From positions 181,313 to 245,312 of the forward strand of contig CAWJKZ010000024.1 of the NCBI GenBank assembly GCA_963843575.1: a stretch of 64,000 nucleotides of DNA. Reading direction: 5' to 3'. Below, one piece after another: positions 1-64,000 of the stretch; positions within the stretch are counted from its first letter, which is position 1, and each line of letters opens with the position of its first letter. The notes under the pieces were generated by a model. That model did not search any database and had not been told where the DNA came from. It worked only from the letters and a program-made list of their open reading frames with translations. This DNA is from an uncultured Acidobacteriota bacterium (GTDB lineage: Bacteria; Acidobacteriota; UBA6911). A program made the position numbers and the translations under genes.

Positions 1-126
1 TCGTCTACAACTCCGGGGAGATGTCGCCCGTCGAGCCCGACGCGACGCGAGGTCGCCAAGGTCGGCCGCAACGATCCCTGCCCGTGCGGGAGCGGCAAGA
101 AATTCAAAAAGTGCCACGGTAAATAG
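1..126 (+). CDS. secA: Preprotein translocase SecA, C-terminal zinc-binding tail (partial, runs off the window start)
   Basis: Frame 1 translates to ...[25 protein letters not shown] followed by a stop at 124-126. This is the characteristic SecA C-terminal CxCxSGKK(Y/F)KxCHG zinc motif. Upstream residues look frame-disturbed. Confidence 0.6.
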
Positions 127-205
127 GTGCCTGCGTCGGGTTTCCGCCGATCCCGCCCGGACAGGCTTCGAGGCCCGAACTTCATTCCGATCGACAGAAA
201 AAGCC

Positions 206-2423
<2,218 letters not shown>

Positions 2424-2445
2424 ACCTGAGTCCAGGAGCTGGTTT

Positions 2446-3003
2446 ATGAGATGCGAGGACGTCAAGGAACGATTTGTCGAGCTGTTGTACGACGAGCCGG
2501 GTACCCCCCCGGCCAGTCCGGAACTGCGGGGCCACCTCGCTTCCTGCCCGGCCTGCCGGCGGGAGCTCGCGGAGCTCCAGGAAACCAGGTCGGCCCTGGC
2601 CGCCTGGACGGACGAGGCACCCCTGCGCCCGATCCTGCTGCCGCGCGCGGACCGCGCGTCGACCCCTCGCCGGCCGATGTTTTTCCGGTACCTGGGCTAC
2701 GCCGCGGCCGCCGCCGCCGTCGCGCTGGCCTTCCTCGCGCTCGCCAACGCCGAGATAACGTGGAACCGCGACGGCCTGGCGTTTCGCACGCACCTGTTTT
2801 CCAGCCCCGGCGTGCCGCGGGAAACCTACACCAAGGCCGAGGTCCGCTCCCTCCTCAAAGCCGTGGTCGACGACACCGAGAGCCGCGTTATGGAGACGAA
2901 TTACCTGATGATGCAGCGCATGATGGACACCATCGAGGAGGACCGCCGGCTGGACTGGCGCCTGGTGCGCACGGAAACTGCCCGGAATCACAACAAGAAC
3001 TGA
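2446..3003 (+). CDS. Putative zinc-finger anti-sigma factor (cognate of the upstream ECF sigma)
   Basis: Lies 23 bp downstream of the sigma gene. N-terminal HLASCPACRRELAEL zinc-finger motif and one predicted TM helix (YLGYAAAAAAVALAFLALA). Confidence 0.65.
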   Translation: MRCEDVKERFVELLYDEPGTPPASPELRGHLASCPACRRELAELQETRSALAAWTDEAPLRPILLPRADRASTPRRPMFFRYLGYAAAAAAVALAFLALANAEITWNRDGLAFRTHLFSSPGVPRETYTKAEVRSLLKAVVDDTESRVMETNYLMMQRMMDTIEEDRRLDWRLVRTETARNHNKN

Positions 3004-3046
3004 AGATCCCGGCCTCAACGACCCCCGGGGCTCATGGAGACGAATA

Positions 3047-3634
3047 ATGAACGCGGAATTGAAGCGAGGGCTCTTTTCCAGTATTTTGTTGGTTGGGTTT
3101 TTGAGCGCGCCCCTGGCAGGCCAGGCCGGGCGGGGAGCACAGGACGGCGAGAAAGTAGACTTCTCCTCCGCCCGCCAGGAAATTCAGGGCTTTGAGTCCA
3201 CCATCAACAACGTCATAAATGCTGCGTTCACGAGCCCGTTCGCTCTGAATCAGAAGGCAAAGGGCGTCTACCTGCCGGGGTATGGTTTTAGTTTCAACTT
3301 CCTGGTCAACATTCACCGGGCCCTGATCAACACGCCGTTCGGCGAACTCAGGAGCGGGGCGCAGATCACGCCGGAGCAGAAGAAGCGGCGCATCGAGGAT
3401 CTGAAGAAGAAGCTCATCCGGACCCTGTTCGACGGCGGCGACGGCCTGCGACAACTGCCACGGGGCGAGGCGGTCACCATCGTGGCGTTTTTCGAGGACC
3501 GGAATTTCCCCGATGAGCCGAGTGAGAACAAGACCATCGTCCTGACCGTCCTCAAGAAGGACCTGGACGAACTTGGGCACAAGGAAGACACGCTCAAGGA
3601 ATTCGAGCAGAGGGTTAAGATCGTTGAGTATTAA
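3047..3634 (+). CDS. Hypothetical secreted protein (signal peptide)
   Basis: Intact 195-aa ORF with N-terminal signal-like segment LFSSILLVGFLSAPLAGQA. No recognisable domain. Confidence 0.45.
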   Translation: MNAELKRGLFSSILLVGFLSAPLAGQAGRGAQDGEKVDFSSARQEIQGFESTINNVINAAFTSPFALNQKAKGVYLPGYGFSFNFLVNIHRALINTPFGELRSGAQITPEQKKRRIEDLKKKLIRTLFDGGDGLRQLPRGEAVTIVAFFEDRNFPDEPSENKTIVLTVLKKDLDELGHKEDTLKEFEQRVKIVEY

Positions 3635-5354
3635 AGTCGAGGCGCTGAAGGCGAGGAAGCCGCTCGGCCAGGTCTTTCTGGAACGCGGCCTGGTGGATGA
3701 GGAGGAGTTGCGGACCGCGCTCAACCTGCAGGTCGAGTCGCGCGAAAAGATCGGCAAGCTCCTCGTCGACCTCGGGTACATCTCCGAAAAAGACTGCCTG
3801 GCAATCGTGTCCGAACACCTCGGGATTCCGTCGGTCACCGGGGCGGATTACCCGTCGGTGCCAGTGCTCGAGAACGTCCTGACTTACCGGTTCATGAAAC
3901 AGTGCAAGTTCGTCCCCATGGCACTGGAAGACGACCTGCTGACACTGGCGATGACCGACCCGCTCGATTACGCCACGGTCGACTCCGTGCGGCAGGCGAC
4001 CGGCTACCGCATCCGCGCGGTTGCTCGGGTGCCGAGAGCGAGATCATGGACGTCCTCGAGAAACTCTACGGCTCGGCCGCGAGCTCGTTCGGGCGCATCA
4101 TCGAGGGCATCGACGACGGCAACATCGAGAGCCTCTCCGACGAGATCGAGGACATCGAACAGCTGAAGGATCTCGCCTCGGAGGCTCCCGTCATCCGCCT
4201 GGTGAACCTGATCATCTCCAAGGCGATCGAGGCCAGGGCGAGCGACATTCACATCGAGCCGTTCGAAAAGGACCTGAAGGTGCGCTACCGGATCGACGGC
4301 ATCCTGCACGACGTCGAGTCCCCTCCGAAGAAGCTGAAGGCCGCCGTGATCAGCCGCGTCAAGATCATGGCCAAGATCAACATCGCCGAGCGGCGACTGC
4401 CCCAGGACGGCCGCATCAAGCTGAAGGTGCTCGGCCGCGACATCGACCTGCGCGTCTCCACCCTGCCCACGCTCTACGGCGAGAGCGTGGTCATGCGTAT
4501 CCTCGACAAGAGCAACACCAGCCTGTACGACATCCGCCGGCTGGGATTCCCCGAGGATGCGCTGCGCGATTTCGAAGGCGCTGATCCGGCGCCCGCACGG
4601 CATCATGCTCGTCACGGGGCCGACCGGCAGCGGGAAGACCACCACCCTGTACAGCGCGCTGGACACCATCAACCTCCCCGACAAGAAGATCATCACGATC
4701 GAGGACCCGATCGAGTACCAGATGGACGGCATCAACCAGATCCAGGTCCAGGCCCAGATCGGGCTGACGTTCGCGGCCGGGCTGCGGCACATCGTGCGGC
4801 AGGACCCGGACGTGATCATGGTCGGCGAGATCCGCGACCTGGAGACGGCCGAAATCGCCATCCGCGCGGCGTTGACCGGACACCTCGTCTTCTCCACGCT
4901 GCACACCAACGACGCCCCCAGCGCCATCACGCGCCTGGTCGACATGGGCGCCGAGGATTATCTCATCGCTTCCTCGCTCCTGGGCGTGCTGGCGCAGCGC
5001 CTCGTGCGCGTCATCTGCCCGCACTGCAAGGAGGAGGTTTTTCCCGTGCCGGAAATGCTGGACGAGATCGGGTTCCGGCGCGGGAACGGCTATCGCGGCC
5101 CGAACCGCTTTTTTGAAGGCAAGGGTTGCGAGCGCTGCAGCAACACCGGGTTCATCGGCCGCATCGGCATCTACGAGCTGATGATCATGAACGACGAACT
5201 GCGCAAGCTCACCATCGGCAAGGCCGACTCCAACCAGATCCGCAAGAAAGCGGTCGAGTTCGGGATGCGCAAGTTGCGCGACGACGGCTGGCTCAAGGTC
5301 CGCGAGGGCACCACCAGCATCTCGGAGGTCCTGCGCGTAACGCAGGACGCCTGA
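3624..5354 (+). CDS. gspE: Type II secretion ATPase GspE (two frameshifts)
   Basis: Three frame pieces. An N-terminal GspE_N-like domain ([44 protein letters not shown]). The N2 domain and start of the ATPase core ([25 protein letters not shown]...[12 protein letters not shown]). Walker [14 protein letters not shown], and a CPHC tetracysteine motif. Probable TTG start at 3624 overlapping the upstream stop. Confidence 0.85.
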
Positions 5355-5366
5355 GCCTGAGGTAGC

Positions 5367-6593
5367 ATGGCGGCATATATATACAAGGCATCGACGATCG
5401 ACGGGAAGATCGTGGAAGGGACGATGGAGGCGGCCGACAACGGCGCGGCGTCCCTGAAGCTCCACGACATGGGCCTGCTGCCGATCCGGGTCGGCCCGGC
5501 CGGCGGCCGGAGCGCCCTCAATCGAGAGATCGAGTGGCCCTGGAAGCGCAAGCGCCGGGTGAGGCGCAAGGACCTGCTGGTGTTCACCCAGGAACTTCAC
5601 ACCCTGGTCGCGGCCGGATTTCCCCTGGACCGCACCCTCAGCGTCCTCGGTCAGCTTGCCGAGAGCCCCGCCCTCTCCGAGGTGATCCAGGGGGTGCTCA
5701 AAGAGGTCAAAGGGGGCAAGTCCTTCTCCGAAGGGCTGGGCAAATACCCCGAGGTCTTCCCCAAGGTCTACGCCAACATGGTCAAGGCCGGCGAGGTCGG
5801 CGGCGCGCTGCAGGAAGTGCTCGGCCGGCTGGCGCAGTTCCTCGAGACCAGCGAGAACCTGCGCTCCTACATCGTCGGCGCCCTCATCTACCCGGCGCTG
5901 CTGTCGGTGGTCGGCATCGCGAGCGTCACCATCCTCACCCTGTTCGTCGTCCCCAGGTTCGCTTCCATCTTCCAGGACATGGGGCTGCCGCTCCCGCTGC
6001 CGATGGCCATACTGAAGGGACTGAGCGACTTTCTCATGCAGCTACTGGTGGCTGGTGATCATCGCGGCGGGGCTGGTGATCTATTACCTGAAGCGCTTCC
6101 GTTCCAGCCCCGAAGGCCGCCTGAAGATGGGACCGCTGGCTGCTGCGCACTCCCCTGCTGGGGAAAGTGCTGCGCAAGGTCGAGGTGGCGCGCTTCTCCA
6201 GGACGCTCGGAACGCTCCTGCACGGCGGCGTCCCGCTGTTGCAGGGAATGACGCATCGTGCGCGATGTCGTCGGCAACCAGGGCATCGCGACCATGATCG
6301 ACCCGATCCGCAACGGAATCAAGAAAGGGGAGGGGATCGCCCAGCCCATGAAGCAGAGCGGAGTGTTCCCGCCCCTGGCCATGCACCTGATCGAGGTGGG
6401 CGAGGAGTCGGGGAAGCTGGACGCGATGCTGCTCCAGGTCGCCGACGTCTACGACAACGAGGTGCGCGACGGCGTCAAGAACCTGATCGCGTTTTTCGAA
6501 CCGGCGCTGATCCTGGTCATGGGCATCATCATCGGCACCATCGTCGTGTCGATGCTGCTGGCCATCTTCAGCATCAACGACATTCCCCTCTAG
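5367..6593 (+). CDS. gspF: Type II secretion inner-membrane platform protein GspF (frameshifted near 6050-6260)
   Basis: GspF/PilC-family repeats (QLAESPALSEVIQGVLKEVKGGKSFSEGL, FPPLAMHLIEVGEESGKLDAMLLQVAD) and TM segments. Three frame fragments. Confidence 0.85.
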
Positions 6594-6746
6594 CGGGCCC
6601 CTGGCGCCCGCCCGGGGGGAGGCGGTCCCTTGCCCGGACGCATTCGTCCGGATGGTATCATTACCGGGATAATCCCGAGCCCGAACGGGGAGTTCGTTCC
6701 GACATTCTCCGCCGCCTCAAGTGCACTGCGGAAAAGGGAGGCATTT

Positions 6747-7172
6747 ATGTCCGTCGATTCGAGGGATCGCAGGTCCGAGAAGGGCTTCTCTCTCATAGAG
6801 TTGATCGTGGTGCTCGTCATCCTGGGCCTGCTCGCGGCCGTGGTGGGCCCGCGCGTTTACGACAAGCTGGCAAAGGGCAAGGAGCAGATCGCGAAAATCC
6901 AGATCAAGGAGCTCGAGGGGGCCCTGCAGCTCTTTTCCTTCGACGTCGGCCGATATCCGACCACGAGCGAGGGGCTCGAAGCGCTGATCCACAATCCCGG
7001 CAGCATGGATTCCTGGAAGAGCCCCTACCTGAACAAGGCGGAGTTGCCCAAGGACCCGTGGGGCAAGCCGTACCTCTATCGTTCGCCGGGCCAGCACGGC
7101 GACTTCGACCTGCTGTCCTACGGACCCGACGGCGTCGAGGGTGGCGAAGACGACGTCGTCAGCTGGAAGTGA
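6747..7172 (+). CDS. gspG: Major pseudopilin GspG
   Basis: RBS AAAAGGGAGG is followed by an ATG. The prepilin N-terminus KGFSLIELIVVLVILGLLAAVVGP and the GspG core (PTTSEGLEALIHNP...DPWGKPYLYRSPGQHGDFDLLSYGPDG) are present. Confidence 0.9.
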   Translation: MSVDSRDRRSEKGFSLIELIVVLVILGLLAAVVGPRVYDKLAKGKEQIAKIQIKELEGALQLFSFDVGRYPTTSEGLEALIHNPGSMDSWKSPYLNKAELPKDPWGKPYLYRSPGQHGDFDLLSYGPDGVEGGEDDVVSWK

Positions 7173-7178
7173 CCTGAT

Positions 7179-7661
7179 ATGAGGAGCGCAGGGCGGCAAT
7201 CGGGGTTTTCACTCCTCGAGTTGATCATGGTCGTGGTGGTGATCTCCCTTGTCCTGGCGGTCACCTACCCCTCGCTGTCGCGCGGCAACGCCACCCTGCA
7301 CCTGCGCACCTCGGCCAGGGACGTGCTTAACGTCATGCGCTACGCGCGGGAGAAGGCCATCACGGAGCAGACGGAGATGAGGGTCGTGGCGCAGCGCGAA
7401 AGCGGGACGATCACGATGACCGATGGCTACGGGGACGGAGGCCGCCCGTATGTGCTCCCAACCGGGATCCATCTGGCCGGCCTGGCCCTGGGGGGCCAGG
7501 AGATCCTCGACGGACCGCTCGTCATCCGTTTTCTGCCCAACGGGAGCTCCGTGACGGCGGAGCTCGTGCTGGCTTCGGACAAGGGCGGAGCGCTGCGCAT
7601 CGTGACCGACCCGGTGACCGGGGGCGCCCGCGTCGCGCGCCGCGAGGAGGGGATGCCGTGA
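7179..7661 (+). CDS. gspH: Minor pseudopilin GspH
   Basis: N-terminus is prepilin type (GFSLLELIMVVVVISLVLAV). Size about 160 aa and position after gspG support the call. Confidence 0.7.
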   Translation: MRSAGRQSGFSLLELIMVVVVISLVLAVTYPSLSRGNATLHLRTSARDVLNVMRYAREKAITEQTEMRVVAQRESGTITMTDGYGDGGRPYVLPTGIHLAGLALGGQEILDGPLVIRFLPNGSSVTAELVLASDKGGALRIVTDPVTGGARVARREEGMP

Positions 7662-8125
7662 CACTGCGCAAGACCGCGGACCCCGGCGGTTTCACGCTGC
7701 TCGAGGTGCTCGTCACGCTCGCGATCCTGTCGGTCGGGACCGCCCTGGCGCTGTCGCTCATCTCGGGCGCCCTGGGCAACATCCGCAAGGTGCAGCTCAG
7801 GACACGGACTATTCAGCACGCGGAGACGGTCATGGAGATGAGCCTGCTGGACGATTCGATCGTGCGGCCGACAACCCTCACGGGTGATTTCGAAGACGGC
7901 ACCCGTTGGGCCCTGAGGGTGGAAGAGGTGCTGACCCCGCCACCCGCGAACCAGACGACGCTGCAGACCCAGCAGTTCGAGATGCCCGTGAAGATGTTCA
8001 GCTACGCGGTCGAAGTCTCTGCCCCCGAGTCGAACACCGCGGACTTTCGCCTGCAGACGCTCAAGCTCGTCAACGTGCGACAGCAGGAGCAGCAACAACA
8101 ACCACCACTCGGGTTGCCAAGATGA
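7658..8125 (+). CDS. gspI: Minor pseudopilin GspI
   Basis: GTG start overlapping the gspH stop. Prepilin N-terminus GFTLLEVLVTLAILSVG. Size about 155 aa. Confidence 0.7.
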   Translation: MTLRKTADPGGFTLLEVLVTLAILSVGTALALSLISGALGNIRKVQLRTRTIQHAETVMEMSLLDDSIVRPTTLTGDFEDGTRWALRVEEVLTPPPANQTTLQTQQFEMPVKMFSYAVEVSAPESNTADFRLQTLKLVNVRQQEQQQQPPLGLPR

Positions 8126-8930
8126 TATTCGGGACGCGCAGGCGGGATTCCAGATTCGCGGGCGGCGCCGCGGGGGCCGTTGCGCCGCCCCGCGTGCCTG
8201 CGGCCGCCCGTCGCCCGGGACCGAGGCCTGGCGGGATCGCGACCAGGCTCAGCCGGGATCGAGCCGCCGCACCGAGCAGGGGTTCACCCTGCTCGAGATG
8301 CTCGTCGCCGTCACTCTGGTCGCGGTCATGGCGGTCGCCCTGTGGGCCGTCTTTCGGATCAGCATCAATTCGTGGATCCGCGGCACGGAGTTTATCGACA
8401 CCAACCAGCGCAACCGGAGCATCCTGGACCTGGTGAAGAAACAGATGGCCTCGATCTACGCGGTCAACGCCCCGGCCGACCTGCAGAGCCGGCGGGGCGG
8501 TCTACCCGATCTTTTTCGGGACCGACAGCGAGCGTGCAGTTCGTCAGCCTGAACTCGCTTCGCTTCCAGGACAACCCCGGGCCTGACGATGGTCTCGTAC
8601 GACGTCGTCGGCGACCGCCGCGGGCGGGTATTCGGTGGTCGAGCGGGAGAAGCAGTATCTGGGACTCGATCCGGGACGCGAGAGCATTTTCGACGAACGC
8701 AACGAGCCGGTGACCGTCATATACGACAACCTGATGTCGTTCATGTTCGAGTATTTCGACGCCGGGTCGCCCACGCAGCCGCCCCGCTGGGTGAAGGAGT
8801 GGAATCCCCGCGAGACCCGGGAGATGCCCACGGCAATATCGATGACGATGATCTCCCGCGACGGCAAGGGGGGACTTCTGAACAGGCACATGGTCGTGCC
8901 GATCCTGGCGAAGGCCTACGACGCGCGCCT
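8122..8930 (+). CDS. gspJ: Minor pseudopilin GspJ (multiple frameshifts; boundaries approximate)
   Basis: Prepilin motif QGFTLLEMLVAVTLVAVMAVALWA is followed by a GspJ-like body spread over three frames. The position between gspI and gspK supports the call. Confidence 0.55.
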
Positions 8931-8976
8931 GAGTTCGTCAACCCCTTCGACTCGCGCCCAAGGAGGTACCGCGACG

Positions 8977-9979
8977 ATGACCCGCGTGCGACGCGATGAG
9001 CGCGGCGTGATTCTGATCGCGCTCCTCTGGATCCTGACGGCGATCGCCGTCATAGCGCTGAGCTTTTCCCGGGAGAGCTTCGTCGAGGTGGCCGCGGCCC
9101 GCAACGCCCGCGACCTGGCCGACAGCTACTTCATCGCCCGGGCCGGGATCTCGGCGACCGTCTACAAGCTGATCGAGAGACGGTACGTCCCGCGCGTGCG
9201 CCAGCTGCAGCTCGACACGGCCGCCCGAGCCGATCGATCTCGGGAGAATTTCCGAGCCGTTCGGCGACGGCGTGTACGATGTGGATATCCAGGACGAATC
9301 GGGTAAGCTGAACCTGAATCTACGCGGACGAGGAACAACTCCGGCTGCTGATGGCTGCGGCGGGCATCGACAAACGGGACGGCGACGATCATCGTCGATT
9401 CCATCCTCGACTGGCGCGACGCGGACAACCTGCACCGCGTCAACGGCGCGGAAGACGATTACTACCAGTCGCTACCCGACCCCGTACAAGACCAGGAACG
9501 GCCGATCGAAACGGTGGAGGAGTTGCTGCTGATACGCGGGGTGACCCGGGACTATTTTTACGGTCACCCCGAGAAGGCGCCCGGACGGGACGCCGGTGTA
9601 CCGATACGGGCTCTGGCGGTTTTTCACCGTCTACGGGCCGCCGGGGCAGCGGGTGAACGTCAACTTCGCGCCCGTTCGAGGTGCTGATGTCGATTCCCGG
9701 CATGCCGCCGCAGGCCGCACAGGCCATCATCGAACGCCGCAAGGTGAAGCCCTTCGCGACCGTCGAGGAGGTGACCAAGGAAGTGCCGGTGACGCTCCCG
9801 CCCGTCGGTCTGGCGCTACTCTGGACGGAGCAGACCGGCATCTACACGCTGACGGCGTCGGCTCATCGCGAGAGACTCCAAGGTGCGCCGCGTCATCCGG
9901 ACCGTGCTCACCCTCGACCCCCGGGAGTCGAAGGGATACAAGGTTCTTTTACTGGAACGAGAATGTGCCTGTCCTGTGA
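8977..9979 (+). CDS. gspK: Minor pseudopilin GspK (frameshifted)
   Basis: RBS AGGAGG precedes the ATG. N-terminus MTRVRRDERGVILIALLWILTAIAVIALSF is classic GspK. The conserved DESGKLNLN motif is present. The C-terminal fragment ends YKVLYWNENVPVL. Confidence 0.75.
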
Positions 9980-10003
9980 GGCACGGTTAAGGCCATAGAA
10001 ACG

Positions 10004-11401
10004 ATGATTTACCTCAAGACAAGCGTCGGGATGGAAATCAGGGACGACGACCTGCTGGTGTCGTCCCTGCAGAGCAACTTCGCCGCGGGAGTGTTCACGC
10101 ATTTCGCGCGGATCCGCAATTTCCGCACCCGCGACCGGGCGGAGGTACGCCGCGAGCTGGACGCCTTTTTCAAGTCGAACCGGCTGACGCGCGACAACGT
10201 CGTGCTCGGGATCCCCCGCCGCGACATCGTGATCCGCCACCTCGACCTCCCGGTCGAAGTGGCGGACAACCTGAAGCAGGTGGTCGAGTACCAGGTCCAG
10301 TCGTTCGAGCCCACCGAGGAGGAGCGGTTCAGCTACGATTTCGCCCCTCTTCGCTCGGCAAAAAACGCCAAGCGCCTCTCCGTCCTGCTGGTGATGGTCA
10401 AGAAGTCGCTGCTCGACGCGCAGCTCGACCTGCTGCGCGAGCTTGGGGTGCGTCCCGTGGCGGTCACGGGCGGCTCTCTCGGGCTGATCAACCTGTTTCT
10501 GCACAACAGGAAGGATCTCGAGGGCAAGACCTTTTTCGTCGCCGACCTGACACCGACGGGCCTCGAACTGGCCGCCGTCCGCAACGGGTCGCTCGCCTAC
10601 AGCCGCCACGCCGCGAAGCCCGAGGCCGCACCCTGGAAGGATGTCCTGCTCGCGGAAGTGGACCTCGCGGCCGGCAAGGTCGGGCTGGGGCCGCAGGACT
10701 CGATCGAGCAGGTCATGCTCGCCGGCGAGGCGGCGGAGGCCGCGCGCCAGGAGATCGGCGAGGACCTCCAGGACTGCAGCCTCATCGGCCAGATGGTCCG
10801 CTACGAGATGCCGCCGGACTTGCGCCGGCAACTGCAGGTCGCCGCCCCTTCGCTCGGGCTGGCGTTGACCGGGCTGACCCGCCGCCCCGAAATCAGGGTG
10901 AACCTCCTGCCGGCGGCGCTGCGCATCACGCAGACACGCTGGGCGTACGTACCCTCCGTGGTGCTCGGCCTGGCGGTGCTGGCCCTGGCCGTGGCCCTCG
11001 GCTTCCGTCAAAACGTCCAGGAGCAGATGCTGACCCGCAAGCTGGACCGGGAGATCGAGTCGCTCAAGCCGCGGGTGGAGCAGGTGCAGGCGGTGCGTAC
11101 GCAGGCCGAAGCCCTCGAGAAGAGGACCGCGACGGTGGAAGACCTGCTGCGCCGGCGTGACTTGAATCTCGAGTTGCTCCAGGAACTCACCACCCTGCTG
11201 CCGGCCGACACCTATCTGACCTTGTTTCAAAACAGGGACGGCACGATCCAGCTCTCGGGGTTGAGCACTTCGGCCCCGGACCTGATCCCGAAGCTCGAGA
11301 ACTCCGCATTGTTGAAAGACGTCGTGCAGCGCGGCACGGTGTTCCGGGATCCCCAAAGCGGCAAGGACCGATTCAATTTCGAGGCGAAGCTCCAGAGGTA
11401 A
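10004..11401 (+). CDS. gspL: GspL-like assembly protein built as a PilM-like (actin-fold) cytoplasmic domain fused to a TM helix and a PilN-like periplasmic coiled-coil domain
   Basis: Intact 465-aa ORF. The N-terminal ~300 aa have the PilM/GspL-cyto character. A TM helix (VVLGLAVLALAVALGF) is followed by a coiled coil and a PilN-like C-terminus. It sits between gspK and gspM. Confidence 0.6.
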   Translation: MIYLKTSVGMEIRDDDLLVSSLQSNFAAGVFTHFARIRNFRTRDRAEVRRELDAFFKSNRLTRDNVVLGIPRRDIVIRHLDLPVEVADNLKQVVEYQVQSFEPTEEERFSYDFAPLRSAKNAKRLSVLLVMVKKSLLDAQLDLLRELGVRPVAVTGGSLGLINLFLHNRKDLEGKTFFVADLTPTGLELAAVRNGSLAYSRHAAKPEAAPWKDVLLAEVDLAAGKVGLGPQDSIEQVMLAGEAAEAARQEIGEDLQDCSLIGQMVRYEMPPDLRRQLQVAAPSLGLALTGLTRRPEIRVNLLPAALRITQTRWAYVPSVVLGLAVLALAVALGFRQNVQEQMLTRKLDREIESLKPRVEQVQAVRTQAEALEKRTATVEDLLRRRDLNLELLQELTTLLPADTYLTLFQNRDGTIQLSGLSTSAPDLIPKLENSALLKDVVQRGTVFRDPQSGKDRFNFEAKLQR

Positions 11402-11404
11402 GAC

Positions 11405-11989
11405 ATGAAGATCACTGCGCGCGAGAAGAAATTTCTGGTTGTCGGCGGGGGTAGCGTCGCGATGGCCGCCCTGATCTACGTCGCGCTCGTGCTCATCCCG
11501 GCGGGGTCCGGCGCGACCGGCAGCGTCGAGCTCAAGAAGCGGATGCTGCTCAAGCAGAAGGAGACGCTGTTGCGCGAGCAGGAGTACAAGACGCGGGTGG
11601 AGCAGTATCGGCAGCGCCTGACGAAGGATCTGACCCGCGTCCTGCCGTTCGACAACCCGACTATCGCGGCCGCCGACCTGCAGAGAGTCCTCAAAGAGAT
11701 CGCCGACCGTAACGGGGTGGAGATCATCCGCAAGGACATCCAGCAGGAGAAGAAAGTCCAGGAGAACCTGGTCAAGGTCTCGGTAAAGATCGAGACCAAC
11801 TGCGTGCCGGACCAACTCGTCCAGTTTCTGGCGGCGATCGAGAACTACGACAAGTCCCTGACGGTCGACGAGCTGGTCATCAACAGCTTCCGCATCCAGA
11901 AAAAATACGAGATCCGGCCCATCGTGACCGTTTCGGGATACATCGTGGCCCCCCCGGCACCGCCTGCGGCGAAGCAGGTCGGGGTTTAG
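11405..11989 (+). CDS. gspM: GspM/PilO-like T2SS inner-membrane protein
   Basis: Intact 194-aa ORF with an N-terminal TM segment (FLVVGGGSVAMAALIYVALVLIP) then a coiled-coil periplasmic domain. Position is after gspL. Confidence 0.55.
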   Translation: MKITAREKKFLVVGGGSVAMAALIYVALVLIPAGSGATGSVELKKRMLLKQKETLLREQEYKTRVEQYRQRLTKDLTRVLPFDNPTIAAADLQRVLKEIADRNGVEIIRKDIQQEKKVQENLVKVSVKIETNCVPDQLVQFLAAIENYDKSLTVDELVINSFRIQKKYEIRPIVTVSGYIVAPPAPPAAKQVGV

Positions 11990-12013
11990 AGGCGCCGGAG
12001 AAGGCAAGGCCGT

Positions 12014-12902
12014 ATGAGCAAGAACCTGATTGCCGCAAACGTGCTGCTCCTCGTCGTGGCCGGCCTGCTGGGCTGGCGGCTGCACGGGTCGATCAAGCGG
12101 TTCGACGTGGAGAACGACATTTCGAAGATCCAGCCCGTCCGGGACGTCAAGAGCATGACGGTCGAGCAGGGGCTGGCTCCGGTCAAGCCGCCGCGCCAGT
12201 ACAACGCCGGCGAGTTCGACGTCATCGCCGCGCAGAATCTGTTCTCGGAAACACGCGCGCGCGAGGAGAAGGTGGACCCGGCGGCGGCGGTGGCCCCCGA
12301 AACCCCTCCACTGGACGTAAAGCCCGTGCTGGTCGGAATCACCATCGCCGGTTCGCAGCGCAACGCACTCATCATTGATCCCTCGAGCGCCGCCGCCGGC
12401 CGGAAAACGCAGCGGCGCAAGCTGGGGGACAGCTATCGTGGCTACACGATCACCGACATCGGCGACAACAAGATGATCTTGCAGAACGGCAACCGCAGAG
12501 AGGTCATCCCGCTGTTTGACGGTTCCAAGCACCCGACCGGCGGCGGTAAGACGGCGATCCTGGCGACCCGCGTCGTCTCCTTCGGAGCGGGCGGCAGCAG
12601 CGGCGGCGGAGTCGGCGTCGTGGCGGCGGGCACGCCTCCCGGCCAGGCGGCGAGCGCGCGTCGCAGTGCCCGGGCAGGCCCAGTCCGGCGTCACCACTGT
12701 GGTGGGGCCGTCGCAAGCCGCCACGCAGCAGGGCGGACAGAGCAGCGTAACCCGCGGATCGCAACAGCAGACAACCCGGCAGGCTCCAGGTGCTTCCGGT
12801 ACTTCTCCCGCGTGGAACGAACGGACAGACGATCAGGGGCGGCGCGTGATTCGGACCCCCTTCGGAGACATCGTCCGCCCGGAGAAGGCCAACAACCCCT
12901 AA
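12014..12902 (+). CDS. GspC-like (or PilP/GspN-like) secretin-associated membrane protein (frameshifted near 12650)
   Basis: N-terminal TM helix LIAANVLLLVVAGLLGW, a Pro/Gly/Ser-rich linker, and a C-terminal domain. It lies immediately upstream of the secretin gene. Confidence 0.4.
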
Positions 12903-12920
12903 CAAACTAAGGAAGATCAC

Positions 12921-15574
12921 GTGTCCACCCAAAGATCTTGGATCCCCGGCCTCATTCTCCTGCTGTCGCTGACGGCAAGCGGTCGACCTGCGCCGCCCCA
13001 GGAGCCCCCAAGCCAGAATCGGCCCACCATGAACGAGCAGGAACGCCGCAAGGTGATGGAGCGCCTGCTGGAACAGATGAAGCGCCCCGGAGCCGATGCC
13101 CAGCAGGGCATCCGCCCCGCGCCCGAGCAGCCGCCGCAGGGATCCGCGCCGGTGCCGACCGTCGTCCAGCGGGCGCCCATCGGCAGCGACCAGGTGCAGC
13201 TCACCTACGACAACGCCGACCTCTACGAGTTCGTGAACCAGATTGCCGACACCCTGGGGATCACCCCCATCGTGATCGATCCCGAGGTCAAGGGGACCGT
13301 CACGATTCACAGCTCCGCGCCGATGTCCAAGGAAGACATCTTCCCGCTCTTCAACCTCATCCTCAAAAACAACAACGCCGCGCTCGTCAAACAGGGTAAC
13401 ATCTACCAGATCGTCCCGACGTCGGCCGCCCTCAAACGGGGGCTCGAGATCATCGACCACCTGCCGCCCGTGGCTCCCCCGCGCACCTCCCAAGGAGCAG
13501 CACGAACTGCCGAAGGGGAACGGGACGTCGGCCGCCGACCACGGCGCCCGCGCAACAGCCGCCGGCCGGCACTGCCCCCAAGACTCCACCGCAGCCCAGG
13601 CCGTCCACAGTCCCGCAGGCCGTGCCCGTGACGCCCCAGGCCCCGTCCGAGCCGCGCCCGCGGCGGCCCCGGGGCAGGCCGCAGCCGCCCCCGCCGTGCC
13701 CCGGCTGGCCACGCACGTCCTTCGAGTGGAGTTTGTCCCGGTCCGCGACCTCATCGAGCCGCTGAAGCTGTTCATGACCGACGGGGGCGTGATCATGCCC
13801 TACGACCGGCTGAACATGCTGATCGTGACCGACTACAGCGACAGCGTCGCCAAGGTCATGGAGATCATTCGCCTCCTCGACGACAATTATCTCAACGCGG
13901 ACCTTATCGAACTCATCAAAATCAGATACAACGCCTCGCGCCGACGTCGTCGAGGACCTGAAGAAGATATTCGGTGCCGGCACGAAAGAGTCGACGACCG
14001 GCATTTATTTCGTTTCGCTCGACCGCGTGAACTCCATCCTCGTCATGGCCAATTCCAAACGCGCCCTCGAAGAGGTGAAGCGCTGGATCAAGGAACTGGA
14101 TGCGACCACCGGTCGAAGCGTGCAGACGTTCGTCTACACCGTCGAGAACTCCACCGCCTCCAATATCGCCATGATCCTGTTCGGCCCTGTACGGCGGTGA
14201 AGGCGGGAGCTCGGGCGTCCGGCGGCTCGGAACGGGGCAGCTCCGGCCCGTACGGCGTCGGCAGGCTCGGGACCGGCACTCAGGGCGGCTGGTCGGGGGA
14301 ACCACGGCCACGCCGTTCGGCAACACGAACGATCGGCGGCTTCGGGTCGACGGGGTACCGGCAGCACGTACGGCGGCGGCAGCTTCGCTCCGGGGCTTTC
14401 GGCCAGGGCTCGAGCATGTACGGCGGCGGCATGTACGGCGGCGGCGGCTTCGGGGGAGGCGGCTTTCGGCGGCGGGTGGCTTCGGCGGCGGCGGATTCTA
14501 CGGCGGCGGCCAGCAGCTGGGCCCGCGCCTGAATCAGAGCTCCGGCGTCTCGTCGCAGATCCTGCGCGGGGGAGCATTCTCCGGCCTGCAGGACACCGTG
14601 CGCATCGTCACCGACGACATGAACAACTCGCTGATCGTGCAGGCCAGCGCTGCCGACTACGCCTATATCGCGGAGATCATCCGAAACTGGACGTGCTTCC
14701 GCGCCAGGCGATCATCGACGCGCGCATCTTCGAGGTGGACCTGACCGACGCGCTTCAGCTTCGGCGTCGCCGCCACCCTGCAGGCGAAAAGCGGCGAGCA
14801 CCTGACGACCGCCGCGAAGTCGGCCACCACCGGGGCCCTGAGCACCAGCACGTTCGCATTCATCGGCAATGCCAGGGAGATCCTGCTGAACATCGACGCC
14901 CTGCGTCAGAAAACGAAGGTCAGGATACTGGAGGCCCCTTCAGTGCTGGCGCTCGACGGGACGATGGCCCGGATCACCGTCGGCGGCGAGGTCCCATACC
15001 CCGGTGGAAGCTACATCGGCGCCGCCGGCGGGACGGCGACGAGCGTCCAGTACCGCGACACTGGCATCTCGCTCATCGTCATGCCGCGGATTTCGGCGTC
15101 GGGCACCGTGACCCTCGATGTCGCCCAGGAAATCAGCAGCGCGGGCGCGCCGACGAACGACGGGCCCAACGTTCAACAAGACGAGCGTCGCGACTACGCT
15201 GGCGGTGCGCGACGGGGAGACGGTGGCCATCGCCGGCCTTATCCGCGACTCCAACAATATAGCGCGCAGCGGTGTGCCGTTTTTCTCCGAGATCCCGCTG
15301 CTCGGAAGCCTCTTCGGCCGTACCAACCGGAGCGCCAACCGGAGCAGAACTGCTGATCCTCATCACCCCGCACGTCATCCGTAATCCTGAACGTTTCCAG
15401 GAGATGACCCAGGAGCTCAAGGACTCGCTCCGCAATGTCCGCAAGCTGGTCGATCAAAAGAAGGAAGAGCACGTCGAGGACGTCGAGGATGCCCGCAAGG
15501 ACCGCGTCCGCGAACGCGAGAAGCAGCAGAAGAGCCAGGAGCCCCAGCCCGCGGAGAAGCCGCCGCAGCCGTAG
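12921..15574 (+). CDS. gspD: Type II secretion outer-membrane secretin GspD (about 6 frameshifts)
   Basis: Signal peptide, then an N0 domain (VQLTYDNADLYEFVNQIADTLGITPIVIDPEVKGTVTI), N1-N3 repeats, and a Gly-rich linker (GGGMYGGGGFGGGGF). The secretin core is present (VLALDGTMARITVGGEVPY, TSVATTLAVRDGETVAIAGLIRD, SGVPFFSEIPLLGSLFG, ELLILITPHVI). Stop TAG at 15572-15574. Confidence 0.85.
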
Positions 15575-15576
15575 CA

Positions 15577-15653
15577 TGGAGTGCGGCGGCTCGACGCCGA
15601 CGCGGATCTCGGTCTCGAAATGCGGCGTCGAGCCGTCGAGCCGCCGCACTCCA
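15577..15653. repeat. REP-like palindromic element immediately 3' of gspD
   Basis: TGGAGTGCGGCGGCTCGACGCCG ... CGGCGTCGAGCCGTCGAGCCGCCGCACTCCA: inverted arms of about 20 bp with a ~25-nt loop. Starts 3 nt after the gspD stop. Confidence 0.7.
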
Positions 15654-15715
15654 CATTCTGCGCTGCAAAAAACCGCTCTCCGTGTTTGGATCTTCGTATT
15701 ACACTCGCGGGCATC

Positions 15716-16903
15716 ATGGCACATCTGGTCCGGCTCGAGGTGAATGCGGGGCGCAGCGACGCGGTCGAGTTCCGAGTGCGGAACTGCGCGGTCGACCGGC
15801 TGCAGGGCGTCACCCTCGCGCTGGAGGGCCAATCGGTCGAACTGGGCGAGATCGCAGCCGGGGAATCCCGGCTGCCGGTGGTCGCCGCCGCGGCCGGCTC
15901 CTCGGTCGAGCTGGTCGTGGACAACCACGTGTACCGCGGGCGGATCGATCTCGAGCTGAACATCCACCGCCTCGAAAGCTACGCCGGCAACGACCTCGCC
16001 GGCATGCTGAGGAGCGCGGGCGACGAGCGCGAGCTCAACGAGGACCGGGTGCGGGAACGGATCGCCCGGGGCGAGCCGTGGTGGGTCGATGTCGGGCTGG
16101 AGCTCGACGAGGCGGAGACCTCGCGCCGGTCGACCGAGTCGCGAAGTTTCTTCTGCGTCCCTGATGCGCCCTGCCCTGCTCGCGCATCCAAGGCGCTGCT
16201 GGAGAGCGCGGACCCGGCGGAGCCGCGGCGCATCTTCCTCTACTCGTCGCCCGAGGTCCGCTTCGGGCGCAACACGCAGAAGAACGACGCCGTGCTGCGC
16301 TTCCTCCCGGATTTCTTCGGCGACGAGCGCAGCAAGACCATCAGCAGCGAGCAGTTCGTCGCCCGCTCGGCCGGCGAGGGCTGCACCCTCACGCTGTCGC
16401 CGCAGGGGCGCGCCCCCCTGACCTGCAACGGGAAGGTGGTCGAGCAGGGCAAGCAGTTGCCGCTCGCGACCGGGGACGAGATCAGGATCGGGGCGCACGA
16501 ATTCACACTCAGGGTTTATTGCGAGCCGCGCACGAACGACCACGGCTGGCTGCGCACCCGTGAACTGGCCTTGCGGCTGGATCCGGGCGACGATCATTTC
16601 GCCGCCTGCCCCTGGGATTTCGTGAGTTTCTCGCGCACCGCGAACGGCCCCGAGGAGGAGTACTGCTGGCTCTTCCGGAAAGCGGACATCGGCTGGGCAC
16701 CCGGCGCAGGCCTCCGGCTCGGGCAGCCGGGGGCGCGCCTGTCATTCTGGAACGGGCGCTACTATGTCGAGGCCACCGATCCCGCCAGGGAGGTGAAAGT
16801 GGGCGGCCGCCGGCTGCTCCCGCGCGAAGCGGCGTGCCTCGGGACCGAGACGGAAATCGCGCTCGGCACGCGGACGTTTCGCTGGACCCTGGTGCAGGCA
16901 TGA
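15716..16903 (+). CDS. FHA-domain protein
   Basis: Intact ORF (ATG at 15716 within the 15581 ORF). FHA signature VRFGRNTQKNDAVLRF...TLTLSPQGRAPLTCNGKVVEQGKQLPLATGDEIRIGAHEFTL, plus a second weaker FHA-like segment near the C-terminus. Confidence 0.65.
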   Translation: MAHLVRLEVNAGRSDAVEFRVRNCAVDRLQGVTLALEGQSVELGEIAAGESRLPVVAAAAGSSVELVVDNHVYRGRIDLELNIHRLESYAGNDLAGMLRSAGDERELNEDRVRERIARGEPWWVDVGLELDEAETSRRSTESRSFFCVPDAPCPARASKALLESADPAEPRRIFLYSSPEVRFGRNTQKNDAVLRFLPDFFGDERSKTISSEQFVARSAGEGCTLTLSPQGRAPLTCNGKVVEQGKQLPLATGDEIRIGAHEFTLRVYCEPRTNDHGWLRTRELALRLDPGDDHFAACPWDFVSFSRTANGPEEEYCWLFRKADIGWAPGAGLRLGQPGARLSFWNGRYYVEATDPAREVKVGGRRLLPREAACLGTETEIALGTRTFRWTLVQA

Positions 16904-17605
16904 GAGACCACTTGCCCCGGATCGCCGGCGCGGTCCTGTTCGTGGCCGGGTTCATCCTGCTGGTGACATCCCCTCCCCGGGAGCAATTCAACGCGCTGCG
17001 GCTGTATTTCTCGCTGGGCTGCTTCGTGGCCGGATACCTGCTGGTGCTCGGGCTGATCGGGACGGACCCCGTCGCCGCGCGCGTGCGGCGCGAGCCGCCT
17101 GCCGCCGCCCGCGCCGGACCGTCTGTGTCCCGTCGAGGAACAGATCTTTCCCTACACCGCGACACCCGGGCGCCGGGCGCTGGCGGTCGGGTCCGGGATC
17201 GCGCTCGCGCTGCCGCTCTTGTTTGGCGCGGGCTGGGTTTTCCGCGCGATCCCCGGCAGCCCCCTCGACCGCGCGACGGCGGCGTTCCCGCTCTTCCTCG
17301 GTGCGGCGGTCTGCGGCTGGTGCCCGGTGCGCTGGTCCGGGATGTACGTGAAGGCCGATCGGCAAGGTCTGACCGCGCGGCTGTACTTTCGCACCGTCTC
17401 GCTACGCTGGGAGGACGTGGAGGTCCTGGTCGCGCGCGAGCGCCGGACCCCGACGCTTGTTCTATCCGTCCCGCTGCTCGTGCCGCTCGAGACCGTTTAT
17501 ACGGTGTACTCCAGGGATTCGATGCTCTACTTCACCGCCCGTCTCCCCGGAAAGGACCGGCTGGCCGCCCTCATCGCCGAGGCGACGGGCCTCCGCTGGC
17601 AGTAG
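16900..17605 (+). CDS. Membrane protein with a C-terminal bacterial PH-like domain (one frameshift), translationally coupled to the FHA gene
   Basis: ATGA start/stop overlap with the FHA gene. Two N-terminal TM helices. C-terminal part YVKADRQGLTARLYFRTVSLRWEDVEVLVARE...LYFTARLPGKDRLAALIAEATGLRW resembles bPH/YdbS-type domains. Confidence 0.45.
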
Positions 17606-17611
17606 CCGCCG

Positions 17612-20600
17612 CTATTTCAGCACGAAGCTGACGGTGACCTTCCACGAGCCGTCCCCGGAAAAGACGTGTTCGCCGCTTCCGCGCGCCTCGTCCGAGGTGT
17701 AGGTCCCGGTGACCTTGAATTCCCCGAGCTGAGGTTCTTCGGGCTGCAGCCGCCAGAAATAGAACGTGAAATTCCCCTTTCCGTCGTGGGTGCCGGTCAA
17801 GTCAACGAGCTCGGTCACTTTGACCTCGCAGGTGAGCCACGCGGGGGGTGGGATGCAGTTCGCCTGCGGCATCGGCAGGAGCGGCGACGACGTCCGTGCG
17901 GTCACGGTGCCGTTGTCGTGCAGCGTCAGGGTGATGGGCAAGACTCCCGCTGCATGACCCTGTCGGGGTACACCCGTAGCTCGACGCGCGACGTGTACGT
18001 CCGATCCACCTGCATGTTCCCCGAGAACTCGAGCTCGCCGGCCTTGACCAGGATCGTCGCGGTGGCCTGTGCCGTCACCGAGTTGGCCGAGGCGGTGAAC
18101 CGGATCGTCTTGAGCCCGGACTGCGGGGGCGTGACTTCGGTGCCGAAGGTGTATGCGCCCTCTTGGGCGTTGCCGTACAACTCGAGCGCCGCCGGGCCCC
18201 CGATCGCGCTCAGATCGGCGACCACGGAAGTGGCCCCGAGAGAGTTGCACGAGATCCGCACGCTATTTCGCCTGTTGATGTACAGATCGCCGGCCGCGGC
18301 GGCATCGGTGATCACCAGGTTCACCCGCACGGTGGCGTAAGCCGTGACCGAGTCGCCGGTGCTGCTCGACCCGTAGAATTTCACCTGCCTGTCCCCCGGG
18401 GTCGCCGGCCGGACGCTGATCGCCGAAGCGGGCGCCCAGATGTCGTCCTGTGTCGCGGGGTCCTTTCCCGTGCGGACGAACTCTATGACGGCAGGCCCGC
18501 CGATGGACGTCGCGTCGGCGCGGACGATGTTGATGCCGCGGGTCGTGCACCGGAGCGTGACCTGCCCGTTCCTGCCGGTTTCGAGCGCCGCCGCGGGCGT
18601 GGCGCTGGCGCCGGTGATGGCGAGCGTCGCGGTTCCCACCTGCACCGATTCGTAGTGCGAATACGACAGCACCGAATGGAAGGTCGTGAACATCGCGTCC
18701 TCGATGATCCAATTCAGCCCCGTGAGGATGTCGAGGGCCGTGTTGACGGCTTCCCCCGTTCCGGCGGTGCCGGCCGCTGCCGCGCACCCCACGATACTGT
18801 GGATGGTGCTCTTGAGCGCCGCGTCGTACAGCTGGTCTGCCGCTCCCTGGTCCCCGGTGAGCCACTCCACGTACTTGTGCCTGCAGGAACCGCGGCAATC
18901 CCGGACTGGACGGCGATGTCCGCACATTCGGTGAGCGATCCCAATCCCGCGATGGCTCGTACGCCTTCCATCGTGAAGTAGAAGAAATCCAGGACCGTCA
19001 CGGTCGCCAGGACCTGCGCGTCCGCGAGGCTGACCCCGCGCAGCTCGGCCGGCAGTCCCCGGCTCTTGTAGAAGGGTATCGCGCGTGAAAACGAGCCGTA
19101 GGTCTTCACGACACCGGACGGATTGGCCCGCACCACCGCGCCGGTCTCGTTGCCGTAAAGCTTGGTGGCCCCCCCTCCCATGTATTCCAGGAACTTGTCG
19201 AGAAAATCGAACAGCTCGGTGGGAATCGTGCTGGCCCGCAACGGGAGGTAGCGGGCGACTTCGCCTGTGAAGTCTCCCTTGGCCGCAGCCCATCGCCGGG
19301 TGGTATTCACGCCGTCGGATCAGCAGGGCGGTTTCCTGTCCTTCGTAGGTCAGGTCGACTCCTGTTTTCATGGAGATCCTGTCGGCTCCGCCGGGGAACA
19401 CTCCTTCCCGGAGAATTTCTCCTGCGGCACTGGGGGCGGAGGCACCGCCGCTCAGCCCCGTCAGGAAATAGCCGACCGCCCTCCGTGAGTTCTGATCCGA
19501 AAGCGCCGCGTTCCCCAGCGCGGGGTGATACAGGTAGGCCTTGCCGTTCTTGATGATCGCGACGAGGGATTCAGGCGCCAGGGCGGCGGTGTTTTGATAG
19601 GACTGTCCCTGGGAGATGATCGTGGCCCCGGGGGCGATCACGACGCCGTTGGAGTACCCGGCGCTGCCGTCGGGGACGTCGACGCCTCGAGCCCGGATGC
19701 CCGCGGCGAAAGCGTCCAGGGTCGTGAGATCGGCGGCGAGGTTGAGCTGGAAAGCCACGATGGGCTGGTCGGAGGAATAGTGCACGCTGGTGTACTCGGG
19801 CGTCTCGGGAGGGAAAAACTCAAAGGTGAATCCCAGCTGCTTCGCAAAAGGTGCTACCTGCGTCGTCCGTGAAATGACGGTTCTACCCTGGTCGTCGAAT
19901 GCGGTCAGGGTCACGTTCGCCTTCGTGCCGGAAACGTTCACGAAGGCGATGCCGGTGTAGGAGAACTTCTCCACGCTGGGGAAAATCCCTTCCTTGGAGC
20001 TGATGTTCACCCCGGTGTAGCCTGCCATCATGTCGCCGTTCTGAGCGGCGAACAGCTCGAAGCCGGTGACCGGCACGCTCCCTTCGACCTCGAGCCAGGC
20101 GGCTTCCTGGGGCAGGCCCAGGGTGCTGAGCAGCCCGATATAGCGTTGGCGCGGCTTCAGCGTCCGGGTCACTTCCGGGCAGGGAGGTCCCGTCGTAGCG
20201 GTGCGGTGTGATGCGCAGCCGGCAATCGACCGCGGCGGGATTGAAGACCACGATGCCGGTCCACCAGAAGTCGTCCTGCGCAAGGTGTGGGAAGAAGAGG
20301 CGGTTCGCGGTTTCGTCTTCCAGCAGCAGCCCGTCGAGAAGGGCGGGGCCGGTCTGGTTCGTGCTGCCAAACAGTTCGGTGCCGACGATCCCGGCGCCGT
20401 TCTTCACGATGGCCGACTCGAGAGCCGGCTGGGGTTGACCCCCGAACCACTCCTGCACCTGCGCGTAGAATCGCCCGTGCGCGGGCAGGTCCACCGATTT
20501 CGTCGCCCCGTTGTTGAATTCGATCGTCAGCTGCTTGGGATAGGGCGTTGTGTTGACGAGGCTGATGCCCGTCCACCAGTCGGCGAGCGAGGCGATGTGG

Positions 20601-21008
20601 GTGATGTAGAAGTCGCCCGTGTTGGGTTTGGCGGCTGCGGCGATCGAGGCCAGTGCGCGGCCCGGGGTCCCCACGCGCGCGAAGCCGCTCACGGTCAGCG
20701 ACGGCGATTCAAAAACGACATAGCCGATGTTCGCGATGCCCGGGAAGATCTCTTCCAGCCCGCGCTTGACGCGCGCATTCGGTGCGAGCGTCACCGGCGC
20801 CGATTCCGCCAGCATCAACCCGGCGTCGGAGAAGGCCCTGAACGTCCCCCTGACCGGATCGGCGGCGCTCGTGTTTGCGACGCAGATCTCGGTGCTCCAC
20901 CCGGTGCGGGATGACGGCGTGAGGATAGTGCAGCGCCGCGCCCGCGTCACGGGCCGAGGCCAGAGTCAAGAGCACGAACGAGACAATGACGGTAAAGCAT
21001 CGCAGCAT
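17612..21008 (-). CDS. Large secreted multidomain protein of about 1130 aa (signal peptide, internally repeated roughly 180-aa domain; several frameshifts)
   Basis: N-terminus MLRCFTVIVSFVLLTLASARDAGA at 21008. Two related domains recur (FPGIANIGYVVFESPSLTVSGFARVG... and FPSVEKFSYTGIAFVNVSGTKANVTLTAFD...). Ig/Big-like segments and a C-terminal ~100-aa domain end at the stop at 17612. Pieces map to ORFs 20709-21008, 19883-20950, 17926-20370, 18714-19310 and 17612-18250. Confidence 0.55.
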
Positions 21009-21081
21009 GGCTTGCTCCGCTCCACATCTCTGGGTTCAATGCCCTCCAACCATCCGTGCAATCCGCGCAAATCCGCGTCCT

Positions 21082-22236
21082 CTAGCGGCCGGCGACCTTG
21101 AGGCCGGCAAGCAACCACTTCGGCAGATCGGAGACACTCTTCCCGTGCGATTTCAGGAAGCGCGCCATGCGCTCGGGGTACTGGCGTTTCGGGAAGAGGA
21201 AGTCGAGCGAGTTTTCCAGGCCGATCCGGGCCATCCGCTCCTCCCCGAGCTGCAGGAACGGCTTGACGTAATCGGTTTCGCGCCAGGTGTGGCGCGTCAT
21301 GGACCAGTCAGTCCCGAAGATGATGCGCTTGCCCGCGAGGTGGTCCTTGTCGAGCAGGTTTTTCAGAACTTCGAAGTACGGCCCGCTCGTCGATCGCTCA
21401 AGCGCCTGGCGGTTGTAGGCGAGGTCCGCGTAGACGTTGGGGTACTTCCAGATCAGGTCGCGGATCTGGCAGGACCACGAGCCAGGATCCTTGATCTGGG
21501 CGAGGTCCCCGCCGAAGTGCGCCAGGTTGAGGTAGAGGTCGGGATACTTCTTCAGGACGCCGGCCCAGACGGCGGGTCGCGTGAACTCGCTGCGCACTTC
21601 CTTCACCTTGAGGACGTCGTTGCTGTAAGCGCCGCCCGGGGAGCAGTGCGTTGTGATCGGGATTTGGTTCCTGGCGCAGTAGTCGTAGATCTTGTTCAGA
21701 TCGTCGTTGGTCTGCGGATCGTTGTAGACCGAGTCCGGGTCGGGGTGATAGCCGAGCGCCGGGTACATTTTGATCCCGAGAAAGCCGAGCTCCTCGAGGC
21801 AGCGCCGGGTGAGGTCCGCGGCGCGGGTGCGGCGCGGATCCACCATAGCGAAGGGCATCAGGGCACCGAAGTGCTCGATCGATATGTCCGAGATCAGCTT
21901 CAGCTGGTAGTTGTAGGGGATCTGCGGGTTGTCGGTGAAGGTGGCGCGCCCCATGTCGACGATGAGCGGGACCGCGAGCTGGATGCCGGCGGCTTCCATC
22001 TCCTGCCGCAGCCGGAGCGCGACCTCGTGTATGTCCATCTTCATGAGGTCGTACACCTCGTGCAGGCGGCGCAGCTTCCTGCGCGGCATGGACCCGGCGA
22101 TCACGCGGACCAGCGGGCGGGTGCTGCCGTGGCGGAGCATCCACTCGAGCGCGGCCGACCGGCTCTTGAAGCACGCCGGCGAGATGAACTGGTAGTTGAG
22201 CAGGTGACAGTGGGCGTTGATGAGTTTGGCGGGCAT
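21082..22236 (-). CDS. Amidohydrolase-2 family (TIM-barrel metal-dependent hydrolase)
   Basis: Intact 384-aa ORF. Metal-ligand motifs NAHCH (N-terminus), HFGG and GTDW. Confidence 0.65.
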   Translation of the reverse strand: MPAKLINAHCHLLNYQFISPACFKSRSAALEWMLRHGSTRPLVRVIAGSMPRRKLRRLHEVYDLMKMDIHEVALRLRQEMEAAGIQLAVPLIVDMGRATFTDNPQIPYNYQLKLISDISIEHFGALMPFAMVDPRRTRAADLTRRCLEELGFLGIKMYPALGYHPDPDSVYNDPQTNDDLNKIYDYCARNQIPITTHCSPGGAYSNDVLKVKEVRSEFTRPAVWAGVLKKYPDLYLNLAHFGGDLAQIKDPGSWSCQIRDLIWKYPNVYADLAYNRQALERSTSGPYFEVLKNLLDKDHLAGKRIIFGTDWSMTRHTWRETDYVKPFLQLGEERMARIGLENSLDFLFPKRQYPERMARFLKSHGKSVSDLPKWLLAGLKVAGR

Positions 22237-22320
22237 GATTGGCTATCATAAAACAAAAAGCGTACGGCGGAGGATGCGGAAATCTCCGGCCGTTTTCCCT
22301 GACACGTTTTCCCGTTCAAT

Positions 22321-22331
22321 TGTGCTATAAG
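22321..22331 (+). promoter_or_regulatory. Candidate extended -10 promoter (TGcTATAAG) for the + strand operon starting at 22378
   Basis: TGTGCTATAAG sits about 45 nt upstream of the 22378 start, in a 140-bp divergent intergenic region. No good -35 hexamer. Confidence 0.3.
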
Positions 22332-22377
22332 GGGGCGTTCGCAAAACAAGTCAGCTCGAAGGGTTACCGCAATCGCC

Positions 22378-23241
22378 ATGCACCGGTTGACGGATCCATT
22401 CTGGGCATTCTGGGGCAGGATCCTGCTCAAGCCCGTGGCGTTGGTCGTGCTGAGCGCCTCGATGCTTTTCGAGGGCTATCACCTCCTCGCCCCGTCCGGG
22501 GACAGCCTCGGCGGCATCCGCCGCGATCTCGCCGAACAGGTCTGCGGCAAGGCCGTCGACGAGCTGCCGAAGATGAACGGCGTCCCGTCCCTCGCGGTTC
22601 TCAACCTCGCCGGCGACGACCAGGGGCTCGTCACCGAAATCCTGCGCGCGCGGCTCGAAGCTTCCGGCGAGTTCCGCCTGATGGAGCCCGGCTTTTTCAG
22701 GAAGCTCCTGCGCGAATTCGGCAAGGAGGAAGCGCCCGTCTCGCGTCTCGCCGACGCGGTCGACATGGCCCGCAAGCTCGGGGTCGACCTGGTCCTCTTC
22801 GGCGAACTCCCGGAATTCAAGGCCTCGGCCGACCGTGCCGCGATCCGGCTCGAGCTGCGGATGGCCGAGCGCGCGACAGGCCAGGCTTTGTTCGCGCGCA
22901 GCTACTCGGAGAGCGTGGGCAGCGGCCCGGGTCGTTTCAGCTGGCGCGCGCGCATGGCGGGGAGCGCCAAGGGGCGCAGGATATTCATCTGGGTCGCGTT
23001 CACCCTGCTGCTCCCACTCCTGACCGTCCCCTTGATCCGCCGCATCATCTCGGTCGAATCGAATCTCGTCAACCTCGTCCTGCTCGTGGCCTACACGGCC
23101 GTCGACCTGGCGCTCGCGTTCTTCCTGACGGGCTTCTGGATTCCCGGGATCTGGACCGCGGTCGTGCTGCTGCTCGCGCTCGCGGCGAGCGCTCTCTACA
23201 ACTACGTGATTGCTTCGTTTATCGAAGAGATGAGTCACTGA
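22378..23241 (+). CDS. Hypothetical membrane protein, first gene of the ESCRT-like cluster
   Basis: Intact 287-aa ORF. N-terminal TM segment and a soluble middle region. The C-terminal third is strongly hydrophobic (IFIWVAFTLLLPLLTVPLI...IPGIWTAVVLLLALAASALY). Confidence 0.5.
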   Translation: MHRLTDPFWAFWGRILLKPVALVVLSASMLFEGYHLLAPSGDSLGGIRRDLAEQVCGKAVDELPKMNGVPSLAVLNLAGDDQGLVTEILRARLEASGEFRLMEPGFFRKLLREFGKEEAPVSRLADAVDMARKLGVDLVLFGELPEFKASADRAAIRLELRMAERATGQALFARSYSESVGSGPGRFSWRARMAGSAKGRRIFIWVAFTLLLPLLTVPLIRRIISVESNLVNLVLLVAYTAVDLALAFFLTGFWIPGIWTAVVLLLALAASALYNYVIASFIEEMSH

Positions 23242-23251
23242 GGTAACCGAT

Positions 23252-23848
23252 ATGGCTCTGTTCAAATCCAAAGAAGAGCGGCGCATCGAAAGGAACATCC
23301 AGATCCGCAAGGCCGTGACCCAGATCCGCCGCCAGATCGCCTCCAACGGCAAACACGAGAGCGATTACATCGCCAAGGCGAAGAGAGCCCGGAAAATGGG
23401 CTGGGACAACCAGTACGAGTTCCTCAAGAAGGCGATCAAGAAGACCGCCACGATCAAGGTCCGGCTCGAGCGGCAGCTGCTGGCGCTGGAATCCGCCGTG
23501 CAGATCAAGGAGCAGGCCGAAGGGCACCACGAGTTCGCGAGCGCGATGAACGCGCTGTCGAAGTCGATCGCCGAGGTGTTCGGCGCCACCGACATGGCCA
23601 AGACCCAGGTCAATTTCGAGAAGGCGATGTCGCAGGCCGAGAGCCTGGAAGAGCGGATGGACACGTTCCTCGAGATGACGTCCGAGTCGATGTTCGACTA
23701 CGAGGGGAGTTCCGAGCGCGAGCTCGTCAGCGACGGCGACATCGACAAGATGCTCGAGGAGGAAGTGCAGCACGAGGAACGCGAAGGGATAGACGAAGAA
23801 ATCGACAAGGACATTTCGGCCATCCAGAAGGAAATCGAGAAAAAATAA
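23252..23848 (+). CDS. ESCRT-III (Snf7/CHMP)-like protein 1
   Basis: Intact 198 aa and all alpha-helical. Basic N-terminal helices (KAKRARKMGWDNQYEFLKKAIKKTATIKVRLERQLLALESAVQ) are followed by an acidic C-terminal tail ending DEEIDKDISAIQKEIEKK, which is MIM1-like. Length and charge polarity match Snf7-family proteins. Followed by MIT-AAA gene. Confidence 0.65.
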   Translation: MALFKSKEERRIERNIQIRKAVTQIRRQIASNGKHESDYIAKAKRARKMGWDNQYEFLKKAIKKTATIKVRLERQLLALESAVQIKEQAEGHHEFASAMNALSKSIAEVFGATDMAKTQVNFEKAMSQAESLEERMDTFLEMTSESMFDYEGSSERELVSDGDIDKMLEEEVQHEEREGIDEEIDKDISAIQKEIEKK

Positions 23849-23850
23849 TG

Positions 23851-23887
23851 TGGAGTGCGCGCCTCGGCGCCTCGACGCCGCACTCCA
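23851..23887. repeat. Short REP-like hairpin (TGGAGTGCGCGCC...GACGCCGCACTCCA) between ESCRT-III-1 and Vps4-like-1
   Basis: Shares the arm motif GGAGTGCG / CGCACTCC with the other copies and sits in the 43-nt intergenic gap. Confidence 0.6.
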
Positions 23888-23891
23888 GAAG

Positions 23892-24998
23892 ATGAATACG
23901 ATGCAGTTCTTCCTTGATCAGTACGAGAAGAACAAGGACCAGGGGCTCGACTATCTCAAGGTCGGGGACTACGAGCAGGCAGGTTACCACCTGCTCCTCG
24001 CGGCGAAGTACCTGCTGACCGCGGCGCAGCGGTCGGAGCCGGGGCTCAAGAAAGTGAGACACGCGAAGGCGTTGAAGCTGCGCGAGCTCGCGCTCTCGGC
24101 GAAGGGTCGGACTCCCCCCAGGAAGGCTGCGGGGGCCAGGGACCAGGACGGCGATCTGACGCCCGAGAGCAAGTGGATTGTCTCCGAGAAGCCGAACGTC
24201 CGGTTCGACCAGGTCGCCGGCCTCGCGGACGTCAAGGAAGCGATCAACCTGCGCGTCATCCTGCCGTTTCGCAATCCCGACGCCGCGAAGCGCTTCAGGA
24301 AGAAGGCGGGGGGCGGCATCCTCCTGTACGGACCGCCGGGCACCGGCAAGACGATGATCGGCAAAGCGGTCGCGACCGAGCTCGACGCGCAGTTCCTCAA
24401 CGTCAAGAGCTCGAACATCATGTCGCCGTGGGTCGGGGTGGCCGAGCAGAACCTCGCGCGGCTGTTCGAGGTGGCGCGCCGGTATCCCATCTCGGTGATT
24501 TTCCTGGATGAGACCGAGGCCCTGGTCGGGAAGCGCGGCAGCCAGTCGACCGTGATGAACCGCGTAGTCCCGGAGTTCCTCTCGCAGGTCGACGGACTCG
24601 ACCCGAAGGTGAACTGCATCCTGCTGATGGGGGCCACGAACCGGCCGTGGGACATGGACGAGGCGGCCCTGCGCACCGGGCGCTTCGGCGAGATGATCTA
24701 CGTGGGTCTCCCCGATGCCGCGGCCCGCGAACAGATACTCCATTTCCACCTGGACGGCATCCCGATGGCGTCCGACATCGACCTCCCTGCCCTGGCGGCG
24801 AGGCTGGACGGCTTCAGCGGAGCGGACATCGCGGGTGTCTGCATCAAAGCGACCGATTTCCCCTTTCAGCGGCAGATCCGCTCGGGGGCCGACACGATTC
24901 TGACCAAGGAGGACCTGGACCGGGCCGCTGCGGAAGTCGTCCCGTCGGTGACCCAGGCCATGCTGGAGCGCTATCGCAAGTTCGCGGAGGCGAGGTAA
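23892..24998 (+). CDS. Vps4-like AAA+ ATPase 1: N-terminal MIT domain plus a meiotic-clade AAA domain plus a Vps4_C-like helix
   Basis: Intact. MIT-like three-helix N-terminus (MQFFLDQYEKNKDQGLDYLKVGDYEQAGYHLLLAAKYLLTAAQ...KVRHAKALKLRELA). SEKPNVRFDQVAGLADVKEAINLRVILPF...GGGILLYGPPGTGKTMIGKAVATE closely parallels eukaryotic Vps4 (PNVKWSDVAGL...ILP...[22 protein letters not shown]). Pore loop SPWVGVAEQ, Walker B VIFLDE, and C-terminal SVTQAMLERYRKFAE. Confidence 0.8.
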   Translation: MNTMQFFLDQYEKNKDQGLDYLKVGDYEQAGYHLLLAAKYLLTAAQRSEPGLKKVRHAKALKLRELALSAKGRTPPRKAAGARDQDGDLTPESKWIVSEKPNVRFDQVAGLADVKEAINLRVILPFRNPDAAKRFRKKAGGGILLYGPPGTGKTMIGKAVATELDAQFLNVKSSNIMSPWVGVAEQNLARLFEVARRYPISVIFLDETEALVGKRGSQSTVMNRVVPEFLSQVDGLDPKVNCILLMGATNRPWDMDEAALRTGRFGEMIYVGLPDAAAREQILHFHLDGIPMASDIDLPALAARLDGFSGADIAGVCIKATDFPFQRQIRSGADTILTKEDLDRAAAEVVPSVTQAMLERYRKFAEAR

Positions 24999-25022
24999 CG
25001 CCGCCCGCTTTGGAGTCGACCG

Positions 25023-25718
25023 ATGAGTGACCCCGTAAGCCACAGCCTCCCTGCCGCGCCGCGCTGGGGCGAACTCTTCCTCGAGCGGTTCGACCTGAAC
25101 GTGCGCGCCTGCGGCGCCGTCGTGCACCCGGCCGACGGGACCGTGCTCAAGGTCAATCCGAAGATGCTGGGGCAAACTTTCCGCCGGGACTTCGGCGAAG
25201 TGGTGCTCTTCTCGCTCTCCGCCGGCCTCATCGCCAGATCCCGCCTGCACCTGGCCGCCATCCGGCTGAACGACGGCGTCCCCGAGCCGGAACTCCTGCG
25301 CCGCGTGGGCGGTCCCGACGGACTCGATTTCGTGGGCGATCATTTTTACTCCGTCGGGTTGTTCGCGCCCGGCGGCTGGCCCGAAGAGTGGAAGGCACAG
25401 GCGGCGCTGCGCGGCAACGCGCTGTTCTACCTGGTCGAGAAGGGGGACGGAACCGGCTGGGGCGTGTTCGGCCCGGAAAACCCTCTCCTGCGGCTGTTCG
25501 ACCCCGAGACGACCATCGAGAAGGCGGCCCGGGCGGCGCAGGCCCTCGCGGGGCACCCACGGCTCGTGATGCCGGGGGACCAGGTCGAAGCCGGCGCGTT
25601 CGCCGCGGAACTGCGCCTGGACGCGGAGGCCCTGGAGAAAGCGCTGGCAGCTTCGCAGGGGCGCTTCCACAAGATGGAGTACAAGGGCAAGACCTACATA
25701 CAGCGGTCAATCCGGTAG
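25023..25718 (+). CDS. Hypothetical protein (231 aa) embedded in the ESCRT-like cluster
   Basis: Intact ORF with an RBS-like sequence upstream. No recognisable domain. Confidence 0.4.
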   Translation: MSDPVSHSLPAAPRWGELFLERFDLNVRACGAVVHPADGTVLKVNPKMLGQTFRRDFGEVVLFSLSAGLIARSRLHLAAIRLNDGVPEPELLRRVGGPDGLDFVGDHFYSVGLFAPGGWPEEWKAQAALRGNALFYLVEKGDGTGWGVFGPENPLLRLFDPETTIEKAARAAQALAGHPRLVMPGDQVEAGAFAAELRLDAEALEKALAASQGRFHKMEYKGKTYIQRSIR

Positions 25719-25726
25719 GAGGAATC

Positions 25727-26338
25727 ATGTCCGTGATGGAGAAACTCAGAGCGCTGTTCCAGAGCGAGAGTCTGCCGGACGAGACGCGCCAGCTTTACAG
25801 CAGGGCGTCCACGCCGCACGAACTCATCAAGGAGCTGGAGGGGTTGCGGGGCCGCAACGAGGTCGACCTGCGCGAGAACGAGCAGGAGCTGATCGGGCTC
25901 GAGAAGGCGGTCCTGCTGGAGGAGGACGCCGTGCGCCGGGGAGGGATGACCCCGACCGAAGAGACGATCGTGCTGCGCCGGATCGAACGGCTGCAAAAGC
26001 AGCGGGAGAACCTCGACCGGCAGGTCTCGATCTACAACGAAAACGTCAACCTGCACCTCAACCTCATCGCCAGAATCCAGGAGATGGAGGCGATGCGCTC
26101 CCGCGGGGTCGCCGAGGACCAGATCGACCGGCTCGTCGAGGATGTCGAGGGGCACGTCGAAGAGTACAAACGGGTGAGCATTGCGGCCGAAGGGGGCTCG
26201 ACCATGGGTTCGGCCATCGACCACTCGGCCGAGCGCCGCCGCCTGGACGAGATCAAGAACCGCATCCTGGCCAGGGACAGGGAACGTCCACGCGCCGCGG
26301 ACGAGGAACCCGTCGAACCCCCCAAAGACCTGGAGTGA
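25727..26338 (+). CDS. ESCRT-III (Snf7/CHMP)-like protein 2
   Basis: RBS TAGGAGG precedes the ATG at 25727. 203 aa, helical. Core ENEQELIGLEKAVLLEEDAVRRGGMTPTEETIVLRRIERLQKQRENLDRQVSIYNENVNLHLNLIARIQEME. The C-terminal RLDEIKNRILARD resembles the Vps2-type MIM1 (D/E-L-x-x-R-L-x-x-L-R-R-D). Confidence 0.65.
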   Translation: MSVMEKLRALFQSESLPDETRQLYSRASTPHELIKELEGLRGRNEVDLRENEQELIGLEKAVLLEEDAVRRGGMTPTEETIVLRRIERLQKQRENLDRQVSIYNENVNLHLNLIARIQEMEAMRSRGVAEDQIDRLVEDVEGHVEEYKRVSIAAEGGSTMGSAIDHSAERRRLDEIKNRILARDRERPRAADEEPVEPPKDLE

Positions 26339-26374
26339 TCCCAGCTATCACGATTCATCAAAGGAGATCGAATC

Positions 26375-26995
26375 ATGAACCTGATCGAAAAGCTGTTCAG
26401 CAAATCGCCCACCGCGGCGGACCTCCGGGTCCAGCTCAAGGAGATCGAAAGGGACCAGAAGAAGAAGCGGCGCGACCTCGACATCGTCGAGCGCAACAAG
26501 CAGCAGAAGGTCAAGGAAGCCGTCGCCGCAAAGAAGAATGGCAAACAGGAGGTGCTCCGGGACATCTTCCGGGAGATGCGGCAGATGGAGATCGAGAACG
26601 GCTATGCAAACGCCGACCTGCGCCGCCTGTCGCTGGCCAAGACCGCGCTGACGTCCTTCCTGCGCAAGATGGAGATGCTCGAGCGGAAGAAGGACCGGAA
26701 GAGCCTGCAGAACCTGATCGTGCGGTTCAAAGACAGCTCGATCCAGAAGGCGATCGACACGGCGGAAGTCGACGACGACACCTTCAACGACATGCTGGAA
26801 GAGATCCTCGGCGAAGAGGAGTTGTCGGTCACGCAGGGGAGGGTGAAAGAAGATACCGGGTTTGCCGACTTCGACCGGGCGATCGGCGAGATGGCGAAGG
26901 CCGAGGAGGCCGGTTCGGACGAAGAGGATCTCAACAAGTTCCAGGAAGAGATCGACAAGGCCGTCCGGGCGGAAAAAGTGCGGGACGAGGCGTAG
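26375..26995 (+). CDS. ESCRT-III (Snf7/CHMP2-like) protein 3
   Basis: 206 aa. N-terminal half LRVQLKEIERDQKKKRRDLDIVERNKQQKVKEAVAAKKNGKQEVLRDIFREMRQME parallels the CHMP2 helix-1/2 pattern (...AAKKGQKD...). Acidic C-terminus DDDTFNDMLEEILGEEEL...EEDLNKFQEEIDKAVRAEK. Confidence 0.7.
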   Translation: MNLIEKLFSKSPTAADLRVQLKEIERDQKKKRRDLDIVERNKQQKVKEAVAAKKNGKQEVLRDIFREMRQMEIENGYANADLRRLSLAKTALTSFLRKMEMLERKKDRKSLQNLIVRFKDSSIQKAIDTAEVDDDTFNDMLEEILGEEELSVTQGRVKEDTGFADFDRAIGEMAKAEEAGSDEEDLNKFQEEIDKAVRAEKVRDEA

Positions 26996-27019
26996 CAGGG
27001 GTTCTGGAGGCCTGATCAC

Positions 27020-28240
27020 ATGGACGTCGACCTGAGCGGGCCGCTGAAAGTGTCGCTGGACAAGACACTGGCCGAGGCGCGGGAGCTCGAAGGGCAGAAC
27101 AAGGGCCAGGAGGCGGCCGTCGCCTACCTGAAGGCGTCGAAGCTGATGAAGAGCTACGCCGACTACGCGCTCACCCGCGACGACCAGGTGCGGAGGCGCC
27201 AGAAGGCGCGGCAGTACCTGGAGTGGGCCGAGGCGCTCAAGGCCGGCAAGCGGCGGGTGGCCGCAGCCGCCGCGCCCGTGCGGGCTGCACCGGTTGCCGG
27301 CGGCGTCAAGGAGGCCGCCGCCGGGGACGAGGAACAGTACTCGCGCGACATCGCGTCGCTGATCCACCGCAGCAAGGTGACGTGGGACAAGATCGGCGGG
27401 CTCGAGGAGACCAAGCGTGAGATCAAGTTCACGTACGGGCTCGCGCTGGCCCGGAAACCGGAAGGGATGAAGCTCGCGGGGTGGCGCCGCATGCTCTTCT
27501 ACGGGCCGCCCGGGACCGGCAAGACGTTGCTGGCGGCGGCTACCAGCAACGGGCTGGGCGCGACCTTCTTCAACGTCAAGGCGAGCAACCTCCTGTCGAA
27601 GTACTTCGGCGAGTCCTCGAAGCTGATCACGGAGCTGTTCGACGCCGCCCGGAGCGAGGCCGACGAAGGCTTCGCCGTCATTTTCATCGACGAGGTCGAG
27701 TCGCTCTGCCTGCCGCGCGGCGACGGCTCGGAGAGCGGCGCCGAGAGGCGCGTCCTGTCGACGATCCTGTCGGAGCTCGACGGGCTGGCGGACAAGGGTG
27801 AGGACCGGTTCGTCCTGACCATCGCGGCGACCAACGCGCCGTGGGACCTCGACGACGCGGTGCTCAGCCGCTTTCAGAAGAGAATTTACATCCCGCTGCC
27901 CGACGCCGAAGCGCGCAAGTCGATACTCGAGATCCTGCTGCTCAAGGCGGGCCACACGCTGGACTACCCGCTCGGGGAGGTCATCGAGCACTCGGAGTGG
28001 TTCAGCGGGCGCGACCTGGAACGGCTGGCGAACCAGGCGGTCAACGTCATGGTCGAGGAACTCAACAGCCAGATTCCGCGCTGCGTCGACGCCGGGCGGG
28101 AGTCGATCGAGGGCTACCAGCTCAAGGTGCGCCCGCTCGGCAAGAGCGATTTCGACGAGGCGTTCCGGCGCATACGGGTGGACGTGGACCGGCTGAAAAA
28201 GCTGGAGACGCGCTTTCGCGAGTTCGCAGAGAGCAATTGA
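27020..28240 (+). CDS. Vps4-like AAA+ ATPase 2 (MIT-like N-terminus plus meiotic-clade AAA)
   Basis: Intact 406 aa. MIT-like helices (AVAYLKASKLMKSYADYALTRDDQVRRRQKARQYLEWAEALK). Walker A FYGPPGTGKTLLAAA, pore loop LSKYFGESSKL, Walker B VIFIDEVESL, and a C-terminal helix LKKLETRFREFAE of Vps4_C type. Confidence 0.75.
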   Translation: MDVDLSGPLKVSLDKTLAEARELEGQNKGQEAAVAYLKASKLMKSYADYALTRDDQVRRRQKARQYLEWAEALKAGKRRVAAAAAPVRAAPVAGGVKEAAAGDEEQYSRDIASLIHRSKVTWDKIGGLEETKREIKFTYGLALARKPEGMKLAGWRRMLFYGPPGTGKTLLAAATSNGLGATFFNVKASNLLSKYFGESSKLITELFDAARSEADEGFAVIFIDEVESLCLPRGDGSESGAERRVLSTILSELDGLADKGEDRFVLTIAATNAPWDLDDAVLSRFQKRIYIPLPDAEARKSILEILLLKAGHTLDYPLGEVIEHSEWFSGRDLERLANQAVNVMVEELNSQIPRCVDAGRESIEGYQLKVRPLGKSDFDEAFRRIRVDVDRLKKLETRFREFAESN

Positions 28241-28258
28241 GGACTTCCGGGGAATCCG

Positions 28259-29230
28259 ATGGCGGTTTGCGGTCAGTGTAAACAGGACGGCGGGGAAAAG
28301 AAGTTCTGCACCAACTGCGGCGCGCCCATGGTTGAGCCGGCCGCGCCCGCTCAGAAAGCGCAGGCGTCCGGGGTGCGGCTTGGGGACATCGGGTTCGTGA
28401 AGGGGAACATCACCGACTCGAGCACGGTCACGACGACCACCACCAACGTCGGGCAGATCAACATCGGGATGCCTGCCGGCACGTCCCCCGCGGCCCCGTG
28501 TTGCCCCATCTGCGGCGAGTACCCGGAGCTGCGCGAGAGCTTCCGCTGCATGGCGTGCGGGCGCGACTACATCTGCAAGAGGCACCGCCACCCCGAGCAA
28601 AGGATCTGCACCGCGTGCGTCCGCCGGCGCGAGATGGTGTGGGTGCCGCCGGGCGGATCGTTCGACGGGTTCTGGATGGACCGTGCGAAGGTGACCTGCG
28701 AGGCCTACCGGCGATTCCTGGTGGCCAATCCCGGCTGGCAGAAAGGGAGCGTCGATGGGAAGCGCCACGACGGCTACTATCTCAGGGATTGGAACGGGAA
28801 CGACTACCCGGCCGGGAAGGGCGGCCAGCCGGTGGTCTACGTCAGCTGGTACGCGGCCCGCGCCTGCGCGGAGTGGTCCGGGAAGCGGCTCCCGACCGAG
28901 GCCGAGTGGGAGTACGGCTGCCGCGCGGGAACGAACACGGCCTACTGGTGGGGGGACGAGTTCGCCCTGGGGCGGGCCGCCGAAGCCAACCCTTGGGGAC
29001 TGCGCGGCATGTCGGGGTGCCTGTGGGAGTGGACGTCATCGCCCTTCAGCGACGACCCCGCGGATGCGGGGCCGCGCAGCTGCCGCGGCGGCTCGAAATG
29101 GGGGGATGCGGCCGAAGCCCGCTCCTCCGCGCGCAGCGGCCGCGCCCCGAGAGGCTGCAGCGTGATGGTCGGTTTCCGGTGCGTCGAGAGCGGAGACTGT
29201 CCAACGACGAAGCCACTCGACCAGATGTGA
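28259..29230 (+). CDS. Zinc-ribbon protein with a C-terminal FGE-sulfatase (SUMF1/EgtB/PvdO-type) domain
   Basis: N-terminal CGQC...CTNCGAP ribbon plus a second Cys cluster. The C-terminus carries FGE-sulfatase hallmarks (VYVSWYAARACAEWSGKRLPTEAEWEYGCRAG...RGGSKW). Confidence 0.65.
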   Translation: MAVCGQCKQDGGEKKFCTNCGAPMVEPAAPAQKAQASGVRLGDIGFVKGNITDSSTVTTTTTNVGQINIGMPAGTSPAAPCCPICGEYPELRESFRCMACGRDYICKRHRHPEQRICTACVRRREMVWVPPGGSFDGFWMDRAKVTCEAYRRFLVANPGWQKGSVDGKRHDGYYLRDWNGNDYPAGKGGQPVVYVSWYAARACAEWSGKRLPTEAEWEYGCRAGTNTAYWWGDEFALGRAAEANPWGLRGMSGCLWEWTSSPFSDDPADAGPRSCRGGSKWGDAAEARSSARSGRAPRGCSVMVGFRCVESGDCPTTKPLDQM

Positions 29231-29233
29231 TTC

Positions 29234-29327
29234 AAGTGGGTCTGGGCTTCAGCCCGGACGTCTTTTGATCTGAGCTATACAGCTAAGCATGCGCTGTATA
29301 GCGACCGACGAACCAGCGTCCCACTTG
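29234..29327. mobile_element. MITE-like element copy: 27-bp arm AAGTGGGTCTGGGCTTCAGCCCGGACG, an internal palindrome GCTATACAGC...GCTGTATAGC, and a degenerate right arm
   Basis: Same arm as the copies at 46132, 53298, 55168 and 58699. Starts 3 nt after the stop of the FGE-domain gene. Confidence 0.65.
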
Positions 29328-29360
29328 AGGACTTTCGCTTGAGGCACTGAGGTTTGCTAG

Positions 29361-30869
29361 ATGATGATGGATGCCGCGGACCAATTGAAGGAGCTGCTTC
29401 TCAAACTCAAGCAGAACCTCCCGCTCACGATCGCGACCACGATCGTAATGAGCATCCTCGTCATATCATGGAAAAAACTCCTTCATTTTGCGAAACGCAG
29501 ACTCGGTTTCGAAGAGCCTCCCAAGGAAGTCCTGAAACCCTCGCTCCCTGAAGGCGATTTTGCCCGTCTGTCGACGCTCGACAAGTTCCGTTCCGGCTTC
29601 TCGGTGCCCTTCGGCTGGCGCGGCGCCGTCGTCGACGCCGGCGTGGTTCAGCGTGAGCTCGGCCCCGGCCGCTACCGCCGGCGCGCCGTCGCGAAGATAA
29701 TCGCCTCCCTGCGGCTCGGCGAAAACGCGCACGTCGTCTTCTGGCGGGACCAGGAGTTCCCCGTAGTGCTCTATCTCCGTGATCTCTTCGCCTCCGACCA
29801 CCAGCCCATGCAGCTCGAGATCCGGAGCACGGCCCGGGTGCGGCCCGATCGTCTGACGCACTCCTCCCCGGAGGAGATCAACCGCGACCCGGCCTGCTGG
29901 GCGGAGGATCTCTCGGCCGGCATCGCGGTTGCCGCCCGCCAGTGGGTGGCCGGTATGGCGGCAGAGGCGCCGTATCACAACGCGGCCAAGCTCTCCGAGT
30001 GGTGCGACGTGGCTGCCGGCTGGATCCGGTCCGCCCTCGAGCGCTCGACTTTCGAACTGGTGCGAGTTACCGGGTTCCGGTTGTTCAGCCCGGTGCTCGA
30101 CAAGGTCTTCGCCGAATACGGCGAGGCGGCGCTGGAGCACGAGGCCGCGCGCCGCGAGGTGGAGCGCAACAAGGTGCGCGGGGCGCTGCGCCAGGCCGTG
30201 CTCGCCGGCCAACTGGAGGAGGTCCGGGACCAGAGCGAGCACGAACAGGCGGTGCGCGCCATCGAGCAGGAAAAAGAGCTCCGCGAGAAAGCCCTGCGGC
30301 AGGAACTGGCGCAGGCCGAACTCACGGAACTGGAAGACAAACTGAGACTCTGGAAGAAGAAGCAGGACCTGTTGCTCCAGACGCTCGACCTGTCGGGGCA
30401 GGACTCCGCCCGGCAGTTTGATGCCCCCGACTCGCCGTTCTCCGCCCACGAGCGCGAACAGATCCGGGCAGTGCTGCAGAGTCAAAGGGCGATGTCGACG
30501 CAACCCGAGGAAGTGCTCCCGCTGCTCGCCCGCAGCACAGAGATCCAGTGGGCCGCGTTCGACCCGCTTGCCCGGATCCGCGGCCCGCACACGCTGCGCG
30601 TCGGCGAGGGGTGGCGGTTCTTCGACGGGGTGAGCCTGTGGAGAATCGTGCTGACCCGCATCGACACGCGTCGTAACGGGTTCTTGTGGCAGCGGGAGAC
30701 GCCGTCGCGCGCGTATTTCGAAGTGCGCGGCACGCCCGACGGCCGGCGCTACGAGCAGGTTGTCGAACTGAACAAACACTTCCGGCTGAGCGCCGGCCCC
30801 CACGAGATGAGTGTCGACTTCATCGGCGGCAGCGCGAGCCGGATTTCACTCCAGGTAGGCCAGGCCTGA
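29361..30869 (+). CDS. Membrane-anchored SPFH/band-7-like protein with a long coiled coil
   Basis: Intact 502 aa. TM helix LPLTIATTIVMSILVIS is followed by an SPFH-like segment (AVVDAGVVQRELGPGRYRR...HVVFWRDQEFPVVLYLRDLFASDHQPMQLEIRSTARV) and a coiled coil of about 120 aa. Confidence 0.45.
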   Translation: MMMDAADQLKELLLKLKQNLPLTIATTIVMSILVISWKKLLHFAKRRLGFEEPPKEVLKPSLPEGDFARLSTLDKFRSGFSVPFGWRGAVVDAGVVQRELGPGRYRRRAVAKIIASLRLGENAHVVFWRDQEFPVVLYLRDLFASDHQPMQLEIRSTARVRPDRLTHSSPEEINRDPACWAEDLSAGIAVAARQWVAGMAAEAPYHNAAKLSEWCDVAAGWIRSALERSTFELVRVTGFRLFSPVLDKVFAEYGEAALEHEAARREVERNKVRGALRQAVLAGQLEEVRDQSEHEQAVRAIEQEKELREKALRQELAQAELTELEDKLRLWKKKQDLLLQTLDLSGQDSARQFDAPDSPFSAHEREQIRAVLQSQRAMSTQPEEVLPLLARSTEIQWAAFDPLARIRGPHTLRVGEGWRFFDGVSLWRIVLTRIDTRRNGFLWQRETPSRAYFEVRGTPDGRRYEQVVELNKHFRLSAGPHEMSVDFIGGSASRISLQVGQA

Positions 30870-30970
30870 CGGATTTTTGAAAATTCGAGATTCTTCGAGT
30901 CTTGGAGCCTTCGAGGTGGGATTGGAATCCCCCTCGACGACCATTTCACCAGACGCATCGGAGGCACGCC

Positions 30971-33031
30971 ATGTTCCAGGTCGAATGCCCTAAATGTCAG
31001 GAGAAAAGCAAGTCCGGTTCGCGTTATTGCGGCAACTGCGGCGAACGCCTGCCGGGGTCGGAGATCAAGTGCGGCAACTGCGGTGCCGTCGTCGCGGGCG
31101 ACAGGAAGTTCTGCGGGAACTGCGGCAAGCCCCTGGCCGAGAGCGAATCCCCGCTGCTGACCGGCAACCGCTGGGCGCGGCGCACCGACGATTTCGCGAC
31201 CAAGGTCGAGATCGACGACGTCGAAGGCTTCTTCAAGAAAGGGTTGATCGTCGAGGCGGGCACCAGGGCCATCTTCTTCGTCAACGGCGCGTACTCCGGC
31301 ATCCTCGATCCCGGCAAATACGACATGGGCGGACTGCTTCAGCGCATCAAGAACGTCTTCAGCTCGAAGACGACCACCGCGGTCCTCGTCGATGCGGGAG
31401 ACGCCGAACTCCAGTTCTCGCTCACCGACCTTCCGACGAAAGATCCTATCCGCCTTGCCGCCGAGTGCAGGATCGTCGTCCAGATGGACAACCCCACCCA
31501 GTTTTTCGAAAACATGATGAAGGGCCGGCAGAACTATCCGCTCTCGCAGCTGAAGGGCTTCCTCGAGGAGGAACTGCGCAACTGCCTGCTCGAGTTCGTC
31601 GGCGCCAGGTCCGTCCAGGAACTGTCGACCAACCTCGCATTCAAGCAGCAGATGGAGCAGGGGATCGCGCAGCACCTCGCCAGGACGTTCGACCGGAAGG
31701 GGCTGTCGTTCATCCAGGCGCGCGTCTTCAACTTCCGGCACCCGCGCATGAACGCGCTGACCAGCAAGATGGAGGAGTACTGGTTGAACGCCGAGGATCT
31801 CAAGGCCCGGCTGGCCGGACAGGACTCCACGGTGGGGCTGGAGCGGCGTCTGCTCGACCAGGAGACCGCCAAGGCGATCATGCAGCTCGAAGTCTACGAA
31901 GACCGGGCGCGGGTGCGCGACCGGATGCGCAAGGCGGTCGCGAGCGATCAGATGAACGAGATCACCAGCGCGGCCGAGATGGAGAAATTCCTCCAGGGGA
32001 TGGACAAGGAAAAGCTCCTGCGCGCCGACGAGATGCGTGACCTCGCCCAGACCTTCGCCGAGAAGGGCGAAGATCACGACGTCGCCCGCCGTCACGTGAT
32101 CCAACGGCTGAGGGTCGAGCAGGAGATGGACCTCGCCCGGGCGGCGCTCGTGGGCAAGATCGGACTGCAGCGCACGGCCACCGATTCCATCAGGGCCGAG
32201 GAGATGGCCCAGCTCGAGCACGAGCTCGTGGCGCAGCGCAAGGAAGTCGAACAGCGGCAGGCGCAGGAATGGGCGCTCGTCAAACAGCAGGTGGAGGCGC
32301 GGCGCCTGCAGACCGAGATGGACCTCGACCTGGACAGGCAGAGGAAGCTCTCCGATATCGAACTCGAGGAGAAAGGGGACCAGGCGGACGTGCGCAGCGC
32401 CCTGGATGCCTTGAGAATCGTCAAAGAGCAGAAGGCCATGCGGAAGGAAGAAGCCGACGCCGACCTGGAGCGCCGGTTGAAAGAGGAGGCGGTGCGGCAC
32501 CAGCAGGAGCTCGAGAGGGTCGACAAGCTCTCGACGCTTTCCACCGAGGCGCTGATCGCGCTCGGGCCCGCGGACCGGGCGCCTATTCTCGCAGAACTGC
32601 AGCGGTCGGAAAAGCTGAAGGGTTATTCGGCGGACCAGATCCTGGCGATGGCGGCCGAGAAAAACCCGGAGGTGGCGAAGGCATTCCAGGAGAAGTACCG
32701 GAACGCTTCGGCCGCAGACGTCGAGAAGGCCTACGAGCGGATGCTGGGGATGAAGGAGAGGAGCGAAACCGACTTCCACGCGTTCGCGGACAAGGCCATG
32801 CAGAGGATGCAGGAGATGTACAACCGCGGCATGGACACGCAGCGCGACACGAGCATGGCGGCGGCCCGGTCGGGCCAGCCCGAGACGACCGTGATCACGC
32901 CCGGCTCCGGAGTCCTCCAGAGCAGCGGCGGGCAGCCCGTCCGCGAGGTGCGGGTGATGGTCTGCCCCGAGTGTCACCAGAAGGTCGCCGAAGGGAACAA
33001 GTTCTGCGACAACTGCGGTCACAAGTTCTGA
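30971..33031 (+). CDS. Zinc-ribbon protein with a flotillin-like SPFH domain, an extended coiled coil, and a C-terminal zinc ribbon
   Basis: N-terminal CPKC...CGNCG, CGNCG and CGNCGKP ribbons. SPFH-like core (GTRAIFFVNGAYSGILDPGKYDMGG...LAAECRIVVQMDNPTQFFENMM). A coiled coil of about 330 aa rich in E/R/K/Q follows, then a C-terminal CPECHQK...CDNCGHKF ribbon. Intact. Confidence 0.6.
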   Translation: MFQVECPKCQEKSKSGSRYCGNCGERLPGSEIKCGNCGAVVAGDRKFCGNCGKPLAESESPLLTGNRWARRTDDFATKVEIDDVEGFFKKGLIVEAGTRAIFFVNGAYSGILDPGKYDMGGLLQRIKNVFSSKTTTAVLVDAGDAELQFSLTDLPTKDPIRLAAECRIVVQMDNPTQFFENMMKGRQNYPLSQLKGFLEEELRNCLLEFVGARSVQELSTNLAFKQQMEQGIAQHLARTFDRKGLSFIQARVFNFRHPRMNALTSKMEEYWLNAEDLKARLAGQDSTVGLERRLLDQETAKAIMQLEVYEDRARVRDRMRKAVASDQMNEITSAAEMEKFLQGMDKEKLLRADEMRDLAQTFAEKGEDHDVARRHVIQRLRVEQEMDLARAALVGKIGLQRTATDSIRAEEMAQLEHELVAQRKEVEQRQAQEWALVKQQVEARRLQTEMDLDLDRQRKLSDIELEEKGDQADVRSALDALRIVKEQKAMRKEEADADLERRLKEEAVRHQQELERVDKLSTLSTEALIALGPADRAPILAELQRSEKLKGYSADQILAMAAEKNPEVAKAFQEKYRNASAADVEKAYERMLGMKERSETDFHAFADKAMQRMQEMYNRGMDTQRDTSMAAARSGQPETTVITPGSGVLQSSGGQPVREVRVMVCPECHQKVAEGNKFCDNCGHKF

Positions 33032-33038
33032 GCGGAAA

Positions 33039-33063
33039 GCGGCGCCGAGGCGCCGCACTCCAT
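33039..33063. repeat. Half-copy of the REP-like element (GCGGCGCCGAGGCGCCGCACTCCA) 3' of the flotillin-like gene
   Basis: Carries the CGCCGCACTCC arm preceded by the GGCGCC-GA-GGCGCC palindrome. Confidence 0.5.
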
Positions 33064-33074
33064 AGGGGGCAGCC

Positions 33075-34439
33075 ATGGCTAGTTGGGTGTGTGGGAAGTG
33101 CAATACCGAGAATCGGGCCGAGGGGAACTTCTGCACGTCGTGCGGCGCGTCGCGTCGCGCTCAGGCGCCCCCCGCCCCGGCCGGCGCAGCGGACCAGGCG
33201 TCGAGCATCCTGGACAAGATCCGCGAGTCGCGGGCAAGCTCGTTCAAACACAGCCGGGCCTCGCTCGACCGTTTCTCGTCGGAGGTGGGGAAGCTCCCGG
33301 AGCTGGAGCTGGGGTTGCCCGACATCGGGCAGCTGCTCAAAACCGGGACGCCCGGCGCGGCGGGTGCTTCGGCAGGTGCGTCGCGCGCTCCTGCGATCGC
33401 CCGGGTCACGACCCGCGACCTGCAGGTGAAACACAATGCCCACCCGCGCCTGAACTACGCGATGGCGCACTGCGGGCTGCCGCTGATCCCGACGCTGGAG
33501 ATCCGCAACAACGCGCGCGAGCCGGCGCAGGACGTATTGGTCAAGGCGTGGGTCGCGACCGACTACGGCGAACCGTGGCAGAAGACCATCCCATCGATTG
33601 CGCCTGGGGAGGCGTACGTCGAGAAGGACATCTTCGTGCCGCTGCAGAAATCCCGGCTGCAGCAGGTCCGGGAGGCGGAACGGGCCAACCTCAGGATCGA
33701 CGTTTTCACCGAGGGCGAGGTGCAGGTGTCGGAGACCTTCCCGCTCGATGTGCTCGCGTACAACGAGTGGTACTACAGCGCGTACTTCCCTCAGACGGTC
33801 GCGAGCTTCATTCAGCCCAATTCGCCGGCCATCGAAAGGATCGTCTCGCTGGTGCGCGACCGCCTGAAGCGCGAGTACCGCGACACCGCGCTGGACGGCT
33901 ATCAGTCCGACGACCCGAAAAAGATCCTGGAACGCCTCGAGGCGTTCTTCCTCGTCCTGCAGAAGGACCTGCAGATCACCTACATCAACCCGCCGCCCAG
34001 CTTCGAAGGGGCCGAAACCCTCCCCGACGGCACCATGACGGTGTCGCAGAAGGTTTTTTTCCCCGAGCAGATCCTGGAGCACCGCCGCGGCACGTGCCTC
34101 GACCTGGCCCTCATGTGCGCCGCGTGCGTCGAACGTATGGGGCTGCACCCATTGTGGTTCATGATCCGCGGGCACGCGTTCTTCGGGACGTGGCTGTACC
34201 AGAAGGCGCTCAAAGAGCCGGTCGTCACCGAACACGCGTTCGTGCAGAAACTGCTGACCGAGGGACTGTGGCTGCCGCTGAACTCGACGACCTTCGCGCT
34301 CTCCCGCCCGATGCAATTCACGGACTGCGTCGCGGAGGCAACTTACTGTCTCAAGGATCCGGCACCGTTCATCTGCGCCGTCGACGTGCAGTCGGCACGG
34401 ATGGGCGGCATCAAACCTATCCCCCCGGTGGTGGGATAG
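33075..34439 (+). CDS. Zinc-ribbon protein with a C-terminal transglutaminase-like cysteine protease domain
   Basis: N-terminal CGKC...CTSCG ribbon. C-terminal transglutaminase-like core segment HRRGTCLDLALMCAACVERMGLHPLWFMIRGHAFFGTW, whose Cys/His are the putative catalytic residues. Intact. Confidence 0.55.
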   Translation: MASWVCGKCNTENRAEGNFCTSCGASRRAQAPPAPAGAADQASSILDKIRESRASSFKHSRASLDRFSSEVGKLPELELGLPDIGQLLKTGTPGAAGASAGASRAPAIARVTTRDLQVKHNAHPRLNYAMAHCGLPLIPTLEIRNNAREPAQDVLVKAWVATDYGEPWQKTIPSIAPGEAYVEKDIFVPLQKSRLQQVREAERANLRIDVFTEGEVQVSETFPLDVLAYNEWYYSAYFPQTVASFIQPNSPAIERIVSLVRDRLKREYRDTALDGYQSDDPKKILERLEAFFLVLQKDLQITYINPPPSFEGAETLPDGTMTVSQKVFFPEQILEHRRGTCLDLALMCAACVERMGLHPLWFMIRGHAFFGTWLYQKALKEPVVTEHAFVQKLLTEGLWLPLNSTTFALSRPMQFTDCVAEATYCLKDPAPFICAVDVQSARMGGIKPIPPVVG

Positions 34440-34476
34440 GCAAGTACCGCAGGCTTTTCGATTGAGGTGAGCTGTC

Positions 34477-36132
34477 ATGACCGAGACGACTCGCTATTGC
34501 CCGAATTGCGGAGAACCGTGCGGCTCCGAAGACCGCTTCTGCATGACCTGCAGGACAGAGTTGCGCGCCACAACAAATCCCCGTCCGGTGACCGTTTCCG
34601 GCACCGGGACTCCCTCCGGCACGGGCCATGCGGCCCGGTCGCCGATGGCCGACCCGCTCGGCGCGGCCCAGACCGAACTGGGGCTGCCGCTGAACACGGT
34701 CCTGCTCAACCGTTACCGCATCTCCAAGATGCTGGGCGCCGGCGGCATGGGTTGCGTCTACATGGCCGAGGATGAAAAACTCGGGATCCCCGTCGCCATC
34801 AAGGTTCTGCGCGACGTGCTCAGGCAGGATCCCGGGTCGGTGAGGCGACTGATCACCGAGGCGAAGGCCTCCATCCTGCTGTCGCACCCGAACATCGTCC
34901 GGCTGCACAATTTCGAGGACGCCGAGACGACGAAGTTCCTCGTCATGGAATTCGTCCAGGGCGAGACGCTGGCCGACAAGATCGCCCGGGAGGGAAAACT
35001 CGCGGAGGACGTCGTCAGGCGCATCGCCGTCGAGGTCTGCAAAGGGCTGGAGCACGCTCATTCCAAGAGGGTGATTCACCGCGACATGAAACCCGGGAAC
35101 ATCCTCCTCGGCAAGGACGGCTCGGTGAAGGTCGCAGATTTCGGCATTGCGCGGCTGTGCCGCGACTCGGTGTCGCGCCTGACGTCGCAGCACGACTCGG
35201 GGACGCTGATCTACATGTCCCCGGAGCAGCTCGACGGCGACAGCGGGGAATCGACCGACCTGTACTCGCTCGGGGCGGTGCTCTACGAGATGTTGTCCGG
35301 GGACCCGCCATTCGTTACGGGGGAAATCACGGCCCAGATCCGTCACAAGGTGCCGAAGGAGATACCCGGGGTCTCGGCGGAGATGAATCGGATCGTCCTG
35401 AAGTGCCTGGAGAAGAAGCCGGAGAACCGGTTCGCCGGGTTGGCCCGGTTGCGCGAGACGTTGGAGGGCAAGGCCACGCAGACCGTCGGGACGCAGCCGG
35501 TCGGGCCGCCACCAGCGCAGCCGCCGGTCACGCCAACGGTGCGGCCCACCGAGCCGGTGGTTGCCCCACCTCCTCCGCCGCAACCACAGCTACCCCGGCC
35601 GAAGAAGTCGCGGTTGACGTTGTCCGTGGTATTGGGGGGCGCCGCGCTCCTCCTGGCCCTGATGGTGTACCTGTCGATCTTCGGAGCGTATCACGGCTCG
35701 GAAATCGGCGGAGGGGGAGGAGGAGGGAGCGGCGACGACGGCGGCTCCGTGCCACCCCCGCCCCGCATCGACATCTCGGGAGACTGGGGTTACACGGTCA
35801 CGTCACCCGACGGCAGGTCTGTCCGCGGCCAGCTGCAGATCGCCGACAAGGGAGGCGAGGTGCGGCTCTATGCCGAGGCCGCGTACTCGATGATGTGGAC
35901 CGACGGGCGCTTCCACCAGTTCATCGAGCGCAGCAACTGGGCCGGCCAGCTTGTCGACCGCAACCTGCAGGCGCAGACCGTTCAGGGGACCGTGCTGATG
36001 GACGGGGTGCCGGTCCCCCCGATCGGGTTGCCCTGGAGTTTGAACCTCTCGGTCTCCCCCGGCGAACGCTACATGCAGGGGACCGTAGGGAACGCGATCG
36101 GCGGGGTCGCCAGCCTGTCCGCGCAGCGGTGA
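34477..36132 (+). CDS. Hanks-type Ser/Thr protein kinase with an N-terminal zinc ribbon, a TM helix and an extracytoplasmic C-terminal domain
   Basis: CPNCGEP...CMTCRTEL ribbon. Kinase subdomains GAGGMGCVY, AIKVL, HRDMKPGNILL, DFGIA and SPEQ. TM helix LTLSVVLGGAALLLALMVYLSIF, then a C-terminal domain of about 140 aa. Intact. Confidence 0.85.
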   Translation: MTETTRYCPNCGEPCGSEDRFCMTCRTELRATTNPRPVTVSGTGTPSGTGHAARSPMADPLGAAQTELGLPLNTVLLNRYRISKMLGAGGMGCVYMAEDEKLGIPVAIKVLRDVLRQDPGSVRRLITEAKASILLSHPNIVRLHNFEDAETTKFLVMEFVQGETLADKIAREGKLAEDVVRRIAVEVCKGLEHAHSKRVIHRDMKPGNILLGKDGSVKVADFGIARLCRDSVSRLTSQHDSGTLIYMSPEQLDGDSGESTDLYSLGAVLYEMLSGDPPFVTGEITAQIRHKVPKEIPGVSAEMNRIVLKCLEKKPENRFAGLARLRETLEGKATQTVGTQPVGPPPAQPPVTPTVRPTEPVVAPPPPPQPQLPRPKKSRLTLSVVLGGAALLLALMVYLSIFGAYHGSEIGGGGGGGSGDDGGSVPPPPRIDISGDWGYTVTSPDGRSVRGQLQIADKGGEVRLYAEAAYSMMWTDGRFHQFIERSNWAGQLVDRNLQAQTVQGTVLMDGVPVPPIGLPWSLNLSVSPGERYMQGTVGNAIGGVASLSAQR

Positions 36133-36135
36133 TGT

Positions 36136-36194
36136 GGAGTGCGGCGCCTCGTCGCCGGCCGTATGGAGTGCGGCGCCTGGGCGCCGACGCCTCT
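36136..36194. repeat. Two tandem REP-like arms (TGGAGTGCGGCGCC... twice) 3' of the kinase gene
   Basis: TGGAGTGCGGCGCCTCGTCGCCGGCCG followed by TATGGAGTGCGGCGCCTGGGCGCCGACGCC, 4 nt after the kinase stop. Confidence 0.6.
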
Positions 36195-36377
36195 GGCTAG
36201 GTTCGGCACAGGAAGGCAGGCGGCGCCGAGGCGCCGCCGGGGAAAGTGGCGCCGGCCGTGGCCGCGGCCGGCGCCCGAAGCGAGCGGAGGAGAGCGGCGG
36301 CATGTTCGGCAGGGACTGACGCCCGCCAAATCCCTTGCCGGCCGCGCGCCGACGCTCCACTCACCCCATCCCAAAAT

Positions 36378-39300
36378 CTAACGATCGAATATCTCCTGGA
36401 GCTCCTTTACCTCGTGGTTGTTCTGCTTCTTCAGCTCGAAATGCCATTTCCAGACCTCGTAGATCGCCGGATAGACCAGCAGCTCGAGCAGGAAGGAGGT
36501 GAAGACGCCGCCGATGAGGGGAGCGCCGATGCGCTTCATCACATCCGAGCCCGTGCCTGTGGCCCACAGGATCGGCACCAGGCCGATGAAGTCGGTGGCC
36601 ACGGTCATGAACTTCGGGCGGATGCGCTTGACGGCGCCGTGCACGATGGCCTCGCGCAAGCCCGGCCAGCGTTCCCAGGCGGCCCTCCTTCTTCGCCTGT
36701 TCGTAGGCGAGGTCGAGGTACAGCAGCATGAAGACGCCGGTCTCGGCGTCCACGCCCAGCAGCGCGATCAGCCCGACCCACACCCCGATGCTCATGTTGT
36801 AGCCGAGCAGGTACAGGAACCAGATCGCGCCGATGGCCGAAAACGGCACCGCCAGCACCACGATCAGGGTCTTGACGACGGAGCGGGTGTTGAGATAGAG
36901 CAGCAGCAGGATGAGGAAGGCCGGTGACGGGCAGCACCAGCCAGCAGGCGGTTGTTGACGCGTTCCATGGCCTCGTACTGGCCGCTCCAGGTGATGGCGA
37001 AGCCGGGAGGCAGGCTCACCTTGCCGCGGACAACTTCCTGGGCCTCGCGCACGTAGCTGCCGGGATCGCGGCCGGCCAGGTCCACGTAGACGTAGCCGGT
37101 GAGCAGCCCGTCCTCGTCGCGGATCATGCCGGGCCCCGACGCGGGCTTGATCTCGGCCAGTTCCGAGAGCGGGATCTGCGGCTTTCGCCGGCCGGGACGA
37201 GCACGCGCCCGAGGCGATTCCAGATCGGAGCGGAAATCGCGCATGTAGCGGACGTTGACCGGGTAGCGCGCGCGTCCCTCGACGGTGGTGGTGATGTTCT
37301 CGCCGCCGATGGCGTTCTGCACCGCCGCCTGCGCCTCTTCGATGGTCAGCCCGTAGCGCGCCAGGGCGTCGCGGTTCCATTCGAAATCGAGGAAATAGCC
37401 TTCGGCGGTCCGCTCGGAGAAGACGCTGCGGGTTCCCCGTACCGAGGGCAGCACCGCCTCGACCTGCGCGCCGATTTCCTGGATGGTCTCCAGGTCGTCG
37501 CCGTGGATCTTCAGGCCGACCGGGGTGCGCATGCCGGTGCTCAGCATGTCGATGCGGGCCTTGATGGGCATGGTCCAGGCGTTGGAGACTCCGGGGAGCT
37601 TCACGGCGGCGTTCAGCTGATCGACGAGCTGCTCGGGCGACATGGTGTCGGGCGTGAAGTGCCGGAAGAGCGGCTTGAGCCACTCCGGCGACCACGAGGA
37701 ATACCAGGTCGGCACCTTGCGCCACTCGGAGCGCGGCTTGAGGGTGATGACCGTCTCGAGCATCGACAGCGGCGCCGGATCGGTGGAGGTTTCGGCGCGG
37801 CCGGCCTTGCCCAGCACGCGGTCCACTTCCGGGAAGGTCTTGATGAGCCGGTCGGTGACCTGGAGGACGCGCTGGGCCTCGCCGATGGAGATGCCCGGCA
37901 TGGTCGAGGGCATGTAGAACAGCGCCTCTTCGTACAGCGGCGGCATGAACTCGGAGCCGAGCGAGAAGAACACCGGGATGGTGACCGCGAACAGGACGAC
38001 CGGCGCCGCGATCACGGCCCACTTGTGGCGCAGGGACCAGCGGCAGGCCGGCTCGTAGAGCCGGATGAGGACCCGGCTGACGGGGTGGTGGTCCTCGGAG
38101 TGGATGCGCCCGACGAACACGGCGTTGGCCGCCCTGGCCAGCCAGCGCGGCCGGAAGCTGAAGTTGCGCAGGTGAGTGAAGGTGAGCCGCAGCGCCGGGT
38201 CGAGCGTGATGGCCAGCACGGCGGCCACGATCATCCCGAGGGTCTTGGTGTAGGCCAGCGGCTTGAACAGCCGCCCTTCCTGCGCTTCCAGGGCGAACAC
38301 GGGGATGAAGGAGACGGCGATCACCAGCAGGGCGAAGAAGCTCGTGCCGCCGACCTCCTTGACCGCCGCGATCACGACTTCCTTGTAGTCGCCGCGGCGC
38401 CCGGAGGCCTCCCAGGCCTCCAGCTTCTTGTGCGCCTGCTCCACCACCACGATGGAGGCGTCCACCATGGCGCCGATGGCGATGGCGATGCCGCCGAGCG
38501 ACATGATGTTGGCGGTGATGCCCATGGCGCGGAACGGGATGAAGGCGATCAGCACCGCGATCGGGATGGTGATCATCGGGATGAGCGCGCTGGGGATGTG
38601 CCACAGGAACAGCAGCACGATCAGCGACACGGTGATGATCACCTCGATGACGGTGGACTTCAGGGTGTCGATGGAGTGGTGGATCAGCTGCGGAGCGGTC
38701 GTAGATGGGGACGATCTTGACGCCGGCGGGAAGGCCGGGCTCGATCTGGCGGATCTTCTCCTTGACCCGGTCGATGACGTCGAGCGCGTTCTCGCCCTGG
38801 CGCATGACGATGATGCCGGAGACGGCTTCGCCGGTGCCGTCGAGGTCGGAGACGCCGCGCCGCATGTCGGGCCCGAGGGTCACCTGCCCGATGTCTTTCA
38901 CGCGGATCGGGGTGCCGTTTTCGCTGGCGGAGACGACGACGCTCTCGATGTCGGCGACGGACCGGGCGTAGCCGCGGCCGCGGACCATGTACTCGGCGCC
39001 GCCCAGCTCGATCATGCGGCCGCCGGTTTCGCTGTTGCTGCCGCGGATGGCGTCGACGACCTTGTTGATGGGGATGTTGTAGGCCTGGAGCCGGTTCGGG
39101 TCGACGTTGACCTGGTACTGCTTGCCGAAGCCGCCGATGGGCGCGACTTCGGCGACGCCGGGGACGGACTTGAGGTGGTAGCGCAGGTACCAGTCCTGGA
39201 GCGAGCGCAGGTCGGCCAGGCTGTGCTTGCCCGACTTGTCCTCGAGCACGTACTGGTAGATCCAGCCGAGGCCGGTGGCGTCGGGGCCGAGTTCGGTCTT

Positions 39301-39672
39301 GGACCCTGCCGGCAGGGACTGCAGGACGCCGGAGAGGTACTCGAGCGTGCGGGTGCGCGCCCAGTAGATGTCGGTGCCGTCTTCGAAGATGACGTAGACG
39401 AAGGAGTAGCCGAAGTCGGAGAAGCCGCGGACGGCCTTGACCTTGGGCGCGCCGAGCATGGCGGTGACGATCGGGTAGGTGACCTGGTCCTCGACGATGT
39501 CGGGGCTGCGGTCCCAGCGGGAGTAGACGATGACCTGGGTGTCGCTGAGGTCGGGGATGGCGTCGAGCGCGACGTTGTTCATCGACCACCAGCCGTAGAT
39601 GGCGGCTACGGCTACGAGGGTGAGGACGATGAGCCGGTTGCGCGCGGAGAAATCGATGATGCGCGAAATCAT
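36378..39672 (-). CDS. cusA: Heavy-metal efflux RND pump CusA/CzcA family (several frameshifts)
   Basis: The N-terminal 330 aa (MISRIIDFSARNRLIVLTLVAVAA...DRSPDIVEDQVTYPIVTAMLGAPKVKAVRGFSDFGYSFVYVIFEDGTDIYWAR) are continuous. The middle 592-aa fragment (36864-38642) and the C-terminal fragment (36378-36659, ...GAPLIGGVFTSFLLELLVYPAIY) are both HME-RND like. Confidence 0.85.
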
Positions 39673-41150
39673 TCAGACGTGTGCGCCATCCCGTTCATGT
39701 CCGGAGCCGCCATCTTCTTCTGGACATATTTCCCGGGATTCGCTTCAAAGCTCTTCTTGCACAGCTCGGAGCAGAAGTAGTAGGTCTCGCCTTCGTACTG
39801 GGTCTTGAAGACGTCCGGCGACTTCGGATCGACATCCATGCCGCAGACGAGGTCCTTTACGGTCTTCGGCTTCTCGCGTCGTCGCAGCAGCCGATGTCGC
39901 TCGGCGAGCTTCATGCGGCTTTCGGAATCGATCAGGAAGTTGCCGGAGACGACGATGCGCTCGCCCGGCTCGAGGCCGCTGCGTGATCTGGACGCGATCG
40001 CCGAGCCGCCACCCGGTTTCGACCAGCCGGGGTTCGAAGACCCCGTTCCCGCGTTCGACGTAGACGGTCTTCCTGCGGCCCGAGTCGATCACGGCCTCGG
40101 CCGGCACCGTGATGGCCGCCGGCGTGTCCACCTGAGCTCGACATCCACGAACATGTCGGGCAACAGAACATTACCGGGATTGTCGAGTTCGAAGCGGGTT
40201 TTCAGGGTGCGCGTCTGCGGATCCAGCTGCGGCAGTGCGTCGCTCAGGCGCGCCTGAAATTCGCGGCCCTGGTACCGGACCGTGGCCATGGCGCCCGGCT
40301 TCACGAACTCGCGGTCTTTCTCGAAGATGTCCGTCATCACCCAGACGTGGCCGATGTCGGCGATGCGATAGAACTCCGTGCCCTTGTCGAACCGCTGGGT
40401 CGGCGAGATGTTCCGCGTCAGCACGAAACCGGAGACCGGCGAGTAGATGTTGATCTGGGGCGAGGCCACGCGCGTCCGGTGGATTTCCTCGATCTGCAGG
40501 TCGCTCATGCCCAGGCCGCGCAGCGAGTCGATCGGGAACATCGGGTTCGCGCTCCCGGACGTCCTTATGGACGCCTGGGTGAAATCAGTCGTCTGCTTCG
40601 GCAGCGGGTCCTTCGAGGGGATGCTCAGCAGGAACAGCCGCTCTGTATACAGGAGGTCCTTCTGGTAGTAGGACGCGAGGAACTGGTTCTTCTTGACGAA
40701 GCGGCCGACGGTGTTCTGGCCGAGATCGACGATCCAGCCATCCGCCGCCGCAACGATGCGGTAAAGCCGCTGGTCGTCCACGGCTATGCGGCCCGGCACT
40801 CGCAGCATGTTGGAGGACGAATCGAGACGGACCTCGTCCGTGCGGACGCCGATCAGCTGTTGCCTTGCGGCGCCGATCTGAACCATCCCCGGAGTGTCGG
40901 GACTGTCCGGATTGGGCTTGTGGTCCGGTTTCGCCGGCATCCGCCGGTTCCAGGCGCATGCCGCAGATGGGGCAGTCCCCGGCGTCGGTCGGATCTGTAT
41001 TGGGGATGCATGGGGCAGGTGTAAGCGACAGCCTGCTCACGCGAAGCTGAAGACAGTGGCGGGATCTTCTTGCCGGTTGGCCAAATATCCGGCAAAAAAG
41101 ATGCCGATCGCCACGAAGAGAGCGGTCATAAATCTTGCGGGCGTCGTCAT
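39669..41150 (-). CDS. cusB: RND membrane-fusion (periplasmic adaptor) protein CusB/CzcB family, with an N-terminal CPMHP metal site and a C-terminal YHS/TRASH-like domain (frameshifted)
   Basis: RBS GGAGA precedes the ATG at 41150. N-terminal TM segment, then YTCPMHPQ. An MFP barrel/lipoyl body lies in 40089-40940. C-terminal CGMDVDPKSPDVFKTQYEGETYYFCSELCKKSFEANP. Overlaps the cusA start by 4 nt. Confidence 0.75.
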
Positions 41151-41230
41151 ATCTCCTCTCGGTAGAAGAAGTCAATTTAAGGAGGGGGGAGGGATTGCTC
41201 CCTCCCCTCGGACACTATCGAACACACCGG

Positions 41231-44200
41231 TTACGGCGTGCGAATCGGGAACGGCAGCGCGTTCGTCCAGGCGGACGAGCCGCCGAGGTTGTTGTTCGCC
41301 CGGATCCGGTAGTAGTAGACCGTGTTGCGATTCACGGTCTGAATTAGGCTTCTGGCGGAGCCTGTAGGCGTGAAGGTCGCCAGGCCCGTCGTGAAGCCGA
41401 GGTTGGTGGCACGCTGGATCGTGAAGTTGGTCGGATTGGCAGCGGCCGCCCAGATGAGCGTCGCCGTGTCCTTGTTGCCGTTAGCCCGGGCAACCGCGAC
41501 TGTGAAGCTGGTCGGCGCTGCCGGAATCGTCGGGATTGCCACCGGGGATGCCAGCGTCGCGTACGCCGAAGGTCCCGCTGCGTTGACCGCCTTCACCCGG
41601 TAGAGGTAGCTGTTACCGGCCGCGACGTGGTATCGACGTAGGTCACGTCACCGGTGCTGTTCCTCGGCCCCGGTGCGGCGATCTGCGCGAAGTTGGTGCA
41701 AGTCGTCGCCGGCGCTACGAACGAGCAGCGCTCAACCACGAAGCCGGTTTCGTTGGTCGCGTTGTCCCTCCACGTCAGGCTCACCTGCGGCCCGCTCTGC
41801 ACCGTCGCCCGTCGGGTTCGTCGGAGCCGCGGGCCCCGTCGCCGCGGTACCGACAAGAACAGTAAGCACGCCGGACACGGAGTCGGCAGCCATCGTCGGG
41901 AAGCCTGCGATGCTGGTGTCGCCGACGGTCTGGCCAATCGCCCGCACGCGGTAGAAGTAAGTCACGTTGTTGACGTTCCCGATCCTGTCACCATACGCCC
42001 TGATGTTCGCTGCGACATTGACAGTCCTCAGGCCCGTGTTGAAGTTGGCATCCGAGGCCCTTTCGATGGCGAACTGGGCGACAGTCAGTGAGGGGCTGGT
42101 CCAGCTCAGGTTGACCGTCTTGTTACCACCGTTGCCGGTGATGGTGAACGCGGTGCTTAGCGTAGGCGCCGTCGGCGGAACCGCAAACACCAGTGAGTGC
42201 ATGAAGTCCATCTCTTCGTGGGACAGGATGTGGCAGTGCCACACGTACTCCCAGCCGAAGTTGACGGTGTGGTTCAGGATCTCCGGGATGGGGATTGCCG
42301 TTCGGGTCGAACCATCCGGCCGGCCCCGGCGGTGGAAGCGTGGCTCCGGGGGGCAGCGTCGGATCGATCAACCGCACGCTGTTGGGGAGCTCGAACGGAA
42401 TCTCAGTCGGAGTCGGAACGGTCGGCCTCAGCGCAAGGAAGGTGATCTCCAGCGGGTTGATAAAGACGGTGTCCTTCCAACCCACGTTCTGGGCGTCAAC
42501 AGCCCGCCCGGCTGGGAACGCTCCCGGCGCGACCTGCCCGTCCTGCCCGACGCGGCTGATGACCTGGGCAGTAAACAGGTGCGTGTGGATGGGATGAGTG
42601 TCCACGCCGTTGTGGAAGATTCTCCAGATCTGCGTGCCGTCGGCCAGCTGCCCGATCTTCGTGGTTTCGAGCGAGCCCTTGACGACGTCGGTCGGCGGGG
42701 ACGAGAACGGGAACGGGAGGATGAATCCCAGAGCCGAATTCGGGTTCGTCATCCCGAGCATGCCGCTCATCCGGCCGAACTGCGTGTCGTACACGCCGCC
42801 CATCTCGTCGTGCATCGCCTTCATCTCGAAGGGGATGGTGACGGCGGGCTGGAGGTTCCAGGCGTTGGTCACGCTGTCGTAGCCGAGCGGCTGGAAGTTC
42901 TTCTGCGTGTCCCCGATGTTGAGGACGTACTGGGACGCACCCGTCGGGAACGGCAGGTTGTCGTAGGCGGAGTTGTAGGCCGCCTGCGGGATGATGGATG
43001 GGATCCTGGCTGACCTCGAAGACGCCGCGCTTTGTTGCTGTCTTGGCAAACACGGCCTGGAGGTTGGCTAGCGTGACGTCCGGGGTCGGCGTCGTCACCG
43101 TCGTTCCCACCTGGATCTGCATGATCGTCCGGGTGTTGGGCCCGTAGCCCGGCAGCGTGTTGGGCGCGCCGCCGCTGTCCATCAGGTTCCCGTCTCCGGT
43201 GTAGTTGTCGTACGGCGCGGCGCCGGCCGGGACAGGCGCCGGGGAGTCGTTGTAGAGGATCAGCGTCTTGCCTGCGTAGGCGCTGAAGTCAACGATGACA
43301 TCCGAGCGCTCCGCTGCCATGAGGAACAGCGAGTGCTGGTTGACGATGCCGAAATTGAAGTAGGCCGGGTCAAGGTTGTACCCGATCGGCTGCTGCGGGA
43401 TCACGACCGGCGCCGGCGTGAAACCGCCCTCGGTGCCGATCTGGATCCACGAGCGGTCCTGCCGTTGTCGGATCGGGAACGCCGCTCGGCGTGTCGGCGT
43501 ACTGGTTAGCGGCGGTGCCAAGGGCAAGACTGACCGGGACCATCCGGACCTCGGTGCAGTCCCCCACTGGGACGGCGCCGGTGCAGAGAGGTGCTGGCGC
43601 CGCCGCGGTCGCCGTGGTGTCCGCCTTCTTGTCCGCAGCGACGTAGAGCTGCAGGTTCTGGGCCCGGTCGTTGGATGCGTTCAGGATGCGGAACCGATAG
43701 GCCTTTGGTTCCACCGTCAGGGATGGGTAAGCGGTTCCGTTCACGATGGGCGTGTCCAGAAAGCTCTCGCCCGGGATGGAGGGATTCGGCACGCCGGGAT
43801 TAAACGGCGGTTCCCACGGCGCGGTGCACTGGGCCGGGGGGGTTGGGATCGGGATGCAATCCAGCTGCCCTGGACCGCCGCATGGTGCCGGTGTCCAGCA
43901 GTCCTGGTCGAAGTACGGGTTCGGCACGGGGCCGACATCAATGCATCCCACCGGGCCGCCGTTGACGCACGTCGGGGTGGGGGGGTTGAACCACGGCCCG
44001 TAGAACCAGCGGCCGAAGGGGTTCGTTCCGGTCGGATCCCACGGATTCGTGACCGTCATGTAGACGTGTGGGTACCAGAAATCGCCCGTGACGGCTGTCC
44101 CCGGCGCCGCCCCTGATCCCCAAGCCCACGTCGGGTCCTGGGCGTAAACCGTTTCGGCGTCCACGAACGTCTTGTCCTGGATGACCAGCGGGATGCCGAT

Positions 44201-45736
44201 GTCAGGGAGAACCTTGAGCCCGTTGGGGTTCACGCCCGAAACGTTGCTGCCGGAGATCATGTCGGTCTCGACGGCATCCGTGATCACGTATCCCGCCGCC
44301 TCGCCGGCATACACGTTGAGGCGCGTGATGCCGTGGGCGTGATCGTGGTAGAACTGCAGGCGGGCGCTCTGGGCGTTGGTGTAGAAGAACGTCATGCACC
44401 CGCTGCTCTTCTTGGCAGCACTGTCGCCGGGAAGCCCCGGGGCCAGAGGATTGGCGTCGCAACCTGTGCCCATGTCCGGCACGTTGCGCGCGCTGACGCC
44501 CGCCGGGTACGGTGTGACTTCACTCGCCGGCGTGATCCACTGGTGGGTGTTGCCGTCGCTGATCCACACGGTGTTGTTGCCGTGGAGGTGGATGGTCGCC
44601 CGGTTCTGCGTGTACTTGTCGTTTGCCACGCCCGGCAGCGCGGGTCCGATCCCGGAACCCGGAACCGTCTCGTCCACCGGCAGCAGGAGGTTTCCGCCGC
44701 TGGCACTGTTAGGAAGCAGGTTGTAGAACGTGATGCGAACCGGCTTCGCGGCACCCGCCGCGCCTAACCCAGCTACCTTGCCCAGGGCCACTATGGTCGG
44801 CCCAAGGTAATGGGGATTATCGATGGCAAACTTCCCACTGCCGACGTCAATGTGCTTGCTGACAAGGGGCGGATTCATGGCCGCCATTGCAGCCAGTAAC
44901 CCAGGTGTCTCCAGTTGTACGTAACCGCGGAGCTTCGTCGCCGGCAGGTCCGAGTGCATCTTTTCCTCATACAGGACCAGGCCGATCGAGTAACAGTCCG
45001 CCTGCTGAGTGCTATATGTGCACGGCTCGTTAACCCCAACCGGGATGTACTGGCCCTGTATCCCAGGCTTGACCGGATCCTGGTCGATGTTGTTGGCCCC
45101 GGCAGGTCCAAGCCCAGGAAGAGTGTCAACGAACTTGCGAATCCCGCCACCGGTAGGCGTGCCGATGATCGCGTCGCCGACGAAACCGGTGCCGTCTAGG
45201 TCAGTGATGTTAACGACTGGAGCCATGTACCCGGCGCCGAAACCGTTAATCGTGAAACCGGTAATGACCCCGCCCGTTACCTGGGCCGACACGTCTGCCG
45301 CGGTGTAGCACGCCGGGGCAGCGGTGGGGCACTGCGGTAGATAAGCATCGTCGACAGTGACGGTAGGCGCGGTGTACCCCGTGCCTCCGTCCACGACCGT
45401 GATGGTCCCGACGGGACCCTTCGGGAGCGGACTGAACGCCCAGTTGCCGTAGGGTCCGAAATAATGCGGCACCCCGCCTGGAGCGGGGACCTGCGCCGCC
45501 ATCGGGTTTATGGCTGTCAGGGCGGCGATCCCAGGCTTCAGACCGCGCTTGGCGGCGTCCTTTGCCGCCTTCTTCTGCACGGACGGCGGGATTCTCTTGA
45601 ATTTCTCCTTGTAGACTTGGTCACGTGTGACCTTGTCCTTCTTGGGCTTTTGTGCGTAGTTGACGCCGGTCGCCAGCGAAACGGCAACCGCCATCATTAT
45701 CAGCCGCACAAAAATCATGTATCTGCGACTAGTCAT
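41231..45736 (-). CDS. Giant secreted multicopper oxidase of about 1500 aa with C-terminal fibronectin-III-like domains (frameshifted)
   Basis: RBS and ATG at 45736 with signal peptide MTSRRYMIFVRLIMMAVAVSLATG. Copper-site motifs HLHG (ATIHLHGNN), HDHAHG, HTHLFTAQV and HCHILSHEEMDFM. Terminal FN3-like segments (SLTWRDNATNETGFVVERC; TNFTIQRATNLGFTTGLATF...YYYRIRANN). Confidence 0.8.
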
Positions 45737-45781
45737 ACAGTGTCTCCTCAATTTGTCAACCTCGATGCAACTTCCACATTC

Positions 45782-45793
45782 ACGCATATGCAG
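45782..45793. promoter_or_regulatory. Perfect 12-bp palindrome ATGCAGCTGCAT about 45 bp upstream of the MCO start (candidate operator)
   Basis: The sequence is identical to its own reverse complement and sits in the MCO-cusBA leader. Confidence 0.25.
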
Positions 45794-46131
45794 CTGCATG
45801 CTTTATTCCCTTGTCCCAAAATCGCTTCCGGGAATCTGCACCCTGGAGGGGGCCAGGTAATCGTCTGGGCCGGAATGACCGGCGGCAAGCTTTGAACTCG
45901 CCCTAGGGGAGCCTGGAGGGGCTTTCATCACCATGCGATTCTCCATGAGTGGGTGTTTTATTACGGAGAGGTCAAGACAAACAATTCGTGGAGTTACCCA
46001 TTCTTGAATGGGTATAACTACTCAGTGGGCCTTGAGTGGGGATCTTTGAGATTCTTAGGGTCCTTTGAGACTTTGAGGTAAAGCTAAAATTCGCCTCGAA
46101 GACTCTAACTAACGGCCCGTCCCTCGCGCTC

Positions 46132-46299
46132 AAGTGGGTCCGGGCTTCAGCCCGGACGCAGTTTGCGGTCGCTATGCAGGGCAGGTGGAGCTGTATGGAA
46201 CGGATTTAAAGACGTCCGGGCTGAAGCCCGGACCCACTTGGTTTACGGGCAGGGCGGACGGTTAACCGTTGGACGGCCTCTGAAGCCCGGACCCACTTG
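46132..46299. mobile_element. MITE-like element, full copy: arm, about 55-bp spacer, inverted arm, about 40 bp, and a third partial arm
   Basis: AAGTGGGTCCGGGCTTCAGCCCGGACG at 46132-46158. Its reverse complement is at 46213-46239. Partial CTGAAGCCCGGACCCACTTGG at 46279-46299. Architecture matches the 55168 copy, including the shared GGTT.AACCG.TGGACG.CCTCTGAAGCCCGGACCCAC segment. Confidence 0.75.
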
Positions 46300-46321
46300 G
46301 TTTTTCTAATGCGGGATTTTG

Positions 46322-47899
46322 TCAGTGGCGGGGGGTGGCGATGCCGACCGTCAGGCTGCCGTCCGCGTCGACGTCGCCGACCACGAGGTACACGTTCGCG
46401 CCGGGCGCGATCGTGACGGTGTTGGTCAGGGTCCCCATGGCGTTGTCGAGGTTGAGCGCCAGGCTCGAGTTCAGCACGACCGCGTTGACGCGCGCGGACC
46501 GTCCCTTGGCCGTGGCGACCTCGGATTCGAGCGACGGGGCGAATTCGAACGGGGTGCCGGCCAGGCTGCCGTCGCCAAAGCCTTTCAGGACGACGCCCCG
46601 GTTGGTGAAGTCCATGCCCAGAAGCTGCAGCCTCCCGGTCCCGGTCGGGTCGGCGGCCAGCACGTAGTCGCGGTAAACGTCGAGCCAGCCCGTTTGGTAC
46701 CTGAACTGGTTGCCCGACTTTCCGTACAGGAGGGTCAACACTCCGGTCCCGACGCCCGACACCGCGACGTCCATGAAACCGTCGCCGTTGAAATCGGCGG
46801 CGGCAATTGAGCGGACGCCCTTGCCGGTTTCGACCTGAAACTGCTCTTCGTAGTTCCCGTCGGCGCCGGCCATGAAGAAGCGCAGCAACCCCTGGAACGG
46901 GACCTGCACGGCGGCGTCGGGGAGCCCGTCGTTGTTGAAATCCGCGACGGCAATCGATACCGAGAACTCGGTCGGGATCGCTGAAGGGGAGCACGTCGAA
47001 ATCGCGCAAGCCCAGCTCGGCCGATTCGAACACACCGTCGCGGGGGTGGCTGACCCGCACCGATTCCAGCGTGCCTCCCTCCCCGACCCGCAGCATGTAG
47101 CTCGGCCGGACCGTCACGGTCCCACCCGGCCCCGTGGCTGCGACCTGGGGAGTGGCCGTTTCCGTGGTGGCAGTCTCCTTTGCGGCGGTTTCGGTCGCCT
47201 CGGTCGTCTTGGTCTCGGTGGTCTTGGTTTCCGTCGTGGTCTCGGTCGCAGGGCGAAGCGTCGCCCAGCGACTCGCGCGCGCGCCGGAACGGGTTTTCGT
47301 CCTGCTCTTCGGCCGGTTCCGAAATCCCCGTCGATTCCACCCGGCCTTTCGCCGAACATGTGCGAGAAGAAGTTCCCGAACGAACCCCCGATGCCGGACT
47401 GCATCATCCGCAGGATTTCCTTGTCGGAGTAGCCCGACGTGCGCAGGGACGGGGCAGGGGGGCCGAATACGGGGATGTTTCCGTTCATGCGCCTGATCGA
47501 GAGCTCGCCCTCGGCGTTACCCAAGGCCATGGCGTAGAGGAAGGGGTCTCCCTGCGCCGTCAGCATCGCTCGGCTGACCGCGGCCTCGAAGGGATCCTCG
47601 ACCGGGGATTCGGCGACCTCGCCGAAACGCGGATTGCGGACGGGTTTGAGCGCGTCGTAAATCCCGGGCTGCTGGTCGGGCAGGGCCGCCCGGGGCGCGA
47701 GCGCCAAGTCCTCCGCGCCGGCCTGAAGCGGTTGTGGCTCGACCGGGGATACCGTCAAGTGGTAGCAGAAGATGGCGAGTGCCGGGGCCAGAACGAATGC
47801 AGCCAGGATGAGGGCGGAGGGACGCAGACGTGTATTGAGAAACCGAGGAGCAGACGCCAGCTTCGGTCGGAAGCGTGCCGAATTCAAAACGAACTCCAA
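46322..47899 (-). CDS. Secreted FG-GAP/VCBS-repeat protein with a Thr/Glu-rich linker (frameshifted; N-terminal boundary uncertain)
   Basis: Repeated DFNNDGLPD, DFNGDGFMD and GDVDADG motifs in 46322-47035. The upstream fragment has a hydrophobic N-terminus and a TTETKTTE low-complexity linker. Confidence 0.6.
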
Positions 47900-48024
47900 T
47901 ACTTCCCTGACTTGTGCGCCGCCAACGTTCTACGATGATGCAAAAGGCCTAAACCCGATGGCCTAGTTTATATGACTAATCGAGAGCCCGTGTAAAGCAA
48001 TTTTTCCAACAATTTACCAACATC

Positions 48025-48507
48025 CTACCGGTTGCGGCTCCCCTCGAGTTCGAGGGCCCGGCGCCAGCTCTCGATGGCGCGGTCGCTGTCGCCGGCGAGA
48101 CGGTAGAGCCGCGCCTTGGTGGCCAGGATCTTGGCCCGGTTGGCGTTGAGCTCCGTGTTTTTGAGGGCCTCGTCCAGGAGTGTCTGGCCGAGGTCGAACC
48201 GGCGGATTTCCGCGAACTTGTCGGTGATGATGCTCAGGCTCTGCGCGACAAGGCTCTCGTACTCGGGTGGGAAGCGGAGCTGGATGATCTGGCGGGCCTC
48301 CGCCATCGCCTTGTCCAGGTCGCCCTTCTTTATGTAGAGCTCGGCCAGGTCGTGGTGGGCCTCGGCGAGGTCGAATTTCTGAGCCAGTTCCGGGCTGCGT
48401 GTCTGCGGCTGCGCCTGGCCGGAACCCACGACAGGGGCGCAGGCGAGCAGCAGGGCGAGAAGCGGGAGCTTCAGCGCCCTTGGGCCCAATGCGAGGTCAA
48501 GAATCAT
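48025..48507 (-). CDS. TPR-repeat lipoprotein
   Basis: Signal/lipobox-like N-terminus LPLLALLLACAPV and TPR helices (AEAHHDLAELYIKKGDLDKAMAEARQII; RAKILATKARLYRLAGDSDRAIESWRRALEL). Confidence 0.6.
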   Translation of the reverse strand: MILDLALGPRALKLPLLALLLACAPVVGSGQAQPQTRSPELAQKFDLAEAHHDLAELYIKKGDLDKAMAEARQIIQLRFPPEYESLVAQSLSIITDKFAEIRRFDLGQTLLDEALKNTELNANRAKILATKARLYRLAGDSDRAIESWRRALELEGSRNR

Positions 48508-48540
48508 ACGGACTGCTCCCTGGCGGGGATGCGCTCCCCG

Positions 48541-49056
48541 CTACCGGTCGGCGAATGGATTTCCCTTGCCCTGAATCAGGGTAGATTGATATCTCGTAAA
48601 AGGATTGCTGTAATCCTGTCCCAGGCTGCGGAACGGGTTCCCCGCTTCCTTGAGGCGGGCCTGCTCGACCGCGCCGTACTGCGCGATGGCGGTCAGCTCA
48701 CTCTGCCGGGCCGCGTCCCTGTACTGGCGGACTCCCACGGTCAAGGCGAGGAGCATGAACAGCGACAGGCTGACGCCGACGGCGAACTGCCGCGGCCTGG
48801 ACAACACTCCGAACCAGCCGGGGGCCGGCCGCGGCTCCTCGAGCCTCGCCCGGATCCGGAACCACTGCGCGGCGGGCACGTCGATCTCGAGCCCCGTCGA
48901 GCGGAACAGGAGGTCGACCGACCGCCACCGGGCGAGTTCGTCCCGGCAGCCCGCGCACGTCTCCAGGTGCCCGCGGATCTCCTCGAAGCGCGCGTCGGCG
49001 CGGTCGCCGTCGAGGTAAGGGCCGAAATCTGCGGGATGGTCTGTTCTCGCGTTCAT
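48541..49056 (-). CDS. Zinc-finger anti-sigma factor
   Basis: HLETCAGCRDELARW motif, one TM helix (FAVGVSLSLFMLLALTV), and a 4-nt overlap with the upstream ECF sigma gene. Confidence 0.65.
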   Translation of the reverse strand: MNARTDHPADFGPYLDGDRADARFEEIRGHLETCAGCRDELARWRSVDLLFRSTGLEIDVPAAQWFRIRARLEEPRPAPGWFGVLSRPRQFAVGVSLSLFMLLALTVGVRQYRDAARQSELTAIAQYGAVEQARLKEAGNPFRSLGQDYSNPFTRYQSTLIQGKGNPFADR

Positions 49057-49742
49057 CTTCGGATTTCCAGGTATTGCCCCAGGGACTTGCGCGCGAAAGA
49101 ACGGGCACGGAATATGTCCGTCTTGACCGACAGGAGCGAACGTCCCACGATGTCGGAAATCTCGGCGTAACTCTTTTCGTGAATCACGGCCAGCACGAAT
49201 ACCTCGCGAAGCTTCGGCGGGAGCGAACCGAGCACCACCCTGATCCGCGCCCCCAGTTCCTCCTGAAGAACCACATCCTGCGGGGTCGGCCGGCCGTCGG
49301 CCGGTTCGAACTCCGCCTGCTCCCTGCCGTCGCCCCCCACCGCTGGCGGCTGCCGGGGAGGCTCGCTCCGCTTTTTGCGGAACGTCTGATAAACCTCGTT
49401 TCTGGCGATGCGGTAGAGCCAGGATTCGAACCGCCCGGGATCCTGCAGCCTCGGGAGTTCGTGAAAGGCCCTCAGGAAAACGTTCTGCGCCAGATCTTCC
49501 GCGTCTTCCCGGCTATCTACCATCCGGTAGATGAAATTCAATATGCGCCGGCCGTACTCCTGGTGGACCTGCCGGAAGGCTTCCACCTCGCCGGCCTTGG
49601 CTCTCTGGATGAGTTCAGCCTGTTCGCTCTTCAAAAATCGTATCTCGAGGGTGAAAGGCTTTCCGTCGCAGAGCCGACTGCCAAGATGATCCGAGACGGA
49701 AAAAGTTGCAAAAAAAAGCTTGACTCGCCGCGGATTATGCAA
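49053..49742 (-). CDS. ECF-type sigma-70 factor (true start probably downstream of 49742)
   Basis: Region 2 (DLAQNVFLRAFHELPRLQDPGRFESWLYRIARN) and region 4 (LPPKLREVFVLAVIHEKSYAEISDIVGRSLLSVKTDIFRAR). Confidence 0.8.
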   Translation of the reverse strand: MHNPRRVKLFFATFSVSDHLGSRLCDGKPFTLEIRFLKSEQAELIQRAKAGEVEAFRQVHQEYGRRILNFIYRMVDSREDAEDLAQNVFLRAFHELPRLQDPGRFESWLYRIARNEVYQTFRKKRSEPPRQPPAVGGDGREQAEFEPADGRPTPQDVVLQEELGARIRVVLGSLPPKLREVFVLAVIHEKSYAEISDIVGRSLLSVKTDIFRARSFARKSLGQYLEIRR

Positions 49743-49829
49743 CCTTGCGGCCCCGCATGCCGTCCTGTATAGTCACATGGCTGCAGACGCCGCCAGGGTC
49801 TTTCGCGCACCCTTCAAGGAGTCGTTTTC

Positions 49830-51036
49830 ATGTCTCTCCCCAACCAGGACCGCCGTTCCCGCACCGGGCGGGCAGTCTGCCTGCTGGTTCGCAACCTTAT
49901 AATGGCCACGTCTGTTTTCGTCCTCTGGGCCGCCCCCATTATCGGCATGGACCAGGACGCTGTCCAGAGCACGGCACAGCCGGCCGACCCGGAGGCGCAG
50001 GTGCGGGCACGGATCACGGCCTACTGGGAAGCCATGCAGCGGGAGGACTACCGGGCGGCCGCGCAGTTCGTCCACCCGGCCTCCCGCGACCTTTTCGAAC
50101 ACAGGGTCCCCAAGTCCCGGATCGACCGGTGGAGCATCCAGAAGCTCCAGTTCAACGACGAGCGCACCGTGTGCGACGCTACCATCCTCGTTTCGAAACC
50201 CGTAGCCATTTTCGAATCCAACGTCGTCGACTGGCCCTTGAAAAACCAGTGGGTGCTGTTCGAGGGGGACTGGTACTTCAAGATCCCCTGGGACAGCAAG
50301 ACGAACCCGGCGCTCGAGTTGTTCCGCGCCCAGCAGGACACGGCCGCGAAAACGACCGAGATCCGCGAAGCCAGGCCGAGCACCGCCGCGCCGTCGGCCG
50401 AAGCGATCGAGCGGCTCGCCGCCACCCGGTTTTTCACGCCCGGACCCGGCCAACCCCTCGGTCGTCCACAACGGGCAGAAAAGCGTGTTCCGCTATCACT
50501 ACACCAACGCCAAGGCCACGGCGACGCGCATCGTCTCGGTCCACTCCGACTGCCACTGCACCAGTGTCAAGCAGGAGTACCCGGAGATCGCTCCGGGCGC
50601 GGAGGGGACAGTGGAGGTGACGCTGGACACCTTCGGGCTGCCGCTGGGATCTGTCCAGAAGGAAGTGTATGTCACGTTCGCCGACCAGGCGGATCCCCAG
50701 GTGATCCGGATCTCGGTCAAGAACCAGCCCAATTTCGCCGTCAGCCCCGCCCGGGTCAACTTCGGGCTGGTGGCGCGCGGCAAACCAGCCGAGGCGTCGC
50801 TCCGGATCGTCAACCAGAGCGGCCAGCCCGTGAAGCTGCTGTCGCACCTCAAATCCGACCCGAAGCTCCAGGTCGTCGTGGACAAGCCCGCCCTCGAACC
50901 GGGCGAGACGGCGACCGTGACGCTCCGCTACGACGCCTCCTCCGCCGGCGAGTTCCTTGACAGCCTCATGCTTCAGACGGACCTCGCGGCGGAACCCCTG
51001 ATCACGGTGGCCGTCCGCGGCGAAGTCGCCCGCTGA
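49830..51036 (+). CDS. Secreted protein with an NTF2-like N-terminal domain and a C-terminal DUF1573 domain (single frameshift near 50440, or two adjacent genes)
   Basis: DUF1573 signature NGQKSVFRYHYTNAKATATRIVSVHSDCHCTSV. A repeated Ig-like fold continues to 51036. Confidence 0.5.
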
Positions 51037-51039
51037 GGC

Positions 51040-51488
51040 TCGGAGAGAAGAACGCGGATTTCAGGGATCTAACGGATTCACGCGGCCTGCCACCCATGCC
51101 TTTATCTTCGTTCCGCGTGGATCCGCGGCCATCCGCGTCCGCAAAAGCAGGTTCTTTTTTTAATCAAATAGCTTTTTCCCCGCAACTTTTTGCCGATTTG
51201 TGCATCTGTGACCGTGTTGTTTGAGGTTCCCGTACGTGGGGACCCCCAGGACGACGTCCCTGAAATCAGTTGACATTCCCCGCGCTGGCTGTTAGGGTTG
51301 CGCCGCCAGTATGGGTAAGTCGTACGTTGTAGCATGTCCCTTCGAGAAGGGGTGTGCCGGCTTGTTTGCCGTTCGCCCTACAACGCGCCTTAGCTCGAAA
51401 TTACTTGGACCTCTAGATGAACCTATCGGACGCACGAAAGTCTGGTAGTCGTTACCCAATGCTCACCATTTACTTACGGAGAAAGCGT
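51040..51488 (+). promoter_or_regulatory. Long (about 450 nt) lower-GC 5' leader or promoter region of the putative surface-protein gene
   Basis: Locally lower GC. TTGACA at about 51271 with TAGGGT 17 nt downstream. RBS GGAGAAAG precedes the ATG at 51489. Confidence 0.35.
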
Positions 51489-53204
51489 ATGACTTTGTTG
51501 AAAGCTAGCAGAATGCCCTTGCTGGCGGGATTGCTATGTCTCCTGCTGCTGGGCTTCGCTGGAGCTTCCTACGGCGCGGTTCGCTTCGACGTTGTATCGT
51601 CGCCGACTGAAGTGATCAATACCGGCCGCTCGGAAGTCACGGGTTCCGTGAACCTGATCGTTCGCGGGGCTGGCAACGTGACGGGCACCTCCCTGGGCGG
51701 CAACACCCAGATCGGGTTTATTTACACGAACCCGGCCATGCAGATCGACAACACGACGACGTCCGGGATCAAGCTGGTCTACAGCGCCGGATTTACGTCC
51801 GCCAGCCCGCACTTCGCGCCTGTCGCGGTTGAGAACTTCGACTTGAACGGCCGCTGCTCGGGCCGTATCACGATCGTTCTTGCCGCCGGTGCGCAGCCGG
51901 TCGAAGGCGACTTCATCCGTGTCGAGGGTGTGCGTGGCAGAATCGATGCCAGCCTTGCCGTGACCCCGGGGACCGACCTCTACGTTGACCTGCAGTCGAT
52001 CAACGACCCGACCTCGGCCAACTTCACCCCGGACCGCGTCCGCGTGGCGAAGTCCCTGGACGGCATGAACGTGGCGATCTCGCCCGATACCCTGTTGCTC
52101 TGCTTCCCGACCACCGGCAGACCGCCGTCAGGCACCGAGAAGCCCAGCTACTACATCAGGATCACCGAGGGCTTCGCCCGCGCGTTCGTGGATCAGGATG
52201 CCAACAACGACGGCTCCTTGGCCACCGACCGCGTCGACTCCGGCAACGGCCTGATCGGCGTTACCACCGCTCCGGGCGCCCTGGGTGCACCGAACAACTC
52301 GACCCAGTTCCTCGTCTGGTTGGAATCCATCCCGACCAGCGTGGACGACATCGAGTGGCAGGCTTCCGTAGGAACCGACTCCTCGACCGGCGCCAGCCTC
52401 GTTCTGGTTGAGGACAGCGCCACCTTCTCCTCGACTCTCGGTGTGGCCACCGCCCTCTATTCTTATGAGAGCGTCAACCAGACCGACGTCAGCGATATCG
52501 CGGTTGAGGTCTTTACGCTCATGCCGACGATCATCCTGAAGAGCACCACGGCGACCACGACCGGAACGATTATGGCCGGCGTGAGCCTGGCTCCTGCGGT
52601 CGATGCACTCTCCGGCTGCCCGGTCCCGACCGGTTCGTCCACGATCGGCCGTCCTCGCTTCCTGAGAATGTTCGAGTCCGACGCGGTTGCCACCAACAAC
52701 CCGCCGGATGACCCGCTGAAGCCCTATGCTCAGGTCATTCGCTGCAACTGCTACATGCTGTTCACCTATGTCACTGCGACCGCCGACTTCAACACCGGCA
52801 TCGCGGTGGCCAACACCACTGGTGACACGGCTCCGTTCGGCGTGAACGAGGCTCCGGATCAGCTTGGTAAGATCACCTTCTACTTCTACGATCGTACCGC
52901 CGGCTACGTGGGGACGACCGAGACCGCCGCTGATATTCAGACCGGCCGTAGCTATGTTGATCTGGTTTCCAACATCCTGCCGACTGGTGTGACCAGCTTC
53001 TCCGGTTACATCATCGCCAAGGCGGACTTCCAGTTCTGCCACGCCTTCGCCTTCATCGCGGACACCGGGTTCGCTTCGATCGCGCACGGCTACGTGGCGA
53101 ACATCATTCCTGACCCGGCGATCAAGAACATCAACGATCGCAGGGCTCCCGCCGCGGCTGCGGACGTGTTCAACATTCCTGCGGGTGAAAGCCTGAACAA
53201 CTAG
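51489..53204 (+). CDS. Putative abundant secreted/surface protein (S-layer-like candidate), 571 aa
   Basis: Intact. Signal peptide MTLLKASRMPLLAGLLCLLLLGFAGASYGA. Thr/Ser/Gly/Ala-rich with beta-rich composition and no enzyme motifs. Strong terminator immediately downstream. Confidence 0.45.
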   Translation: MTLLKASRMPLLAGLLCLLLLGFAGASYGAVRFDVVSSPTEVINTGRSEVTGSVNLIVRGAGNVTGTSLGGNTQIGFIYTNPAMQIDNTTTSGIKLVYSAGFTSASPHFAPVAVENFDLNGRCSGRITIVLAAGAQPVEGDFIRVEGVRGRIDASLAVTPGTDLYVDLQSINDPTSANFTPDRVRVAKSLDGMNVAISPDTLLLCFPTTGRPPSGTEKPSYYIRITEGFARAFVDQDANNDGSLATDRVDSGNGLIGVTTAPGALGAPNNSTQFLVWLESIPTSVDDIEWQASVGTDSSTGASLVLVEDSATFSSTLGVATALYSYESVNQTDVSDIAVEVFTLMPTIILKSTTATTTGTIMAGVSLAPAVDALSGCPVPTGSSTIGRPRFLRMFESDAVATNNPPDDPLKPYAQVIRCNCYMLFTYVTATADFNTGIAVANTTGDTAPFGVNEAPDQLGKITFYFYDRTAGYVGTTETAADIQTGRSYVDLVSNILPTGVTSFSGYIIAKADFQFCHAFAFIADTGFASIAHGYVANIIPDPAIKNINDRRAPAAAADVFNIPAGESLNN

Positions 53205-53221
53205 GCTTATCCCACACGGGA

Positions 53222-53268
53222 TCAATAAAGGGGGTAGCTCCCTCACCGGGGGCTACCCCCTTTTTGTG
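53222..53268 (+). terminator. Rho-independent terminator
   Basis: GGGGGTAGC-tccctcaccgg-GGGGCTACCCCC followed by TTTTTGT, 18 nt after the stop. Confidence 0.8.
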
Positions 53269-53297
53269 TGTCGCAATAAGCAGGCGCCAAATAAAGC

Positions 53298-53385
53298 AAG
53301 TGGGTCCGGGCTTCAGCCCGGACGCCTTTTGCACTTGTACATAGTGCAAGTCAAACTACGTCCGGGCTGAAGCCCGGACCCACTT
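53298..53385. mobile_element. MITE-like element, short copy (arm, about 34-bp palindromic spacer, inverted arm), followed by a REP-like half-arm at 53389-53407
   Basis: AAGTGGGTCCGGGCTTCAGCCCGGACG at 53298-53324. Its reverse complement is at 53359-53385. Spacer contains the palindrome TTGCACT-TGTACAT-AGTGCAA. Confidence 0.75.
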
Positions 53386-53428
53386 GGGAGGCGGCGCCGC
53401 ACTCCAATTTCTGCTATCATCCCCTGCC

Positions 53429-54154
53429 GTGTACAAGAGCCGCCCCATCACCGTCGTCATCCCGTGCCTGAACGAGGAGAAAGGCATCGTCGAGGTACTC
53501 TCCCGCATGCCCTCGTTCGTCGACGAGGTCATCGTCGTCGACAACAACTCGACCGACCGCACCCCCGAGCTCGCCCGCCGACACGGAGCGCGCGTGATCC
53601 ACGAGAAGGTCCGGGGATACGGCCGCGCTTACAAGACCGGCCTCCTCGAAGCTCAAGGGGACATCGTCGTCACGCTCGACGGCGATCACTCCTACCCGGT
53701 GGACGCTATTTCCTATCTCCTGGAAATCTTCCTCCGCTCCGAGGTCCGCTTCGTGTCGGCCTCGCGGTTCCCTCTGAAGAACCGGCGCGCGATGTCGGCG
53801 AAGCACTGGCTGGGCAACCGGCTCCTGAGCCTGGCGATGTCGGTCCTCTATTTCCGCTGGGTCCGCGACTCCCAGTCCGGCATGTGGGTGTTCGAGCGGG
53901 ACAGCCTCTCCCGGATGCACCTCGAGAGTGACGGCATGGCCTTCAGCGAGGAGATCAAGATCGAGGCCATCCGCAACCGGCACATCGGGTTCAAGGAGAT
54001 CTACATCGACTATTCCAACCGCATGGGCGAGATCAAGCTGCAGCCGTGGCGCGACGGCTGCCGCAACCTCGCGTTCCTGGTAAAGAAGCGGTTTGGGTGG
54101 CGGCGACGGCGCGACGCGGCGCCGCTCGTGCAGAAATCGGAGACCCCGCGGTGA
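53429..54154 (+). CDS. Glycosyltransferase family 2 (Dpm1/polyprenyl-phosphate sugar synthase-like)
   Basis: GTG start. Motifs ITVVIPCLNEEKGIVEV and DEVIVVDNNSTDRTPELA. DGD is the DxD motif. Confidence 0.8.
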   Translation: MYKSRPITVVIPCLNEEKGIVEVLSRMPSFVDEVIVVDNNSTDRTPELARRHGARVIHEKVRGYGRAYKTGLLEAQGDIVVTLDGDHSYPVDAISYLLEIFLRSEVRFVSASRFPLKNRRAMSAKHWLGNRLLSLAMSVLYFRWVRDSQSGMWVFERDSLSRMHLESDGMAFSEEIKIEAIRNRHIGFKEIYIDYSNRMGEIKLQPWRDGCRNLAFLVKKRFGWRRRRDAAPLVQKSETPR

Positions 54155-55200
54155 CGACCAGGGTGGACGGGACCGATCGACCCGGCGCCGCGGCTCCCTG
54201 TCCCGTTTGCCGGCGCGCCGACGCGCCGTTGTACGGCGTCGGACGCGACCGCCTCTTCGGCCTTGCGCCGGGTGAATACCGGCTGTACCGCTGCCGCGGC
54301 TGCCGCTGCATATTCCAGCACCCCCTCCCCCCGGAGCCGGCGCTGGCGGGCTTCTACCCCGAGGAATACTGGTGGGACGGCGCGGCTGGGAACCGCGGGG
54401 CCGCTTCCGGGATGCTCGCGCGGGCCGAGCTTCTCTATCGAGAAACCGTCGTGCGCGACCACGTGCGCTTCGTCGCGCGCTGTGCCGGAGCCGGGGGCTC
54501 CGGTCTCCGGCTCCTCGACATCGGCTGCGGGAGCGGCACTTTCCTGGCGATGGCGGGGCGGCGCGGCTTCCAACCCTGCGGCATGGATGTCTCCGAGCGC
54601 GCGGTCGCGGCCGCCCGGCGGCAGTACGGTCTCGACGTGCGCCACGGCGGGATCGGCAGCGCGCTCTGGGAGCCCGCGAGCTTCGACCTGGTGACGATGT
54701 TCCACGTCCTCGAGCACGTCCGCGACCCGCGCGGCGCGCTCGACTATGCCCGCGGCCTGCTCAAACCCTCGGGACGGCTCGTCGTGCAGGTCCCCAACGC
54801 GAGATCGCTCCAGGCCAGGGCGTTCGGGACGCGCTGGTACGGTCTGGACGTGCCCCGGCACCTCATCAACTTCAGCGCCGACGGCCTGGAGATCCTGCTG
54901 CGCGAGGCCGGACTGGAGATCCGCGCCGTCTCCCGTTTTTCGCTCCGCGACAACCCTGCGGCCCTCGCCTCGAGCGCGGCCCCGGCCCTGGACCCCATCG
55001 GCCGCAAGGGGCGGCGGCGCGACGCCGGCCGGCCGGCGGCCCGGGCCGCCCTCGAGCTCGCCTACTTCTCCCTGACCCTCCTGGCCCTGCCGCTCGCCCT
55101 CGCCGAGAGCGCCTTCGGGCTGGGCGCGACCCTCTGGGTCGCCGCAAGCCCGACCAACAGAAGAATAAGTGGGTCCGGGCTTCAGCCCGGACGCCTTTAG
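54151..55200 (+). CDS. Class I SAM-dependent methyltransferase. Its C-terminal tail runs into the MITE arm.
   Basis: GTG start overlapping the GT2 stop. Motif I LLDIGCGSGTF, plus DLVTMFHVLEHVRDP and KPSGRLVV. The last residues (...RISGSGLQPGRL) are translated from MITE sequence. Confidence 0.75.
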   Translation: MTTRVDGTDRPGAAAPCPVCRRADAPLYGVGRDRLFGLAPGEYRLYRCRGCRCIFQHPLPPEPALAGFYPEEYWWDGAAGNRGAASGMLARAELLYRETVVRDHVRFVARCAGAGGSGLRLLDIGCGSGTFLAMAGRRGFQPCGMDVSERAVAAARRQYGLDVRHGGIGSALWEPASFDLVTMFHVLEHVRDPRGALDYARGLLKPSGRLVVQVPNARSLQARAFGTRWYGLDVPRHLINFSADGLEILLREAGLEIRAVSRFSLRDNPAALASSAAPALDPIGRKGRRRDAGRPAARAALELAYFSLTLLALPLALAESAFGLGATLWVAASPTNRRISGSGLQPGRL

Positions 55201-55335
55201 ATCCGCCTCATCTAGAAACAGTTTCACGTCATAGTTTCAGCAAACTACGTCCGGGCTGAAGCCCGGACCCACTTGTTTTTCCGGCAGGCCGGGTGGTTCA
55301 ACCGCTGGACGACCTCTGAAGCCCGGACCCACCTG
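55168..55335. mobile_element. MITE-like element, full copy (arm, about 54-bp spacer, inverted arm, about 40 bp, partial third arm)
   Basis: Arms at 55168-55194 and 55249-55275. Partial arm at 55316-55335. Same layout as the 46132 copy. Confidence 0.75.
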
Positions 55336-55384
55336 AGTTTTCATTTGCGCGCTGCCGTGACCACGGATAGGATCTTTCCCCATC

Positions 55385-56383
55385 ATGGCAAATCTCCGGC
55401 TGACGAAAGTGAAAGTGCTGGTGACCGGCGGCGGCGGGTTTATCGGCAGCCACCTGTGCGAGCTCTGCGCCCGCGAGGGGGCGGAGGTGCGGGCGTTCGT
55501 CCATTACAACTCGCGCTCCGACTGGGGCATGCTCGAGCTCCTGGACCGGCGCGTGCTCAAGGGTATCGAAGTGCAGTCCGGGGACCTGCGCGACGCGGAA
55601 GCGGTACGCCGGGCGGTGCGCGGATGCAACTTCGTGTTCCACCTCGGGGCTTTGATCGGCATCCCCTATTCGTACGTGAACCCGCTCGATGTCGTGTCCA
55701 CGAACGTGCTGGGGACTGCGCACGTGCTGCAGGCAGGCCGCGAGTTTTCGATCGAACGCATCGTGCAGACTTCGACGAGCGAGGTGTATGGCACAGCGCA
55801 GTACGTGCCCATGGACGAGGCGCACCCGCTCGCGCCGCAGTCCCCTTACGCGGCGTCGAAGGTGGCGGCCGACAAGCTGGCTGAAAGCTACCACAGGGCT
55901 TACGGCCTCCCTGTCACCATCGTGCGGCCGTTCAACACCTACGGCCCGCGCCAGTCGCCCCGTGCCGTTATCCCGACGATCGTGCTGCAGGCCCTGCGGG
56001 GCAAACGGATTCGGTTGGGTAACACGGGCCCGAGCCGCGACCTGACCTTCGTCACCGACACGGCGCGCGGTTTCGTCGACGCCGCCTTGAGTCCGGCCGC
56101 GGAGGGGCAGACGGTGCAGCTGGGTTCGGGGACCGAGACCTCGGTGCGGGACTTGGTCGCCGCCGTCGCGGCGATTCTCGGCAAGGAACTTGTCGTCGTG
56201 CGCGAGCGCCGGCGTGAACGACCCCGGGGAAGCGAGGTGGAGCGCCTGTATGCGTCCAACCGGCGCGCCGCCGACCTGACAGGCTGGCGGCCGACGGTGC
56301 CGCTGGCGCGGGGTCTGCAAAAAACGATACACTGGTTCCGTGGCCGGACGGCCCTTTACAAAACGGATCTTTACCATGTCTAG
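55385..56383 (+). CDS. NAD-dependent epimerase/dehydratase (SDR family; UDP-sugar 4-epimerase or 4,6-dehydratase-like)
   Basis: Rossmann motif VLVTGGGGFIGSHL and catalytic YAASK. Intact 332 aa. Confidence 0.85.
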   Translation: MANLRLTKVKVLVTGGGGFIGSHLCELCAREGAEVRAFVHYNSRSDWGMLELLDRRVLKGIEVQSGDLRDAEAVRRAVRGCNFVFHLGALIGIPYSYVNPLDVVSTNVLGTAHVLQAGREFSIERIVQTSTSEVYGTAQYVPMDEAHPLAPQSPYAASKVAADKLAESYHRAYGLPVTIVRPFNTYGPRQSPRAVIPTIVLQALRGKRIRLGNTGPSRDLTFVTDTARGFVDAALSPAAEGQTVQLGSGTETSVRDLVAAVAAILGKELVVVRERRRERPRGSEVERLYASNRRAADLTGWRPTVPLARGLQKTIHWFRGRTALYKTDLYHV

Positions 56384-57170
56384 CCCCACAGAACCGCAAA
56401 TCGTCGTCGTGCTGCCGGCGTACAATGCGGCGAAGACCCTCGAGCAGACCTACGCCGATTTGCCCAAGGACAAGATCTCGAAGATCATCCTGGTGGACGA
56501 CGTCAGCCAGGACCAGACCGTGGAGGTCGCCAAGGCCCTCGGGCTTTCGGTCGTGATCCACGTGCAGAACCGGGGTTACGGCGGCAATCAGAAGACGTGC
56601 TACCTCGAGGCGCTCAAGCACGGCGCGGACGTCGTGGTGATGCTCCACCCCGATCACCAGTACGACTCGCGCCTCGTCCCCGAGCTCGTGCGCCCCATCC
56701 TGGAGGGGCGCGCCGACATGGTGATGGGCTCGCGGATCATGAACGGTCGCGCCCTCCAGGGGGGCATGCCGAAGTGGAAGTACCTGGCCAACCGGGCGCT
56801 CACCATCACCGAGAACTTTGTCTTCCGCACCCGGCTGACCGATTGCCACAGCGGATTTCGCGCCTACAGCCGCAAGCTGCTCTCCACCGTCCCGTTCCTG
56901 CTCAACTCCGACGATTTTGTCTTCGACTCCCAGATGATCGCCCAGGCGGTGCACCTGGGATTCACCATCACCGAGATCGCGGTCCAGGCTCGTTATTTCC
57001 CCGAAGCCTCCAGCGTGAACTTCAAGGTGAGCACCGTTTACGGCATCAAGACGCTGGGCGTGCTCGGGAGTTTCCTGCTGCAGCGGTCCGGCGCAGCCCA
57101 CTTCCGCATCTTCGAACGCACTCTGCCGGAGGTGATCAGCAAGTACTACCATGAGGGGATCTTCCGCTGA
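56376..57170 (+). CDS. Glycosyltransferase family 2
   Basis: Motifs IVVVLPAYNAAKTLEQTY and ILVDDVSQD. Confidence 0.8.
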   Translation: MSSPTEPQIVVVLPAYNAAKTLEQTYADLPKDKISKIILVDDVSQDQTVEVAKALGLSVVIHVQNRGYGGNQKTCYLEALKHGADVVVMLHPDHQYDSRLVPELVRPILEGRADMVMGSRIMNGRALQGGMPKWKYLANRALTITENFVFRTRLTDCHSGFRAYSRKLLSTVPFLLNSDDFVFDSQMIAQAVHLGFTITEIAVQARYFPEASSVNFKVSTVYGIKTLGVLGSFLLQRSGAAHFRIFERTLPEVISKYYHEGIFR

Positions 57171-57197
57171 GGCCCGGCCGTCCTGAAAGCCCGGCCC

Positions 57198-58292
57198 GTG
57201 CACCCGCGCCCGAAGGGTGGAGCAGAGCGATTGTATCTACAGTGCGAGCACAACTCGAAACAACCGGGACTCGTTCCCGGTCTGGTTTCGGTCGTGGTGG
57301 TGAACTGGAACGGGATGGGGTACCTGCCCGAGTGCCTCGAGTCCGTCCGAATGCAGTCGTACGACCGGAAGGAGATCGTGGTCGTCGACAACGGCTCGAC
57401 CGATGGCTCGCGCGAATGGCTGCGCGCCCACCCGCCCGAGTGCGGCCGCCTGGTCCAGCTCGACTCGAACCGCGGCTTCGCCGGCGGCGTGAACGCGGGC
57501 ATCCGCGTGTCGTCCGGTGAATACGTCGCGCTGCTGAACAACGACGCGGTCGCCGAGCGCGACTGGCTGACGCACCTGGTGGCCTCCGCGGCCGATCCCG
57601 CCGTCGGTATGGTCGCCTCGAAAATCCTGTTCTACGACCGGCGCGGCGTGATCGACAAGACGGGCCACCTGCTTTACCCCGACGGTCTGAACCGCGGCCG
57701 CGGGGCGGGCGAGACCGACAGCGGGCAGTACGACCGGGACCTGGAGATCCTGTTCCCGGACGGGTGCGCGGCCCTCTACCGCCACCGGATGCTCCACGAG
57801 ATCGGGCTGTTCGACGAAGAGTTCTTCGCCTACGGCGACGACGCGGACCTCGGGCTGCGGGCCTGCTGGCAGGGCTGGAAGTGCGCCTACGCGCCCGGGG
57901 CCCGGGTCTACCACCGCCACTCCAGCAGCCTGGGGAAATACTCGCCCGAAAAGGCGTTCCTGGTGGAGCGCAATCGGTTCTGGGTCGCGGTGAAGCTCCT
58001 GCCCTGGCACCGCCTCGCCCTTTCGCCGTTCTTTACAATGTGGCGCTTTTGCTGGCACATTAGCAGTGTTTTCGCAGACAGGGGGCTGGCGGGGGGCGTC
58101 GCCCGGGACCACAACGCAGGCAGGCTGGCGTGGGCCTTGGTGCGCGCTTACGTCTCCGGCATATCCGGCCTGATCAACATCCTGCGCAAGCGCAGGGACG
58201 TGTTCCAGACGAGGCGCATCCGTTCGGCCGAATTCTGCCGGCTGATCCGCAAGTACCGGATTTCGGCCCGGGAACTCGCGCTGCGCGACTGA
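57198..58292 (+). CDS. Glycosyltransferase family 2 (rhamnosyl/GalNAc-transferase-like; start uncertain)
   Basis: Motifs VSVVVVNWNGMGYLPECLESV, IVVVDNGSTDGS and a DxD-like DDADL. Confidence 0.75.
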   Translation: MHPRPKGGAERLYLQCEHNSKQPGLVPGLVSVVVVNWNGMGYLPECLESVRMQSYDRKEIVVVDNGSTDGSREWLRAHPPECGRLVQLDSNRGFAGGVNAGIRVSSGEYVALLNNDAVAERDWLTHLVASAADPAVGMVASKILFYDRRGVIDKTGHLLYPDGLNRGRGAGETDSGQYDRDLEILFPDGCAALYRHRMLHEIGLFDEEFFAYGDDADLGLRACWQGWKCAYAPGARVYHRHSSSLGKYSPEKAFLVERNRFWVAVKLLPWHRLALSPFFTMWRFCWHISSVFADRGLAGGVARDHNAGRLAWALVRAYVSGISGLINILRKRRDVFQTRRIRSAEFCRLIRKYRISARELALRD

Positions 58293-58297
58293 TCACT

Positions 58298-59350
58298 ATG
58301 GCCACGACGGTCTTTCTCACCGGGGGTACGGGCTACCTCGGCGGCACGCTCCTGCGTCAGCTCCTGGACGCGGGCTACGCCGTGCGCGCGCTGGTCCGGC
58401 GCGCGCCGGCCCCCCTCCCCGCGGGCGAGGTGGAGCCGGTTGTGGGCGACCTTTCGGATCCGGACCGCCTGGCCGGGCCCATGAGGGGGTGCGCCGCCGT
58501 GTTTCACAGCGCGGCCCTGGTCTCGTGCTGGGCCCGCGACCGCCAGGACTTTTACCAGACCAACGTCGACGGTTTGCGCAACGTGTTGCGCGCCGCGGCG
58601 GCTGCGGGGACGGGAACAGTAGTCTACACGTCGTCGTTCTTCGCGCTCGGCCCGGCGGAACTGCCGGGGGCGCGCGAGGACTCCGGGGCCGAGCCCACAA
58701 GTGGGTACGGGCTTCAGCCCGGACGTAGTTTGCGTTGGCTTGGCGGCGTGTGCGGAACGCCCCCCTATCTTCACAGCAAGTTTCTGGCGCGCGCAGAGGC
58801 CCGGCAGGCGAAGGCGTCGGGATTCCCGATCGTGATCCTGTATCCCGGGGTGATCTACGGCCCGGGGCGCCGCACCGCCGGGAACCTCGTCGGCCGCCTC
58901 GTTGCGGACTTCGTGTCGGGGCGCATGTCCGCGCTGCTTGGCAACGGCCGCCAGATCTGGTCCTTCGCTTTTATCGAGGATGTCGCCCGCGGCCACCTGC
59001 GGGCCATGGAGCGGGCCGCCGGCGGGGGCGAGTTCGTCCTCGGCGGCGACAACGTGTCGCTGCGCGGGTTTTACGAGATCCTGGCGCGGCTTTCAGGCCG
59101 GCCCGCGCCGCGGCTGCGCCTCCCCGCGGTGCTCGGCGCCCTGGCCGGCGCGCTCGAGTTCGCGCGCGCGCGGGCCCTCGGCTCGATCCCCGCCGCCACC
59201 CCGGCCACCGTGCTGGCGATGTACAAGAGCTGGGCTTGCGATTCGGGCAGGGCGCAGGCGGAACTGGGGTACGACTGCACGCCCCTGGAACAGGGGCTGC
59301 GCCTCACGCTGGACGCGATGGACGTGCCCACCGGCGAGGGGCGCCAATGA
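58298..59350 (+). CDS. NAD-dependent epimerase/dehydratase (SDR) carrying an in-frame solo MITE-arm insertion
   Basis: Rossmann motif VFLTGGTGYLGGTLLRQL and catalytic YLHSK. The 27-bp MITE arm at 58699-58725 encodes an SGYGLQPGRS-type insertion just upstream of the catalytic Tyr, without breaking the frame. Confidence 0.75.
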   Translation: MATTVFLTGGTGYLGGTLLRQLLDAGYAVRALVRRAPAPLPAGEVEPVVGDLSDPDRLAGPMRGCAAVFHSAALVSCWARDRQDFYQTNVDGLRNVLRAAAAAGTGTVVYTSSFFALGPAELPGAREDSGAEPTSGYGLQPGRSLRWLGGVCGTPPYLHSKFLARAEARQAKASGFPIVILYPGVIYGPGRRTAGNLVGRLVADFVSGRMSALLGNGRQIWSFAFIEDVARGHLRAMERAAGGGEFVLGGDNVSLRGFYEILARLSGRPAPRLRLPAVLGALAGALEFARARALGSIPAATPATVLAMYKSWACDSGRAQAELGYDCTPLEQGLRLTLDAMDVPTGEGRQ

Positions 59351-59393
59351 TCCTGCGTTCGTGGAACGCCGCCGGAGCGGATCGGAGTTGCGC

Positions 59394-60113
59394 GTGCTGA
59401 ATTCACGGGTGAAAAGCCTGGCCCGGCGCATCCTGCCGGACGTCGTCGCCGGATGGCTCGACCCGGTCGAGCGCACCATCGACTCCGAGGTGCGCCGTGC
59501 CGCCGCGCTGGTGGGCGACGGCCAGGTCGTGCTCGACGCCGGCGCCGGGGAAGCGCGGCACCGCGGCTTTTTCCAGCGCGGGCGCTATGTCGCCCTGGAT
59601 GCCGGGTCCGGCGACCCGGCCTGGGATTACTCGGGGCTCGACGTCCGCGGGGACCTGGGGTGCCTCCCGCTGCGCGCCCGCAGCGTGGACGGGGTGCTCT
59701 GCATGGTGGTCCTCGAGCACACGCGCGACCCGCGCCGCACCCTGGCGGAGTTCGGGCGGGTTCTCAAACCCGGCGGTTTCCTGGTCATGGTCGTGCCTTT
59801 CCTCTGGGAGGAACACCAGGCGCCCCACGACTACTTCCGGTTCACCCGCCACGGCGTGCGGCTCCTCTTCGAGGGCCTCCCGTTCAGGATCGACCTGCTG
59901 TCCCCGCTCGGCGGCTTTTTCCGCGTTTGCGCGCGCCGCTGTGTGAACCTGCTCGGCTTCTTCCAGCAGGGGTGGCGCTGGCCGCTCTTCGTGCTGCTCG
60001 CGCCGTTTTTCGGGCTGCTCTTCCCGGTGCTCCTCCATTTTCTCGACGGGCTGGACCGTTCCAGGGAATTTTCCCTGGGTTTCCAGATCCGGGCGACCAG
60101 GGACCAGGACTGA
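59394..60113 (+). CDS. Class I SAM-dependent methyltransferase (Methyltransf_11-like)
   Basis: Motif I VVLDAGAGEARH, plus VDGVLCMVVLEHTRDP and KPGGFLVMVVP. The C-terminus is hydrophobic. Confidence 0.65.
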   Translation: MLNSRVKSLARRILPDVVAGWLDPVERTIDSEVRRAAALVGDGQVVLDAGAGEARHRGFFQRGRYVALDAGSGDPAWDYSGLDVRGDLGCLPLRARSVDGVLCMVVLEHTRDPRRTLAEFGRVLKPGGFLVMVVPFLWEEHQAPHDYFRFTRHGVRLLFEGLPFRIDLLSPLGGFFRVCARRCVNLLGFFQQGWRWPLFVLLAPFFGLLFPVLLHFLDGLDRSREFSLGFQIRATRDQD

Positions 60114-61705
60114 TGCCGGAGACAAAGACCAGCCCGGTCCTCGACCACGGCCTCGTCCTGCTGCTCTGTGCCGCGACGTGGGGCATCAACGCCGCGTGGC
60201 TCAGGATGGACACCCGCCCCCCGGTCTGGGACATGGCCATGCACCAGGCGTACGCCCTAAACTACCTGCCGGATGGACAGCCGCCGGGGTTTGCCCACGA
60301 GCGCTCGGGCACCTATCCGCCGTTCGTCCACCTCGTCATCGCGGCGTTCTACGCAGCCCTGCACCCGGGGCGCAACGTCGCGGCCCTGGCGAACCTCCCG
60401 GCCACGCTGTTGCTGCTGTGGGCGATCTATCTCCTTGCCCGGGACCTGTCCGGGGCATCCGCGGCACGCTGGGCGTGTTTCTTCACGGCGGCGACGCCCT
60501 TCCTGCTCTGGATGTCCAGGGAGACGGTCCTCGACTACTGGCTTTCCGCGTGGTTCGCGGTGGCGCTCCTCCTGCTGCACCGTTGTGGTTCGTTCGAATC
60601 AAGGCCCGCCGCCCTCTTGCTCGGCCTCGTCATCGGTCTCGGGATGCTGACGAAGTGGTTTTTTGCCGGGCTCCTGGTCTTTCCCCTGGGCTTCGTGCTG
60701 GTGCGGCAAAGGATTTGGCGCGACTCTGAACGCATGGTCCGGCTGTTCGACGCGCTTCTGGTGGCGGGGTTCGCGGCGGGCGTGTGGTATCTGCCGAACA
60801 TCCCCCGGCTGATGGCCTACTTTGGCGCGAACATGTCGATCGGGGCGCGCGAGGGGGAACCGCCGGTGCTGTCGTGGCAGTCCGCCATCTACTACCTGCG
60901 GCTGCTCGAGGGCTACCAGTTGTTCGCGCTGCTGTTTGTCGTCGCCGCGGCCGGGACGGCGGTGGCGCTGAGGAGACGGCTGCTGTCCGACCCGGCCTTC
61001 TGGGCCGTGTCGGTCGCAGGCGGGTGGCTCGTCTTCACGCTGCTCAGGACCAAGGACCCCCGTTTCACCATGCCGCTGCTCGGGCCGCTGATGATCGCCT
61101 CCGGAGCGTGGCTGTCCTCCTGGCGCCACGATTTCACGCGCGGCGCGGCCAAGGTGGCGGTCGTCGCACTTCTGTGCGTCCAGGCCTACGCCGTCAATTT
61201 CGGCATCCCGTGGCTCCCGCGCGCCGTGGTGCTGGCCCGGGGATATCAGGGCTCGCTGCGCTGGGACTGGAACCTCTACCTGCAGGACTATTTCGGCATT
61301 CTCGGGCCGCCGCGGCGCGAAGACTGGCGCCAGCACGAGATCCTGGGCCGGATCGCGCGGCATGCGGCTGAAAACCGCGAGCGCCCGTCCCTTGCCGTGG
61401 TCCCGGACCTGCCGCATTTCAGCGCCGCGAATTTCCTGCTTCAGTCCCGGCTGGACGGTTCGCCCATGAGGGTCGACCACCCGCAGTCCGCGGCCGCTGG
61501 AGTCAGGGCCTTCGACGGTTTCAGCTATGTGCTGATGACCGAAGGGGACCAGGGGATGTCGTGGACGACCGGCGCCGCTCGCGCCCTGAACCAGATTATC
61601 GTGGACGAGCACGACGTTTTCCGGATACTGGAGCTCTACCCGCTGCCAAACGGGGATTACGTCCGGCTCTATCACATCGACCGGGAGGGAAGAACCGGTG
61701 GGTGA
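60113..61705 (+). CDS. GT39/GT83-family (PMT/ArnT-like) integral-membrane glycosyltransferase
   Basis: Intact 530 aa. About 11 TM helices in the N-terminal 320 aa, then a soluble C-terminal domain. TGATG overlap with the upstream gene. Confidence 0.6.
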   Translation: MPETKTSPVLDHGLVLLLCAATWGINAAWLRMDTRPPVWDMAMHQAYALNYLPDGQPPGFAHERSGTYPPFVHLVIAAFYAALHPGRNVAALANLPATLLLLWAIYLLARDLSGASAARWACFFTAATPFLLWMSRETVLDYWLSAWFAVALLLLHRCGSFESRPAALLLGLVIGLGMLTKWFFAGLLVFPLGFVLVRQRIWRDSERMVRLFDALLVAGFAAGVWYLPNIPRLMAYFGANMSIGAREGEPPVLSWQSAIYYLRLLEGYQLFALLFVVAAAGTAVALRRRLLSDPAFWAVSVAGGWLVFTLLRTKDPRFTMPLLGPLMIASGAWLSSWRHDFTRGAAKVAVVALLCVQAYAVNFGIPWLPRAVVLARGYQGSLRWDWNLYLQDYFGILGPPRREDWRQHEILGRIARHAAENRERPSLAVVPDLPHFSAANFLLQSRLDGSPMRVDHPQSAAAGVRAFDGFSYVLMTEGDQGMSWTTGAARALNQIIVDEHDVFRILELYPLPNGDYVRLYHIDREGRTGG

Positions 61706-63839
61706 TTCTGCCATGCGGCCCTTTGTCTGCGATCCCCGCCTCTCGGCCTTTCGCGTCCAGCGCGACCTGGCGCTGCTCGTGCTCGTGGTCGCGGCTTTCT
61801 CGTTGCCGTTCCTGGGGCAGCCGTTCCACATGGACGACAACTTCTACCTGGACATGGCGCGCAACGCCCTCGACAAACCGCTGTTCCCCAACGACACCCC
61901 CTACGTGTTCGAGGGCCGTCTCCTCCCCGACATGGGCTCGCACTCACACCCGCCGCTGCACACGTACTTCCTGGCGCTGGTGCTCCGGTTGACGGGCGGC
62001 GGGGCGGGGACCGAATGGGTGTTTCACGTCTGCGCCCTGATATATCCGCTGATGGCGGTGGTCGGTTTTTACTTCATTTCGATGCGGTTCCTGGAAACGC
62101 CGGTCTGGCCCGCCCTGATGCTGGCGTGCACGCCGCTCTTCATGGTGATGCAGCACACCCTGATGACGGACGTCCCGACCCTCGCCTGGTGGCTCGTCGC
62201 GATCGCCCTGTTCCTGCGCGGCACCGACCGGGGCAGCCGGCGCCTGCTCGCCGCCAGCTCGGCCTTCCAGTTCGCGGCGATGTTCACGAGTTACCAGTCG
62301 GTGGCGCTTACGCCCCTGCTCGCGTACTACCACGCGCGCAAGGGCGGCCGGCGCGCGGGCTGGTTCGCGCTGGCGGCCCCGCCGCTTCTGCTGGCCGCGT
62401 GGTTCGGGATGAACTACGCGCACTACGGCCGCTTCCTCCTGGCCGACACCGCCGGGTACATCGCCTCGCGCGACCCTCGTTCCGCCGCCGCGCTCTGGAC
62501 GAAGCTTCTCGCCCTCCTCCAGTACCAGGGCTGGCTGGCGGTGTTCCCCGTTTTCCTGCTGTACGTCTTCGCCCGGGGCCTGCGCGGGCGCGTGCCGGCG
62601 GCGGCGGTACTGGCGGTGATCTGCGTGACGCAGGCGGCCGTCCCGCAGTATCGCATCCCGGACAAGGCCATTTTCGCGGTCGGCCTGCTGGCCGGGGCGG
62701 CGGTTCTCGTGCACCTGGCCCGTTTCTGCGCTATGGCGTTCAGAAGGCCGGCGGAGTCCGGTTTCGGGCCGGTCGAGGGGCAGTTCATCGCGCTCTGGTA
62801 TTTCGGGGCGGCCACCTTCTGCCTGCTGATCTTCACCGAGGGCTCCGCGCGCTACATCCTCCCGCTCGTGCCGCCGCTGCTGATCTATTTCTTCCGCCGG
62901 CTCGAGATCGCGGAGGCCTCGGAGTACCGCAGCGTACCCCGGCCGCTGCTCGGCGCCGCCATGGTCGCCAGCGGCAGCGTCGTGATGTCTCTCGGCTGGG
63001 GGCTGCTTCTCTCGCACGCCGACCAGGAGTTCGCGCGCGTGTATCCTCGGGCCGCCGGCGAATTCGCCCGCATCACCGGCGGGATGGACTCCTATTACGC
63101 GGGCGAATGGGGTTTTCGCTATTATTTCGGCCGCGAGGGTGCGAGGCAGCTCCCCGTCGACGAATCGGCGGCCCGCGGCGGCAGCTGGCTGGCCCGCCCC
63201 AGGCTCGCGCTCCCCTACGACGTCCCCGCCGCGCTCTGGACGATGGCCATGCCCGTTCAGGCGCTCTCCTACGACGTAGGCACCCCCATCCGGCTGCTCG
63301 ACTCGCAGGCGCCGGCGGGTTTCTACTCGACCTCGTGGGGGCTGGTCCCCTTCTCGCTCTCCCGCGCCAGCCTTGACATCATCGACGTGCGGCAGGTCAA
63401 CTATCTTGTCGAGCGGCTCCCGTGGGCCCGGATCGATGCTCCTCCCGGAGACGCTCCCTGGCCGGGATTCGCCGAGATCCAGGGCTCCGCGCCACTCGCC
63501 CTCCTGGTGAAGCCGGGCACCCGGGTGCGCTACCCGTGGGAAGGCACCCGCGCGATGGAGTTGCACCTGAAGCTCGGCATCCCCGCCGACTCCTGGGCGG
63601 AAGGCGAAGGGAGGCCCCTGGACGTCCGGATTGTCCAGCGCGACTCGTCGGGCGATACCCTGGCCCGCTTCGAGAAGACCCTCAACCCGGGCATCCGCAA
63701 GGAAGACAGGGGCTGGGTTCCGGTCAGCCTCGGACTCGCGGGAGGCTCGGGTCCGGACGGTGTGCTGGAATTCGAAGTGCGCGGCGCTGCCGGAGGAAGG
63801 GCCGCATTCGCGCAGGCTCTGCTGAGGGCGGCCCAATGA
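61698..63839 (+). CDS. GT39/GT83-family (PMT/ArnT-like) integral-membrane glycosyltransferase, second paralog (713 aa)
   Basis: HMDDNFYLDMARN motif in the first periplasmic loop, multiple TM helices, and a large C-terminal soluble domain. Intact. Confidence 0.6.
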   Translation: MGDSAMRPFVCDPRLSAFRVQRDLALLVLVVAAFSLPFLGQPFHMDDNFYLDMARNALDKPLFPNDTPYVFEGRLLPDMGSHSHPPLHTYFLALVLRLTGGGAGTEWVFHVCALIYPLMAVVGFYFISMRFLETPVWPALMLACTPLFMVMQHTLMTDVPTLAWWLVAIALFLRGTDRGSRRLLAASSAFQFAAMFTSYQSVALTPLLAYYHARKGGRRAGWFALAAPPLLLAAWFGMNYAHYGRFLLADTAGYIASRDPRSAAALWTKLLALLQYQGWLAVFPVFLLYVFARGLRGRVPAAAVLAVICVTQAAVPQYRIPDKAIFAVGLLAGAAVLVHLARFCAMAFRRPAESGFGPVEGQFIALWYFGAATFCLLIFTEGSARYILPLVPPLLIYFFRRLEIAEASEYRSVPRPLLGAAMVASGSVVMSLGWGLLLSHADQEFARVYPRAAGEFARITGGMDSYYAGEWGFRYYFGREGARQLPVDESAARGGSWLARPRLALPYDVPAALWTMAMPVQALSYDVGTPIRLLDSQAPAGFYSTSWGLVPFSLSRASLDIIDVRQVNYLVERLPWARIDAPPGDAPWPGFAEIQGSAPLALLVKPGTRVRYPWEGTRAMELHLKLGIPADSWAEGEGRPLDVRIVQRDSSGDTLARFEKTLNPGIRKEDRGWVPVSLGLAGGSGPDGVLEFEVRGAAGGRAAFAQALLRAAQ

Positions 63840-64000
63840 ACGCCGCGATCACGAAGGTGGCCGTGCTGGTGACGACCGCGGCCCTCGCCGCCTGCGGCTC
63901 CCGCCCCGAGGCCGCGCCCGGCAAGCCACCGGACCTCGATCTGCTGCCGCGGCTGGCTCTCGCGCTCGAACAGGCGGGCAGGCAGTCGGGCCGGCCCGGC
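63836..64000 (+). CDS. Lipoprotein, N-terminal fragment (continues beyond the window)
   Basis: ATGA overlap with the upstream gene. Lipobox-like AALAACGS. Confidence 0.4.
   Translation, partial: MNAAITKVAVLVTTAALAACGSRPEAAPGKPPDLDLLPRLALALEQAGRQSGRPG

What the first reader, a model, noticed from the sequence alone, without database searches (positions are those of the whole stretch)
51040..63839. Candidate surface (S-layer-like) glycoprotein gene with a long leader and strong terminator, followed by a protein-O-glycosylation-type locus with two GT39/ArnT-like enzymes
The 51489-53204 gene has a signal peptide, Thr/Ser-rich low-complexity composition, a roughly 450-nt lower-GC leader (typical of very highly expressed envelope protein genes) and a textbook terminator. 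About 200 bp downstream begins a 10-kb cluster of three GT2, two SDR epimerases, two SAM methyltransferases and two PMT/ArnT-family membrane glycosyltransferases. The latter are the enzyme type that transfers sugars from polyprenyl-phosphate carriers onto protein Ser/Thr or lipid A. The arrangement suggests a dedicated glycosylation system for the adjacent secreted protein, with methylated sugars.
Basis: inference. Interest (0 to 1): 0.6.

Follow-up and report, generated by a model that had tools for sequence, protein, structure and literature searches.

The report
Secreted acidobacterial surface protein beside glycosylation genes
An uncultured soil acidobacterium encodes a probably abundant, uncharacterised secreted surface protein that is tied to a type II secretion system, but the sugar-transfer gene cluster next to it is a widely conserved envelope pathway, not one demonstrably dedicated to that protein.

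Summary
A 571-aa signal-peptide protein (51489-53204) has a conserved ribosome-binding site and 5' UTR and a 16-bp terminator. A 10.4-kb cluster follows, with three GT2, two SDR, two methyltransferase and two GT-C (PMT_2) genes.

The protein has no Pfam, NCBIfam or PDB sequence match. It models as four beta-sandwich domains, is acidic (pI 4.4) and is 19% Ser+Thr.

All 12 orthologous loci with enough flank read: type II secretion operon, ECF sigma module, DUF1573, this gene (one or two copies), glycosylation cluster. In the window a 30-kb insertion separates the secretion operon from the rest. In 56 of 63 Bryobacterales loci, a protein sharing only the C-terminal domain lies directly after the secretin gene gspD.

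That domain has 1,232 representative clusters. It sits at protein C-termini and ends in a fixed G-E-x-x-x-[NQH]-COOH tail.

The glycosylation cluster occurs without the protein in four other acidobacterial contexts. Wherever the downstream flank was read, it lies upstream of the tuf/ribosomal genes.

Best reading: a secretion-system-exported, S-layer-like protein next to a core polyprenyl-phosphate-sugar/GT-C pathway whose acceptor is unresolved.

The parts
3902..15600 (+). Type II secretion operon. Contents: gspE (3902-5354, frameshifted), gspF, pseudopilins including a GspH-like gene (7179-9306), GspL-like PilM_2+PilN (10004-11401), GspM (11405-11989), an unknown possibly GspC-like gene (12014-12910), and the secretin gspD (12921 to about 15600, frameshifted).
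   Evidence: Pfam T2SSE, T2SSF, GspH, N_methyl, PilM_2/PilN. tblastn with L002/L003 GspM, the unknown gene and the secretin. In relatives this operon lies directly upstream of the FG-GAP gene.
46206..47899 (-). FG-GAP repeat protein, split over two frames in the window.
   Evidence: Pfam FG-GAP_3/FG-GAP. Syntenic in all orthologous loci.
48025..49742 (-). TPR protein (48025-48507), zf-HC2 anti-sigma factor (48541-49056) and ECF sigma factor (49053-49742).
   Evidence: Pfam. Syntenic in all orthologous loci.
49830..51036 (+). DUF1573 / HYDIN-VesB-like Ig protein, with a frame change near 50440-50485.
   Evidence: Pfam PF07610 and PF22544 on the second frame. The orthologues are intact genes of 387-433 aa.
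51270..51298 (+). Sigma-70-like promoter candidate, TTGACA-17 nt-TAGGGT.
   Evidence: Read from the sequence. Conserved in L001, L006, both L002 copies and L005. The strict consensus scan did not call it.
51423..51448 (+). Conserved 5' UTR stem-loop, CUAUCGGAC...GUCUGGUAG.
   Evidence: RNAalifold keeps 7 pairs. One pair changes A-U to G-C in 3 sequences. Support is modest.
51478..51481 (+). Ribosome-binding site GGAG, inside the invariant block ACGGAGAAAGCGTATG.
51489..53204 (+). Secreted multi-beta-sandwich protein of 571 aa, with a signal peptide of about 30 aa.
   Evidence: 202 homologues, all unnamed and acidobacterial. No Pfam, NCBIfam or PDB sequence hit. AF2 pLDDT 85. Only generic Ig, pilin and cohesin fold hits.
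52701..53123 (+). Conserved C-terminal beta-sandwich domain, about residues 405-545, with motifs CxC..NTGIAVANTT..FQFCHAFAFIAD..GYVANIIPDP.
53178..53201 (+). Extreme C-terminal tail PAGESLNN, carrying the G-E-x-x-x-[NQH]-COOH motif.
   Evidence: Conserved in 75 of 75 aligned orthologues and across distant family members. Disordered in the model.
53227..53271 (+). Intrinsic terminator.
   Evidence: 16-bp stem, 10 GC pairs, T run.
53297..53386 (.). Palindromic repeat element (REP/MITE-like) between the terminator and the first GT2.
   Evidence: 35-nt arms, 91% complementary. Further copies at 46125-46245 and 55160-55280.
53429..54154 (+). GT2a, a polyprenyl-phosphate hexose synthase-like GT2.
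   Evidence: PF00535. Best NCBIfam hits are AglJ and Dol-P-hexose transferase, below their cut-offs. Best PDB hit is Dol-P-Man synthase 5mlz. 75-95% identical across loci.
54151..55200 (+). SAM methyltransferase MT1 (Methyltransf_23). Accessory gene, absent in L002/L012.
55385..56383 (+). SDR1, a LegB-like NAD-dependent sugar 4,6-dehydratase. Accessory gene.
   Evidence: TIGR04180 at 412 bits against a cut-off of 475. Presence varies between loci.
56376..57170 (+). GT2b, a second polyprenyl-phosphate hexose synthase-like GT2.
57198..58292 (+). GT2c, a generic GT2 (Glyco_tranf_2_3).
58298..59350 (+). SDR2, an HpnA-like epimerase/reductase. Found only in the window and L006.
59360..60113 (+). 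Methyltransferase MT2 (Methyltransf_11) with C-terminal hydrophobic helices. The start coordinate is approximate.
60113..61705 (+). PMT2a, a GT-C glycosyltransferase of 530 aa.
   Evidence: PF13231 at 42 bits against a cut-off of 26.1. No PDB sequence hit.
61698..63839 (+). PMT2b, a GT-C glycosyltransferase of 713 aa with a C-terminal periplasmic domain resembling a carbohydrate-binding module (CBM).

Best explanation
Two modules lie side by side.

Module A consists of the type II secretion (T2SS) operon, an ECF sigma / anti-sigma / TPR / FG-GAP block, a DUF1573 gene and the gene at 51489-53204. That gene makes a Sec-exported, disulfide-containing protein of four beta-sandwich domains. I infer that it is the main cargo of the linked T2SS and ends up as an abundant cell-surface (S-layer-like) protein. 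I also infer that its conserved C-terminal domain and fixed C-terminal tail serve export or surface attachment.

Module B (53429-63839) is a periplasmic-face glycosylation pathway. I infer that GT2a and GT2b load sugars onto polyprenyl phosphate in the cytoplasm. The SDR and methyltransferase genes vary the sugars from strain to strain. The two GT-C enzymes then transfer the sugars to an acceptor outside the inner membrane.

Module B is a core feature of this acidobacterial group, not a system dedicated to the adjacent gene. The surface protein may be one of its acceptors, but the acceptor is not identified.

Shown here: gene content, synteny, folds and family distribution. Inferred: secretion route, abundance, surface location, sugar donors and acceptor.
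For: Module A:
- 12 of 12 orthologous loci keep the order gspL-M-?-D, FG-GAP, TPR, anti-sigma, sigma, DUF1573, target (one or two copies).
- 56 of 63 Bryobacterales loci have gspD on the same strand, a median of about 410 nt upstream of the ORF carrying the shared C-terminal domain.
- Sec signal and six near-invariant Cys.
- Acidic, Thr/Ala/Val/Gly/Ser-rich composition.
- Invariant RBS, conserved UTR and a strong terminator.
- Tandem paralogues in L002, L004 and L012.
- Variable N-terminal part with a conserved C-terminal domain.
- Precedent: the S-layer gene slr4 lies immediately downstream of a dedicated T2SS operon, and Aeromonas S-layers use a dedicated T2SS (PMC7821379).

Module B:
- Pfam and NCBIfam calls.
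- Dol-P-Man synthase is the best PDB relative of GT2a and GT2b.
- PMT2b has a GT-C fold.
- No Und-PP-type initiating transferase, Wzx or O-oligosaccharyltransferase is among the nine genes.
- Accessory SDR and methyltransferase content varies between loci.
- The same cluster lacks the target directly upstream in L081/L082, L084, L087 and L089. tuf and ribosomal/secE-nusG genes lie downstream in L081, L083, L087 and L088.
Against: - There is no expression, proteomic or microscopy evidence, so abundance, lattice formation and surface location are unproven.
- Six conserved Cys and 50-70% identity across the family are unusual for S-layer proteins.
- In the window itself, the T2SS operon is 30 kb away from the rest of module A.
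- The Bryobacterales sample was drawn with a peptide pattern (FQ[FY]CH...). It may pick out only the secretin-adjacent subfamily.
- Adjacency in 12 of 12 loci could reflect inheritance within one clade.
- No flippase gene was recognised in the cluster.
Confidence: 0.45

Rival explanations
1. The cluster is a glycosylation system dedicated to the adjacent protein. The two GT-C enzymes O-glycosylate its Ser/Thr in the periplasm with (methylated) sugars from polyprenyl-phosphate carriers, before export.
For: - Adjacency in 12 of 12 orthologous loci. Tandem duplicates of the protein are always placed between DUF1573 and GT2a.
- 19% Ser+Thr, with Gly/Thr/Ala/Pro-rich variable loops of low model confidence.
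- Strain-variable sugar-modifying genes.
- PMT_2-TPR fusion proteins sit in the same cluster in L089. TPR domains usually bind proteins (own knowledge).
- Precedents from own knowledge: P. aeruginosa TfpW, a GT-C encoded next to its pilin substrate; actinobacterial Ppm1/Pmt; Haloferax AglD/AglS acting on the S-layer glycoprotein.
Against: - Orthologous clusters of equal similarity have no such protein directly upstream in four of the eleven cluster-bearing contexts seen with enough upstream flank.
- GT2a and GT2b (75-95% identity) are more conserved than the protein (48-86%).
- A strong terminator separates the gene from the cluster.
- Bryobacterales relatives have no such cluster within 10 kb.
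- PMT2b carries a CBM-like domain, which suggests a glycan acceptor.
Confidence: 0.2
2. The cluster decorates lipopolysaccharide (lipid A, core or O-chain) or another envelope glycolipid or polysaccharide, as ArnC/ArnT-type pairs do. The protein itself is not glycosylated. At most, the modified glycan is what holds the surface protein on the outer membrane.
For: - In L084 the gene just upstream of the toxin-antitoxin pair, ssrA and the cluster is a GT9 heptosyltransferase.
- The cluster occupies a core-genome position next to tuf and is independent of the protein in four contexts.
- Source annotations call the homologues ArnT-like. This is only a label.
- Own knowledge: the Rhizobium RgtA-E, Bordetella LgmABC and Francisella FlmF/FlmK systems have the same logic. 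Caulobacter keeps O-antigen genes needed for S-layer attachment next to rsaA and its transporter.
Against: - No ArnT or ArnC equivalog model reaches its cut-off, and arnA/B/D-type genes are absent.
- No lipid A or core genes lie in the window's cluster.
- The 12 of 12 adjacency with the protein would then be indirect.
Confidence: 0.3
3. The protein is not a cargo or surface-layer subunit. It is an accessory part of the secretion machine, such as a secretin-associated cap or belt, or a soluble secreted binding protein of modest abundance.
For: - Tight linkage to gspD across two acidobacterial orders.
- A Deinococcus T2SS has extra belt and cap proteins around GspD (abstract of PMC10828601).
- No catalytic domain was found.
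Against: - It has its own promoter-like site, a conserved UTR and a strong terminator.
- Tandem paralogues exist and the N-terminal part is highly variable.
- The same C-terminal domain ends many unrelated large repeat proteins with DUF11 or lectin domains. This fits a sorting or anchoring tag better than a machine part.
Confidence: 0.12

Closest known systems
[quoted passage not shown]
   Same: Sec signal peptide. The gene lies immediately downstream of a T2SS operon in relatives. Acidic major surface-protein candidate with conserved synteny across species.
   Different: No sequence or specific fold relationship. Here an ECF sigma / anti-sigma / DUF1573 block lies between gspD and the gene. 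The protein has a conserved C-terminal domain and tail. Abundance and lattice formation are not shown. In this window, 30 kb separate the operon from the gene.
Polyprenyl-phosphate-sugar synthase plus GT-C transferase pairs: ArnC/ArnT, Ppm1/Pmt, GtrB/GtrC, AglD/AglS
   Same: Two DPM1-like GT2 enzymes and two GT-C enzymes with an acidic motif after the first transmembrane helix. There are no en-bloc (Und-PP, Wzx, oligosaccharyltransferase) components. Sugar-modifying enzymes lie alongside.
   Different: No equivalog model is reached. PF02366, MIR and PMT_4TMC domains (GT39) are absent, as are the arn genes. No flippase was recognised. PMT2b has a CBM-like periplasmic domain. Donors and acceptors are unknown.
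C-terminal sorting domains of surface proteins, such as the Bacteroidota T9SS C-terminal domain
   Same: A beta-sandwich domain of about 130 aa at the extreme C-terminus of many otherwise unrelated secreted proteins. The nearest relatives are genetically linked to one secretion system.
   Different: Different phylum, secretion system and sequence family, with no Pfam hit. There is a fixed G-E-x-x-x-[NQH]-COOH tail. No processing enzyme was identified. The function is entirely inferred.
TM1070 / Anabaena sensory rhodopsin transducer fold (PDB 1nc7, 2ii7)
   Different: 8-15% identity. Those are small cytoplasmic proteins. Which domain matched was not printed; I assume it is the C-terminal one.

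Membership tests
S-layer protein (functional class) | Exported protein with a signal for crossing the envelope. | tested here: met
   Sec-type N-terminus. Linked T2SS.
S-layer protein (functional class) | Known S-layer anchoring or lattice domains (SLH, CWB2, RsaA-like and others). | tested here: not met
   No Pfam or NCBIfam family, and no PDB sequence hit with a 75-sequence profile. Fold hits are generic.
S-layer protein (functional class) | Most abundant envelope protein, forming a two-dimensional lattice. | not testable with these tools
   Only indirect signs: conserved RBS and UTR, a strong terminator, and a shifted third-position codon pattern, T3 0.15 against about 0.06 in neighbours.
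Type II secretion substrate | Sec/Tat signal peptide and periplasmic folding. | tested here: met
   Signal peptide, six near-invariant Cys and compact beta domains.
Type II secretion substrate | Genetic linkage to a T2SS operon. | tested here: met
   12 of 12 orthologous loci are adjacent. 56 of 63 distant loci are directly downstream of gspD. In the window the operon is on the same strand, and gspD ends about 36 kb upstream of the gene start.
Type II secretion substrate | Export abolished without the T2SS. | not testable with these tools
   Needs genetics or heterologous reconstitution.
GT39 protein O-mannosyltransferase (PMT) | PF02366 PMT core with MIR and PMT_4TMC domains. | tested here: not met
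GT-C fold glycosyltransferase using a lipid-phosphate sugar donor | Multi-span GT-C fold with an acidic motif in the first external loop. | tested here: met
ArnT (GT83) lipid A aminoarabinose transferase system | ArnT and ArnC equivalog scores, and arnA/B/D partners. | tested here: not met
   No NCBIfam family for either GT-C. The ArnC model gives 18-23 bits against a cut-off of 529. No formyltransferase, aminotransferase or deformylase is present.
Polyprenyl-phosphate hexose synthase (DPM1/AglJ/GtrB-like GT2) | GT2 catalytic domain most similar to Dol-P/Und-P hexose synthases. | tested here: inconclusive
   The best NCBIfam hits are AglJ, Dol-P-hexose transferase and PpgS, all well below cut-offs. 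The best PDB relative is Dol-P-Man synthase 5mlz, E 8e-11 and 7e-9. The lipid acceptor was not tested.

The most novel reading that the evidence does not exclude
The conserved C-terminal beta-sandwich domain, together with its fixed-distance G-E-x-x-x-[NQH]-COOH tail, is a previously undescribed sorting signal of Acidobacteriota. [quoted passage not shown] This would be a T2SS counterpart of the T9SS C-terminal domain. The tail could be read by a machine component such as the GspC-like protein encoded just before gspD.
Probability: 0.2. Interest if true: 0.8.

Novelty: new variant of a known kind. Interest (0 to 1): 0.55.

Why it matters
- A 2024 survey states that the existence of S-layers in Acidobacteriota is 'ambiguous' (10.1101/2024.05.28.596244). 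This family gives a concrete candidate for a major surface protein, with its export route, in abundant uncultured soil lineages.
- How T2SS cargo is recognised is a long-standing open question. A domain-plus-tail signature genetically tied to gspD would make that question directly testable.
- The neighbouring cluster is a conserved, uncharacterised GT-C pathway. It is likely to shape the acidobacterial cell surface, whichever acceptor it uses.

Tried and rejected
- Rfam scan of 50500-53900. It returned only sub-threshold microRNA models that land on the palindromic repeat, so no known leader RNA is present.
- Whole-UTR fold. z = -1.2, not significant. Only a small hairpin has some covariation.
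- The strict promoter scan found nothing. The promoter candidate rests on conservation alone.
- N-glycosylation sequons. 7 observed against 5.4 expected, so no enrichment, although N442-T-T is kept in 75 of 75 sequences.
- Short homologue contigs (1.8-2.1 kb) looked at first like transcripts. I rejected this as evidence. L001 includes the promoter region, and full-length hits on a short-contig collection must have that size.
- Chaperone-usher or Gram-positive pilin readings. TM-scores are below 0.25, and there is no usher or sortase.
- Type IV pilus reading of the PilM/PilN hits. GspK, GspH, the GspD N0 domain and T2SSM_b point to a T2SS instead.
- From memory, the Solibacter C-terminal domain (TIGR03437) seemed a candidate. 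No NCBIfam family hits the protein.
- PDZ or GspC search of the unknown gene before gspD. Only a faint T2SSC hit, E 0.017.
- The AFDB fold library was unavailable.
- Literature searches found nothing on this family or on DUF1573 function.
- Cluster-member names gave no genome link.

Full report
**Observation.** The region is as described. The ORF ending at 53204 can start at 51417. I prefer the ATG at 51489 because the block ACGGAGAAA[GA]CGTATG in front of it is identical in ten orthologous upstream regions. The product is 571 aa with a typical Sec signal. The mature protein is 541 aa, 56.7 kDa and pI 4.4, with Thr 10.9%, Ser 8.1% and Ala 10.9%.

It is Thr/Ser-rich but not low-complexity. An AlphaFold2 model built on 75 homologues has mean pLDDT 85 and pTM 0.82 and is all-beta.

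The 452-nt upstream spacer has GC 0.55-0.57 against 0.62-0.73 nearby. A TTGACA-17-TAGGGT site at 51270-51298 is conserved in the closest relatives, so the transcribed leader is more likely about 185 nt. The last 80 nt of the UTR are conserved and contain a small hairpin with one compensatory pair. The whole-UTR fold is not significant.

The terminator at 53227-53263 has a 16-bp stem and a T run. All nine downstream domain assignments are confirmed above Pfam's cut-offs.

**What the protein is.** It has no Pfam or NCBIfam family and no PDB sequence relative, even when searched with a profile. A search of 5.8 billion proteins gave 202 homologues. The 120 listed are 50-86% identical (apart from the window's own protein), none carries a functional name, and the few that are named come from Acidobacteria MAGs.

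Six cysteines are nearly invariant, and the last eight residues, PAGESLNN, are conserved although the model shows them disordered.

**Context of the protein.** A scan of one genome per species found full-length orthologues only in uncultured Acidobacteriota/Terriglobia MAGs. In every orthologous locus with enough flank (L002-L009, L011, L012, L085, L086 and a JGI 34-kb contig) the order is the same:
- the secretion genes gspL-like, gspM, an unknown gene and gspD;
- on the opposite strand, FG-GAP, TPR, anti-sigma and ECF sigma;
- then DUF1573 and this gene, in one copy or two tandem copies;
- then the glycosylation cluster.

The window holds the complete type II secretion operon at 3902-15600. 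About 30 kb of other genes (copper efflux, a multicopper oxidase, a kinase) separate it from the FG-GAP gene.

About 60 loci from Bryobacterales share only the C-terminal domain, roughly residues 380-545. In 56 of 63 of them, gspD lies on the same strand a median of about 410 nt upstream of the ORF that carries the domain. It is preceded there by gspK, gspL and gspM. The peptide pattern used for that scan may favour this subfamily, so the wider family may behave differently.

**The C-terminal domain.** A full HMMER scan of 1.84 billion representative proteins with residues 400-571 found 1,232 clusters at E <= 1e-3, of which 338 are at E <= 1e-10. The domain almost always sits at the extreme C-terminus of proteins of 150-2,100 aa. 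Some of these proteins carry DUF11 repeats, a lectin domain, DUF5719 or DUF6519, and a few have four internal copies of the domain.

After the motif ...FQ[FY][AC]HG[FY]AF[IV]SD...GYLA..IPDP comes a variable stretch of 10-30 residues. The protein then ends in G-E-x-x-x-[NQH, sometimes Y/F]-COOH, for example GESLNN, GENEGH or GEQLGQ.

A disordered but conserved tail at a fixed distance from the carboxyl end suggests recognition by a partner protein. I therefore read the domain and tail as an export or anchoring determinant. This is inference. Paralogues that share only the N-terminal 390 residues are fused to other domains and lie elsewhere in the genome.

**The downstream cluster.** GT2a and GT2b score best against the archaeal AglJ, dolichyl-phosphate hexose transferase and PpgS models. 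All these scores are below the equivalog cut-offs. Their best solved relative is the Pyrococcus Dol-P-mannose synthase. GT2c is a generic GT2. SDR1 is close to the LegB-type 4,6-dehydratase model (412 bits against a cut-off of 475), and SDR2 is HpnA-like.

None of the nine genes was identified as an Und-PP initiating transferase, a Wzx flippase or an oligosaccharyltransferase. The pathway is therefore of the stepwise polyprenyl-monophosphate-sugar type. The methyltransferase and SDR genes come and go between loci, whereas GT2a, GT2b and both GT-C genes are in every locus that reaches far enough downstream.

**Is the cluster dedicated to the protein?** Sampling from the protein's side gives 12 of 12 adjacent. 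Sampling from the PMT2b side gives a different picture. Orthologous clusters of equal similarity (GT2a 75-85%, PMT2b 52-56% identity) have no such protein directly upstream in four contexts:
- L081/L082: ssrA, an integrase and an unrelated gene lie upstream.
- L084: a GT9 heptosyltransferase, a toxin-antitoxin pair and ssrA lie upstream.
- L087: a peptidyl-prolyl isomerase lies upstream.
- L089: further PMT_2 and PMT_2-TPR genes lie upstream.

Seven contexts do have the protein upstream. Downstream, the cluster is followed by tRNA genes, tuf and ribosomal or secE-nusG genes in L081, L083, L087 and L088. L081's genome has about 50% GC against 67% here, so the cluster is conserved over a wide range of the phylum.

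The cluster is thus a core envelope pathway next to which the secretion-and-surface-protein block sits in one clade. Three readings remain open. It may glycosylate proteins in general, including this one. It may act on this protein only. It may act on LPS or another glycan.
- The CBM-like domain and the independence of the cluster favour a glycan or general acceptor.
- The perfect adjacency from the protein's side, the PMT_2-TPR fusions and the known precedents keep protein glycosylation plausible.

**Comparison with known systems.** The arrangement works like the Aeromonas and Slr4 cases, where an S-layer gene follows a dedicated T2SS operon (PMC7821379). A 2024 survey regards S-layers in Acidobacteriota as ambiguous. 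The cluster works like ArnC/ArnT, Ppm1/Pmt or AglD/AglS pairs, but it meets the membership criteria of neither GT39 nor ArnT.

**Verdict.** The core inference of a dedicated glycosylation system is only partly supported. The most interesting element is the T2SS-linked C-terminal domain and tail. Interest 0.55; new variant of a known kind.

Noticed in passing
window 46125-46245, 53297-53386, 55160-55280; half sites at 29240-29259 and 58705-58724: A repeated palindromic element. Inverted 27-nt ends AAGTGGGTCCGGGCTTCAGCCCGGACG flank a 20-60-nt variable core. There are 8 matches to the 20-nt core against 0.01 expected. It sits in intergenic spots, and the 55.2-kb copy supplies the last codons of the MT1 ORF (...SGSGLQPGRL). 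It looks like a REP/MITE-type element.
   Followed up: partly
window 3902-5354, 12921-15600, 36361-39672, 41732-45799, 46206-47899, 49830-51036: Many genes are split between reading frames: gspE, gspD, a CusA-type pump, a multicopper oxidase, the FG-GAP gene and the DUF1573 gene. Their orthologues elsewhere are intact. Related MAGs have long-read-style contig names, so these are probably indel errors, not pseudogenes. The gene at 51489 and the glycosylation genes are intact.
   Followed up: partly
window about 15600-46100: About 30 kb lie between gspD and the FG-GAP gene that are absent at this position in ten related loci. The stretch includes zinc-ribbon proteins, a Ser/Thr kinase, CusA/CusB-type efflux genes and a large multicopper oxidase. 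It ends at a copy of the palindromic element. It may be an inserted metal-resistance island, and the 86%-identical relative L006 also lacks gspD within 5.5 kb.
   Followed up: no
L081 2520-2873 and L084 2414-2764 (minus strand): In genomes where the glycosylation cluster lacks the surface-protein gene, a tmRNA gene lies immediately upstream of GT2a. In L081 it is next to a phage-type integrase. tRNA-Thr/Tyr/Gly and tuf follow the cluster. The upstream side of the cluster therefore looks like an integration hot spot.
   Followed up: partly
L013 9641-12655; L014 9908-12832: These are paralogues of about 1,000 aa. They reuse the first 390 residues of the protein (about 50% identity) but continue into IPT/TIG and DUF5719-like regions in place of the C-terminal domain. 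They lie away from both the secretion and the glycosylation genes.
   Followed up: partly
L089 552-2831 and 14009-15877; JGI 34-kb contig gene 13579-15450: PMT_2 glycosyltransferases fused to long TPR arrays lie inside or beside the orthologous cluster in some genomes. This is the same architecture as the eukaryotic TMTC enzymes. In the JGI contig only the TPR part was recognised.
   Followed up: no
window 59360-60113: The second methyltransferase ends in two hydrophobic helices (WRWPLFVLLAPFFGLLFPVLLHFL), so it is probably membrane-anchored. It could act on a lipid-linked sugar.
   Followed up: no
window 12014-12910; L002 842-1771: The unannotated gene of about 300 aa just before gspD gives only a faint T2SSC (GspC) match in one orthologue, E 0.017 and below the cut-off. 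It may be a divergent GspC.
   Followed up: partly
window 52812-52820 (residues 442-444): The N-T-T sequon inside the ANTT motif of the C-terminal domain is kept in 75 of 75 orthologues, although sequons overall are not enriched.
   Followed up: no

What the first reader, a model, noticed from the sequence alone, without database searches (positions are those of the whole stretch)
53298..55335. Two MITE copies precisely bracket a GT2-methyltransferase gene pair, and a solo arm is inserted in-frame in a downstream epimerase
Copies at 53298-53385 and 55168-55335 flank exactly the GT2 (53429-54154) and methyltransferase (54151-55200) genes. The downstream copy supplies the last roughly 10 codons and the stop of the methyltransferase (...RISGSGLQPGRL). 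A solo arm at 58699-58725 lies inside the SDR epimerase 58298-59350 without breaking the frame. It adds roughly 10-17 residues (SGYGLQPGRS...) just before the catalytic YLHSK. Together this suggests a MITE-mediated cassette movement into the glycan locus and ongoing remodelling of enzyme termini and loops by the element, which may be a source of surface-glycan variation.
Basis: partly seen in the sequence, partly recalled or inferred. Interest (0 to 1): 0.65.

Follow-up and report, generated by a model that had tools for sequence, protein, structure and literature searches.

The report
Palindromic repeats clipping two glycan-locus enzymes
A small palindromic mobile repeat (two inverted copies of a REP-type stem-loop) landed several times in a conserved sugar-modification gene cluster of an uncultured, probably acidobacterial, genome, rewriting the tail of one enzyme and leaving an 18-residue in-frame loop in another; it did not bring any genes with it, and this kind of event is already known.

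Summary
The repeats are real: 11 matches to the 22-nt core against 0 expected. The element is an inverted doublet of the arm (C)AAGTGG-GTCCGGGC-TTCA-GCCCGGAC-G. The downstream copy supplies the last 10 codons and the stop of the methyltransferase. A 54-nt half-element adds 18 residues, five residues before the catalytic Tyr of the SDR enzyme, and is absent from 57 homologues.

The cassette idea is refuted. A relative with about 84% nucleotide identity is collinear across the locus. It has the GT2-methyltransferase pair in the same place and no repeat. Two more distant relatives also keep the pair.

"MITE" is imprecise. 43 doublets from metagenomes show no target-site duplication. The IS701-like insertion sequence found next to some arms has its own ends and duplicates the hairpin, so the hairpin is its target. 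The same stem-loop, tagged GGTAG, flanks REP-associated tyrosine transposase genes in three Acidobacteriaceae genomes. The best reading is a REPIN-type element with tag GTGG. Its own transposase was not found.

The SDR looks intact: dN/dS is 0.21, the AlphaFold core is confident, and the insert is modelled as a disordered loop. Its activity is untested. Only 1 of about 90 sampled arms lies inside a gene. This is a new member of a known kind and of modest interest.

The parts
53298..53385 (.). Copy B: 88-nt inverted doublet (arms 53298-53324 and 53359-53385). It lies between the terminator of the upstream gene and the conserved 43-nt leader of the GT2 gene.
   Evidence: Both arms match the 27-nt consensus exactly. 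As RNA it folds to -77.4 kcal/mol, z = -14.1. The related locus L001 has no copy here.
53429..54154 (+). GT2 glycosyltransferase gene, 241 aa.
   Evidence: Pfam Glycos_transf_2, E = 3.9e-24. Orthologues of 241-244 aa sit at the same position in L157 and in the contig of P0005.
54151..55200 (+). Class I SAM methyltransferase gene. Its start overlaps the GT2 stop by 4 nt. The last 10 codons (SGSGLQPGRL) and the TAG stop come from copy C.
   Evidence: Pfam Methyltransf_23, E = 2.8e-29. Translation. C-termini of relatives are ...LWVAASPLRVGGKP* in L001 and ...IWIQARRRDRQSES* in L157, against ...LWVAASPTNRRISGSGLQPGRL* here.
55167..55274 (.). Copy C: 108-nt inverted doublet (arms 55167-55193 and 55248-55274). 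It overlaps the 3' end of the methyltransferase ORF.
   Evidence: Arms match the consensus exactly. It is the reverse complement of copy A at 81% identity, with identical arms and a spacer only about 57% identical (I1, 88). It folds to -68.3 kcal/mol, z = -12.2.
55275..55335 (.). Tail after copy C, ending in a third, partial arm (CTCTGAAGCCCGGACCCACC). The same tail follows copy A at 46240-46300.
   Evidence: The two tails align with each other and with a metagenome locus, L143 (D16).
58298..59350 (+). Extended-SDR gene ('NAD-dependent epimerase/dehydratase', 350 aa) carrying the 18-residue insert at residues 134-151, five residues before the catalytic Y157-x3-K161.
   Evidence: Pfam Epimerase hit is split into 2 stretches. 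Alignments A1 and A6. AlphaFold2 mean pLDDT 91.3, with residues 131-150 at about 50. dN/dS against L001 is 0.21.
58699..58752 (+). In-frame 54-nt half-element: a left arm with one C-to-A change, A-type spacer, and no right arm.
   Evidence: The empty site in L001 reads GAGCCC GCC GGG CGG CAC CCT TAT. The stretch is 88% identical to the left end of copy A over 48 nt (D1). It has no stable fold left, z = -0.55.
46132..46300 (.). Copy A: 108-nt doublet plus tail, in another intergenic region.
29234..29325 (.). Copy E: a doublet whose right arm has lost its hairpin (...CGTCCCACTTG). It starts 3 nt after the stop of the ORF 28259-29230.
   Evidence: (I2, I3).
53227..53263 (+). Intrinsic-terminator-like hairpin of the upstream gene (51417-53204). 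It is not part of the repeat and marks the 5' limit of the intergenic space that copy B entered.
   Evidence: 16-bp stem followed by a T run. Conserved in L001.

Best explanation
The repeat is a REPIN-type non-autonomous element. It consists of two inverted copies of a REP-like unit: the tag GTGG, an 8-bp GC stem, a 4-nt loop and the 8-bp return, joined by a variable spacer. The whole element can fold into a perfect 28-bp hairpin.

After this lineage split from its closest sampled relative, copies inserted without target duplication into several intergenic gaps of a pre-existing, conserved GT2-MT-dehydratase-GT2-GT2-SDR-MT-PMT_2 glycan locus.
- One copy landed on the last few codons of the methyltransferase. 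It replaced a poorly conserved C-terminal tail and supplied a new stop.
- One copy landed inside the SDR gene. It survives as a 54-nt half-element that keeps the frame, has lost its partner arm and its hairpin stability, and encodes an extra, probably disordered, surface loop just ahead of the catalytic helix.

That two copies flank the GT2-MT pair is a by-product of the preference for intergenic sites, not a sign that the pair moved.

Shown here: the anatomy, absence from the relative, conserved synteny, no TSD, and the same stem-loop flanking RAYT genes in related bacteria.

Inferred: mobilisation by a RAYT-type tyrosine transposase encoded elsewhere in this genome; a full 108-nt insertion in the SDR followed by a 54-nt deletion; and retained SDR activity.
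For: Anatomy and abundance:
- 11 core matches against 0 expected.
- 74 metagenome contigs carry the exact 26-nt arm, with 43 inverted doublets of 76-220 nt and 46 solo arms.
- Arms are identical between copies while spacers are only about 57% identical.
- Doublets fold at z = -11 to -14.

No TSD: none was found at any boundary offset or length across 44 elements, and the flanks extend the palindrome (C at -1, G at +1).

REP character:
- The tag GTGG plus an 8-bp stem fits the GTAG-superfamily definition, which includes GTGG variants and 6-9-bp stems (PMC3733652).
- The identical 20-nt stem-loop with tag GGTAG forms a doublet 87 nt upstream of a REP-associated tyrosine transposase gene in L003 (NCBIfam NF047646, 90.3 bits against a cutoff of 80; Pfam Y1_Tnp).
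- Near-identical units flank RAYT homologues in L166 and in Occallatibacter riparius, L167.

Later insertion into an old locus:
- L001 is collinear with window 48122-63990 at 83-86% identity. The only breaks are at the two repeat sites, and it has no repeat copy.
- The GT2-MT pair is conserved in L001, L157 and the contig of P0005.

SDR insert:
- It is unique among 58 sequences, and L001 shows the empty site.
- The same insert-bearing protein is on a separate Logan contig.
- The AlphaFold core is confident and the insert has low pLDDT. dN/dS is 0.21. 55 of 57 near-invariant positions are kept.
- A full A-type element is stop-free over all 36 codons in the orientation and frame used in the SDR.
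Against: - No RAYT gene was found in the window or in the 74 metagenome loci that carry the exact arm. The link to a tyrosine transposase therefore rests on a shared stem-loop in other Acidobacteriota, whose tag differs (GGTAG against AGTGG).
- Three IS701-like copies are bounded by these arms, which at first sight looks like a MITE and its parent.
- The intergenic empty sites of B and C cannot be aligned base by base with L001, so exact insertion points are known only for the SDR copy.
- Retained SDR activity is not shown. dN/dS averages over the whole divergence, most of which may predate the insertion.
- The copy number in the source genome is unknown.
Confidence: 0.68

Rival explanations
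1. The repeat is a true MITE: an internally deleted derivative of the IS701-like insertion sequence (457-aa DDE transposase plus a 110-aa HARE-HTH protein) found in metagenomes, mobilised in trans through shared terminal inverted repeats.
For: - L125, L140 and L145 carry a 1.9-kb unit with an intact transposase (NCBIfam transpos_IS701_3, E = 3.8e-35; Pfam DDE_5). It is bounded by the same 28-nt CAAGTGGGTCCGGGCTTCAGCCCGGAC.
- Homology between the three copies stops at the outer ends of the arms.
- One doublet (L135) contains about 15 nt of IS-end sequence.
Against: - The IS has its own conserved ends, (C)TGGAGTTTnTACATTTTT, inside the hairpins. Relatives with 77-86% identical transposases sit next to unrelated GC hairpins.
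- In two long-read contigs (L158, L163) and in L140 and L145 the same 17-22-nt hairpin is repeated directly, loop included, on both sides of the IS. That pattern is a target duplication, not a terminal inverted repeat.
- Most doublet spacers lack the IS-end motif.
- The doublets have no TSD.
- REPs are documented targets of IS elements from five families (PMC1525189).
Confidence: 0.12
2. One reading: the two flanking copies mobilised the GT2-methyltransferase pair as a cassette into the glycan locus.
For: Copies lie on both sides of exactly these two genes.
Against: - The pair is in the same place, with the same 4-nt overlap, in three relatives whose SDR is 54-85% identical. The two whose DNA could be read have no repeat.
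- The nucleotide identity of the pair to L001 (84.4%) matches that of the flanking blocks (83-86%).
- Two further copies sit in unrelated intergenic gaps of the window.
- In other Acidobacteriota the same type of hairpin brackets ordinary single genes, such as a GyrI-like gene in L061 and an ABC ATPase in L014.
Confidence: 0.03
3. The SDR gene is a fresh pseudogene or an inactive enzyme. An 18-residue insert five residues before the catalytic Tyr abolishes activity, and the open frame is simply too young to have decayed.
For: - The insert lies in the segment between the catalytic Ser region (TSS 111-113) and Y157. In extended SDRs this segment lines the substrate cleft (general knowledge of the fold).
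- Pfam splits the domain hit in two.
- dN/dS (0.21) is the second highest of the five genes compared.
- The repeat arm has only 1 change from consensus, so the event is recent.
Against: - There is no stop or frameshift.
- 55 of 57 near-invariant positions are kept, similar to the homologues.
- The predicted core is unperturbed, pLDDT 91.3 and pTM 0.91.
- The remnant has lost the partner arm and its hairpin stability, which is what selection for a translatable, tolerated insert would leave.
- The protein was assembled twice, on the 520-kb contig and on a Logan contig.
Confidence: 0.3

Closest known systems
REPINs / GTAG-tagged REPs mobilised by RAYTs (Bertels and Rainey; Nunvar et al.; Di Nocera et al. 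2013, PMC3733652)
   Same: - A short GC-rich stem-loop (8-bp stem, 4-nt loop) preceded by a GT[A/G]G tag.
- Units paired in inverted orientation around a variable spacer, folding into a long hairpin.
- No target duplication, mostly intergenic, often just after stop codons.
- The identical stem-loop flanks RAYT genes in three Acidobacteriaceae genomes.
   Different: - The tag is GTGG within a longer conserved CAAGTGG, not GTAG.
- No RAYT has been linked to this exact variant.
- Acidobacteriota were not among the phyla with GTAG REP families in the 2013 survey.
- Some copies carry a third, partial arm in a 60-nt tail.
Rickettsia palindromic elements (RPEs) and other intragenic palindromic repeats such as ERIC, BOX and Coxiella QMITE1 (reviewed in PMC10969869)
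   Same: A palindromic repeat inserted in frame into an enzyme gene, adding a peptide predicted to sit outside the folded core. Element-derived residues also occur at a C-terminus.
   Different: RPEs do this routinely: nearly half of the 44 copies reported in R. conorii. Here it is 1 of about 90 sampled arms, and the survivor is a half-element rather than a full copy.
Classical bacterial MITEs (for example Correia elements, Nezha)
   Same: Small, non-coding, terminal inverted repeats, many copies, able to alter gene ends.
   Different: No target-site duplication and no parent IS sharing its ends. The only associated IS uses the hairpin as a target.
REP-targeting insertion sequences (IS1397, ISKpn1, IS621, ISPpu9/10, ISRm22; PMC1525189)
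   Same: The IS701-like element seen in related loci inserts at REP-type hairpins, including this family's arms.
   Different: The family is IS701-like with a HARE-HTH accessory ORF. The apparent duplication covers the whole 17-22-nt stem-loop, not the 0-6 bp reported for those elements. This concerns loci outside the window.

Membership tests
REP / REPIN (GTAG superfamily, RAYT-associated) | A 20-40-nt palindromic unit with a 6-9-bp stem and a short loop | tested here: met
   GTCCGGGC-TTCA-GCCCGGAC has an 8-bp stem and a 4-nt loop. A compensatory stem variant, GGGCGGGC...GCCCGCCC, occurs in L041.
REP / REPIN (GTAG superfamily, RAYT-associated) | Unpaired GTAG-type tetranucleotide at the 5' foot of the stem | tested here: inconclusive
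   The tag is GTGG in all arms. GTRG and GTGG variants are documented (PMC3733652), but canonical GTAG is not present.
REP / REPIN (GTAG superfamily, RAYT-associated) | Two units in inverted orientation around a spacer, folding into one long hairpin, with arms better conserved than the spacer | tested here: met
   43 doublets of 76-220 nt. Folding energies of -68 to -77 kcal/mol, z below -11. Arms are 100% identical against about 57% for the spacer between A and C.
REP / REPIN (GTAG superfamily, RAYT-associated) | Insertion without target-site duplication | tested here: met
   No direct repeat at any offset (-4 to +11) or length (2-9) in 44 elements.
REP / REPIN (GTAG superfamily, RAYT-associated) | A RAYT gene in the same genome flanked by the same REP | not testable with these tools
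   - Only 64 kb of the genome is held, and no Y1 transposase is in it or in the 74 arm-bearing metagenome loci.
- Indirect support: the same stem-loop with tag GGTAG flanks RAYT genes in L003, L166 and L167.
MITE (IS-derived, DDE-mobilised) | Small, non-coding, with terminal inverted repeats, in multiple copies | tested here: met
   88-108 nt, 27-35-nt inverted arms, 5 copies in the window and 74 metagenome contigs.
MITE (IS-derived, DDE-mobilised) | Short target-site duplication flanking the element | tested here: not met
MITE (IS-derived, DDE-mobilised) | A full-length IS whose own termini match the MITE ends | tested here: not met
   The IS701-like element ends in TGGAGTTTnTACATTTTT. The hairpin outside it varies between relatives and is directly duplicated in L158, L163, L140 and L145.
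Composite, repeat-bounded gene cassette | The bounded genes are present or absent together with the flanking repeats when related genomes are compared | tested here: not met
   The GT2-MT pair is present at the same position in three relatives. The two whose DNA was readable have no repeat.
RPE-like protein-coding palindromic elements | Recurrent in-frame insertion into unrelated ORFs with a conserved encoded peptide | tested here: not met
   - One deep intragenic case among about 90 arms.
- The same frame (SG[SY]GLQPGR) is used at the MT tail and in the SDR.
- That coincidence is weak evidence, because 5 of the 6 frames of the arm are open.

The most novel reading that the evidence does not exclude
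The 18-residue REP-derived loop next to the catalytic Tyr is not merely tolerated. On this reading it changes the substrate range or partner binding of the SDR in a lipid-linked glycan pathway, so REPIN insertion would be a source of new enzyme loops in Acidobacteriota.

A second, separate reading concerns data outside the window. The very abundant IS701-like/HARE-HTH insertion sequence may recognise REP-type cruciforms and duplicate the entire stem-loop on insertion (17-22 bp). That target mechanism has not been described for the REP-targeting IS elements on record.
Probability: 0.12. Interest if true: 0.6.

Novelty: new member of a known kind. Interest (0 to 1): 0.3.

Why it matters
The result gives a clean, dated example of how palindromic repeats edit genes. 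A filled site and an empty site are available at about 84% identity. It shows a replaced C-terminus with a new stop, and a half-element fixed as an in-frame loop beside an active site. It also extends GTAG-type REP/REPIN biology to an uncultured Acidobacteriota lineage.

It is also a caution. Two repeats flanking a gene pair do not make a cassette. Synteny in relatives settles the question, and here it settles it against gene movement. The practical consequence is small unless the SDR loop proves to have a function.

Tried and rejected
- Rfam scan of the whole window: no family.
It returned mostly GGTAG/GATAG-tagged relatives from Acidobacteriaceae and not the source genome. Only L041 had the exact AAGTGG arm, so the copy number in the source genome could not be measured.
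- MITE-of-IS701 hypothesis: it looked strong at first. It was abandoned after the IS ends and the direct hairpin duplications were seen.
- TSD search at all offsets: negative.
- Search for a recurrent ORF next to the arms: it found only the IS701-like genes.
- Candidate RAYTs between hairpin pairs in L021, L061 and L014: these turned out to be nothing, a GyrI-like protein and an ABC ATPase respectively.
It found L003, which was then confirmed with NCBIfam and Pfam.
- The L003 RAYT against all held loci: no further hit. Its 120 best database homologues include none on a 520,231-nt or 1,646,296-nt contig, so no link to the window genome or to L001.
- Base-level empty sites for copies B and C: the intergenic DNA is too diverged from L001.
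- Promoter scan around the copies: no sigma-70-like site. The right arm of C scores as terminator-like, but this was not pursued.
Full report
**Observation**

The 22-nt core GGGTCCGGGCTTCAGCCCGGAC occurs 11 times in the window with up to 3 mismatches, against none in 100 shuffles. Some of these are the palindrome read on both strands. Reading the sequence shows that the unit is an arm, (C)AAGTGG-GTCCGGGC-TTCA-GCCCGGAC-G. The arm occurs as inverted pairs:

| Copy | Window position | Description |
|---|---|---|
| A | 46132-46239 | 108-nt doublet, followed by a tail |
| B | 53298-53385 | 88-nt doublet |
| C | 55167-55274 | 108-nt doublet, followed by a tail |
| E | 29234-29325 | right-arm hairpin deleted |
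| solo | 58699-58725 | left arm only |

A and C are each followed by a similar tail of about 60 nt that ends in a third, partial arm. All six arms of A, B and C match the 27-nt consensus exactly.

Pfam confirms the gene calls: GT2 at 53429-54154, a class I methyltransferase at 54151-55200, and an extended SDR at 58298-59350.

The methyltransferase ORF runs 34 nt into copy C. Its last ten codons (SGSGLQPGRL) and its TAG stop are element sequence. The SDR ORF reads through the solo arm.

**Is the SDR insert ancestral?**

It is not. In an alignment of 58 homologues, the 18 residues SGYGLQPGRSLRWLGGVC are present only in the window protein.

The closest homologue, at 85% identity, comes from a 1.6-Mb contig (L001). 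It shows the empty site GAGCCC GCC GGG CGG CAC CCT TAT. The extra 54 nt are 88% identical to the left end of copy A over 48 nt. That stretch covers the arm plus at least 15 nt of spacer, and no right arm follows (family D1).

A full A-type element is 108 nt. In the orientation and frame used here it is free of stops over all 36 codons. A full in-frame insertion followed by loss of half the palindrome is therefore a plausible history, but this is inferred.

The remnant no longer folds better than shuffled sequence (z = -0.55). The intact doublets fold at -68 to -77 kcal/mol, with z of -11 to -14.

**Did the repeats move the GT2-MT pair?**

They did not. L001 aligns with window 48122-63990 in four collinear blocks of 83-86% identity. 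The only breaks are at the sites of copies B and C, and L001 contains no copy of the repeat.

L001 has the GT2-MT pair in the same place. So do L157, whose SDR is 54% identical, and the JGI contig carrying P0005, at 64-65%. Both have the same 4-nt overlap between the two genes. L157 has no arm either.

The pair is therefore an old, syntenic part of a locus that reads DUF1573 protein - unknown protein - GT2 - MT - (variable gene) - GT2 - GT2 - SDR - MT - PMT_2 - PMT_2. The repeats arrived later, in the window lineage.

Flanking of ordinary genes by the same type of hairpin also occurs elsewhere. Examples are a GyrI-like gene in L061 and an ABC ATPase in L014.

The C-terminal 10-15 residues of the methyltransferase differ among all three readable relatives. 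The element replaced a tail that was already poorly conserved.

**What is the element?**

A metagenome scan with the exact 26-nt arm returned 74 contigs. They hold 43 inverted doublets, with modes near 81-91, 108-113 and 145-147 nt, and 46 solo arms. No target-site duplication appears at any boundary offset or length. Instead the flanks extend the palindrome: C at -1 in 39 of 44 elements and G at +1 in 43 of 44.

Three contigs (L125, L140, L145) carry a 1.9-kb unit bounded by the arms. It encodes a 457-aa DDE transposase and a 110-aa HARE-HTH protein. The transposase matches NCBIfam transpos_IS701_3 at E = 3.8e-35, which is 121.6 bits against a cutoff of 170, and Pfam DDE_5.

This looked like the parent IS of a MITE, but the idea did not hold:
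- All relatives share an inner end, (C)TGGAGTTTnTACATTTTT, while the GC hairpin just outside it differs from copy to copy.
- In two long-read contigs (L158, L163) and in L140 and L145, the same 17-22-nt hairpin, loop included, is repeated directly on both sides of the IS.

The hairpin is therefore the target of this IS, and apparently its target duplication, not its terminus. REPs are known targets of IS elements from five families (PMC1525189).

The arm fits the published description of GTAG-superfamily REPs. These have an unpaired GT[A/G]G tag, with GTGG variants recorded, 6-9-bp stems, and frequent pairing in inverted orientation (PMC3733652).

The genome scan with the stem-loop alone found the identical 20-mer, preceded by GGTAG or GATAG, throughout Acidobacteriaceae. 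In L003 such a doublet lies 87 nt upstream of a 139-aa gene. That gene passes the NCBIfam REP-associated tyrosine transposase model (90.3 bits, cutoff 80) and Pfam Y1_Tnp.

Two homologues of that gene are flanked in the same way by GGTAG-GTCCGGGCTTTAGCCCGGAC. One of them is in the complete genome of Occallatibacter riparius.

The best reading is therefore a REPIN-type element. Its own RAYT was not found. None lies in the window or in the 74 arm-bearing loci, and the rest of the source genome could not be read. This step is inferred.

**State of the SDR**

- AlphaFold2 on the 58-sequence alignment gives mean pLDDT 91.3 and pTM 0.91.
- Residues 131-150 sit at about 50 and have no secondary structure. 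They lie between strand 120-125 and the helix 156-173 that carries Y157 and K161.
- The protein keeps 55 of 57 near-invariant positions.
- dN/dS against L001 is 0.21, against 0.06-0.22 for its neighbours.
- The same 350-aa protein is on record on a second, 3.6-kb Logan contig.

None of this shows activity. An insert five residues before the catalytic Tyr could well disable the enzyme, and I give that about 0.3.

**Comparison and verdict**

Intragenic REPs and MITEs, element-encoded C-termini, and even EPS gene clusters flanked by REP arrays are on record (PMC3733652; PMC10969869). Rickettsia RPEs are the extreme case. Here only one of about 90 sampled arms lies deep inside a long ORF, so there is no sign of systematic protein remodelling or of glycan variation.

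The finding is a real and well-resolved example of a known process in a little-studied lineage. The lineage is probably Acidobacteriota, judging from the names of homologues and from the one genome hit with the exact arm, a Terriglobia MAG. I rate it as a new member of a known kind, with interest about 0.3.

Noticed in passing
L158 3505-5419; L163 ~1020-2920; L140 281-2193; L145 65-1983; L125 346-2254 (not in the window): - An IS701-like insertion sequence (459-aa DDE transposase plus a 111-aa HARE-HTH ORF; ends TGGAGTTTnTACATTTTT) sits at GC-rich REP-type hairpins.
- In four copies it is flanked by a direct duplication of the whole 17-22-nt stem-loop.
- The transposase has more than 5,500 database hits. 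Most are unnamed and on contigs of about 2 kb.
- Short-read copies with mismatched flanks (L159-L161, L164) may be assembly chimeras.
   Followed up: partly
window 1684-1791, 15564-15658, 23865-23892, 33029-33067, 36122-36237: A second, unrelated palindromic repeat family with core (A)TGGAGTGCGGCGGCTCGnCGCCG, also occurring as inverted doublets (D4, D5, D10, D13, I9, I13, I20, I24).
   Followed up: no
window 46131-46239 versus 55167-55275, and tails 46240-46300 / 55275-55335: Copy A is the reverse complement of copy C at 81% identity, yet both are followed on the same side by a tail in the same orientation. L143 shows the same arrangement. The doublet may therefore insert in either orientation next to a tail-type sequence, or flip in place.
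   Followed up: partly
L001 ~5170-5899: The GT2 orthologue in the closest relative is broken across three reading frames, and only a 79-aa piece was called as a gene. This could be indel errors in a long-read assembly or a real pseudogene.
   Followed up: no
L041 2964-3064: A neighbouring arm carries GGGCGGGC-TTCA-GCCCGCCC in place of GTCCGGGC-TTCA-GCCCGGAC. Two stem positions have changed on both sides, so pairing is kept.
   Followed up: no
L056 5271-7458 (Bacteroidales MAG): The same 20-nt stem-loop recurs seven times at a regular spacing of 271 nt (542 nt in two places) inside a tandem array, in a phylum unrelated to the others.
   Followed up: no
window 53386-53428: The 43 nt between copy B and the GT2 start are conserved with L001, although the rest of the intergenic region is not. 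This suggests a leader or promoter element that the insertion spared.
   Followed up: no
window 14241-14510: A short run of GGC/TAC-rich direct repeats (Gly/Tyr-rich if translated) (D3, D6, D17).
   Followed up: no
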